From Klebsormidium nitens (taxonomy: Eukaryota; Plantae; Klebsormidiophyceae), in NCBI GenBank assembly GCA_000708835.1, contig DF237165.1, forward strand, positions 73,573 through 137,572: 64,000 nucleotides of DNA, in the 5' to 3' direction. Under the pieces are notes generated by a model, which ran no database searches, was not told where the DNA came from, and worked only from the letters and a program-made list of their open reading frames with translations. Below, in pieces: positions 1 to 64,000 of this stretch. The translations under genes and the position numbers were made by a program. Numbering within the stretch: the stretch's first letter is position 1; each line of letters begins with the position of its first letter.

Positions 1-346
1 CTGCCCCTGTCGCCGTGGAGGCGCTCCCTCTCGCCTTCAAGGGTTGCAAGCCGTTGGCACCCATCGAAGGTGAGGCAGACATAGTTACTGTGAGCGTTTG
101 CGAAACGATGTGGGACGGCGGCTTTCACGACTTGACGACTCCCTTTGCACTTGAAGGCCCGCCTAAAGTCCTGCCTGCGCTGCTATGCCTTAAAACCCTC
201 ATTTCTGCATAAGATAAAGTGCTGCCAAACAACTCAGAATGATGTCGTGACGACTTGGCGAGGGAATTCCACACACGTGCACCTTTAGCTCATTGATTGG
301 CTGGAATGATGCAGGGCCTCTCAAGGCGGAGTCTACCATGGCTTAG
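1..346 (+). CDS. Possible 3' end of an unidentified gene (partial; exons <1-69 and 315-346)
   Basis: GC-rich frame APVAVEALPLAFKGCKPLAPIE ends at donor G|GTGAGG (69/70). A phase-compatible acceptor ATGCAG| at 314 gives GPLKAESTMA-stop. No family recognised and the acceptor has a weak pyrimidine tract. Confidence 0.35.
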
Positions 347-908
347 TCGAGCTCGTGCGTTGAGAGCCCGCACCGACGGCCCGAGAACCTTCTTCGTCAT
401 CCCGAGCGCACCTTCGTCTTAATTCTGGGACGAAGGGACCGACTGTACATTTGTGGATTGTATAGTACTGACGTAGGGCAATGCAAGTGCGTGGCTATTA
501 ACGTAGTGGGGAAACGTAGGAGTCGTGGATTAATTCCAGAAACTAATCGTCCAGTGTGTTTCATTTCACGTAGACTTGGCCTGTACTAGGGGGCCAGCCA
601 GATTGTGCAGCAGTAGATTCGTGGATTGTACAGAATGTCCGACGCCGGCTCTGTTGTTTGTAAGCACTTGAGGGCTGCAGATAGGCTGCAGGTCCCCGTA
701 GCCACTGAGAGGAGAATCGTGCGGGCCTCTTATGACGACGTCAGACACGACGTCCAGGTTCGAAACGCGTTGCCACTTCGGTCGTTCAGCTAGGCGTCCC
801 GTGTTTTTGAATTAGTCCCATTGAATTGAGGTACAGTCTGGACGTACAGAAGGTAGGTGGATTGCTACGGGTACACCAAAAGACGGAACTTCGAGGCCGA
901 TGGCGACT

Positions 909-1900
909 TACTTTACGACTTTTGCTTGTGATTGGTTCGACTCAGTAGGAAACTAGCAAACCTTAATGCCTTTATCAGGACGGTCCGTTTGTCACATTCA
1001 GAGCTAGTCGCGTTATTGTGACGTTTTTCTCCAGACCGGGATTCCTGGAAACAAACTTGAAAGCCGAATTCTATGTGATTTGATGGTTCATGCTTGGCGC
1101 GGCGCGCAGGTCCACATGGCACAGTACTCAGTACGCGAATCCGCAATCTCGCTAGATTATCTATAGCAGAAGCAGAAGGTATTTGAAACTAATCAGGCCG
1201 GGGCCGGAGTGTGGAAGGCTTCAATCCACACTGGACAGCGCCTAGATAAAATCGACGAAGATACTTTCGACCCAAAATTGGATTCCGTAGACCCCCAACC
1301 GCGCGGATCTTCTACCTTCCCGGTCTTGAGTCCAGGGATCATGCAGGCCCTGTGGCCGCGGCCCTACCGGCTTGCAACATCTAAACATACCTACCGCGCT
1401 AGGTCGGGCAATATAGCTTTAGCTATGTCGGGCTCAGCCGCGGCCTTCTGATGCACATGTGGCTGAGGTCAGTGCAAGCGCCGAAAAGAACTAGCATCCG
1501 CATGCACCCTTTAAGCGCGGGTAGCTGAGATAAATCTCGCGCGGGATACTTACTTACTAGTTGATTAGCAACTATCACCCATGCCAACTGTTGCACACAA
1601 AGTTCGAGAAGCAGCACTATGCAGCATCAACGTCATTGAACGATCTTATAAGTGACTGCAGTGGATTCCTAATGAACTGCAGTACATACTGCATGGAGCG
1701 CCTGCACCGTGCCTTTCATGTACAGTTTCCTTACCGAGACGGGTAGCAAACACACCGCTTGTATATCGACCAGATGAACAAGTATGACTATGTGAATACC
1801 AAGAGCGCACCCGCTCTACAATACGTTGCCACAACCACACAGGAATTTTCTGCCAAGGCCGTCCTGGCCTTTCTTGATAACTGGCGATCCAAGTTATGAG
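909..1900 (+). pseudogene. Possible decayed intronless ORF relic of unknown origin
   Basis: Frame +3 from 909-1451 (about 180 codons) has only three internal stops, all TAG. Frame +1 from 1561-1900 has one TAG and one TGA. No recognisable domain. Confidence 0.25.
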
Positions 1901-2436
1901 AAGAATGTTCGGATCCCGCCCAATTTATAGGTCCGGGAATCACTCTATAAAGTTCGAAAGCTAATTCTAAGACTCAGAATGCTTCTATCGAATGCAGTCA
2001 GTTATTTTTAAACTAATTCAAACAAACATTACAGACTCCTACGTTATCTGCAGCATTGATATATCTAAACATGCAAAATCATTATTCTAGCATTATTCTA
2101 AGTCTTAGTCTTCGATCTTCGTCTTCAGAGGTTCGAAAGTAGGTCACGACACCCTGGTAGCGACACCCCTCTGGAAGCTTCGAATCATCATATGCTATGC
2201 ACGACCATCTGCTATGTGCAATATCCCTGAAAATCCTGCGAGGATCACGCTCTTTGTGCATGCGATCCCATGGAATGTCTTGGAATGGTCCTATACTTGA
2301 GCGCCACACTAGCTATATCTGAAGTACCAACACTGCTTGCAAGGCCGACACACTCTCGGACCTCAGCATTTACGGTCTGTGCCTTAACAACGGCTTTCTC
2401 CGCAGCAAGGCAATACCTTCTCCGAAGACCAGAAAG

Positions 2437-5400
2437 TTACATACTTCTATACGTGTTTGCAAAGAGTGCTTCTTTGGAGTTCGCCCGATTCAGTCCGGTA
2501 TCACTGGGCGCTCCCAGTTCCCCTTCTTTGTTGGCCGCATCTGCAACGGCGTCCCCTCCGTGTACAAGCTCAGCAAAAAGGTGCGTTTGGGAGGGGTACG
2601 AATCTGGGGGCCCGGGGGCCATACCGTAATCCGGTGGCTCTTCATCTAATGAGCCCGACACGTTGGACATGTCAATTCTGTACTCTTTCTTTTCTATCTG
2701 TTCTAACAAGGCCATGACTTGACTCATCTTGGGCCTCTGCCCGGCCGCCCTCCTGACGCACGTGAATGCCACTTCCGCGACTTGGAGGAGCTCGTCCTTC
2801 GGAATGGACTCTGCCGGGTCGCCCAAGTCGCCAATCCGGCCAGCTTGCGCCAGCGTCTTGGCCTGCCGAACCACAAAGTTTTCTCAATGTGAGGCAGACT
2901 AGAGATTTAAATTCGACGGCTTTGGTCTCGAAGCTCGACTCGTTGGGAAAGAAGTCAAGCACAACATTCAACATGAACATGAACACGTGCAGACTGCACG
3001 CTGCTTCAAGAAAGCATTTGAACCTCTGCCAGCTGGCATGGCATTTGCACCTCTTTATAGATGGCACTCATGCTCAGACGGATACTGCAGGGTACACTTC
3101 CGCTTACACACACTCTTTGCGTCGAAGTACGTTGCATCCCGGCCAATCTGGGCGAAGGGCACGTATATTCACAGGGATTGATAAAGTACAGTCTGTCACA
3201 ATGCGTGCTCTTACCCAGTCGACCAAGTTGACCGCGTCTGGCGTGCGCGAGGTGTCAACGGCTTTGCGCCCCGTGATGAGCTCTAGCAACACCACCCCGA
3301 AGCTGTACACGTCGCTCTTCTCCGTCAGCTGGCCGGACATGGCGTACCTGCAAATAGATTGTTGGCGATTCTGAAGTGTCCCTGCAACAATGAACGGCCT
3401 TTAACATGGAATCCAATGTCACCTTAGAACCAGAAGCTCGTAGCCTTTTACGCAGGAAAAGTATTATGACCAGGACCCCCTTTTACAATCTCCAAAGATC
3501 CAGCAACGCTTAGCTGCATAGGAAGCAGAAGGGAAACGAAACGACTGGTCATCGCGCCTCTTCGAGAGTGACCTCAAAGCTCAAAGCAGGGCTCTATTTT
3601 CCAGGAAATAAGTCCCAGACCTCAAATAAGAGTGTTCCTTGCAAACGCACGCTTCCCATCAATCAAGCGAGTCGTGAGAAAAATCGGTCGGGACGCGCGC
3701 CGTGCGGCTCAGGCCTTGGTTAACTTCAGAATCCTGAATACATTCAACTCACTCTGGCGCAAGGTAGCCGAAGGTGCCGATGACTCGCGTGGTGACGTGC
3801 GTCTCGTCAAGGCCGCTGAGGCGCGCCAGCCCGAAGTCGGCCACCTTAGCCTGCAGCCGCTCGTCCAGCAAGATGTTGCTCGACTTGACGTCGCGGTGGA
3901 TCTGCAACAGAGCACGCACGCGGAGCGGGGTTACGCTCAGACGCTGCTACTCTGAGTGCACGAGAAGCAGCTAATTGGGTTACGCTGAGAGTTGGGTAAG
4001 GTTTCGTCAGCACTGCTTCTGTTGTCACCAAAGACAGAATCCTTCGTCGGAGCCTGGTCGGTAAACCTCAATACCGACACATATTACCGCAAGTGGTCGG
4101 CGTCCTGCGGATTGGAGAAAGACTTGCACGACTTGCTGAAGCACGGAGTCGCACTTACAATTCTTGGACTGCAGTCTTCGTGCAGGTAGGCCAGCCCCCG
4201 TGCTGAGTCCACCGCAATGCGCAGCCGCGTCGCCCACGGCATCACCTGCTCTCGCGCACGCTCACCTGATCCAACAGAAGCGACGTGCGTTAGAGCCGTT
4301 GTCGGACACAACTAAAGATGTTGTATTGGAGCGAAAGATTACTGGGAAAGATGATGAAACCACGAGCTTGAGCCACCAGGGCTGTAGGGCGGTTTAATAC
4401 CAGTAGTTTCCGAGTGTTGCGAGTTAACCTTTCGAGCAGGTTGCATCACGCCAAGGTAAAAGTGCCAATCAGATGATCAGCTCGTGCACGCAGAACGTTA
4501 TCACGAAGGATATGCTCGCAATCCTTCGGCAGCGAGAAATCTAAACGAGTTTCATAAGGATCAAGGGGGGGAGGCGGCCGCTGACCAAAGAGGTGGGAGT
4601 CGAGCGAGCCGTTGGGCAGGTAGTCGTAGACAAGGAGTCGCTTGGCGCCCTCGGAGCAGCATCCGCGCAGGCGCACCACGTTGCGGTGGCGCACGCTGCT
4701 GATAATGTCCACCTCGCTCCGAAACTCGCGCTCGCCCTGGCTGCGCGCGCTGCCCAGCCGCTTCACCGCCACCACGTCCCCGCCCTTCAACACACCTTTG
4801 TACACGTGACCAAACCCGCCTGCGCATGAAAGACTCAACTTCAAAAATTGCCGGCTATGAAAGTTTTGGAGTTTAAGCATAACTGAAGCACAGTAAAGAC
4901 CAGAGCAAGTAGAGCCTTGTCAGGCCCGATTACAAACGATACTCCCAACAACGAGTTGTCGGATGCACATCGTGCAAAGACGGCTGACAGAGAAACCTGG
5001 CTTCTGGCACGCGTTTTTGTCTCATGCGACCTTGCCCGGTCGTCTCGTCAGTACGAGATTTCCAGGCATACTCGAATGCAGGAACAGGTGCAAAATGCCC
5101 AATCAACTCGGCTGCTCCGGCTTCTGCTTGGCCGAGCACCTAGTTCCTTCTCTCACAAGGTCAAAGAAGGCGCGCACCTTCCCCCAGGATGTTGTCCTCG
5201 CTGAACTGGCCAGTCGCGCGGCTGAGCTCGCGGTAGCTGTACACGTCCCAGCGCTTGTTGGGCAGCGCCACACCGAGGGGCCGGGCCGCACTGCCCAGCA
5301 GGGGGCCGCGGCTGGACGGCAGCGGGAGCAGCGCGGCAGCTGGGCAAACAACAATCAGGTTATGCATAACATTTTATTGGTCTGTGTTTGGCACTGTTGT

Positions 5401-8400
5401 CTCCTTCACATTTTTATCGGTTTGCTGTCTGGCGCGCCACCTTGACGTGGTGGAAGCTGCGGAAATGCATGCGTCTGCTGGAACTGAGCGGACTGAGTTG
5501 GGTTCGGTCAAGCGGACAAGATTTAGGGCAGAGCTGTAGAAAAGATATACCCAACTGACCAAGATGGTTCGTACGAATTTTCAAAAAGACTGCTTCCCTA
5601 GAGGACTCCATAATAACTCCCTTTTAGAAGCACGCATAGGCACACTATGCGTGCTCGCTCCACACTTTTGCAGGAAGTCTTCACTGGTCTTTGCAATCAT
5701 CTGATAAAGGCACACGGTCCGGCTCTGCTCCTAACTCATAAAGACTCGGCTCTGCCGCAGTATCTCTCCCGCTCACCTCCCTTGCTGGTTGGCGATGCCA
5801 CGTCATTAAGCCCCCGTCGCCGCCGCCACACCAGGAACGCGCCCCCCGCGATCACGAGCACCATCGCCAGAAGCACGCCCACCACGATGCCCGCCGTCGT
5901 CCCTGAGTCGGACCCACCTCCACCGCCCCTGCCTATGCCATCTGCACGGCAAGTTGATGAGCTGAGAAAAGACGACACGGAAGGCAAATCAAAATTTCTT
6001 TGCCCTGACTGTATCTTTATGGAGATCTGCAGCCTGCCAGTCGTTTTGAGGGGCGCGGAGCACTCATGTGACCGAGCAGGCTATAGCACGCTGGATGACG
6101 TGGCAAAGGGCGAGTAGTCTTGCTACCTGTGCTGAAAAACCTAACAAGAGAATCCTTAAGCAGGCCCTGAGTTTCTTTGATTGATACTCCACTGATCAAG
6201 AAGCAGGGGAAACGGAACGGAAGCACAGACCTGGTGCCATATAATTTCGTGCTGAAAGTGTGCGACGTCCGTCTTTTGTGTTCCGCTGGCATAACAAAAG
6301 CACGAAAGGAGATTTGTACCTGGGGGCGGTGGCATGCCTGGAGGGCCAATAGGGCTCGTCTCTGGAGATGGAGGGGAGGAGCCGTCGGAGCAGAGGGGCA
6401 GGCCTGGCGCTCCGCACAGGCCGCGGTTGTTGCTGACACTGTTTCAAAAACAGCGGTGCGTCAGGGTTGGCTTTAGCACTTCAAGAGCACACTCGCTCAC
6501 TTTGAGCTCGTTGAGAATTACGCGACTATGAACATATGCAACCAACCCTCAGACACAGACCGGGTAGCATATTCTGAAGCTGCAAGAATGTGACCAAGGC
6601 TCTTCGTGAAGAGGGTCGACAATGAAAGAATGAACCAAAGAAGGCCTCGAGGACCAACTTCGCTGGTCTCACTAACTTCGGATTCACAGACACTCTGAAC
6701 GATTCTGAAAATTAGACCCAGCAGATGAACCGTTCTGGTGTGCTCACTTGAGGAACGGGATGGTGAGCAGGCTGGCGGGCACCGCTTGCGTCAAATAGTT
6801 GCTGCTGATGTCCAGCGTCTGCAGCGCCCCCCCCCGGTTGAGGCCCGCCGGGATGCTCCCCGAGTAGCCATTGTTATTGAGGCGCACGGTGCGCAAGCGC
6901 GGTAGCGTGCCTAGAAACGCCGGCAGTAGCCCGCTCAGCTGGTTGTACCCTGCCGTGCTGCACAGCAACGGAAATTCAGTAAGGATGCAGCGGACGAGAG
7001 CTAATGTATAGCCACTGTACTCCTGACCGGTGGTGAGTCTGATGTGCCTGTGTTGCTCGCCCGTTTCATCCGCTTTCGATTGAGACAGGGGATTCCAAAA
7101 TGAACCCTCTGTTCAGTTGATCCGTCAACAACTGCAAGATGCGACTATTCTGTCGAAGTGTCACCAGGAGGCGAGCCGCACTTCACACACGCGCTCTTGC
7201 TACAGACGCAGACTGAAACATCTGGTCCAACGTCAATGCCTGGCTTGTTAGTCCAAACTCAAAAGCGTCCGACAGTGGGCATACCAGTCCCGGAATCATC
7301 AGAACTCTGGGCGCTTGGACCCCACTCATTTGAGGGACTGAGTACAGAAACCAAGACCCTGATGCAAGCTGCGCACATGAGAGGTTTCGTTCTTTAATGA
7401 TGTGCTCTCACACTGTATGAAAGTCGAACTAGGTCCATGTGACACAATGCATCGATCGGTCTCACTGCAAGCCACAACATTCAACCTAAGTACCTATATC
7501 CTGGTACAACGTCTTCAGACGAAGTAGGACGGAAAGGGTAAAGCGACGGAAAGGCGGAGGGGTATTGCACTTACAGAGTTTCGAGGTTGACCAGGTTGGC
7601 GAAGGTGGAGGGCAGGTTGTTGAATAGCGAATTGTGTTCCTGCACAGTCGGATACAAAGGGTCGTCCACGTTGAACCAAGAGGAGCCCGGCTGAAACCGT
7701 AGACGCTGCTTGATTTACATGTCCACAGACTGCACAGACTGCCCAATTTCTCGATGGTGCTGTTCACCTTCAACTTCTAATAGACAGGAACCAATCTCCA
7801 AACTCATCATCGTGGAGATGGGCCAGTCAAAACCAGGGGTGAAATGAAAAGCGGTCTAAAGTGAAATTGTAAGGTCGCTCCATATATTCTCGCATGCATA
7901 TCCGCATATATACTCAAGGCCCTGAGCGCGGGCTTACCAGGGTCAAGGTGACAAGGGCACTCAAGTTGCCAAATGAGTCGGGGACCTGCACATTCAGTCT
8001 GATGTAATTGAGAGGGGGATCGCTTTTCGAAGGCAACAGAGGAGCATAAAGATTCAGGCCGCTTTACCAATAAGGAAGGCCCCAAGTTCGAAGTCAGAAG
8101 TCCAAGCTGCCTTTCGTCGGACCCTAGAAACTGGACCGCTTTCCTCTTTTGTGAAGGGGCATGGTGGCTTTGTCAGTTCCACCTGACGTTGCTTCATTGA
8201 TTCTCCGCTCATAATCAGAGTTCAACTTCTGGCTCGACAATTCTCTTCAGCTTTCAGTGCTCAGTAGCTAAGAAAGCACCCCATACAGCTCAAATCGTGT
8301 TGGGCAGAATCAGAGGGAATATCAGAGGGTACAGAGCTGGTAAAATAACTGACCGGTCCTTGGAACTGGTTGTTGTCAAGGAGGAGCGTGGTGCAACGGG

Positions 8401-10677
8401 AGAGCTGGCCGAGTGTGGACGGGAGGGCCCCCGTCAGCTGAAGGTTGCCGCTCACAGAGCTGCAGGCAAAGCAGTGGTCTCAGGCGTCACAACGCATGCT
8501 CAAGGTACCGTCCGATTATATGATAAGACTTGGAGCTTGTCCAATATCGAAAGGCGGCAGTCACAGCAACTGTGTTGCCGTGTAAAGATCAGGCTCAGCT
8601 TTCAGAAATGGATTACTTCGAAGTAGAGGGCAAAAGTAGCTTTCTTCCTGACTGCACCATGACGGTGCAATCTCATATCAAGGAAACAGCAAAAGCGGCG
8701 AGAACAAATTTGGGCACAAGGGTAGGGCAGACTCACAAATAGGTGAGCGTACTGAGGCTGCCCAGGGCACTGGGAAACTGGCCAGAGAACCCGTTGAATG
8801 AAAGATCACTGCACAGAGACACGAGCACCGTGACCAGTTGCTCAAAGCTTGAGGAGGTCGGGGGGATGCAGCGCACTGAGAATGCAGGTTACGGCGCACC
8901 AAGCATCTTACGCACTCGCCTTGCGGAAAAAAGGGCAGATTGTAACGTGCGGGCAAAATAAGGACACACATGATTGGGGTGAAGGGATCGGAGTGCACTT
9001 ACAGGTAGCTAAGGGCACGCAAACTTCCCAACTCCGCAGGGATGCTCCCCGTTAATAGGTTGCCCCGCAGGTCGCTGCAACCAGTGAACAAGCAGCTGTA
9101 AGTGCGGTGATGCATTGGACGACGGCGCCTCCAACTTATTGTCTACAAGTACCCTGAAAGAGTGATGTCATATGATATGGCCAATTGAACAAACACTGGA
9201 CGCCTGCGCTTCGAACAGTTGCCCAGCGCCCCGTAGATTCTCTTTGTGAAAGCTAGCGGCTGAATAAGAAAGGTCAGCCCCGGAGCTCGCATAAACTTAC
9301 AATGGATTTGTTAGTCATTGCAGGTTGAAGTCCCCAGCTACATAGCCTGATGGCTTGAGACATGCACTGATTGATTGACAGACCGACCAGAACTTGATGG
9401 AAGATAAGGCCGAAATTTAGAAGGTAACCGATTGCCAGCTAAGCTAAATGCAAGAGGACAGGTGGCAACTTACAGGGTCTGCAGATTAGTGAGCTGGCCA
9501 AAGGAGCTGGGAATGCTGGATGCAAGGCTGTTGTTGGCCAGCTGCAAGCGTTGTAGCGCCCCCAGGTTGCCCAGCCCAGGAGTGAGTGGCCCAGACAAGT
9601 CCAGACTGTCTAGTACGCTGTAGGAGGGGAAAATTTGAGGAATCGAATTGTGACATAGCATTGTGGATGCAATTTCGTCACACAAGCCTGGTATTTGAGT
9701 GCGACGCTATGCGTCCACCAGACGAGGTCAGACCTCCCATTCTGAAGCATAGCAAGGATGCAACTGAATGCAAAGTGCGGCACAGCTTCTCAAAAACTTT
9801 GTGTTGAGGATGGGGCAACCGGCTGCGACACCACTGGCCAGGTGATTGAGAAGTAGCATTGCTTACAGCTGCACAATCCGGAGGCCAGAGCATGTGACCC
9901 CCAGCCAGGCTTGGCCTGGAACACAGGGATCTCCTACAGCCTCGGACCAGGACGCCACCACCTGGGGGTTCTTAAGGCCCCACTTGAACTCAAGCAATGC
10001 GGCACCTGCCAACACCAGGCTCCGCGTCAGAGGGGCTTGAGCCTTGATGCGCTCAACACAAAGCAGCACGAAGTGAATGGGTTGACTCGAGTCATTTTGC
10101 AAAACCGTTCACCATCAAGTCCCAGGCTTGCCATGAGCCGAACAACTCGAAGATGCACACCTCATAGGGACATCATTGACAACACCCTGATGTGCAATTC
10201 CTTTGGATAACTAGAGTTAGCACACGCAGCTCATCAAATGCGGACTGGCACATTGCATTGCAGCAAAGAATGCAACGTATAGATGAATGAGCAGCTATGT
10301 ACAGTTCCACGACCCCACCAGGATTGACTGGTGGCAGCAGGTTACTATCAAGAACGCCTTTGTTTTGACTCTTTGAGAACAATTGTTGTCTAGGGCAACA
10401 TTAAAACACAGATAAATGCACTGTATGTTGGTTACAGCTACTCCAAGCCAATTGTAGAACGGTCGATATGAGGGGAACCAGAAAAGTAAGCGACTGATGA
10501 TAACAACGGAGCGGTCCTTTCAAGCTCCTTTGCCTTCGGCCTTGCACCAATGCTGCATCACTTCACCAAGAGGTAATACTCACCGTCCCCCGGATCCGCC
10601 TTCAATGTCCTCAGCAACAGGAGGACAATAATGCCGAGGAGTGCACCGCGGGCATGGGCAGCACACAGAAGCGCCAT
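2437..10677 (-). CDS. Leucine-rich-repeat receptor-like Ser/Thr kinase (RD kinase), ~814 aa, 17 exons
   Basis: Exons: 10677-10584, 10005-9867, 9617-9474, 9074-9003, 8808-8737, 8459-8354, 7985-7938, 7639-7575, 6957-6748, 6438-6320, 5941-5777, 5339-5178, 4819-4586, 4265-4159, 3901-3753, 3347-3215, 2862-2437. All GT-AG and phase-consistent (2445 nt). Signal peptide [23 protein letters not shown]-cap [14 protein letters not shown], about 10-11 plant-type LRRs, C-cap [33 protein letters not shown] followed by RRRR. Kinase motifs [52 protein letters not shown]. Confidence 0.93.
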
Positions 10678-10702
10678 GTCGATGATGAGGCACTCTGGGA
10701 CC

Positions 10703-10711
10703 AAACCCTAA
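10703..10711. promoter_or_regulatory. Telo-box-like motif AAACCCTAA 26-34 nt upstream of the RLK start codon
   Basis: Exact AAACCCTAA on the + strand within the likely RLK 5' leader. A single 9-mer can occur by chance. Confidence 0.2.
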
Positions 10712-11791
10712 TGATGGTACCAAGCTAAGCTCCTCCCTTTGGTTGCCTGCACTGGCTTTGAGTGACACCTTGACAAGGTGTCACTCTTCAGACGCCACCG
10801 GGGCCGCATCAGTGACATCATCTGACACTTAGTGGCTGGCCCAAAGATCGCCCCTTTCTTACCCTGCAGAAGGTTGCGTTGGAGTGCCAAGCAGATCAAA
10901 CCATATCAGTATTATTAACAGCAACAGAAGGATCGAATCGGAGGGCTTCAGAGCAGCTTCATAAGATTCAGAATGGATGTACTCCGTTCATTACTATTGT
11001 TGCTCTACCTTGGAAGTGTGCCTTTTGCGTGAGGCAGTTTACGCTCATACCTGACATCTCAAAGACGCTGCATTTCATTACCCAGTATGGCTGGCAGAGC
11101 ACCCGCATCTTGCTGATCCACCAAAATCAACAGAGCATAGGTGGCCTCCTTGGAACTCTCGCCCCAGTGTAGAGCTCTAGAGAGGAAATGTGAGACAAGG
11201 CGACTGATCCAGCCGCCAGCGCCCATGAGGCTGATGTGGCTGTGGGCCGTGGCCCGTGGCAACGGGCGTCTACGGTAGCTGCCCCATGTGTATTTCCGGC
11301 GACATCCAAATAATCGATTACGACTCCATGTCGCTGCAGATTCAAGTGCACGTGGGATTTGAGCGACTCCAAAGGTAGGATTTGGGGCATCCGGTCGCCG
11401 TGTGCACGACGCCCTTGGAACTCGTGAGAGTGTCGTGCGCAGCTGAGCAGTATGGTCAGCAATAAGAACTGAGGGTTAAAGCATTGGTTAGTATGGGAAC
11501 GAAGGCCTTGTTCTACACCTTCCCGCAAACACATGCGGCACAACGTGTCCAGTGGAGGTTTGTGGCCCAGAGCTGTGTCACTTGAAAGCCGCTTGGTTTA
11601 ACATCCAAGGTTAATCCTTAAACAAGAAGCTAGTGGCTCAAATTCAGGGGGAGCTCCGAGATCAGAACTCTGCATTTCCGATGAAATGCACCTTGGAGGC
11701 GAAGACGATGACAGGCGCGATATCATTCCACCTACACTAGCCTCATGGGAATGGCTTGATTTGGTCGCAAGAGCAAAGTGTGCAGGGCAAG

Positions 11792-14700
11792 ATGACAGGG
11801 CCCCAGGTGGCGACCGTTGGTGAGGGCACAAGGTGGACAGGGGCTCACATGGCTTGTCTGATCATGACAGAGGTCGACCAGGTGATTGCGATGATGAGGC
11901 AGGACGCACAGTGGGCTGATGTTCCAAGGAACCTGGTAAGCTTTGCGCCTTTGCCATATCAGTGCTTCAAACGCGGGATGATGACAAAGGGAGAGTCCTG
12001 TGTTTTTGGAGGAAGTATGTGGGTACTGAAGATTGTCCATTGGTTTTGACGCCAAAAGTCAAGCACTTCCACCAGCTTGATGTGTCCTGCGCAATTCAAA
12101 GGGTCGGTTGGGGATTTTTTTGGAACCTGAAGCTGGCAAAACAATTCAGCCTTAAATATTTTGGTGAAGCAGAATTGTTGCTCTCTGCGCTGCTGTCGTT
12201 CAAAAGTCTCTGATTTTGGGTGGCACTTCTTGTTATCAGTTTTTAAAGACATCTCAAACTCTAGGCAGAATTCGGGCACGCTTTTGGGGTGACTACACGT
12301 TTTGCTGGAATGGAGCAGTCAACATATTGCAGTCATGTCGATGCAGAGTTGAGATTTTCGAAGCTTGTTGACTATATTGCCAACGTGTTGTGCTGCAAAC
12401 GGCCAATGCGATATCCGTCGTTATTGATTTCCTGGCCATTAAACTTCTAGAAACCCATGCCAATCTTGTTGTAATCAATGACAGTGGTCTTGGAATGATA
12501 TACCGGTCTCATTCATCTTTCTTCTATCGCAGGACGAGGCTGTTTGTGGAGGCCCTTTTCTACAGGAATTCAAAGATCTAAGTAGGGACATATTCGCATG
12601 GAAACGTAAGCGATTGTGTTCCCTTATAAAAATTTCAACGTGCTGCCTTATTTACTGCTGTTACTTTGACTGCCTCATGTGTTGCATAAAAACACCAGCT
12701 TGGTCATGAGCCAATTCTGTATGCACTGAGGTTCTCTGGAACTGGTGACCAAAAGCAAGGACCGTGATTCAAGTTCTTACAGCAAAGCGGTGCCATGTGC
12801 GTGCTAGATATTCATGTGTGCACTTTACCGGTCTCTTCCGGTACCAGCTCGTGGGAGAGACATTGACATGACCTGGACAATCCTACAAGAGTTGGATTCC
12901 TGTTTTTGTGATCGTCAGATTCCCCGTATAATTATACTTATTCCTTACGAGTGGAAAATTGATGGGTTGATGGTGTCAGACAAATCATCCTCGGTCCAAC
13001 CTTTAATTACTTCAAGAAAGACTTCGCCCCGAGAATGCTACTTGCCGCCAGCTCAGAAGTCTGCGACTAGCTTTTGCTCCTTGAAGAGTTGGCGCTGACA
13101 GCGTTTGCGTTTCTTGCAGATTGGGCGACAGTGAAGCCCATGGACTATCTGGCCCCTTTCCTTGGGCTGATTCGCTCCAAGGAGACAAGCGCCCCTGTCA
13201 CAGGAGTAGCACTCCTGGCAGTCTACAAGATAGTGACATTTGAGATGTTCCGTGAGTCCTCAAATTGGATGATTTTCTTTGTTTACTTTGACCTGATCAG
13301 ATTCTGCAATAAGCTCAATTGTGCAGAAGAAACAGTCGTTGAACAAACTTGGAAGTCATGAGGGTATGTGAGAGAGCTTGTGACAAGCACTTATTTTTGA
13401 CCCATTGAACTTGGAACCGAACGGTAGGACTGTCACACCAAGGTGTAGCACAACGGAGATTCGTACTTCTTTTCCAATTTTTTGTAAGATTTTGGCTTGA
13501 CTGTACAGTGTGAGAGTCTATCTGTAATCCTTTGGACCAAATAAAGGTTTCAGCTGCTCTGTCGATTCGAGATGTAAAGACATGGCACCCATGTAACCTG
13601 AGAGTTAGTAGGTTTTGCATGTACATGGACCAAAGAGGCTGGGCACTTTCATGTAACGAAACACAAGAAGTAAACTTTTCCGAAGACTGACATCGTGCAA
13701 ATCCTTTCAGACAAGGAGTCGGTCGACGCGGCTGAGGCAATGCATCTGATCGTGGATGCGGTGACGGGCTGCGAATTCAGAGCGAGTGACCCAGCATCTG
13801 AGGAATTTGTCCTTTTGCAGATCGGACAGGTGAGCAGCGTCAATTCCTGCTGATCGTAATTCGGTGAACGTGCTGTCTTGTTCACTGAGTTAAAGCAACG
13901 CCTTCTATGTCTCCTGCCCACAAAATAAAAGCGGGAAGCGTCAAGCAACACATGGTGGGTTCCTGCCTTTGTCCACTTGAGATAGGAAATAGGAGGTACT
14001 ATAATGAATGGCAGCCCAGGCGTCACTTGAAAATCGAGTGGACTAGAGTGATCATCAATTCCATTTGTGCTCTGAGTAAAAGAGAAGGAGGGTCAAGGTT
14101 GGAGGGACTGTGATCTGTCCTCGAATCATTGATTTCGCAAAAGCGCGGTTCAAAACTTGGTCTTTGAAACTGTCCTTGTGCTCATCCAAGGAGTCAACCG
14201 CTGACGCTTCATTCTTTGCAGGTCCTGTTGGCGTGCCTCAGGTGCGGGGCGGGCCCGCTGCTGAGGAACGCTGACGTGATCAACATCATCAACACGTGCC
14301 TGCATGTGGCCTTCGCCAAAGGCAAGCTGCTGCAGCGCATGATATGCCAGACGATGCAGGATATTGTCCGTGCCATCTTCGGCAGGTGAGGCGGCTGGGA
14401 CAAAAAGAAACGCGTCGTCCACTGACTTCGGTCGCAGTGCGAGGGACAAGTCCAAGGAAATGTGGTTTTCAGAATTCGTACGCAGCGTGAGGCAACAAGC
14501 TAGTGACAATTGGAAGACAGTGCTCTTTGTTGAAGCATCTCTATGGTTCGATGCGAGATGTTCACCAGATGCCCAAAGTATCTCGGTGCTTCCAACTTAC
14601 GTTTAAGGTTTCTGTGCCCTCCTAGCAAGTTGCTAAATCATCACTCCTCGTCTTTCCAGGCTTCACGAATTCGGGCCCGCAGAGGATGGCCTCCCTAGAG

Positions 14701-17700
14701 TAGATGCCACGGATCTCGACACAGATGTAACCTCCTCGGGGGAGGCTACGGCTTCGGCGCCTGCCAAGAGCTCTGCTAGATCTGACGGGAATGAAAGAAC
14801 CGCAAACAGGACGGACGCAGGAATCCCTGTCCGGTCTCTGTCCAAGTCTTCAGACGGTCCAGCGGGAGCGTCCGAAACGGCCGATTCGAGCCGACTTGGT
14901 GCCGGGCCAGAAAGAGTGCCGGCGTCTGCGGAGATTGGCAATGGTCCGCAGGAGCTGTCACAAACGAGTCCATACGGCCTGCCGTGTCTGGTGGAAGTAC
15001 TTCGGCTCCTGTGTTCGCTAATTGTGCCCGACAGAAAGTCCTCGCAGCACGAGGTAAGCCGTGCCATTTGCAGCCCGTAGATTTCAATTCTCCTTAGGTG
15101 GCAGGCCTCCGCAAAGTCGGGAAAGGGCCTGTCGAAGCTGTGTCTTGATCGTCATCTCTCCGTTTCTCGTCTCATCAAAGTCGTCCGTTGCTTACAGATA
15201 CGCCTTTTCCGTAGGCTCGCTCCGACAGCAGCCAGAAACAATTTCACCGGGCTCGAACAACATCCGTCCGGTTGCCCAAAGAATAGCAATTGAATGCTGA
15301 CCCCTTCTCTGCTTTACAGGACCGAACTCAGTTTGGCCTGGCGCTGCTGAGCGCTGCCATCGAGGTCGCGGGGGGCTCCTGCGAGAGGCACCCGCGCATT
15401 CTGGCCCTGGTCACGGACGACCTGTTCCGGAACCTAATGCAGGCGGGGCAGTCGAGCAACCTGCTGGTGCTGTCGCTGGTGTCGAGCATCGTACGGGGGC
15501 TCTACTGGCACTTCAAGCGTCATCTCAAGCTGCAGATGGCAGCCTTCTTCGAGAACGTCGTACTTCGAGCCGCCCAGGTAGGGCCCGACTCAGTGGTTGT
15601 GGCGAACGGCATGCTCGCGCTGGTGGTCTCGTCTTGTTTCAGCATGTGAGAACGCATGGTCGATAGTTGATTGCCTGTTTGAGAAGCTCCCTCGACGACT
15701 AGCTTCGAAGCAGTATGTCTTTCTACTTGGCCATTAGCCAGGGCTATGCTCAAAGCCGCTTGTACCATCGTATCTAACCTTCCGTTCAAGCAGAGCGCGA
15801 AAGGCTCGCTTGGGCGTGCTTGACGTATCGGGAGTCAGTACGAGTAAGGGTGATGTTAGGATTGGATGTTCAAGTGATGGGCATGCTAATAGATATCATA
15901 TAGACTTGCTTTGCATGACCAGATGATGATGCCCACGTATTCCGCAGGGAGGGTATCACCAGCAAGAGGCGGCACTGGAGATCCTACAAGACTTTTGCCG
16001 ACAGCCGTCCTTCATATCTGAGATGTACGCCAACGCTGACGGTGACATCACCTGCGGCAACACCTTTGGTAAGGCCGGGCCGAGTTTTGAATTTGCAGGG
16101 GAGCAATTGGTCTTATCTATTTCGTGACCAAACGCCTCGTCTTTGCCACAAGAAGTGGATGATGCTTGCCGATACAAAGTGATTCTGTAACGAGCTTCTC
16201 TATAATAGATCCTCTGATGATTTGCGTCTTATTCCTGCTGGTATCTTGTGTCCGCCCTGTCCTGGCTCTTCCTATTAAAATTCGTGTAGACAAGTTATGT
16301 TGAAGCAACTCAGGTCATGACACTATTGGTCACCGTGGTAGAATTTTGAGAGCCCCGTGAATGAAATAGACGAAGGATCCGTGGTTCGGATGAACCGTTC
16401 CTTGTAGCTTTACAGCACGTAATCGAAGCCTTTCTTTTTGGCTCGCTGCAGAAAACCTGAGCAACCTTCTGTCCAAGAATGCTTTCCCAGACAAAGCCAC
16501 CCTCTCCGCGCTGAACCTGCTGTCTTTCGAAGGGCTGCTGGCCGTCGTTCAGTGCATGGCCGACCGGGCAGACAACGCGTCAGGTAATGCGTTGCACTGT
16601 CCTGCGCTCCTACCTTGTAAAACTGGTCGTGTATGTTCGGACACGATTTTCAGCGCATGTCCGAGTATGCATCTTACTCTCGACGGGGGTGTAAGGGGTA
16701 GCAGAGAGGTCCCAACCTCGTTTTGGGAGACGGAAAAGGTCTCGTATTCTAAAATGTTTCAAGTTACAAACTACGACCATCGCAATGCATCGTGGCTTCC
16801 TTTTCAAGGCTCTTTTGCTACTTTTTGAACGACAGTCTTTATTGTCAACCTCCATGCCTCATCCTGCAAGTACTCTCAAAAGTTTGCTTATGTCTCTGGC
16901 GTTATATGCCTTGGAACATACAACTTTGGAATGAAGAGACGAAGAGCAGGAGGCTTCACTTTGAAGCATAAGGGCACTCAAACGGTTCTCTCAACGTGTC
17001 TCGGCGCAGTCAGCGGCTCTTCGAGCTCAGAGTACAACCTGGCGGAGGTCCCGCACTTTTGGACCCTCAATTGCGACAACTGGGAGGACCCTGAGGTGTG
17101 GGTCGAGTTCCTAAGGCGGCAAAAGTATGTAAAGAGGCGGCTCATGATTGGAGCGGACCACTTCAACCGAGACCCCATTAGGGTGAGCCATCCTTCTTTC
17201 AGTGCCTTTTGGAGTCCTTCTTAGTCTAACGTGCCAAAGTTGACTCGGTAAGGCACAAGCTTCCGCGCGTTGCACCACTCTCTAGCACCAGCAAGAAGTA
17301 GTTCAGTGGCTACGGATTGTGGACTGTGGACTTCCTTGCATGTGGCGGAATTTGAATCTTTCAGGCGAGGCTCATTCTTCAGGAACAAGAGCACTGCGCA
17401 GATCCTCGTCCTTCATTAGTTGCTTACTGCAGAGCGACTTGCATTATAAAGAAGTCCTCTTCTTCCGATCAGAGCCTGTCTGCTAACAATCATATCATGC
17501 CCGTTTGCAGGGGCTAGAATTCCTTCAGAACGTCCACCTCCTTCCTGAGCAGCTAGACCCAGCCAGTGTCGCCTTCTTCCTGTACTTGACGCCTGGGCTT
17601 GACAAGGTTGGCATTCTCGACCAACTTTTTATGCAGAACAGCATAATCATATCTTTACTAGGATCTGCATGAAAGATGTGCACGTGTCGCATCGTCAACA

Positions 17701-20700
17701 AAGGGGCTTTCTTGTTGCATCAACTGATGCATTTGCGGCTTGTTCCTCTTGCTTATGAGGGGCGTCAAGGCCGCTTTCCCTCATTGCCGTTGTTTTCGAA
17801 GGCGCCCAGTCGGGTCGCCGGCTCTTGATCGTTGAGATATGTTACTGATATGTACATTTCGAGCGCTGGCTAAAGGACGACCCGTCGTAACAACATCTAC
17901 TCCTTCCAACTTGCAGAACGTTTTGGGGGATTACCTCAGCTCGTCTGACTCGTTCAACATCAGCATCCTGGAGTGCTTCACGAAGCAGTTCAACTTCACG
18001 GGGATGGCCCTCGACGGCGCCCTGCGCACGTACCTGGAGGCGTTCCGGCTGCCTGGGGAGGCGCAGAAGATCAGCAGGGTGCTCGAGTCATTCGCATCTC
18101 ACTACTACGAGCAGTGTCCACAGGCAAGGCCTAAAGCTGCAAGTGTGGTTGTTCCAGACCTGTGTGGTGCCAGAAACAGATGCCGCACAGGGAGTTTGCC
18201 TGCTGCTCACGAACGAGTTGTCCCGTCTGTGAACTTGTCTTTCAAACCGTTCCTCGAATGCGTTGTCCTCTGCTTAAAGCCCTTCGAATTAGATGCCGCA
18301 CAGGGAATTTGCCTGCTGCTCACGAACGAGTTGTCCTGTCTATGAACGTGTCTTTCAAAACGTTCCTCGAATGCGTTGTCCTCTGGTTAAACCCCTTCGA
18401 ATTGGTGGTCTCCTTCTGAATGCACGCCTCGAACGGCAACGTTAGTTTGCAGTTACATGATGCCAACGTGCACGCTTGTGTAAAATCTCTGGCGGATTTT
18501 GTCAGAGTGTTTACGTGCTCTATCTCCTCGGGCTGCCCGCAGGTATTTGCTCATGAGGACGTTGTCTCTGCGCTCTCACACTCAGTTCTCATGCTTAACT
18601 CAAACCTGCACACCAAAAAGGTGGGCGTACTCCCGCTTAACTTGTCTTTTCCACAGTAAAGGTCGTAGATTGCAGGCCCGTTCAGGAGTAGGCCACTTTC
18701 AACCCTTGGTCTAGTGAGTGGCAGCTTGGAAGTGCCGATTGAGGTGTATATGCAGGCATCATGGTGACCGCAGATGCTGAAGTTGAAAGATCCAACGGCT
18801 CTCGTGAGGCCTGCAGATGATAATGTGCTCCTATTTTGTCTTTTGAACGAAACCTCAAATTCGACAGTTTACCGGGTAACGTTCCGAAAGGTGCCCGATA
18901 GGCTTCAGCATGTTATCCCTTTATAAGGCAGCTGCTTATTCTGACGTCGAGTGCCGTTGCTGTGCCTAGGTAACGCGGAAGGTGACAGAGGAAGACTTCA
19001 TCCGAAGCAATCAAAAGATCAACGTCGGGAAGGAGCTGCCTCGAGAGATGCTCACACAGCTGTACCGGTCGATTGCAGAAAACGGTGAGTAAGCAGCACG
19101 ATTCAGAGCGATGATTGATATCCTCAGCTGTGAAGCTTCGGGTAACAAAAGCGAGCAACGTTTCTAGCACTTTGCTTCTTCCTACAAGACGAGAGTTGGC
19201 ATGCAGAGTGTAAACTTGCGACGGGTCTTGGAAACTGGGTCATGAAAAGCTGAATGCTCTGACCTTCTTCCATCCCGTCGAAGGGTACCCGCGGACGGAA
19301 CAAGGTACTGAATTGATAGTGGCAGCTTAAGCACGTATTGTCGAATTGAATGCTATCTTTCCATGCACCCAGCGGCGTTACTATATAGATCCTCGGAGCC
19401 CAAGCAACCTGCCTACCTGAGGCCTTCCTTTGCGACTCTTTTCTTCGCGAAAGGACGATCCTATACACGAATTCCCTGGTCTGCCAGAAAACACGCTGAG
19501 CCCTCATCCTTGCTTGTCGCAGAGATCCCCGTGTCGAGCGAGAGCCTGGTTGCAGAGCCCAGCATGACGCACGGCCGGTGGCTAGATTTGCTGCGGCGCT
19601 CCCAGGCCACGACGCCCTTCCTCTCCTGCGACCCAACCGAGCCGCTGCTCGACCGCGACATGTTCTCCGTCATCTGGGGGCCAGCGATCGCAGCCATCTC
19701 AGCTGGTAAGGAACCGTCTCTGCTTCCAAGAACGGGGTTAGTAGGCCCGGTGCATTTTCAGCCAGATGCAAACGGTCGCATGGGTCGTTTGACCAGAATC
19801 CAGTGAGCTGCAGGAGCACCACTTTCTCCGAGTGACCCTATTGGCAAGTAAAAAAGGTGGTATTAATACCAGGAGTGTAATTATTGTGATCCTTTCAAGC
19901 CCTTCGACATAGGGTGCACTCTTCGGTCCTGCTGCGCTGGCTGTTTGCTTTGACAACAGAAGGCGTCTCGTCTTCACGTGATTTATTGCCGCCTCGTGCA
20001 AAAGGGTTGATGCTGCACAACATCTAACTACCGCCTTCTGCTTGTGCCGCAGTGTTTGATCACGCGGAGAAAGCGGACACGCTCCAGCAGTGCGTGGCCG
20101 GCTTTCTTGCCGCGGCCAAGATCTCAGCGGCGCATCATATGAGTGACGTCCTGGACAACCTGGTGGTTGATCTCTGCAAGTTCATCACGCCCTTCGGCGA
20201 TGAGAGGCCTGCCACTGAGAACACCAAGGTGCGTTTCAGGCAGTCGTTGAGATTGCAATTTCCAGGTTTCATCGACGGGCATATTCGAGCACTTGAACAA
20301 GGATGAGCGGGAGCGGGCCACCGTCGTCACAAAGGATTTTGGAAATGTCGAGAAATCGCTCTTTGCTTTCATGTTGTTCTGAGCATACCGTCCAATGAAG
20401 TATTCTGAGTTAGTGAGTTCTGCATGACCCAGTGATCGGCCTGAAATTCTCGTCCACATATGCAAGCATGTCGATTCTCCGCTGCACTTGTGCTACATCA
20501 GATTCCACGGGCTTGTGCCAACAAGCCTTCGGCCTCTGGCGATGTGCAGGCCCGCATGGCAGCTACCGCTGTTTCTGAGATTGTCGACCGTCATGGTGAC
20601 ATGATCCGCAGCGGGCGGCGAAGGTCCATCGAGTCAATACTTCGACTGCACAAGCTGGGCCTACCGTCAACCACGAACGACCCGTCACAAGATGGTCAGA

Positions 20701-21062
20701 ACCAGCCCAGCGACAGCCGAGAAGGTTGGTGTCTGGCAGCACTGCTTTCTGTGCGTCCGGAGTAGATGGAAACGCAGGAAAGGAGGACAAGCGAAGTACA
20801 CCAGCTGTGTGGGGCCTACGATAGCGTCCGAGTTGGATGACTCGGCCGCAGGTCTTCAATGCTCGATCTGGGTAATCACGTCGTTTTCCAGTGTGGGATC
20901 CTAGGACTCGTCATGTGATGCGTGGGAGTGCTCGTATAGCATTGGTTTGACTTTTGAGAGTGTCCGTGCAGGGTTGTCCATCCTTGCCAATGCTGCTGCA
21001 GCGTCGGTTGTTGGCATTGAGATTGTGTCGGCCAGTCGGAACCGTGGGGGCAGCGCAGACAC
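11792..21062 (+). CDS. ARF-GEF module: 3'-truncated paralog of the downstream GNOM/GBF1-like gene (exons 1-18)
   Basis: Exons: 11792-11935, 12533-12605, 13120-13251, 13711-13829, 14222-14385, 14660-15053, 15320-15577, 15948-16068, 16452-16583, 17010-17182, 17511-17606, 17917-18123, 18543-18620, 18970-19084, 19523-19705, 20053-20228, 20550-20724, 20972-21062. Each matches the equivalent exon of 32612-47753 in phase; 14 of 18 have identical length and the other four differ by multiples of 3. Sec7 [10 protein letters not shown] is intact. Confidence 0.92.
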
Positions 21063-24000
21063 GTAAGATACTCCATACTGACGACTTAGCAAGCCCCAAA
21101 AGTGGTGGCAAATGCTGCAAAACCTCAGGCCTCCGGTCAATTGTCCCGCCATCATCTTGCTCCTTGCTGGATGCTTGCGCCTGAGGATACGTTGAATGCT
21201 TCATTATGTCTGCTTCGAGAACGGTCACAAGAACGTTGCGTCGATTTTGGCGTCTATCAACAGCTGCAGCTTTTGCTGAAAATGTATTTTTTCCAAAGGT
21301 CGAAGCTGAGACGAAATATGTTCCCCCGCAGCAACCGTGACCAGGAGCAGAGCCCCATTGATGCGCAACGCGGCTCTGCACGTGGTTCACTGAAGACCTC
21401 CCCGCCCAAGGCACGGAACGCGAAAGCTCTAAACCCGCTTACTCAGGCGTACATACCCCCAACCAGAAGGGCGAGCGGCTCACAGGACCTGCCCGCTTCA
21501 AAGCTATCCAACCTTGTGGAGAGTAAGACCCAACCCCAACTCAAGCCCCGGATCCGGACCCCATCTCCAACCCCAACTCAAGGTCATATCCAATCCAAGC
21601 CCCAAACCCAAACCCCATCCCCAAACCCAATCCAAACTCAATTCCAACCCGCTACCCCCACCCAAACCCAGCCTACCGTCAAAGTTCCTGAGCCGTCAAA
21701 GAGCGCGCTCAATGCGGATTCGCCCTCTTGGCAGCCCCCGTCAAAACTGGCCGCATCAGCCCTCAAAGGGTTAGCGTTGGGAGGAGCTCAAAACTCCCTT
21801 TCCAAGTCGCTGAGTATCCCAAGTGCGGACGCCCGGAAGAAGGACACGGACTGGGACGTGCAGCTTCCGGACGGTTTCGTGGAAGCGGCGGTCAGTCCGG
21901 TCGGGATATCAGACTCTGCATTTAACCTTTTAGGTCCGGAGGGGGAAGGAGAGAAAGGGGAAGCGGCGGTGAGAAGTTCGACTGGTGCCACGGAGAGAGA
22001 AGGGGCGGATGCAGCGCCAACGTCGGATGGGGCTAAGAACCAATCGGACAGCGTGGACCTTGGGTACGACGACCTGCCCGAGAATCTAGACGGACTGGCA
22101 GATGACGACATGTCGAATCTGGACGCGGTTCTCAACGCCGTCCCCGGGTTCAATCTTATCTCAGATGACGAGGATGACGATGATCACGCAGAGCAGAGCG
22201 GAGGCGACCACGAAAACGGTTCAGATTCCCGCGCTGCTCATTTTCACGGGGCTCACTCGGCAAACGGAGGTCCAAATGGGAGGCCATCATCAAAGGAGAC
22301 CGGGAAAGGGTGGTTGGCCGTACTGGAAAGTAGAAAAGCGACGCAGGCAGAAACTAGTGGACGGGAGACTCCAATCGCAACGGAAGGGAAACAAATGAAA
22401 AGACAGGAGGAACCTGATATGAAGGCAAAGGAGGGGCGGAAACCGGACGAAGCAGAGCGGCGGCCAGCGGAAACAGCGGGACCCACTTGGCGGCAGGAGA
22501 CGAAGGCGCCAGAACCGCTGGAGTGGCGGAAGCGCCAAACGGCGCAGTCCTCTCATTGGCGAGATGACCGGCGGTGGACTCCGCCGGTAGACCCTAGAAA
22601 ACCGTTTGGGGAGGCGAATCCACTAAGCGCAGGCAGCCCTGCGGGTGGAGCTCCTAGGGGGGGCTTTGTGAGCCAGCTCATTTTGCAGCCGCCCGAGAAA
22701 CCGAAGCAGCCTCCGGAGGTGCGGGAAAGGCTGCCAGCTGGCATGGCACCTCGGGAGCCCTCTTCCCGGACTCCGCTTTTAAAAGCATTCAGCAGCCAGT
22801 TGGCGAGCGTCCCCACCCCCCCTCCAGAGGCTGGGCCTGCCGGCAGGCTAGCACAGCCCAACAACGCGGGCGCGTCTGTCCCGCCCGGCTTTTCCAAACC
22901 CCTTCCCGCCACCGAGCGTGCTCCGCCCGCTGTTGCCCCGTCCCAGCCAATATCGAGCACACGAGAAGTTGTGTCCGATAGCGAACCCCGTTCCTCCAGC
23001 CCGCTCGCTGGTGCGCCGCTCAGCAAACCCGGCGTCCCCTCTCGGTTAGTCCTGTCCCGGGTGCTGGTGAAGCGAACGGTCGTTCAGGAAGGACACAATC
23101 TCGGCCCTCCGGCGGAGTCGCCCGTTTGTCAGGATGCGGAGGTGCACGTGGATAAGCGGAGTCAGCTCCACCTCCGGGCAGTGGCGGAGCTTGGCAGCGG
23201 GCCGAACGGACAGCTTCAGGATCTGCCGTCCTGGCTGGGACGTCCGGTAGACCTTTCGGACGGTCCAAAAGGCTTCTTCGAAGCCGTTCCTAAGGTGTCA
23301 GATGACGTTTCGCGGCCCGTATCTGGTCTGTCCAGCTCGGAAAGACGAAGTGCAATTGCGGAGAACCCTGCTAGCGCAGGGGCGCCAGAGGGTGACACGT
23401 GGAGGACGGGGGGTGGGGAGCGGCAAGCGCAGCAGCCGTGGCGAGTGCCGTTCGTTGAGTCTGGTGGAGGCGAAACGAAGCTGAGGGCTGCCGTGGTGAG
23501 CTAGCGTGTTATTTTTCTGGTCGTTCGAGGTCCCGGCCAAGTTCTGGCACTCAGATGCATGCTAACAGGGTCCAAGTCGTTGGGAAGAGTTTAGCTTTCT
23601 CATGTCTCACTTCCTGATTGTTGCGTTCCTCTTTTTCTCAGTGTCCGTGAGTCCCCGCTGGTTGTCGTTCCACCAAAAAAATCCGTGTGACTGACTTGGA
23701 AGGTGTTTCTTTTTCGGATGGATTGAAGTGCTATTCCGACTTTAACCAAAACATTCTGGAAAGTGATATACACTCAAAAGGTTTCAGTGAGGGACTGCCG
23801 AAGGGGAACGTGTGCAAGTTATTATGTGCCAACTCGATACCAAGTGCAGGTTTCTCAAAGAGATGCTGCTGCGCTCACTCTGAGACATTTGTCCGTTGCC
23901 AAAACCGAGGAAACCCTTCGTTTGATTTTGGGCCTGTGAGATCCGCAGCACGTTCTGTATAGAGAACTTGCACTTGTAACGTTGCTCTTCTCCAGGTCCT

Positions 24001-27000
24001 GTCTGAACCAAGAACGAGACACGTCTCTTAACGCTACTCCTTGTGGCATTGCAGGCGTCACCGCCGCCCCCTCCCGTCGTGCACCCCCAGGAAATGCTCC
24101 GCCGTCTCCTGCCCCCAGGCGCACATCCGCCACTTACGTCATCCACTTCCGACCCCGAGCCCTTTTCTCAAGTCGCGCTCAACCCCCGGCCAGACAGCTC
24201 CCCGCACTTCGCTTCCCTTAATCCGGCAGAAAACCGCGGCTCGTGGGTTCCCGCCCCACAGTGGGCGCCACAAGTCCAGTCCCGCCCCCCTAGTTCAATT
24301 GCGCAAGTGCCATCTGCATTTGGACAGCACAGCCAGGCAATGCCCGACCAGGAGCTCAACTACTGGTCGAGCACTAACCACGACCTAAACCCGCCACAAG
24401 ACTCACTTCCGCCAGGATCGTCCGGTTGGCCTGGGGAGGTGGATGCTTTCCGGACGGACCAACACCCTGCCGAACACGGGAACAGTGCCAACAACCTCCG
24501 AAGTCACCCCCTACAAAACCACCCCTCCTTGGCACCACCAGCGGCACATTACCAGAGCGGATTCGCCCCCCTACCGCCTACCAGTGTCCCGAATCCGCAG
24601 ACTCCCCCTCTGAGCGCCCTGCAAAACGCCCCGCACATCCGCAAGTTGCAAGCCACCGTTCAGGAGCACTTCCAGCGGACCGGGGGGCTGAAGAGCCCGG
24701 GAGAGGTGCCTTCGCCAAACAGTCAACCTGCGGAGTTCCCACCTTTTGGAGCAGCGTACAAGCCGGAATCTCCTGTAGAGAGGAGCTGTTCGGGAGGAAG
24801 AGACGGAAGTGGGGGTAGGTGGGGCGACAACACTGTACCTGGCTATCAGCAACAGGCCCAGTACCCCTCCTTCAACGGGGAAGACTTCAGGGGTCCGGAG
24901 GTGGGGCGAAACCATAATGGGGGGCAAGAATACATGGTCAACCAAGCCCCCCTGCCTGAGCTTTTGGGTCCTGCTGGCTCTCTGCTGCCGAGAGAGAGGC
25001 CGTCTCCTTACTCTTCCCATTCGGAGTACGATCACGTGGGTCCGTACGCCCATCACCCATTTGCGCACTCTGAACTGCCCCGCGAAGCGACTCAGGAATC
25101 CATGGTGCTTCCGCCAGAGTACCTCCATGGTCGGCCGTCAATGTCGCCAGAATTGCCGACCGAGCGGTCCCCGCAAGGTGGAAACGCAGCCAGTAGAGCC
25201 CCCGAGAGGAAAGGGGCGTACAATCCGTTGCAACAGCAGGTGGCGCCTCAGGAGAAGGCAAAGCCAAACGAGGACTCGGTGTCGGATGCGGACCTGCAAA
25301 AGCTCCTGGATGACTGTGCCTTGCTGGACGCGTCTCAGCCGGAGGCGGGTGAGCCAGTCGAAAGAGGGGCATGGGGAATCTCCGTCGAAGCTCCCGCTCC
25401 TTGGCGGGACGTGAGAACGGCTGAAATCGGAAACCTTGATAGGGTGAGGGAGGGAGAGCGGCTGAATGAGGCGGCATTGGCGGCTCACACGGCGGGCCGT
25501 GTTGGTGCGAATGGGGCCGTGCGGACAGCCGCGCAAATGGTGGCTGGCCGACCGGACGAGGAGCAGTTTGAGGCGGATATTAAGGCCGCCATGGACGTGA
25601 GCTTGGAAGGTACGGGGACGGCAACACATTTCGAAAGCTTTATGGGGGGTCGCCGTCTTGGAGCACACGTGTTTCTGGTTTTTGGAGTCAGGTGGTCGAG
25701 ACGCGGCAGCAGGTGCAAGAACAGCTTGTCCAATTCGGATACATCAAAGTCGAAGTGTTCTGGTTTGGCCCTTATTACTGCTTTGAGATGGTGCTTACGG
25801 GTCATTGCGAGCTTTTCATTCTGCTTTCTCCGTTTTCGAGCTGAGTTGTAGCCCTTGCCGCTAGGGATTCAAACACGTTCTCCCCAAGCTTGAGCAGTTC
25901 GCGACGTCAGAATACCCACATACCATAGAGCAAGCTTTCTACCGTGCTGCAAACAGTTGCACCTCTGGCAGGTTTAAGGTCCCGCGTCAACGTCCTGAAG
26001 AAGCACTTGTATGTACGTGAGTGCTCCACCGTCTTTCGCTTCATTGGCAAACCATTCCCGTTTGGATGACTGACATCAATCCCCCATCTGCACAGAGTAC
26101 CGGTCTCAAGGAGGAGCGTCGCAGCGCCCAGCAGCACAGACGAAAAGCTGGCCCTCGGTGCGCGTCAGCGCCGCCCCCAAGCCGGCCGTGGGGAAGGGGC
26201 TGGCCAACCGATCGGGGGAGTACAACTGCTTCCTCAACGTTATCATTCAGGTGAGCTCCACATCTTGCTTTACCGCTTCCTGGGCTGTGTTTAGTCAGCG
26301 CACTGCGCCCTTGTTGGTTGTGTCCTTTCAATGCAGTCCAAGAGCCTGGTCAGAGTGGGTAGCAATCTATAGATCGGAGGAAAACCTGTTCTGTTGCTGT
26401 TTTGCTTTTAAGGTATCAGCCAGCTCCTTGCCTCGTTGGGGTGTTGAGTTCACGGGGACACATTGGTGCTTCTCGGTTTAAGAGTCCTCGTGAGCATACT
26501 TTGAGCCGACCTCTACCTAGGACGCACCCTGCTCTGCTAATAACCTTCCTAGCCCATCCTGTGCTTGTCGATCACAAAGGGACACGGATACACTAGACTG
26601 ACCATGCAGTCGTTGGAGTGTTGACTAAAGCCCATTCCCTTCCTCTCCCTGCAGTCGCTTTGGCACCTGGTCCCTTTCCGGCGGAACGTGATGTTACATC
26701 CCGTCCCCAAGCGCCCGCCGTCGGATGCCCCGCTGTACGTGCGCCGCCAGGCCGTCTTGCACGGCCTGAAGGGGATCTTCAGGGCGCTCTCTGCAGACGA
26801 CGGCAAACCCACAGCGGTGCGTTCCCTAAGTCAAATTCCCTCACACTCTCTGAGCGGTTCGATAACTGGTGCACAAATATCTAGGACGGCTAAGTATTGT
26901 GATGAGCGCACATTGGGTTGGATCTGCTAGGTTAGGTGGCGTTAGGAACGAACTCACCTCTCATTGAAAAAGGGGACGAGGTAGGTAGTGAACGTGGATA

Positions 27001-30000
27001 CGCGGGCGCCTTTGCTGCTCTTCCATTTGTAGCACAAGGTGTCGTAGCCGTTGTTTATTGGCATGTTCTTGAGGCATGTTTAAATGCACACAAGCGTGAC
27101 CCCTACATGTAAACGCGTGCACGAGAAATTGCAAGGAAGGGCTGCGTCATGCACTTTCGTTTTCCGCTGTGGCTCCACTTTTTTGGAAACCGAAAAGGTT
27201 CTCGGAGAGGTCCGTCCAAGCTTGAATAGGTTGATTGATGGAAGGGAACCCCCGAGAAATGGTCATCGCTTCTGATGCAGTAGACGTGGTAAGTTGCTTC
27301 CTGCATGGAACCGTACTCGTCATCATCATGGTCCCCAATGGTTATACCAGCGATTCTTGATGTACATCACTTAAAGCGAAGGACACGCCTTTGACATTTT
27401 CCTACGCTTGGTGCGGTGCAGGTGGATCCGTCATCTCTGCGGACAGCCCTCCACGACGCGCACAAAGGCAGCGACCTTTTCCAGATGGTGAGCTCTCCCC
27501 GCTCGCGCCAGCGTCTAAGCTAAGACTTCGCACCTTTGGCGGCGGATATGCAAGGGAGCTTACGGGTGACACATGTCCCAGCATGCTCTACAAGACTGGA
27601 ATTCATGCTTTGGGCCAGTCTTTCAAACCGACCCGCAGTCTGCTGTAGACAGCGTGCTGGCGCATGGGAACATGCCAGCAAGCACTCGCATGAGTGGCGA
27701 TCAGAGTCGTCGATCAGCCGCATCACGCTGCAACCGCGGGCCTTGGGCTGTTTGTTCGTGGTTTGAACTGCAAAGATGCAAGTTGTTGACCCCCTTTGCG
27801 GTGCTAGCACAAGCGGCGGAGCCGAGCAGACCACTTCACGAGTCTCCCAGGCACATCTGGCCCCTGACTTCTGTTGCTTAGACTGGCCGTCAGCAGCCTG
27901 AATCGCAACCACTAATTGACGTTCAATTTTCGAGCACCCGTCACGTTTTTTCCTGCTCAACCCCTCTCTCTGACGCCCCCACAGGAGGAGATGAATGACG
28001 CGTCCGAGGTATTGCTCTCCATCTTCGGCTGCCTGCACGAGGCGCTCCAAGCGCCCGTTGTTGCCTCCCCTCCAAAGCACGCCGACGGCCTGCTGCCCAC
28101 CCCCTCCAATAGCGCGGCCTTGCGTAACAAGGCGACCGACGGTGCGTAAACAGCCGTCTCCCTGGTCTGTCAATGATTTGCACGAAAGTGCTGTGCAAAT
28201 CTTTGCCCACGATTTCAGAGGCTCATCTCTTGCCCGCATTCAGCATGCGGGAGTTGGCAGCTTTCCAAGACGCTCCTCTTGCGGGTAGGTAGACCTGTGT
28301 CAGGAGAAGCGAGCACTTCCCAACGGTTGTCTTAAGTCTTAAGTTGCAAATTGTCCTTTTGACGGATTTATACCCATTTTTGAGAGGGACTGGTCAATTT
28401 CACTTGGATTGTGCTGTAACCGGCAGAAGCGAGGAGCGAAAATCAGCAACGACTAACATCGTGTCCGCACAGGAGAGCTAAACTCTTTGTCTTCTGCGCA
28501 CAGTTTGCCGCGGGTCCTGCTTCGTCCACGACCTGTTTGGGCTCGACATGGTCGAGTTCACGCACTGCGGCCTCTGTAACAAAAGTGAGGCCCCCAGACG
28601 GCTTCTTCGCTTCATTCCTGCTCGATTCTCACTGGGTGCCACCGGTTCTTAGCTGCCGGGCGACTTTTGGGAGGTTGAGGTTGAGAAGAACTCGCAGCCT
28701 GTAGGACAGCCACGGGAGCAATCAATTGACGACCGAACATACTCTCAACGTTGCTGATGGGAGTGATTGTGCTGCTGTCAAACTTTCAGAGCGGCCTGGT
28801 GACTGTCGGACCCTGCACTTGAATGTGTCTCTGCATCAAATGTTTCTCTGTGTAGTCTTGGCAGACTCGAATAAGCAGCCGGTCTGGCCGAAGGGGCTCG
28901 TGAGATTTGAAACTATTCAGTCACGTTGAAGCCAATGTGCCCCATTCAGTCACGTTGAAGCCAGTGTGCCCCAGCGTTTTCATAAAGCGCACATGCTTTG
29001 CAGGGACCCACGACTTACACTACCAGCAGTACTTCCACCTCGTCAACTGCTCTGCCCTCTCGGACGTTGCGGTACGTCTCCGTCCATCTCTTTTCCGTTG
29101 CTGCTGTCCACATATGAACGTAGGTTGAAGTTCTCCCCAGCATGCACAATCGTTCAAAAGCAGGACTTTCTTACTTCCTTGCTCCATATGGCAGGTACTT
29201 TGATTGTCTAAAATGGAAAGACACTTTTCCATTCTCAATCTTCCTTTTCTTTAGTCGCCTTAATATCAAGTGAGAATTAGCCATTAGGGCCATGTGAGAG
29301 TTGCCGTTGGAGTCATGTAAACTTGTCAAAACAAGCATGCGCCAAGTTTTTGAAAATCCCTTTGCTACTTGGCGCAGGTGCAGTCGCCGGGTCGGCCGTT
29401 TGCGCCGCTGCTGCGCCGCGTTCTCGACGGCTCCACTCCGCTGCGGCCGTGCGACAAGGACGAGGGCGGCTGCGGGGAGCCTCTCCCCACTACGCACGTC
29501 CTCGACAAGGCGCCGCAGCTCTTCACCGTTGGTAAGTGGGTCCTGGTGTCGCTTCCCCTATTCTCTTCTTTGTCTTCGTCCCTCTCCCATTGCCTGGTAC
29601 GGTGGGCGCCTTCCAACTCAGAGTATTCTGTTTCACCAGAATCCCGTCCCTCAGGCGGCTTTCTGGTGAAGGCGTATTGTTCTATTTTGGATTGTCGGGC
29701 GTTCCACAGTCTATAGAGGTGTTCCACCCGACTTCGCTCAAACTGTGACTCACTACAGGGCGCCCTATATCGCCGAGGAGCATAGCGCTGGTAGCTTAGC
29801 ATTCGGGGCGGACGAAAGATGGAGAATTCAATCCCGCTTCTAACTTCGTGACAGCTGGTGCGAACCTTTTGTTCAAAAAAGATGCGCTGTGCTTTACGCA
29901 AGTTAAATATTTTTGGAACGAAAAATGCGGTATGACTTGTAAAGAGAACTAGCCCTGCTTGACGCTGCTACTAAGACCAGTCCCGCCGCCCGCTGCAGTT

Positions 30001-31583
30001 CTCGTGTGGGGTAGTGCCCAGGCGTCGCAGAGCCAGGTTCGCTCAGTCGTCAATGCCATCAGCACGCAAGTGAGCATCCGAAGCCTGTGCCCGGCCTTAC
30101 CTGAACAACCACTGCTTCGACAAAAACCTCATATTTATATAACGATTCCTATTGGAGGGAAGCTTGGACTGTCAGTAGCTAGAGTCCTGAGTCAGCGACC
30201 GAGGTAAACTTATTATGTTGCGAGGTGCACATCTTACTTCAAACGCCAAACGAATCTGTACATCTGGCGGTAAGGGATCTCTTGGTGGATCCGTAGGTCA
30301 GCCGGCTGTTTCTGCTCAGCTTGCGCTGCGGTTGCGCCCTGTTGAATGCCCTTGTCCTGTTTGGGTGAACGCTTCGGTGCTTAAACTCGAAGAGATCATA
30401 GCTGGACCTCAGTGGACCCTTTGGGGAGAAGACTACGACGATATATCGGTCTTTTCTTTCCAAGAGTTTTGCTTGACGCGGCTGTTCGCACCACAGATTC
30501 GCGTGTCGGAAATCTTCCCCGACCTGAAGTACAGAGGCCAACACGCCCTCCGCTGTGTGGTGAGCACGCGCGCAGGCTTCAACACTCCTGTTGCTGTATT
30601 CGCAGTTGTTCGTATGACCTGGCGCTAAACCATTCTTGACGTCTTTGTTAACGAGCTTGCCACCGGGTTTGGGAAGTCCGTCGCAATGGATGGTCCAGGA
30701 TTTCTTGCACGCAAGTCTGAATGAACTAGGACCTGTGGTGATGGCAACTTGAGCTTTCCGTGTGCCATCTTCTCGAACGTCTCTATTTTGATTGAAATCG
30801 TCATCCGGTACAGAGTTAAACAGCTCAGTTTTTCTCACACGGGCTGCTCACGCGGCATGTGTATCGCACATGCCCCCATGTTGGTCGCCGGTTATTGGAA
30901 GCGCTGCTCTCGGGTCCTCGCTAGCTTCCGGACGGCTTCTTTTAGTTCGCGGTTCATGAAGGAAAAGCGTCCATTAAGCTGGCCGTGGTGCTTTGCCGCA
31001 GGTGTGTTACTACGGGCTGCACTATTTCGCATTCGCTTTCAGCGCCAAGGCCCAGCAGTGGCTCCTTTTGGACGACACCCACGTCAAGGTGACCTCACGA
31101 ACACAGCGTGAACTTGCACCCACATACGGACGGACCCAATGGTCACCCTAAACGAGCAAAGAGGAACGTCTGGTGTCAAGTTTTGTGACTGCTGCTCATG
31201 CGCTTGCTTGCCCCATTTGAAGGAAGGGTTTGCATCAAACGACCCTCAAGAGTGCGGTATGCAGTTTCGGGTCCTAGCTAGAATGCATGTCAATGCACTC
31301 AGTGGATTGCTGCAACCGCACTCTATAATCTGGTTTGGGGACATTCCTAACCATCGACCTGTGTTCTGCCACCGTCTTTCGTCTCGTCGTCTTTCGGTCA
31401 CTGCAACCGCACTCTATGGTCTGGTGTGGGAACATTCTAATCGATATGCATTTTTCCACCGTTCTTTCGTCTCTCAATCATACTCTCGTTTGCTTACAGG
31501 TGGTAGGCCCGTGGGAAAAGGTGGTTGAGCAGTGCACGAACGGCAGGCTGCAGCCGTCGGTGCTGTTCTATCAATCGCTCTGA
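11792..31583 (+). CDS. Predicted chimeric gene: GNOM/GBF1-type ARF-GEF (DCB-HUS-Sec7-HDS1) fused to a disordered linker, UIM-like motif and USP53/54-type peptidase C19 domain; ~2565 aa, 31 exons
   Basis: The 18 ARF-GEF exons total 2831 nt (phase 2), ending at donor AC|GTAAG 21062. The next strong acceptor TTCCCCCGCAG| at 21331 continues in the correct phase into the long ORF. Total 7698 nt with no internal stop. The junction is predicted, not transcript-verified. Confidence 0.7.
18178..18403. repeat. Direct tandem duplication, 2 x 113 bp, intron 12 of the ARF-GEF paralog
   Basis: Units start AGATGCCGCACAGGGA at 18178 and 18291 and are highly similar through CCTTCGAATT. Confidence 0.9.
21332..31583 (+). 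CDS. Disordered Pro/Gln/Gly-rich region plus USP53/USP54-like ubiquitin C-terminal hydrolase (peptidase C19) module
   Basis: Exons: 21332-23495, 24055-25609, 26096-26250, 26655-26816, 27422-27487, 27985-28141, 28504-28584, 29004-29071, 29378-29531, 29999-30069, 30497-30559, 31002-31088, 31500-31583. Cys box KGLANRSGEYNCFLNVIIQSLWHL, EMNDASEVL, Zn-type HCGLC and CDKDEGGC, His box VCYYGLHYFAFAF, WLLLDDTHVK, C-terminus GRLQPSVLFYQSL-stop. If it is a separate gene, the start would be the ATG at 21318. Confidence 0.9.
28915..28972. repeat. Tandem repeat, 2 x 29 bp (intronic)
   Basis: ATTCAGTCACGTTGAAGCCAATGTGCCCC followed by ATTCAGTCACGTTGAAGCCAGTGTGCCCC. Confidence 0.9.
31310..31470. repeat. Imperfect tandem duplication, period ~91 bp (intronic)
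   Basis: CTGCAACCGCACTCTAT recurs at 31310 and 31401, with similar following sequence (TCTGGT...GACATTC/AACATTC...CCACCGT...CTTTCGTCTC). Confidence 0.75.
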
Positions 31584-32611
31584 GAGCCAACATACATTCC
31601 AGTCAACGTGCAATTTGGCAAGAGGTTAGACAGCACGGAGCGTGCGTGGGAGCTGAAGTGCACGCGATAGGGGCATGTCACATTTCGGCGATAGCTCATT
31701 GGGAGAGTCTGATTGTAAACTTACTGTCTGAAGTCTTAGCTCGAACGTTTACAATGCTTAGAAGAAGGCCCATTGGATCATTGCACCGGTTCAAACCGAC
31801 CCCGAGATCAGACTTGATAAAATCCTTGCAAAGGAGCTTAAGTGCGTGCTACGAGTAAACGACTTGACTGAGCTAGTCAGATAAGGTACGGGAGGATCCT
31901 TTGCCGTATCATGGAGCTTCTCCACAAGCACAGCCGTGCTTTTTACATTGTCCTTTGCTTTGTTGTTTACTGCCAGCTCATGATGCCTTCAGGCTTTCAC
32001 CCCTCATGTCTCGAACACGTCCTTGAATGCTCCTATTGCAGTCACCATGTTGGCCATGCATGGATCTGCCTTCTGAGTGTTGATGCACAAGCCCTCTATG
32101 AGCTCTAATCGATGCAGGTATCTCCTGATCATGCACGTGAAGGGATGGTATACATTGAGTGGCGCTGCTCCCTCTGCTGAGTCTAGGACCTACCTACCGT
32201 TTGTAGGCTCTAGGCTAGGCTACCTAGAGGCATGCGTCAAAAAAAATTCCAGAGTAGGGCGCATTCACAATGCCTCTTGAAGGCCGAGGACTAGCCGCAA
32301 CCCTCGATCGTCAGATAGGAAACGCAGGAACCGTCGATGCCCGCCAAAATCGCCGCCAGCCAGTTCGCTCAGCTGGAGCAAACTTGCTCGAGAGTCTTTG
32401 CCAGCAATCTGCAAATTCTCATATTAGTCTGCTCTGCGCCACAGGCTTGCTGCAACTTGGACATTCTCAGAGCCAAGCTTCAGAAGGATCAAGGACGATC
32501 GCAAGCTGGTGAGGGCATGCTTGACCGTCTGCAATGAGTGAACAAAATCAGGGTCTCTGTGCGGTAAGATTCTGCGAGTGAAAAGCCAACGGCGAGCATT
32601 TGAAGGGCAGG

Positions 32612-35600
32612 ATGGCAGGGCCCCAGGTGGCCAGCCTTGCTGAGGGTTCTGGATGGACAGGGCCCCAAATAGCATGTATGGTCAACACAGAGATCAACCA
32701 GGTGATGGCGGTCATGAGGCAGAATGCACGCTGGGCTGTTGCCCCCAGATACCTGGTGAGCATCTATTATACAAGTTATGCACCAATACTTTGCAGATTT
32801 CTATGAGTTCGTGAAACAATATGGCCGCCAGTAGCTTCGTATGTTGCATTCTTATTTCATGCTGAAAATGCTGATTACCCGGCCAGAATCTACTTGGCAA
32901 TCAGAGTGCTGCTGCCAAGAACCCTGACCAGTAATCTGCTAAGTGCTTGAATGGTCAAACTGGATGTCAGGCACGTTAATCAAGGAATCGTCAATCAGGG
33001 TGTTGTGATTGATTTGGAGCGATTGGTTAAGAATGTGCGACGCAATCACCCTGACGTTTTGGACCTGTGTTCGTCCATGAGAAGGGCTTCCCGGAAACTA
33101 GCGTGAAAGCCTTTTGAAGCTGTCTACTTGAGATCTAGAAACTAAGAAGCTCCTGTGGTTCTCTTCTTTGGTCGCATTGACACTTCTTTTCGTGAAGCTG
33201 CTTCCGTCAGCATTTGAAATTCCTCTTACTTCTGGTGTCTGAACTCAAAATTACAGCTCCTTTAGTCCAACTCAATGTTGGAAAGTCCTGGGCAAGTAAT
33301 TTTAGATCTGCTTGTTTATCAGACATCAAGACAGGCCACTTGTGTTGCTGCACTACACATCAACACCGATTTATCCAGCAAGCCATTATGCAGTGGCTTG
33401 AATTGAGCTGTAGAGCAGCTGGTGATCCTAGACGTTTCAGTCTTAGAATGCATCAGAACCCTAAACTAGCTGAAATACAGTGCTGTCAGGCACCGATTGA
33501 GCCTGGTAGTTTCTCATTGCGTCTTATTCGTTGTTTGCTTCACAGTGTTGCAAGAGAACATTGAGGCAGGGCCGCCGTTGGCCAATTGTGCTCATGTCGG
33601 CAGTCGTTCCTCAATAAGATGGTCAATGAAGAAGACACAGTCTCAAGATTCTACCGTGAGGGCGGTGCAGTCGGTGGATTGAAGAAACTTTCCGGGATAG
33701 ACCTCTGAGCTTTTTTAAACCGTGAAGGTGAAGTAAAGTTCCAAATGTGGACAAAAGTGTCTATGGGCCACTATCCTGCAGAAGCACTGAAATAGTGTAA
33801 TATTTGCAGGAGGAGGAGCTGGGCGAAGATCCTCTTTTGCGAGACTTCAAGATCCTGCGAAGGAAACTCTTCACCTGGCAAGGTAGGCGGTCAACAAGAT
33901 GGTTCGCTCGTCCCATCCAGATCTTCTTGTGCAGAGGAGGCTTCTCGTTACACAGTATGCTGCAATCTTCAGTCAAAGTGCAATTGGTTTTCTGCTGCCC
34001 CCAGCCGTAATGTGCGGACTCTGCCTTTAGGGTGTGGGACTGCAGGAAAAGCCTGAGATGTTGTCAATGCTTTGCAGATTGGCCAAAAGTAAAGCCCACG
34101 GACTACTTGACCCCTTTCCTGGAGGTTATTCGTTCCGAGGAGACTAGTGCCCCAATCACTGGAGTAGCACTCTCTGCTGTGCACAAGGTCCTAAGCTATG
34201 AGATCTTTGGTGAGTCTCAGTGCCTCAGCAGATGGATCAAACACTGCCGCAGATTGGCGCTCGACTTGCCCAATTGTTGACCCCGTTTGTTGTGCGGACG
34301 TATCGACAGGAAACATCATGTGCCAAGTGCAATACAATCTGCCAAGTGCAACCCTCGTTTTGTGTGCCTGGAGTATCTTCAACAAAACTCACTTTTTTTC
34401 AAAAGATCTTCTACGGTGAGTGATTGCTCATCTTTCGGAACCCTCTTGCCAGATGCGAAGACGGCAGGCGCGGCAGAGGTGATGCACTTCATCGTGGATG
34501 CTGTGACGGGCTGCAAGTTTGAAGTTACCGACCCAGCATCAGAAGAAGTCGTCCTTCTGAAGATCTTGCAGGTAAGTATTGCTGATCACTTCATGTATCT
34601 CATATCAACATCAGATTGGAGGTTGCTCTTGAATGTTTAGCTAATGTGAAACACCCTTTTCCAGTGTACGGAAGCAGCTATTCCTCGCTTGGAGAATAGC
34701 AAGAGTAAGTGTTGGAGATCGACATCACGGTCATCACGCGTCAACTAGATCACATCTATGCAAAACTTCACGTGAAGAAGTTGCTGCCCTCTTCAACGTC
34801 GGTTGTTCTGACGAGACGGCTAAAAAGCACTGCTTGTCTGGACTTGAAAGCAATGCATTGGACAAGGGGTACAGTCTTATGTGCCATATCGATCAAGGTC
34901 GTGAGGTGTGGCAGGGGAATTGTTCTCATCTTATCAGGATGAGGACACGTTCGTTGAGCGGGAAAAGGTTTTGTATATGTATAGCAATTTTTGCCAGACC
35001 TTATCTTGCACATGTTCCAGGTCCTGTTGGCGTGTCTCAAGTGCGGGGCCGGCCCGTTACTGAGCAACGCTGACGTGATCAACATCATCAACACGTGCCT
35101 GCGCGTAGCCTTTACAAAAGGCGAACTGCTGCAGCGCACGAGCTGCCAGATGATGCAGGACATGGTGCGCGCCATCTTCGCGAGGTGAGGCTGGTGCCAC
35201 ACAAGCGAGTACTTCGGACCGTAAAAGTTGTGGCTCGACTCTCACGTCAAAGTCTGAGTTAATGACGATTATCGGTTTTGTGTTGTGGTGATTGGAAGTG
35301 CCTATCTGCGGCGAAGGTGGACGAGAGACCCAACTTCTGAGACTTCAAGAAATGTCGTCAAAGAAGTATCATCCGAACTCAGGCTTGAATGGATGTCTTG
35401 TTTCTCGGGCTTGACAGGTGGTGAGGCTCGGGGCCGCCAAGTTGGGAAATAGGTACTTATAGTCAAAGCTTGTGCAAATTCTAAATACCGCTTGACCAAC
35501 AAATTCGTGATTCCAGGCTCCATGAGTTCGAGCCAGCCGAGGACGGCTCAACCCAGCCTGGTCCAGCGGTCGCAAGTGAGCAGCCAGACGGGAGGGTCTT

Positions 35601-38600
35601 AGAATCAGTCCCAAGCGGTGCCATAGCAGAAGGCATCCTCAGTACCGCTTCTACTCCGCGGTCGGGGCACAGCGCGGCCTCGACACCAAAGTCTCGAGGC
35701 GCGATTCGGAGCATTGCTGACATCCGGTTCGGGCCACACCCGACTGCCACAGAGGGGACCCCGGACGATGGTCCCAGTCTAACTCCGAGGGCATTGAAAG
35801 CTTTTGAGGAAGGAAAGTCGCTGGTCGAGGTTGTTGAGGAGGAAACAAGCGCAGTGAAGGAGGATTCGACGCTGGGTGCGGACAGCTTAGGACCGTCGGA
35901 CAGTGCGCCAGTATCTGAAGCGCTTGCGGCGGCAGGGGCAGGGATTGCAGCCGGGTTCGACGCGGCAGTCACGGCCGTAGGGGAGGCCGTTTCCACTGCA
36001 CCCGTGGTAGCGGGAGTCCCAGAAGCTGGCGCTGCCCCGATTGTTCCGACCCTGTCCGAATCTGTCCCGGACGACACGAGCGGGAGCGACGCTGTTTCGG
36101 GAGCACCCCCACTGCCCCCACCCGTCCGGGTCCGGGCTGAGCCTTCGGACGCGTCAGCGGGAACGTCCGGAACAGTGGTCGCAAGCCAGCCAAGTGCGGC
36201 TGCAGAGAGTCTGACGGCTCCGTTGGAGAACGGCGATAGTGCGCAGAAGCAGCCCGCTCCGGCGGCATCAGTGCAGGCGAGCCCGTACGGTCTGCCGTGC
36301 CTGGTTGAGGTGTTCCGGTTCCTTTGCACGCTCATTGTGCCGGAGGACGGGGCGGACAAGGCCCAACAGCACGACTCTGAGGTGAGCCTGTCGATCTCGG
36401 AACTGTGGGTTTACCTGTGAGAATGAGACTCGAACAGGTACCTTGTGGAAAACTGAGCAGCATAGGAGGAGCGATGGCGCGCTAGACGATAGTGTGTACA
36501 TTGTTGTCACCGTAGATATGGAGAAAGATATGCGGACGGGAGAGAGAACGTTCTCTATGAATTCGTTAAATACGGAAGGGACTTTTTGTAACTTCTTTCT
36601 AAGCGCAACCTCGTCCTTCATGTCTGAAAGCGTCCCTTTGTAGCGAAGTATCTGCCGAAGCACGGGTGACCCTTGGTACATTGTACTTTCTCTTAAGAGT
36701 TACCCATCTTCCAGCACTATGAGCTGCTGCCGATATGTTGGATAGTTCTTCTGCATCAGTGGTTTACGGGCACAACCGTGCTGCTCATGAAAGCAAGTAG
36801 TCTCAAGGTTTTGTTTATCATGACCTTGTCGACGCATTGTCCGTTGGCAAGAACGACCTGTTAATCCATTGCTCGTCTGATCTAGCAGGACTTGAGCATA
36901 TTTGGCCTCGCACTGCTGAGCGCCGCCATCGAGGTCGCGGGGGGCTCCTTCGAGAAGCACCCGCGCATCCTGGCCCTGGTTACGGACGACCTGTTCCGGA
37001 ACCTGATGCAGACGGGGCAGTCGAGCAACCTGCTCGTGCTGTCGCTAGTGTCGGGCATCGTATTGGCGCTCTACCAGCACCTCAAGCATCACCTTAAGCT
37101 GCAAATGGCAGCCTTCTTCGAGTTCGTCGTACTTCGAGCTGCGCAGGTACGTCGAGACGAACTCACTGCAAATTGACCACTGATTTCCCTTCGCATCTCT
37201 GTCCCGAGGAGAGTCCCTTCTTTTGAGCACATTCGGGTCGCCTTTTGCGAACCCTCACTTGAAGAGTGGTGGATATCTCAAGTTGCTCTGCAAGTCTTGG
37301 TGCTGAAGGCTTCCCTCCCAAATCTCCGTGCAGGGCAAATTTTACGGCGCCACATACGAGCAGCAGGAGGCTGCGCTTGAGATCTTGCAGGACTTCTGCC
37401 GGCAGCCGTCCTTCATGGCGGACATGTACGCCAATGCCGACTGTGACATCACCTGCAGCAACACCTTCGGTGAGAGACGCATTCATCTGAGGAGGGAAGG
37501 ATGCGGACTGGTGGTCCTCATGACCTGTAGCAGTTTGAGTGTTTTAGCAATATGTCACTTGCTCTCACTTCTAGTTGCATTTCGTTCACTGCTGGGATTT
37601 GGTTATCTGCTTTTTGAGGCGCTCGGAGGAAGGTCGGAGCTTGACAAGCGTATTACTGAAACGACCTTGAGGGACCGAAGCAACCTCCACGTTTGCTGGA
37701 TGCTAGGGGCTTGATCTGAGAATTGATCCAAAGAACGTGCTCAAACGGAGCTTGAGATTGACTTTCTGTCTTTCTTTTGGCAGAGGACCTGAGCAACCTC
37801 CTGTCTAAGAACGCCTTCCCTGTCAACGCTCCCCTCTCCGCCCTCCACCTGCTGTCCTTGGAAGGGCTGCTGGCAGTTATCCAGTGCATGGCAGACAGGG
37901 CCGATAACGCATCAACGCCTGCAGGTGAGTCCAGATAACTGGATAACTTTTGTAAATTCATGCAATTTTGAAGCTCTGTTGGCCTCCTACGTGACCTTAC
38001 CCTTGGCATGAACGATCTCAAGAAAGAGTTGACAACTTACATGCCGCTCGTAAGCTTGCATAATCTTTGCAATCGATAATGTCATAGAGTATTTTGGCGC
38101 CTTCACTTCTTGGTACGTCTTTCTAATTTATTGTACTTCAATTAAGCTGCTTTATCTCTCGTCAGTGCTCACGCATTACGGTAATCAGAAATCGTAGAGA
38201 AGCTCGTGGGCACCTTGAAACGCCTTTCGATGTGTCCCGTTCAGGCAGCGGCTCTTCTAGCCCCGACTACAATCTGGAGGAGTTCCCACAGTTCTGGAAC
38301 CTCAAGTGTGACAACTGGAACGACCCTACAGTCTGGGTCGACTTTTTGCGGAGAAGAAAGTATGTCAAGCGGCGGCTTATGATTGGGGCAGACCACTTCA
38401 ATCGGGACCCCAAAAAGGTGCGCCGTTATGGTCCGTTTTGAAAGTGCTGCTTTGTGTCTGACAGACGCCTGCAATGCCTTTCTCTGGACGCAAGCTTGAG
38501 GGACTCGGCGGCTTGTATCAAGCTGCTGCTTTGAAGTCCCAAGCACCTTGAGAACTGCCCCGATGGTTGTCAGTGTGTTCCATGTTAGTTCGGGCACTCC

Positions 38601-41600
38601 TTCAGTTGGTCAGCGTCGATCATGTCATGGGAGTTGTACAATGTTCTCGGATGGTGTAAGAACGTAATCTAGTCGCCGCGCCTAGTCTTTCCCTGGCTCT
38701 TGACAATGTCAACGCCTTGTTAGTGCAAGAATGCGTCATCCACGTTATGAAGAGCAGCACTTTGGGAGGTCTGGTAGTGTTGGTAATTCACAAGTCGCCG
38801 GATGGTGTCCACTTTGTTGAGCGGAGTGACGAAAATACGTCCGTGCCTCTTTTGCAGGGACTCGAGTTCCTTCAAGGCGTCCGCCTCCTGCCCGAGAAGC
38901 TAGACCCGGAGAGTGTCGCCTTCTTCTTCCGGATGACACCGGGGCTCAACAAGGTAACGTTTCCGTCGGCTTGTCCATCATTGAGCCAGTCGATGCTCGG
39001 TTTGAAGTGTTCGGCATCCACTAGGGTTTGGGCAGTGCGTCATCATCTACAAAGGTCTTAAGTTTCCATGAATATTGTCTGTCTCTTAAGTCGCGGTCAA
39101 AAGGCTGAGATTTCATGTGGCTTTGCCCGTCAGCAAATGATGACGTTCCTCTTGAATCCTACTTCCCCTCGGCATGCACACCTGTGTAGCAAGCCTGCAG
39201 GTTTATTGCTCGCTGCTGACTGCTAACCCCACCCTTCCGCTTGCAGAACCTGCTGGGCGAATACTTTGGCGAGCCAGACGCATTCAACATCAGCGTCCTG
39301 GAGTGCTTCACGAAGCAGTTCAACTTCACTGGGATGGCCCTCGACGGCGCCCTGCGCACGTACCTGGAGGCGTTCCGGCTGCCTGGGGAGGCGCAGAAGA
39401 TCAGCAGGGTGCTCGAGGCATTTGCGTCTCACTACTACGAGCAGTGCCCGCAGGCAAGTAATCGTACTCCTCCTGTCCTTGGTCTTGTCTAGTTGACTCT
39501 TCGGCTTCTCCAACTTCACTCCTTTGTTCAAGGCAAGGTGGCTTTGAGTTTTGGGGTCTGAAGAACCATTGTTGGCAGAGGTAATGTTTTTGTTAAGAAG
39601 ATTGATGCCTTCTGCTGAATTTGCAGCAGACCATCGTTGGTGGTTGCTAACATGTGTGAAACCCCTTATTAGGTCAATTTGCTTAAACCATTTTCTCCTA
39701 TGTGCAGAACTTCGCCCACAAAGATGCGGCCTACGTGCTCTCGTACTCTGTCATTATGCTCAACACGGATCAGCACAACGGTCAGGTGAGCCAAACTCAA
39801 CTTTCATTCCTCTGGTCAAATACTTTATTCATTAAACTTAGGACATGTTCGTTACTTTGGAGCGCCCTGCTCTTCGAGTGGAGATGAGCCACATCCAGGT
39901 GTGCTGGCGAGTCAAGTTCTCGGATCTGAAGAAGACCTGGAGCCGTGGAAGGAAGAGCACACACTTTTATGCGGCGCAAGAAGAATCCGTCATTCGAGGG
40001 GTCGCTCCCTCGCCCTCCTTGCAATCACTTCAACCTCTTTTTAAACTGTTACTTCGGTTGCTGCTGTGCTCAGGTGAAGCGAAAGATGACCGAGGAGGAG
40101 TTCATCCGCAATAATCGGAAGATCAACGATGGGAAGGACCTGCCCCGGGACATGCTGACGCATCTGTACTACTCCATTGCGAAGAACGGTGAGGAGGCTG
40201 CCGCTCATGATCCCTTTGATATGCTCCGACAAATGTCATCACCTTTTCAAAGCAGGTTCCTGCTTGATGCTTAAGGCACTCGAGATGGACCAGAGTAAGC
40301 GAAGCAGATTGCTGATACTCATCTCACAACGGATCTTGCAGTCGCTTGAGGTCCCAAATCCACGTCGGATCCGGTCGGAAATGCGAATGTAGAACGTCGC
40401 TCCTATTCATCAGACACATTGGGCCAGGAGCTTGCATCTTTCCTGAACCTAACTCTTCCGAGTCCCAATTCTCAAGTGTTGGACACCCCTTAAGCTGCTC
40501 ATTTTCGCCGAATGCAGAGATTCGGATGTCAAGCGAGAGCCTGGCTGCGGAGCCTGGCATGACGTACAGCCGGTGGCTGGACTTGCTGCGGCGCTCCCAG
40601 GCCACGACGCCGTTCCTCTCGTGCGACCCCACCAAGCCGCTGCTCGACCGAGACATGTTCTCCGTCATCTGGGGACCATCCATCGCCGCCATCTCCGTTG
40701 GTGAGGGATTCATCTCGCTGTACTTTAAGTCTCGCCCTAAGATCCCGCAGAGTTGACTAAAGTGAATCCTTTTGAGCTGCATATTTGAATCCGATGAATA
40801 TGTTGGCTGCTGCAACACATTCTCAACGAGTGCAGGCGTATGGATCTCAACAATGACCAGGTTTTGAGATGCATGAGCTCACACTACCTGCATAAAGTGT
40901 CGCCTTTCTGCTGCACCAAATTGTCCTCTTTGCAGTTCTGCAACCTGACTTAAGTCTCTGAAAGTGTTGCTAGGAAGCTGGACAGTGTTGTATGGTCCGA
41001 GTAGGAGCAATGCTTATCAGCAGCCTCGTTTAGGCGCTTCTATTCTGCTCCAAAAGACGGTCCTACCAAGTCCGGAGAACTCGGTGTTTGCTTGATCTGC
41101 ACATCACCTCCCGATTGCAAAAGTTGCTCGGCTGCTCGTGCAGTGTTCGACCACGCGGACGACGCAGACACGCTGCAGCAGTGCATGGCCGGGTTCCTGG
41201 CGGTGGCCAAGATTTCAGCGGCGCATCACATGGAGGACGTTTTTGACAACCTGGTGGTCAGCCTCTGCAAGTTCACGACGCTCATTGGGAACGACAAAGC
41301 TGCGGTCGCGTTTGGAGAGAACACTAAGGTGAGGCTGTAAACCAATGGAGACTGCTTGTGTCAATATCTCTGCATCTGATGAGAAGCTTGTTCAACAAGG
41401 TTGGCTAGTTAAGGGCTGATTATGAATACTCTTGCTCGTCTTTGATTGTAGCCGCCCTGGTTAGAATGCTTTCTTGCTCTCATTTCATCGGTAGATGGTT
41501 GCACCTTGGCTCGCATGTGTCGCCCTTCTCAAGCAGCTTTCCCGAGCCTTCAGTCGAGACCTGGGTCATGTTGCAGTTCTTGTTGCGCTTCGAATGGAGC

Positions 41601-44600
41601 CTCCTTTCCTTCAATCCAAGCATGCGACACAGTCGTATGTGAGCTTCTCACGACTGTCCATTGTTTGCAGGCCCGCATGGCAACCAGTGCTGTCTTCGAG
41701 ATCGCCAACCGGCACGGCGACACCATCCGCAGCGGGTGGCGAAACATCCTTGACTGCGTCATCCGGCTGCACAAGCTGGGCTTGCTGCCGACCCGGCGAG
41801 AGCAGTCACAGAACGGCCAGGGGAGGCCCAGCGACAATCAAGAAGGTCAGCGATTTGCAGCAGCCATGTTTCTTGTCTTACCTTTAGGACCTTTAGGACC
41901 TTTAGCAGCAGCCAGGTTTCCTCGTTTTCCTCCAGGACATCCACTGGCTGGGACGTCATAAGGCTCTAAAGGCCTGGCCTTTGTTTGGTGGCTTTGTCTT
42001 CATGAGGCGAATTTACAGATCTGCTCGTGGGGTATACATATTGCAAAGCCCCCGTGTTCGATACGGCGTGCGTTATTGTTTACCGCAGACTTTCCAAGTC
42101 TTGTTTTCAATCGTCTGATGGGTAGGAGATGCATGACCAGGCACTTCGTCAATCGGGCAGCCCTGCTTGTTTGGAGAGTCGCCAATGTTATCCCGTTGGC
42201 ATCGCTGGGGCGTCGTAGTCTCTGCTTCGAGGTCTTCTTTCATTGATCTGGGGCAGAAGTTCGAGTAATGACTTGAAACTTAACACTGCTCCTCAATTCT
42301 TTCACGAGGGAACCCCATCAAGGAGCTTCGCAAAGGGCAATGCCTCTCTCTTTTCAGCCTTTGAGTTGCTAGAGACGTGCTAGAGACGTAACGTGTCCTT
42401 TGCAAGCCAGTCGTGATCAAGCGACACTTGAAAGGATGCTGAAGCCTTTGCGTTTGTCCTGCAGGGTCTTCTATTCTTGCCAACGCTGCTGCAGCGGCAG
42501 CCGCTGGCACCCAGGCTGGGATGGGACGACGGAAGAGCGCGGGCATCTTTGGCACGTAAGTGAACCGGCCCTGTGTTGCCGCTTGCTGCAAGTGCATACA
42601 TATGCTGCCTCAAGGTTCTGGAAGATGGCGGTCTGAGCTGAAGTACCCGCAGCCCATCAGAACGCCCTTTGCTGGCAGATTCCTTGCTAATGAACGACTT
42701 TCTACTTTTACTTGATGATTTGTCAGCTTGTTACAATCTAACTTGCTCTTTAACCGACACTCAGCAAGACACCATGCTGCAATATGCTACGTTTCTAACC
42801 CTCCCCATCTCCCTCCACAGCGTGAGCCGGCAGTTCCAGAACCTGCTGTCGCTGGACGCGGGCGCGGACGGCGAGCGGTCCACCATCGCAGAGCACCAAC
42901 TGGCGGCGCACCAGCGTACGCTGGCCATGGTGGAGGCGTGCCGCATTGACGACCTGTTCACCGACAGCAAGTTCCTGCATAAGGCCTCCCTGCTGCAGCT
43001 GGTCAAGGCGCTGATCAACGTGTCGGGGAAGCCGCACCAAAAAAATATCTCTACGGAAGAGGAGGACACCGCGCTGTTCTGCCTGGACCTGCTGATCGCG
43101 GTCACGCTGCGGAACCGGGACAGGATACTGCTGCTGTGGTGAGGAGAACGGAAGGGCTCTTCGACGTCAAAGCACCTTTTACCCACGATTCTGGCGGTTG
43201 AGTCCCCAAATTCTGGTCATGAGTTCTCGAATTTGAGCGAGCCTGGGCCTGCTTGAGACCAAGGATATTCTTTCTGAAAGCCCCGGATCCGTAGCGTCCC
43301 AGAACTTGACCTTGGCGATACTGCTTTTTCTCAAAACAGCTTTAGTAGGACGATCGGCGGCCTGAAGCTCGAGGAAGCGTTTAAGCGCAAGTCCTATATT
43401 TGGAGCGTTTTCTCAGATTGTTTTGGTTCTTGCGAAACATACCTTTCAGAAAAGGCTGACAGGACTGACCGGATAGAACGAAGTACCCCTTCTCTTTTAA
43501 TGAAGACGGAGCTTTGGTTTAAGCGTCCGGGAACAGCGTCACATTTGATTCCTAAAGCAGGAACTGGTTTTAGGGTTTTAGGGTTTCGGACTAACGTCTA
43601 ACAGCCAAGAAACAAAATGGGGGAGGCTGCCCCCGCCGTGCCTATATCCATTTGTCCCCTCGAAGCCACCTTTCAAACACAATCGTTTTGATTTTACAGG
43701 CCCGCCGTGCACGAGCACCTGGCTAGCATTGTGGGCTCGGCGCAGTCGCCGAGCCCGCTCGTGGAGAAGGCCGTGCTGGACCTGTTGCGCGTGTGCCAGC
43801 GGCTGCTGCCGTACAAGGAGGACCTGGGCGATGAGCTGCTCAAGAGCCTGCAGCTGGTGCTGCGATTGGATGCGAGAGTGGCGGATGCGTACGCGGAGCG
43901 CATCACGCGTGAGATGCTGCAGCTCGTCAAGAGCAGCGTCACCTACATCAGGTGAAGTTGGTGGTTCGAGTACGGCTAGTCCAGTGGTGTGTTAGTGCGC
44001 CCAGCTTTTCTGCGGCATGAGTTTCTGGTCTCAGTGAAAGCGTGCAAGTATTGAGTGTTTTGTCGGGTTTATTCTGCTTGATCTGGACTGCCGTCCAAGA
44101 ATTCACGAAGCTGTTTAATCCTTTTGTCAAACATGATCCGAACTCCGTTTGCCGCCAGAACATGTGCCAGCTTTTGCGGGCTTGAACCTTATCTTTACAG
44201 AGCGGATCTAATACTGGAGTCTGACAGCGTTGTGGATCATGCAGAATTTCGTCACAATCGCTTTTGAAGCTTAGGGCAATTTGCGAGGCAGCGTTGTCAG
44301 TACCATGTTCACCAAACCTGAAAGTCCATGAAAGAATTGCCGCTCCGATTGCTCTTCCGATAGGTCCCAAACCCTTACCAATTTCGATCTCTCCACGCTT
44401 GCTGACATCAGTGTTAACCATTCGCAGGTCGCCCGTATTGTGGAAGACGGTGTGCTCGCTGCTGGCAGCGACTGCGCGGCACCCCGAGGCGGCGGAACCC
44501 GGCTTTGAGGCGCTAACGTTCATCATGCAAGACGCGAAGCACGTGACGCCCGTCAACTTCATGCCCTGCATGGATGCCGCGCTGGCCTTCGCGGAAGGCA

Positions 44601-47600
44601 GGGTTGGGGGGGTGAGTAGCCGCAGCGAGTGCTTTAGTCTCTGTTCAACGAAGCTGAACCCTCGTCTGCCAGTCAGCACTCAATACTTCGTCCCAATCTT
44701 CGAAGGTGTGCTCCTCCTGCTACCACTTGTCGTCCTGTGGCCTGAGAAAGGATGTAAGCCTGGAGAAAACCAGCAGTTGATTCTTCCCGATCCTGTTTCC
44801 AAATCTTTTTCAGCCCTAACCGCCCATTTTCACCGCAATGCTTCTCCGTGACTTTCAATGAAACGCAATCTGAATATGCAATATCAAGACGGGAGCGCAA
44901 TCCCATTAAATACAGACGGACTGGACGGAAATAATCTTGGTAGAACCTGACCCGCTTCCCTCTTGCAGGTGGAGCGCTCCGTGAAATCCCTCGACCTGCT
45001 GGCGAGCCTCTCAACCAACCTGGGCCACTGGGCGAAGACCCTCAACGCCGGCCAAGCAGACACTGCCACGTCAGCCTCAATCAGCGGCGCCCCCGCCTCA
45101 GACGCTGCGAGGGAGGCCCTGGATCAGGCTGTGTCGGAAGCCGCTTCCACGTCAGCAACTGATGTGCCGCAGTCCCCAAGGCTGACATCAGAGAAAGAGG
45201 CGCTGATTGACCTGTGGCTGAGGCTGTCGGTGGGGCTGGGGAGGATCTGTCTCGACCAACGAGAGGTGCGGATCACAAACCGAAAAGTGCTATTAGTTCT
45301 TTCCGTACTCTCGTTCTTCATCACAGGGTGTAAAAGTAGCGTGCTGCACGGCTTCAAGGAAAGGCTGGTAGCGACCAGTAATTTTCCAAAATTTCTGGCT
45401 GTGTCATGCGATACTGTAGGCGGTTTGGTGGTATCTTCACCATCCTATAGCGAAAAATGTAGTAGCTGCAGGCGCTTGAGAGGTTGATCATTCTTATCTT
45501 GCTTTTTCAAAGTTAAATCTCAGCGGTGAACACAACTAGGATGGCAATGTCGGATTGCGGCTGACGACTGCAACTCAGGACTTCGGTGCTCTGCCTTATG
45601 TGTCTCATTGCATCCAACCCCAGACTTCTCCTTATCTCCCCATCAGCTACTATGACAAAACGTGGGATGATATCGAAGAGGGAGGGTTCTTTCTGCCAAG
45701 AAGTTGAGTCCGGGCAAAGCTGTGCTTCTCTCTCAGAGTTGAACTAATGCTGGAGTTTTGTCCCGACCTGAACGAGAACTTCACGTCGGACCTTAAGCTT
45801 TTGGCTTTTTTATCGCAGGACGTTCGGAACAATGCGCTGGAGTGCTTGCAGCGGAGTCTGTTGCAAGGAGAGGCACTCGATGTTCGATCGGGCAAAGTGT
45901 GGGTCCGCGTTTTCGACCAGGTGAGGAGGAAAGTGCGCTCAGTCGTACATACCGCCGTAGCGGATCCTAAGAGCAAAGCGATAAAACGACTGGGTCCAGA
46001 TGTCACCCTGACATTGAAAGTATCCGTGCATTCATTGTAGACCTAGCGGTAGAATCCATTCATCTGTTGTACAAAAGCCGATTGTTTGTGGCGTTCTCTC
46101 TACTGGAGGCTGCTCGAGCTCAAAGCCCTCCCCTGATTCGCAGCGTCCTTTCATTTCCTTCATCCCATCTCGCTTTTATAAGGGGTGAACGTTTTGGCCA
46201 GCAAGCGTCCAAGACCTTTCGGTTTCGTGTCAGACCTCAAACAACTTCCTCACTCCGAATCAGCTTTCAGTAATATTCCAATCTTGACATCTAGCTGACA
46301 TCTTTACTTGTCTCCAGATCGTGTTCCCCACCCTGGACGAGTTGCTGGACCTGGCCCACAAGGCCTCCGCCAAGTCGTACCGCGGCATGGAGGGCACCCT
46401 GCGGCGGGCCATGGTCCTCCTCTCCCGGGTCTACCTGCAGTTCCTCACGCAGGTCAGTCAAGCCTCCCTGCTCAGCTGCTTTGAAACTGCAGAATGATTG
46501 TCCTTTTCTGATCGGAGTTGAATGTACGTTAAGTGATGTACGAACCTTTTTGATAGATTGTCCGACATGTCAAGTTTCGTTTTTCCTTGCCCAAAATCCG
46601 CCTTTTGCTTTGGAGAGCCCGTGCATTCCAGCATTGAATACGCGACCACAAGTCGTTCTACAGCTGAATGGTGGCCGAATTACGACAATGCTCAGGCCAC
46701 TAAATCCAAACTTCTGCTGACTGGTGCGATCCTGGGCTGCCAGCTGGCGTCCAACCCCGGTTTTGCAAACCTATGGGTGGCGGTGCTAAACCGTGCGGAG
46801 GGTTATCTGAAGAGCAGTGCACCACGGTCGGCGGGTATCTCTATGGCGGAGAACATCCCGGAGTTGCTCAAGAACATGCTGCTGGTGAGCGCTGCGCCAT
46901 GCTCGACAACCATTTTTTGCCGACGTCAATTCTATTGCTTGGACGAACGGGCAATGTTCAGGACGATTTCCGCTCTTGTTTCGAAGATCTATCATCTACT
47001 GCAGTGTAAACTTAAAGAGCTCACTCTGGCGGATTGCGGCAGCCTAGTCGGATATTTGGACAGAGGGGCCAACGCGCGAGCTGATCTTGTTGACGTACAT
47101 CATAGTCCCTCGTTGCAGCAGATCGAGGTTTCAGCCCAAAACCTGAGCGTTCTAACCTGATTGCGTGGCGCAACGAGCATGAGCATCGCATTTTCTCCTC
47201 ACCAGATAATGGCTACCGTTGAAGAGATGCTAAGCTGCTTCGAACTTCCACAGATTCTCTGGGTGATCACCGTTGTTGGTAAAGTGACCTTAATACGTTT
47301 GTGTCGTTGTCTCCCCAGGTCATGAATGCCCGCTCTATTCTCGTTCCGGAGGTCGCGCCCCCAGCCGAAGGGGAAGCCCCTACTCTATGGAGCCTCACGT
47401 GGCAGCACCCTATCTTCCGCTCCCTCGACCCGCACTTCCGGGAGGACCTTTTCCCGCCCCCAAAAGCTGCGCCTAGTCAACCTGCCCCGGCAGTCGAACA
47501 AGCTGGCGCTGAAGAAAAGCAACCGGAGGGAGTCTCGACAGGGCCAGTTGCGGAGGCAGCGGAAGCCGTGGGAGAAAAAGCGGCCGATGCGTCCGTTGCA

Positions 47601-47753
47601 GAAGAGTCGAAGGTGCTTGTGGAAGGCAGCCCTGTTGAGGGTAGCAAGGATGTAGCGGAGGAGGGAACCAAGCCGGAAGACGTGGATGTTGCCGAGGGGT
47701 ATGAGAAGGTGGAGAAAGAAATGGTCGAACCCATTAAGACGAATGTCACATAG
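32612..47753 (+). CDS. GNOM: Full-length GNOM/GBF1-type large ARF guanine-nucleotide exchange factor (DCB-HUS-Sec7-HDS1-3), ~1732 aa, 26 exons
   Basis: Exons: 32612-32755, 33810-33882, 34078-34209, 34453-34571, 35021-35184, 35517-36381, 36889-37146, 37334-37469, 37784-37924, 38245-38417, 38858-38953, 39247-39453, 39708-39785, 40074-40188, 40518-40700, 41144-41328, 41671-41845, 42465-42555, 42821-43138, 43700-43951, 44428-44611, 44969-45265, 45819-45920, 46318-46452, 46744-46884, 47319-47753 (5199 nt). GNOM-like motifs [116 protein letters not shown]. Confidence 0.95.
43568..43583 (+). repeat. Short interstitial telomere-like repeat (TTTTAGGG)2 in GNOM intron 19
   Basis: Sequence reads GGTTTTAGGGTTTTAGGGTTTC; two perfect units. 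Confidence 0.5.
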
Positions 47754-48709
47754 GCTGTTCATTTGTATACATAAGCACGTATTTGCACGGAATCTTGTCA
47801 AACCGACATTGATCCTGCCAAATATGCACATTGAGGTCCGCCCTGCTGCGGCCACTGAAATGTTGAGGGTTGGACATAAGATCTTCGGTTACTTTGTGAG
47901 TGGGCGGCTATTGAAAGGCGGGGTGCTAAATGCACGATATATCTGTTTGTCGAACCTTCATGAACATTGCCGCGCATGCGGGGTGTAGCAGCCGCTCTAG
48001 TGCTCGCCAGATCCTATCGTTATCCCCCATAAAACATCCTTGTATATGGACGGTAAGGAAGCTAGCGCGCGAAAAGAAATAACGTGCTGGCAACATACGT
48101 GCCATTAAGTTTATGACCTCTCATGCAAGGATTCGAATGCAGAGTTGTTTTCCGCGACTTGAGCTTTTCAAATACGGGCGTGCATGCGCCACCTCGCCAC
48201 ATTCTGTACGCCCAGCGCTCGACTTCCATCTTAATCTCCGTAACTAGAGGCCTCAGGTGAACCCGGCCGCCCCGTCACATTCAGCTTAGCTCAGCATCCG
48301 GCGGTTGAGATAATAGACACCGAGAACGCCGCGCGCGATTGGCAGAACATGACACTCAGTACGCCTAAACGGTGCTTCAACATGCCTTCAACGTCTACTC
48401 ATGATCTGCTTGTGTTAGAGTCCTCGACAATCAAGACTTTCGACACAAGCCGGAATTAGGCCGGAGGGTATCAGCCCGGGTTGGGTATCCTTCCGATCTT
48501 GTCCGTCTATTTGTGGCCAGACACCATTCATATGTCGTCCAGCCTAGAGCCAAAATCGCAGTACAGCCGCATGCTGTAACCCTTGGGTCTCCCTACTTTT
48601 TCAGCAAGTAAGACTACATCTTACACGTTTGGATTAGAAGAAGACTTGTGTCCGCACATGGCGGCCAAAAGGCTCGCCATTGGGGTTGTCAACTATCGCA
48701 GGATGAAGA

Positions 48710-51700
48710 TCAACGCCCGTCTTCGAAGCGCCGGCCCGGCTCCAGGCGGTCGTGCGTCGCTGCCTCGCGGCGCGTCATCCCGCGGTTGCGTCTCGCCATT
48801 CCCAGGCGCATCATCGGCAGCCGCGCCGCAACCTCTCTCCAAATCATTGCCGGTGCTGAATCGTTCCTTGTCGAAGCGTCGGCGTATTCGAAACTGCCCC
48901 GTACCTGCAGCGCTCACAGCAATCCCAATTAAGATCTTACAACAAATAAATAAATCGACTTTCGACGTGCTCTCATCCTCAAGATCCGCTGTGCTGGCTT
49001 AAAGTAGGTTCAGAGATTGAGACAACTTGCAGCGTTGTGCAAGGAGATAATTACCTCGTGTCAGGTTATTCAGCTCTAAGCACGTCAGTACCGAGCGCGA
49101 TTTCGGACGTCGCAGATTTTCGAGGGGCCGCTCATCGACCTCTGCAGCTTGCTGACGTAGGAAGAGAGTCCAGAATGCCACTCTTGCTCAGTTGGAAGTT
49201 GAAATCAAGCTTTGCATGAAAACCGTAAATGCAGATGTTCTCGCTTGTACCCCGAGGCTTAAGCAACGTGAACTGGCCGTGCGCGCACATAGGGCGGCCG
49301 CGACTAGGCGGCGCGGCCGCGTGCCGACTAGATCAAGCAAGCTTCCTGAAGCAAGAGAAGGGGTGGGGCAGTGCTGGTCGGCTTTTGCGAGGAGTCAAGG
49401 TGATTGCTGGTTTCGACAGTCGCTGATGACTCCTCAAAAGAGTAGCGCTTTTCAGTTCCAATCAGTTTGCCAATACAAAGCAGATCAACGACTTTGCTGG
49501 CCGTCTTAGTACTGGCATTTACGCGCAAGAACACGGCCAAAGATACCGCCGAGCTCCTGTGCAGAAAGCGTCAGCGCTCAGTCAATGGGCGAGCTTGCGA
49601 GTCTGCTCTTTCGTTCGACAACCTGCGCTTCGTTCTACCCAAATCCCCAACAAATCGAAGCCGACTTTCTCCAGCGGCAAGTCCACCTCCGTGCTCGTCA
49701 GGTTCCTGCCATCCGTCCGCTCTGCGCTGTCATCAAAAGTCCTCCTGTTCTCGCAGAGTCGTGCGGCGCACCTGAGCGAGCGCCTTCTTCTTGCGCAGTA
49801 GGTCCTCGTTGGAGACGGCCCTCAGGAGAGCCGTCAGATGGCCCGGCTGGACGGCATCCGCTTCACGCACGAAGATGAGCGCATCGCTGCACCCAGCGAT
49901 TACACGACACTCACGTCAGGAGCCAAGGAGAGTAAAGCAGATTAGATGAGCGTTCTCGAACGTCTCTGTACATGTTTTATTAACCTGTGTGATAACTTTG
50001 CAGCCAGCTGTCTTTTGCAGTGCAAATGGAATAAGCAGGCGTGACGTTTGTTCTCTGCCCCTTGACACGGGACCCGTCACTACTGCGACTATCCTCTGTT
50101 TCCAGGAACCGTGCTGCTTCCACCCATCGAAGATATGCGGAGCTTCGGGACTTACATCTGCACCTCTGGCGTTTCTCCAGAGCTAAGAAGATGCTTCAAA
50201 CAGTAGTTACGGAGCCCTGTACAATGCTTTTTACAGAGCTTCACATGTATAGTCCTGACCTGAGGTCCAGCTGGTCTTCGAAGGGCACCTCCAGATCGTC
50301 GCTGACGACCACTGGTACGCACAGGTTGACGATCGCATCGAACAGCCGGGCGGAAGACGGCGTGTCCCCAGCAGGACAATGCACACCAGGCAGAAAAGTT
50401 GGATTGGGGCGATGCCCCGTTTAATTGAAGCATCGTGGACGAGTCCCTGCTCTTGAAGGGTGCTTTTATTAGCAATTATTTTGGCTTGGTCTCTTGTACA
50501 CCAAAGCGAAGGCAACTTCAAGCTTTTCCTCTGAACTGGTGTTTCGCTTCGGACACGAAAAGGAAGCTACAACTGTAAAGCACACCCGCAATCCATGCAT
50601 TTACAGGCGTTCATTGAAGCGCATGCTGATTGTAATCTTGGAATGCTTTGTTGAGTCTTGTTCCAAGACCTCCCTCTTTGCAGGCCTTCTGCGCTCAGCT
50701 GGCAAGGGACAACAGCCAATCGTGTTTCATGCTTGATTCCTTGCTTACACCGATGACGCCCAAATCAATTTAACGTCGAGCGTACTTTTATTTTAGGTTT
50801 GAAGGAACTTACGAGGCAAAATTTGGAGCGCCTGATGGCTTGCGTAGTGACGTCAACCGCTGCTGAGTCGAGCGACTTCTCCTTGGTCCCGCTCAGTATT
50901 CGAACGTCCGGTTCGTCTTTCAAAACGTCTTGCAGAGCGTTTCTTACTCGACCCATTCCCTGCAAGCAGGTTTTGGGGGTTTTTCATTGCCTCGACGTGA
51001 GTGCTATGCAGACCTGACGGATGAGAGAAGGGGCGTTCGAATTCTCTGTTCATGAGAGTGGTTCAAGCATGCTTCCCTGAGATAAAAGTAAGGGGTGGGG
51101 CGGTGCTAGTTGGCGTTCAATAGGACTGGAGCCGCCACTAGTTGCTGGGTTCAATAGCCGTTAACGACGACTCGATGGAGTAACGCCTTTCAGTTCCGAT
51201 AAATCAACAAGGCAGGTCGAAGCCTTAAATGCTGGTCTTGACGCGCTGGAACACGGATATTGACACTACCAAGCTCCGTGCAGAAAGCGTAAGAGCTCAG
51301 TCAATTGGGTGAGCTTGGGAGTCTTCACTTTCGTTCGACAACCTGCGCTTCATTCTACCCAAATCCGGTTGTATTCTTCCACAATAAATATATCCACAAT
51401 CGTCTTGAACCGGCAGAAGTCGACAGCAAGGAGACGGGACACGGGCAACGTCGCAACCAATCAGCATCAAAGTTTCCGTAACTCTGCTCACACTTTGGTG
51501 GTAAACTGTACCCTCGGCGCCCTTTCAAAGGTGTTTTTTAAAAGGACATGCGTACTTGAAGTCCAGCTCACCGCTCGCTGCAAATTCCCCGCAAAGAAAA
51601 GCAGCGTGTCCACGTTCTCGAAAAAAGCTTCGCTGGTGGCTGTTTCCACCAGCGCATCTGGCAGCCGTTCCGCCAGGTGTGAATAAGGAACAACCACGTC

Positions 51701-53877
51701 CTTCTCCAGACTCGCCTGCAACCAAGTGATAAGCAAGGCTTGTTCTCCATTTGCTTGGAGTCCAAAGTCAGCTCGTGAAGACAGTACGAACAGTCGGGAA
51801 CGGCTTTCGTCAGACGGAATCGCAGCGTGCTGATGAAGTCGCTGACTGTTTCCACCTGAAATGAACGTTTGAAGTTGGCGTGCAAAAGAGGGGAAGTCGT
51901 CTGACTCTTCTTGAGAATTCGCGCGCATGAATAGGAAGATGGATGGTTGGCGGCTTCCATATAACGCCGTCCTGACTGTTTCTGTACTTGGCATAAGCTC
52001 GACACAAAAGTATTTCGAAGTTGCGCAAACAGACCGATGCCGCATCTCAGGAAGCTGCCCTTTCCCCAATCTTGCGTCAAGCGGTCTCTTGGTTTCCTGA
52101 GTTCCTGCAAAGCAAGCTTTCTCGTACCTCCCACGAAAAGCGGAAGCCGAAGTCGACCACTAGGTTGGTACATTGTGCGGTAAATGAGCTGAGCATGCTC
52201 ATGAGCGCCATCGGATGAACGGCCAGCATCACGTGGTCGATGCCGCCGGACGCCTGCCACGGCTCCTGCTGCTCGAGCCAATCCCGGAGCTCCACCTGGA
52301 GGCACGTGGCAGCCATCAGTGGTCACAATGTCCATGTTTGATCGGTCAAAAGCGGTTGAAGGAGTCAGACAACACCTTTGACATCACAATCAAGGATCGC
52401 CCAAACATTTTGGGAGCGACCCAAAAGTAGAGAAAAACTCATTGGCTCAGTCTTGAAGCATGGCCTTACGAAAGCTGAGGTGGCCTATGACACTCAGAGT
52501 GGTAACTGGTTCACTGTCACCTAGCGGTATTGCAGACTTGCGATGGCTTGAAAGGGTACATTAAAATCTAGCCAAATACTTGGGCGACGATTCTCACCTG
52601 GAACGCATCATCCACTTTGTACAAGCTGCCACAGACGTCTCGAAAGTTCTTGTGCATGAACTGGGTTTCATCGTCGCAGTTGAAGGACTGCGACGCCAGG
52701 AACGGCACTAGAAAGACGTCAGCCTCCTCATGTGAATGCACTCGTACTGAAACGGAGTTGTCTCGGGCGAGAGGGTCCTGGATGATATCCTGGTAGATCC
52801 ACCACTCCGCGGCATGTGGGGTGTCCTGTTGCAGGAAGGTACAAAGTGAGGTGACTCACAAATACTGTTGCAATGAGACAGCCGCTTCACTGCAAAACAC
52901 GGCATAATCAGAGTCCGCTAAGGTTAAACCAAGCTGCAAAGCTGCGAGGTAAGCTACAAGCAACTCGCTTCTGGATTAGCCCATGACGATTGGATAATTC
53001 GACACCCTCAAATGTCTCCCACAGCTGAAAAATCTTAAGTAGCCACTGAGAACAGTTGGGACCGTATTGAGCTTTGTCTTCAAAACTGGCAATGCAGGTG
53101 GGTGCTCTCCCATTGTAATTTCTCGATGGCCGATGATTCTGATCATCAGATGTTGAAAATCAAAAAGTTAACTGGTGGAAACTTTCAATGATTCCAGCAG
53201 ATGATTGCAAACTACTAATAGCTTTTTAACATGATGATCATACTTCCTGGCAGGGGCAGGGTTGATTACACCACCCTAAATACAGCTGCACTGGAAAATC
53301 TCAAGCACACAGCGAAGAGCCACGCCAAAAACACCTAGCTCAGTGCGCGCTGGGCTGACAATGCAGTCAAACACCTCTCTCGAGAAGGGAATGCTGATAT
53401 CTACTGGAAGGATTTACCTACTGTGGCATCCGGATGCGAGTAGAAGTCCTGGTGAAACTTGCTCGGCAAGTCATAGACAAAAACCTTCACCGGCGGGTTG
53501 CTGTAGACCACTTTCTCCACTATCTTCTCCACCTCCTTCTCAACTATCTTTTCAACCTCCTTCTCAACTATCTTTTCAACTATCTTTTCAACCTCCTTTT
53601 CAACTATCTTTTCCACCTCTTTCTCAACCACCTTTTCCACCTCTTTCTCCACTATTCTAATAACAGGCACCTCCACAACTCTCTCTACAACCTTCTCTAC
53701 TGTCTCATTGCATTGTGGCTCGTATTCCCCTGGAAGGGGCGTGATTGAGCTGTTGAGCAGATCTGCGCAACCATGTTTGCTGGAAAAGATGGCAAGCTGC
53801 TTTGGCAGCTCTAGTATGAAAGAAGCTGCAATGACGGTGATGAGGAGCAGGCATAGCCTGATGCCGCCCCGCTGCAT
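48710..53877 (-). CDS. Exostosin-family (GT47, ARAD-like) type II membrane glycosyltransferase, ~523 aa, 8 exons
   Basis: Exons: 53877-53422, 52825-52598, 52295-52128, 51715-51572, 50959-50813, 50378-50260, 49886-49772, 48904-48710. N-terminal TM anchor [15 protein letters not shown]; motifs [80 protein letters not shown]. One acceptor reads AT instead of AG. Confidence 0.9.
49331..49650. repeat. Intronic dispersed repeat, copy A (~320 bp; copy B at 51061-51365)
   Basis: Colinear shared blocks with copy B, e.g. TCAAGCA..GCTTCC, GGGGTGGGGC, TTTCAGTTCC, CAGAAAGCGT, TTTCGTTCGACAACCTGCGCTTC.TTCTACCCAAATCC. Confidence 0.75.
51061..51365. repeat. Intronic dispersed repeat, copy B
   Basis: Same orientation and colinear similarity with 49331-49650. 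Confidence 0.75.
53507..53700 (-). repeat. Coding 12-nt-period repeat encoding (VEKE/VEKI)n in the GT47 stem
   Basis: Translates as [65 protein letters not shown]. Confidence 0.9.
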
Positions 53878-55377
53878 TCTGCCAATTTGATTCAACGCCG
53901 CCAGCTCTGCAGTGCCCTATCCGACGCAGTGGTTCTCTCAGGGCACATGCAGGCAATAAAGCCAGCCTCCTTGTGAACTTCGCTTGGTGTCTTGCTTAGT
54001 GTCGTCACAATCTGCTTGGGATCCATCTAGCACAGAGTTGAAATCTGATCATGTGAGCGGTGGACCAAATGCTCATCTGAGGTGAACAGGCTCAGAAACG
54101 AGTTACAGTTTCCTTGCATATTGTTTCTGCAAACGAAAGAAGCAAGCTTTCTTTTGCGCTTTCAGCCCTGAGCTCCTGAAAGTGGTCGAATTGTAAATAA
54201 CAACATCGGGAGGAAAAGGCACATGTGAGGTCATAATGATACATTGGGCAGCAGGCTTTCGACTGCATGATGTTGACATTCGCCATGGAGAATCCCAAGC
54301 ATGACCACGTGGGAGTCGAGGCTCGTTCCACGCCTTCGATCGTGCGTTGCCAATGATATCGACGGTTTCAACTCAAGCATACTTTTTCGTCCTCGTAGAC
54401 TCATGCCGGCCGAAAGAATCTTGACAGTCTGCAGGATGCCGCCAGCGCTACCATAGCCGTATCTTCTTACCATGACATCAATACCTACATAGAACTTGGC
54501 GCAGATATGACGCATTGTCAAGTTCTACACAGAAAGCCACGGCATCTTATTTGAGGGTAGAATCTCCTTTTCAACAACCTTACGATTGCGCGCCTAGCTG
54601 CGACAGTCCGAAGCTTTGAAGTATAGGAGTCTTGACCCCTGCAAAACCCAGTTTTGCTGAGATTTCCTTCATCAGGTGGATTGAATATCCCATCGAGTCC
54701 GCAGCTTGCCGGGAACTGCCTCCCTTGAGTTCATTCGATATAGAGTGTACTTAGGCAAGAACTTGCTCATAAGTTTGAACTCGCTCCGGGTCTTATGTCC
54801 TTTCATGGGCACTTGCACATGCATTGATACGTGCATTCCTGAGGGTCATGATAGTGGTTACACAAGCGACTGAGTGCTGGACTAAGTGCACATGCAAAAG
54901 GGTTCATTCTTGTTCTGCTTAAAAAGCCATGTTATAAACAACATCCTGTGAATGGATCCCTGTCACTTCAGGAAAATACTGTGTCCTCTGTTACTGGAGG
55001 CCCCGGCGCGGCTAGAATAAGCATTGCTGACTCGCATGTTCTGACCATGATCCACCGAACTCGGAAATTGAATCTGCGTGACTGGCAAAATCGTCATGCG
55101 AAAAGATTCACGTGCTCATGAATGCAGCAACATCAAGCTTGTGGTGCTCAACTTTGCCCCACTTGCACTGCTTGTAAGATGGATCTGCTGCAGCACTAGC
55201 TCTTATGATCCACTTGATGCGATCATGAACAGCTCTCGTCTCGAGACTGCTCAGAAGCTCCGAGAGTCTGACCGGTAAATGTCGGCTTAAAAGGCTCCTA
55301 CCGAACCACTATACGCGGACCTAAAGAAGCATGAATGTATGCAACCCGCCTTGCGGTACTCAGTGCCAGAAGGACGT

Positions 55378-63605
<8,228 letters not shown>

Positions 63606-64000
63606 CTTCTACAGTGTAATCTGCATGGCAGCAGATTGGACAATCACGTCAGTGTTGAACATGCTGCTGTTCCTGACCTGAGATGGAAATGGCTTGGGGG
63701 ACTGTCAAGAGGACACAGATAGTTCAGACCAGTCATATAACGAGCGCTGGGGGCCGGTCAAAAACTTGGTGTTTATCGTCCGCCCCAACTCTTTCGAAGG
63801 GTTGATTCGTTGTTTGCTGTGATTGCGCGGAGTTGGGCCTATTTGACGAGGCTTTGTGCGCACTTGTTTTGCGCCTCATGGCTCGGCTCTCGCACCGCGG
63901 GCTGGCTGCCGCGCTGACTGGGCCACAAGTGGGAATTTGTGTTGAGATTCACCTTGTAGGGGACTAGAATTGTGTAGTTTTACTCGTCATCGGGTCTTAT

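Follow-up and report, generated by a model that had tools for sequence, protein, structure and literature searches.

The closest described analogue of the gene reported here is hominoid USP6/TRE17, a chimera of TBC1D3 and USP32 that acts in traffic between plasma membrane and endosomes and whose dead TBC domain binds Arf6 (PMC12065817). As for the two component families, the DCB-DCB interaction of GNOM-type ARF-GEFs is ancient (bioRxiv 10.1101/2025.06.03.657657), membrane recruitment of mammalian GBF1 requires HDS1 and HDS2 as well as HDS3 (PMC6398479, PMC10512945), and USP53 and USP54 are K63-directed deubiquitinases (PMC12037411). We found no description in the literature of a Sec7-USP fusion of the kind described below.

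Within the window, the whole 64,000-nt stretch of DNA analysed, lies a real, lineage-specific gene of Klebsormidium nitens, a green alga; it is expressed at the RNA level and comprises 31 exons encoding a predicted protein of 2,569 aa and roughly 275 kDa (Table 1). Its predicted product runs from a GNOM-derived DCB-HUS-Sec7-HDS1 part (aa 1-944), the first two-thirds of an ARF-GEF, through a disorder-type linker to a C-terminal USP54-like deubiquitinase domain joined in frame, linking two membrane-sorting activities: a vesicle-traffic regulator and a ubiquitin-removing enzyme. An earlier note, made from the sequence alone, had read the locus as a truncated GNOM duplicate that lies next to its intact parent and continues in frame into a USP53/54-type gene; that reading stands, on RNA across the junction from four studies, an open frame, an omega of 0.32 and USP54 as the only match among solved structures. 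Taken as one explanation that includes the mechanism proposed below, we consider this account probable.

Like USP6, the chimera appears to be a young, lineage-specific gene in which a USP domain is preceded by part of a small-GTPase regulator. Unlike USP6, it carries Sec7 with DCB, HUS and HDS1 rather than TBC, a USP of the USP53/54 rather than the USP32 type, and it belongs to another kingdom. Whereas USP6 arose via duplication and translocation of two genes, the chimera draws on a neighbour's tandem duplicate and has a 1,239-aa linker.

A truncated tandem copy of a GNOM-type gene

A GBF1/GNOM-type ARF-GEF gene is duplicated in tandem, and the upstream copy retains exons 1-18. Comparison of translated positions 11000-32000 with 31000-64000 (tblastn) returned 18 colinear exon-sized blocks, at 11774-21065 versus 32594-42558 and with 40-86% amino acid identity, bearing out the proposed duplication of parent exons 1-18 at 11792-21062. 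Splice sites were picked independently in each copy and then compared; as claimed, they occupy homologous positions with the same phases, including a GC donor after exon 12 in both copies. The indels likewise agree exactly with those first listed (exon 6, 394 versus 865 nt, -471; exon 8, -15; exon 9, -9; exon 16, -9), all other exon lengths being equal. The 157 aa by which the DCB-HUS linker of the fused copy (exon 6) falls short of the parent's were lost from the fused copy, because the parent's orthologue in a relative (L005, 84-98% identical) has the long form.

Residues 1-944 correspond to the parent exon by exon, as a paralogue with 68.5% identity. Between the copies, exons show ~20% nucleotide difference and introns are unalignable: blastn matches were limited to exons and no more than 26 nt of adjoining sequence, with none in introns or the 5′ flank, confirming the reported absence of intron similarity. 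GNOM exons 19-26 had been described as absent from the copy, and nothing within 10000-32000 resembles them; a search of the junction intron for a remnant of parent exon 19 also gave nothing significant. The parent's own exons 19-26 were modelled by a chain of splice-site and codon scores.

Pfam recognises both Sec7 (PF01369) and HUS (PF12783) in the fused copy. Its Sec7, at aa ~555-750, matches PDB Sec7 domains at E of about 1e-17, with the FRLPGE Glu finger aligned and intact, and its HUS exon matches Gea2 and not Sec7/BIG. The chimera thus shares HUS, Sec7 with FRLPGE and the HDS1 region with GNOM, GBF1 and Gea1-2; it lacks HDS2-HDS3, ~640 aa of the parent, and has 1,625 additional C-terminal residues.

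Table 1. Features of the chimeric gene and its parent (window positions; P and L numbers denote sequences of the relatives).
Feature	Positions	Strand	Basis and remarks
Exon 1, ATG 11792, aa 1-48	11792..11935	+	Paralogue of parent exon 1 (32612-32755), equal in length and phase
Exon 2	12533..12605	+	Paralogy to parent
Exon 3	13120..13251	+	Paralogy to parent
Exon 4	13711..13829	+	Paralogy to parent
Exon 5	14222..14385	+	Paralogy to parent
Exon 6, DCB-HUS linker	14660..15053	+	Paralogy; 471 nt below parent exon 6
Exon 7, HUS domain	15320..15577	+	Pfam PF12783 E=1.9e-12; PDB Gea2 7uro_A E=8e-4
Exon 8	15948..16068	+	Paralogy; -15 nt vs parent
Exon 9	16452..16583	+	Paralogy; -9 nt vs parent
Exon 10, Sec7 domain start	17010..17182	+	Paralogy to parent
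Exon 11, Sec7	17511..17606	+	Paralogy to parent
Exon 12, Sec7 core, FRLPGE Glu finger 18043-18060	17917..18123	+	Pfam PF01369 E=7e-25; GC donor inferred, as in parent
Exon 13, Sec7 motif 2	18543..18620	+	Paralogy; 3′ end is loose end of RNA contigs
Exon 14, Sec7 end	18970..19084	+	RNA contigs
Exon 15, HDS1 region	19523..19705	+	RNA contigs
Exon 16, HDS1 region, -9 nt vs parent	20053..20228	+	RNA contigs, paralogy
Exon 17	20550..20724	+	RNA contigs
Exon 18, last GNOM-derived, phase-2 donor	20972..21062	+	RNA contigs; weakly paralogous to parent exon 18 (42465-42555)
Junction intron, 269 nt	21063..21331	+	GT..AG; removed in each of the 4 runs
Exon 19, first linker exon	21332..23495	+	RNA contigs; P0001/P0002 alignments
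Exon 20, second linker exon	24055..25609	+	5′ part in RNA contigs; donor conserved with L001
Exon 21, USP Cys box GEYNCFLNVIIQ at 26215-26250, Cys2228	26096..26250	+	USP54 8c61_A; conserved in L001, L002
Exon 22, USP	26655..26816	+	Conserved with L001/L002
Exon 23, USP	27422..27487	+	Relatives' alignment
Exon 24, USP	27985..28141	+	Relatives' alignment
Exon 25, USP fingers, CxxC	28504..28584	+	Donor AAAA/GTRAG conserved with L001
Exon 26, USP	29004..29071	+	Relatives' alignment
Exon 27, USP, alternative acceptor 29378	29384..29531	+	79-84% identity to L001/L002
Exon 28, USP	29981..30069	+	Relatives' alignment
Exon 29, USP	30497..30559	+	Relatives' alignment
Exon 30, His box CYYGLHY 31005-31025 (His2520), LLDDTHV 31065-31085	31002..31088	+	USP54 8c61_A
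Exon 31, stop 31581-31583	31500..31583	+	Relatives' alignment, frame
Intact parent GNOM/GBF1-type ARF-GEF, 26 exons, 1748 aa	32612..47753	+	Exons 1-18 by paralogy; only exons 19-26 model-level
Parent exons 19-26, HDS2-HDS3 part	42821..47753	+	Absent from chimera

The splice junction in RNA

The joint from 21062 to 21332 lies inside single RNA contigs of 5.3-6.1 kb, in four runs from four studies, with GT..AG borders and 0 mismatches; a check of the fusion by spliced RNA had been suggested, and it was positive in all four studies. The contig blocks (about 18968-19083, 19522-19704, 20052-20226, 20548-20722, 20970-21062, 21332-23494 and 24054-24700+) pass from the junction through the linker and on into the USP part, and the predicted junction peptide ..GGSADTNRDQEQSPIDAQR.. 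matches the model reading. An uninterrupted frame of ~2565 aa had been anticipated; the 31-exon model has a CDS of 7710 nt, or 2569 codons, in one open frame whose single stop is at 31581-31583. Misassembly is a classic hazard with tandem paralogues, and a GNOM fragment could in principle have been wrongly joined to an unrelated USP gene, but such an artefact is hardly credible: the join, with its clean intron removal, recurs in RNA contigs whose assembly was independent of the genome, and copies this different in exons and introns would not collapse.

Could the locus instead hold two genes, with a truncated GEF that stops at 21064-21066, a USP gene whose start codon is ATG 21318, and joined RNA that is only a minor read-through or conjoined transcript? 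An unspliced junction intron does lead immediately to that stop, the ATG is in frame 14 nt before the acceptor, and assembled contigs under-report rare isoforms. We nevertheless regard this arrangement as very unlikely. The spliced form is the only one assembled at the junction, and depth in 21063-21331 is zero in 4/4 runs, whereas forms retaining intron 13 or intron 16 were assembled in the same stretch at 2-14% of main depth; a start at 21318 would moreover be a truncation, since the gene of the relatives has ~550 more N-terminal residues. A minor truncated-GEF isoform of the fused gene could exist, because Logan contigs drop rare variants.

Farther upstream, exons 1-12 were modelled from paralogy alone. 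Between 25 and 34% of the words of 11000-18700 are present in the RNA runs, about the exon fraction, and one contig extends from exon 14 back via exon 13 into exon 12 (loose end 142 nt); among the assembled RNA contigs, no single molecule reaches from the first exon to the last. Contigs of three runs break off at 18968, the point at which a minor form retaining intron 13 diverges, so an internal start with an N-terminally shorter product may exist.

The linker-USP body and its relatives

The region announced as ~1240 disordered codons is a linker of 1239 aa, 75% of whose residues are P/S/G/A/E/Q/K/R/D/T. At the end of exon 20, from 25558, stands a conserved acidic motif, EEQFEADIKAAMDVSLE, which looks UIM-like by pattern alone and gave no Pfam match. 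The C19 domain that follows, described earlier as complete, spans 11 exons (26096-31583) with Cys box, His box and DD motif, and none of the catalytic residues Cys, His and Asp is missing. USP54 (8c61_A) was the sole PDB match both for Cys-box exon 21 (E=0.49, catalytic Cys aligned) and for His-box exon 30 (E=6.1e-6; weak Pfam UCH match, E=0.077), through GKGLAN..NCFLN..IQ and CYYGLHY..LLDDTHVK, respectively; no other solved USP matched. For exons 22-25 and 27, PDB searches with single sequences or with profiles of three sequences returned nothing relevant, and a Pfam scan of ten USP exons left 9/10 without a match, so the USP53/54 assignment rests on two exons and motif reading. Most exons are too short or too diverged to score alone.

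From Cys box to stop the chimera measures ~353 aa, compared with 350 aa in the crystallised USP54 chain. Its catalytic domain stands at the extreme C-terminus and not, as in USP53/54, at the N-terminus, and other sequence takes the place of the Cys-rich stretch that follows the WHL motif. USP53 and USP54 have long C-terminal tails, which the long disordered non-catalytic region of the chimera recalls.

In two related metagenomic taxa (P0001 and P0002), the nearest relatives among those sampled, the same linker follows zf-CCHC: their N-terminus of ~550 aa, with at least five CCHC zinc knuckles, occupies the same large exon as the linker. Homology to the chimera begins near 21540, in exon 19. 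One relative's locus (L001, with P0001) is colinear with window positions 21540-31590, and in two others (L002 and L003, with P0002) similarity covers the linker from about chimera residue 1535 onward and extends to every USP exon. Each of the 11 USP exons has an orthologue in the relatives, in colinear order and with 54-93% identity, and several splice positions coincide; the USP domain compared with L002 gives an omega of 0.20 (constrained). These genes thus have conserved linker blocks and USP exons in common with the chimera, which has an ARF-GEF module and no knuckles; no CCHC knuckle occurs anywhere in the window. The relatives' gene is flanked by an aminotransferase gene and a ZCCHC24-like gene, and no GNOM lies within 10 kb upstream of it, nor downstream within 8.8 kb (L003) or 4.1 kb (L004).

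Since the relatives' USP gene has a CCHC N-terminus, a form of which the earlier note was unaware, the event amounts to an N-terminal module swap. An ARF-GEF module with its promoter would have replaced a zinc-knuckle N-terminus, the ancestral state being drawn from two metagenomic taxa that are close to each other, with no outgroup. Synonymous divergence was 0.69 between chimera copy and parent and 1.07 between parent and L005 (difference, 95% CI 0.13-0.74), where dS near 1 is close to saturation and gene conversion between tandem copies could make the duplication appear younger. This divergence suggests that the GNOM duplication, and hence the fusion, postdates the split from the relatives, which would make this a young natural fusion.

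Divergence and proposed role of the GEF-derived module

Lineage-specific residue changes number 83 in the fused copy versus 3 in the parent (~28-fold). Sec7 motif 2 is heavily remodelled (LMLNSNLH versus IMLNTDQH in the parent), with its hydrophobic M-L-N core retained, and 15/28 residues around it, in the ARF-contact helix, changed on the fused-copy branch. Branch omega is 0.32 (95% CI 0.20-0.66) for the fused copy versus 0.02 for the parent, ~17-fold faster, and at a branch dS of about 0.35 none of the 18 exons has acquired a frameshift, a stop or a lost splice site. The dN/dS check thus sides with purifying selection over pseudogene decay, as first argued from the preserved splice sites, the in-frame indels and the dissimilar introns. 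Since the fusion, judging from divergence, the copy appears to have lost 471+15+9 nt in frame and to have concentrated its residue changes on the ARF-contact helix while purifying selection continued.

The fast GEF part, with its excess of unique changes and three in-frame deletions, and the loss of HDS2-3 could also be read as promoter or leader capture only, the 944 GNOM-derived residues being a tolerated, slowly decaying extension without a function of its own. We find this improbable, given an upper bound on omega below neutrality, the intact exons at that dS, and HUS and Sec7 cores still 75-84% identical to the parent.

Another reading, that of the earlier note, is a bifunctional enzyme, whose Sec7 would be fully active in ARF1 exchange and whose USP would be an active K63 deubiquitinase, in cis on one membrane patch, coupling ubiquitin removal to coat nucleation for recycling. 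Compatible with it are the intact Glu finger and motif 2 core, the three catalytic residues, purifying selection on both halves, the K63 direction of USP53/54 (PMC12037411), and the binding of K63 polyubiquitin on yeast cargo by COPI, the coat downstream of GBF1-type GEFs (PMC5663479). We hold it possible but doubtful: the chimera lacks HDS2-HDS3, which GBF1 requires with HDS1 for membrane association (PMC6398479, PMC10512945), the GEF part has both its raised omega and its altered ARF-contact helix, and the exon with the USP54 S2-site position, examined for K63 specificity, gave no alignment. The suggestion that one polypeptide might both strip K63 ubiquitin and nucleate the ARF coat is somewhat weakened by the missing HDS2-HDS3, the 83 versus 3 changes and the 15 around Sec7 motif 2.

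By inference throughout, we propose that the chief role of the GEF-derived module lies in targeting and dimerisation. Its DCB would associate with the intact neighbouring GNOM and HUS/HDS1 would contact membranes, bringing a USP, presumably of the K63 type and held by a long flexible linker, to ARF-GEF membranes, where it could trim ubiquitin off cargo or coat machinery. USP6 offers the best functional analogy, as a GTPase-regulator module reused for targeting. With its Glu finger intact, the module may still catalyse exchange on ARF, though the targeting model does not require this. At the residues reported by Peyroche et al. 1999 to set brefeldin sensitivity, the chimera reads H-S-N-V and the parent Y-S-D-M.

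A spliced, open-frame transcript across the GNOM-USP boundary

Three-frame translation of 11000-32000 against 31000-64000, in intron-rich eukaryotic DNA of ~52% GC, returned 18 colinear exon-sized blocks (11774-21065 versus 32594-42558) with 40-86% amino acid identity between the fused copy and its parent, the intact downstream GNOM/GBF1-type ARF-GEF gene. When splice sites were picked independently for each copy, with scores from a position-weight model that had been trained on confident introns, those ranked best fell at homologous positions and in the same phases. Exon lengths were equal except for exons 6 (394 nt in the fused copy versus 865 nt in the parent), 8 (121 versus 136), 9 (132 versus 141) and 16 (176 versus 185). 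By blastn, alignment of the two copies was restricted to exons plus at most 26 flanking bases, with no similarity in introns or in the 5′ flank and promoter, and parent exons 19-26 had no similar sequence anywhere in 10000-32000. An earlier note on this DNA had described a duplication of GNOM exons 1-18 with splice sites and phases kept, indels of -471, -15, -9 and -9 nt, dissimilar introns, loss of exons 19-26 and an in-frame reading frame free of internal stops, and our models reproduce each of these features.

The chimera model comprises 31 exons and 7710 nt, or 2569 codons closed by one stop; GNOM contributes residues 1-944, a linker (75% P, S, G, A, E, Q, K, R, D or T) occupies residues 945-2183, and the remainder is the USP domain. 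Exons 1-12 were modelled by paralogy only, and splice sites of the USP part were set by phase and by conservation with L001, a relative's contig carrying the orthologous linker-USP gene. The parent model has 26 exons encoding 1748 aa and a stop at 47753; its exons 19-26, placed by a splice and codon-score chain, have the least secure coordinates of all. Judged from modelled sites, intron 12 seems to be of the GC-AG type in both copies, with the donor CAG/GCAAG; the GT alternatives would insert 8-10 residues, which does not agree with the usual Sec7 spacing.

Coordinates of features in the window and in relatives' contigs
Feature	Fused copy or window	Parent	Relatives
Fused gene	11792-31583		
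Parent gene		32612-47753	
Disordered exon 6		35517-36381	
Intron 12 (modelled sites)	18124-18542	39454-39707	
Sec7 motif 2 exon 13	18543-18620	39708-39785	
Intron 13	18621-18969		
Conserved linker block	23040-23420		
Acidic motif, end of exon 20	25558-25609		L001 ~15940-16000
Exon expected to hold the S2 site	28504-28584		
Single stop of fused gene	31581-31583		
Interval from fused-gene stop to parent ATG	31584-32611		
Kinase ORF fragment, minus strand	4446-4877		
Knuckle-linker-USP gene			L001 10001-23391; L002 10001-23395; also L003, L004

Public RNA runs contained 63-69% of sampled words of 19400-23400, which equals the exon fraction, and 25-34% of words of 11000-18700, in line with exons 1-13 plus 5′ UTR. 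Assembled RNA contigs of four runs from four studies were then placed on 18800-24700, the stretch covered by the read-level check. In each run, one 5.3-6.1 kb contig joins 18968-19083, 19522-19704, 20052-20226, 20548-20722, 20970-21062, 21332-23494 and 24054-24700+, every joint being GT..AG with zero mismatches. The splice from 21062 to 21332, predicted in the earlier note, is thus present in all four runs. The junction intron had no contig coverage in any of them, and bin depths over 20967-21360 matched the exon fractions exactly; the predicted junction peptide reads ..GGSADTNRDQEQSPIDAQR. As expected of a fusion gene, a spliced transcript crosses the junction in four runs and one open frame extends over both parental parts. 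The longest contig runs 3069 nt past 24054 whereas the model needs ~2720 nt to reach its stop, so it probably covers the whole USP domain plus ~350 nt of 3′ UTR. A search for an eroded exon 19 within the junction intron gave a best local alignment of 40 against a shuffle maximum of 42, not significant and containing a stop.

Upstream, the loose ends of the contigs before 18968 carry the last part of exon 13 (..ATGCTTAACTCAAACCTGCACACCAAAA), and in one run 142 nt precede 18968 and reach into exon 12. Minor contigs retain intron 13 (depth 5-14 versus 69-99 for the main contig of the same runs) or intron 16 (2.1 versus 99), and the intron-13 retention branch probably accounts for the contig breaks at 18968 in three runs. 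One retained-form contig of intron 13 joins 18741 to 18815, skipping 73 nt (18742-18814).

Only ~1 kb separates the chimera stop from the parent ATG; about 350 nt of this would be chimera 3′ UTR, leaving a very short parent promoter region. On the other side, the nearest recognisable upstream neighbour is a fragmentary ORF in which Pfam recognises a protein kinase domain (PF07714, E=1.8e-14), unrelated to the chimera.

Domain content of the two halves

Within the ARF-GEF half, exon 12 carries the Sec7 core (Pfam PF01369, E=7e-25), with its FRLPGE Glu finger aligned to solved Sec7 domains in the PDB, and exon 7 carries the HUS domain (PF12783, E=1.9e-12). The sole natural PDB matches of the HUS exon were to yeast Gea2 (7uro_A and 8ezj_A, E ~8e-4), with none to Sec7/BIG, which modestly supports membership of the GBF1/GNOM (GBF/Gea) rather than the BIG/Sec7 subfamily. 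The putative DCB region is 63% identical to the parent N-terminus, with no Pfam match for exons 3-5; the putative HDS1 region (exons 15-18) is 68% identical to the parent, with no Pfam or PDB match for its single exons. HDS2 and HDS3 are absent, the transcript passing from exon 18 directly into the linker. The parent block after exon 18 we take to be the start of HDS2, by the domain order of GNOM and GBF1; the break then falls between this and the HDS1-like region, so that the chimera would keep DCB-HUS-Sec7-HDS1, has lost HDS2-HDS3, and is a derivative of the GBF1/GNOM family rather than a complete member.

The USP half consists of 11 conserved exons spanning 353 aa from Cys box to stop. Its Cys-box exon (avgkglanrsgeyncflnviiq), invariant in L001 and L002, had USP54 (8c61_A) as its sole PDB match, a weak one (E=0.49) with the catalytic Cys aligned. 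The 29-aa His-box exon matched the same structure and no other (E=6.1e-6), with CYYGxHY and (F/L)DDxHVK aligned, and was weakly recognised by Pfam UCH (E=0.077). In exon-by-exon Pfam and PDB searches no other USP exon scored, and exons 22-25 and 27 had no PDB match, either singly or as three-sequence profiles, so two scoring exons and a reading of the motifs make the USP53/54 assignment a reasonable one. Both USP53 and USP54 are catalytically active and direct their deubiquitinase activity at K63 linkages by means of an S2 site on the fingers (PMC12037411); the exon expected to hold this site (USP54 F161 / USP53 Y160) did not align with 8c61.

Immediately ahead of the USP domain lies an acidic motif, EEQFEADIKAAMDVSLE, that is conserved in relatives and whose sequence resembles that of a ubiquitin-interacting motif; no UIM match was returned there by Pfam. 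The best-conserved block of the linker (SRLVLSRV ... VDKR ... SWLxRPVDxSDGPKGF ... VSDDV; 46-50% identical to relatives) may be a set of short linear motifs. A folded domain was considered for this block and rejected on an AlphaFold2 mean pLDDT of 37, which means that the block is disordered or the alignment too shallow.

Module replacement, timing and selection

A word-index protein search with the linker exon returned only two relatives, P0001 (1304 aa) and P0002 (1334 aa), which share 83% identity and come from JGI metagenome contigs. HMMER, run with the 720-aa linker exon over the whole library, recovered P0001 alone and no model of the window's own gene. Two metagenome contig scans, which used the linker block and the Cys-box exon as anchors, found no relative; the protein word-index query with USP exon 27 gave short contigs only, too short to read the N-terminus; and the parent HUS-exon query of the same kind had P0003 as its sole match, with no second fused-type copy in the protein database.

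Both metagenomic proteins start with a CCHC zinc knuckle array (five stretches, Pfam E=9e-32), after which comes the linker also present in the chimera. Among the relatives' contigs, L001 is colinear with 21540-31590, comprising the remaining linker and every USP exon, while in L002 and L003 the match to the linker sets in at about chimera residue 1535 and again takes in every USP exon; homology begins ~70 codons into exon 19. In these contigs an aminotransferase class III gene lies upstream on the opposite strand, and in one a ZCCHC24-like zinc-ribbon gene lies downstream. No ARF-GEF similarity was present in the 10 kb upstream or in 8.8 kb (L003) or 4.1 kb (L004) of downstream sequence. Since the relatives start with knuckles and none was found in the window by tblastn or by the pattern C..C....H....C, the ARF-GEF module occupies the knuckles' place here. 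The parts are separate in the relatives, the USP gene being zf-CCHC-headed without a GNOM neighbour (L001-L004) and a parent-type GNOM lying on another contig, L005; in the window, the intact parent stands beside the chimera. Two close metagenomic relatives, compared without an outgroup, are the basis on which a zinc-knuckle head would be the ancestral state.

L005, a Logan genomic contig from a relative, carries GNOM exons 5-14 that are 84-98% identical to the parent and 50-85% to the fused copy. Over 450 aligned codons outside the disordered stretch (Nei-Gojobori, bootstrap intervals), dS was 0.69 between fused copy and parent and 1.07 between either copy and L005 (95% interval of the difference 0.13-0.74), values that are near saturation. 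Because dS within the window is lower than dS to L005, the duplication probably came after the split from that relative. The USP domain stands at the same level from L002 (dS 1.07) as the GNOM copies do from L005. Exons 6, 8 and 9 are long in both L005 and the parent, so the short forms are deletions in the fused copy. Parent exon 6 is a 288-aa disordered DCB-HUS linker exon common to parent and L005, of which the fused copy lost 157 aa.

Omega on the fused-copy branch was 0.32 (0.20-0.66), as against 0.02 (0-0.05) on the parent branch; the fused branch is therefore non-neutral, as the earlier note had argued in reading selection rather than decay. Lineage-unique residue changes numbered 83 in the fused copy, 3 in the parent and 18 in L005. 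They are densest in Sec7 (41/175 positions), reaching 15/28 around motif 2 on the fused-copy branch, and the exon 12 Glu finger is intact. Four motif 2 positions that we take to be determinants of brefeldin sensitivity read H-S-N-V in the fused copy and Y-S-D-M in the parent; the motif 2 changes suggest that ARF contact or brefeldin sensitivity differs in the fused copy. The USP domain is likewise constrained (omega ~0.20 versus L002), and the linker evolves fast save for a few conserved blocks. Evolution after the duplication is thus asymmetric, with strong relaxation or remodelling of the fused copy and not neutrality.

Proposed roles and significance

Membrane recruitment of mammalian GBF1 requires HDS1 and HDS2, and also HDS3 (PMC6398479, PMC10512945), and DCB-DCB pairing has been described as ancient in GNOM-type GEFs, the Klebsormidium nitens protein among them (bioRxiv 10.1101/2025.06.03.657657). 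From these properties we infer the role of the GEF module, and favour the view that, once truncated, it pairs with the intact neighbouring GNOM, touches membranes, or both; a K63-type deubiquitinase on a long tether would in this way be placed at ARF-GEF sites. Since the Glu finger is intact, some exchange activity may persist. The coupling of both activities in cis within one bifunctional polypeptide, as first proposed for this gene, is a less likely alternative that gains a rationale from yeast COPI, which binds K63 chains (PMC5663479). A two-enzyme machine, with an ARF exchange module that works by itself or in a heterodimer with the adjacent GNOM and is physically joined to a K63-directed deubiquitinase, we consider rather unlikely. 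If true, it would be 'Rosetta-stone' evidence that GBF1/GNOM-type coat nucleation and the editing of K63 sorting signals form one functional unit.

Gene fusions often show which activities work together. The ARF-GEF-USP fusion is expressed in every RNA data set examined and is maintained by selection. These observations suggest that, in the streptophyte lineage, the same membranes host both the editing of ubiquitin and the formation of ARF-dependent vesicles; such a meeting fits the reading of K63 chains on cargo by yeast COPI (PMC5663479).

No Sec7-USP or ARF-GEF-deubiquitinase fusion was found in the literature searched, and we rate the chimera as a new domain combination produced by a known route. 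Its nearest analogue is hominoid USP6/TRE17, a TBC1D3-USP32 chimera whose dead TBC module binds Arf6 and which acts in membrane traffic (PMC12065817), a likeness suggesting that a GTPase-regulator module ahead of a USP domain is a recurrent evolutionary solution. The locus also offers a dated birth of a new gene, with parent, fused copy and the pre-fusion state in relatives all visible and the asymmetry measurable, and a natural truncation experiment on the abilities of DCB-HUS-Sec7-HDS1 once HDS2-3 are gone. In a 2025 preprint only one GNOM-related gene is attributed to K. nitens (bioRxiv 10.1101/2025.06.03.657657), a statement that the fused copy would qualify. Separately, the two related metagenomic taxa encode an undescribed architecture of their own, with at least five CCHC knuckles, a ~1500-aa disordered linker and a C-terminal USP54-like domain.
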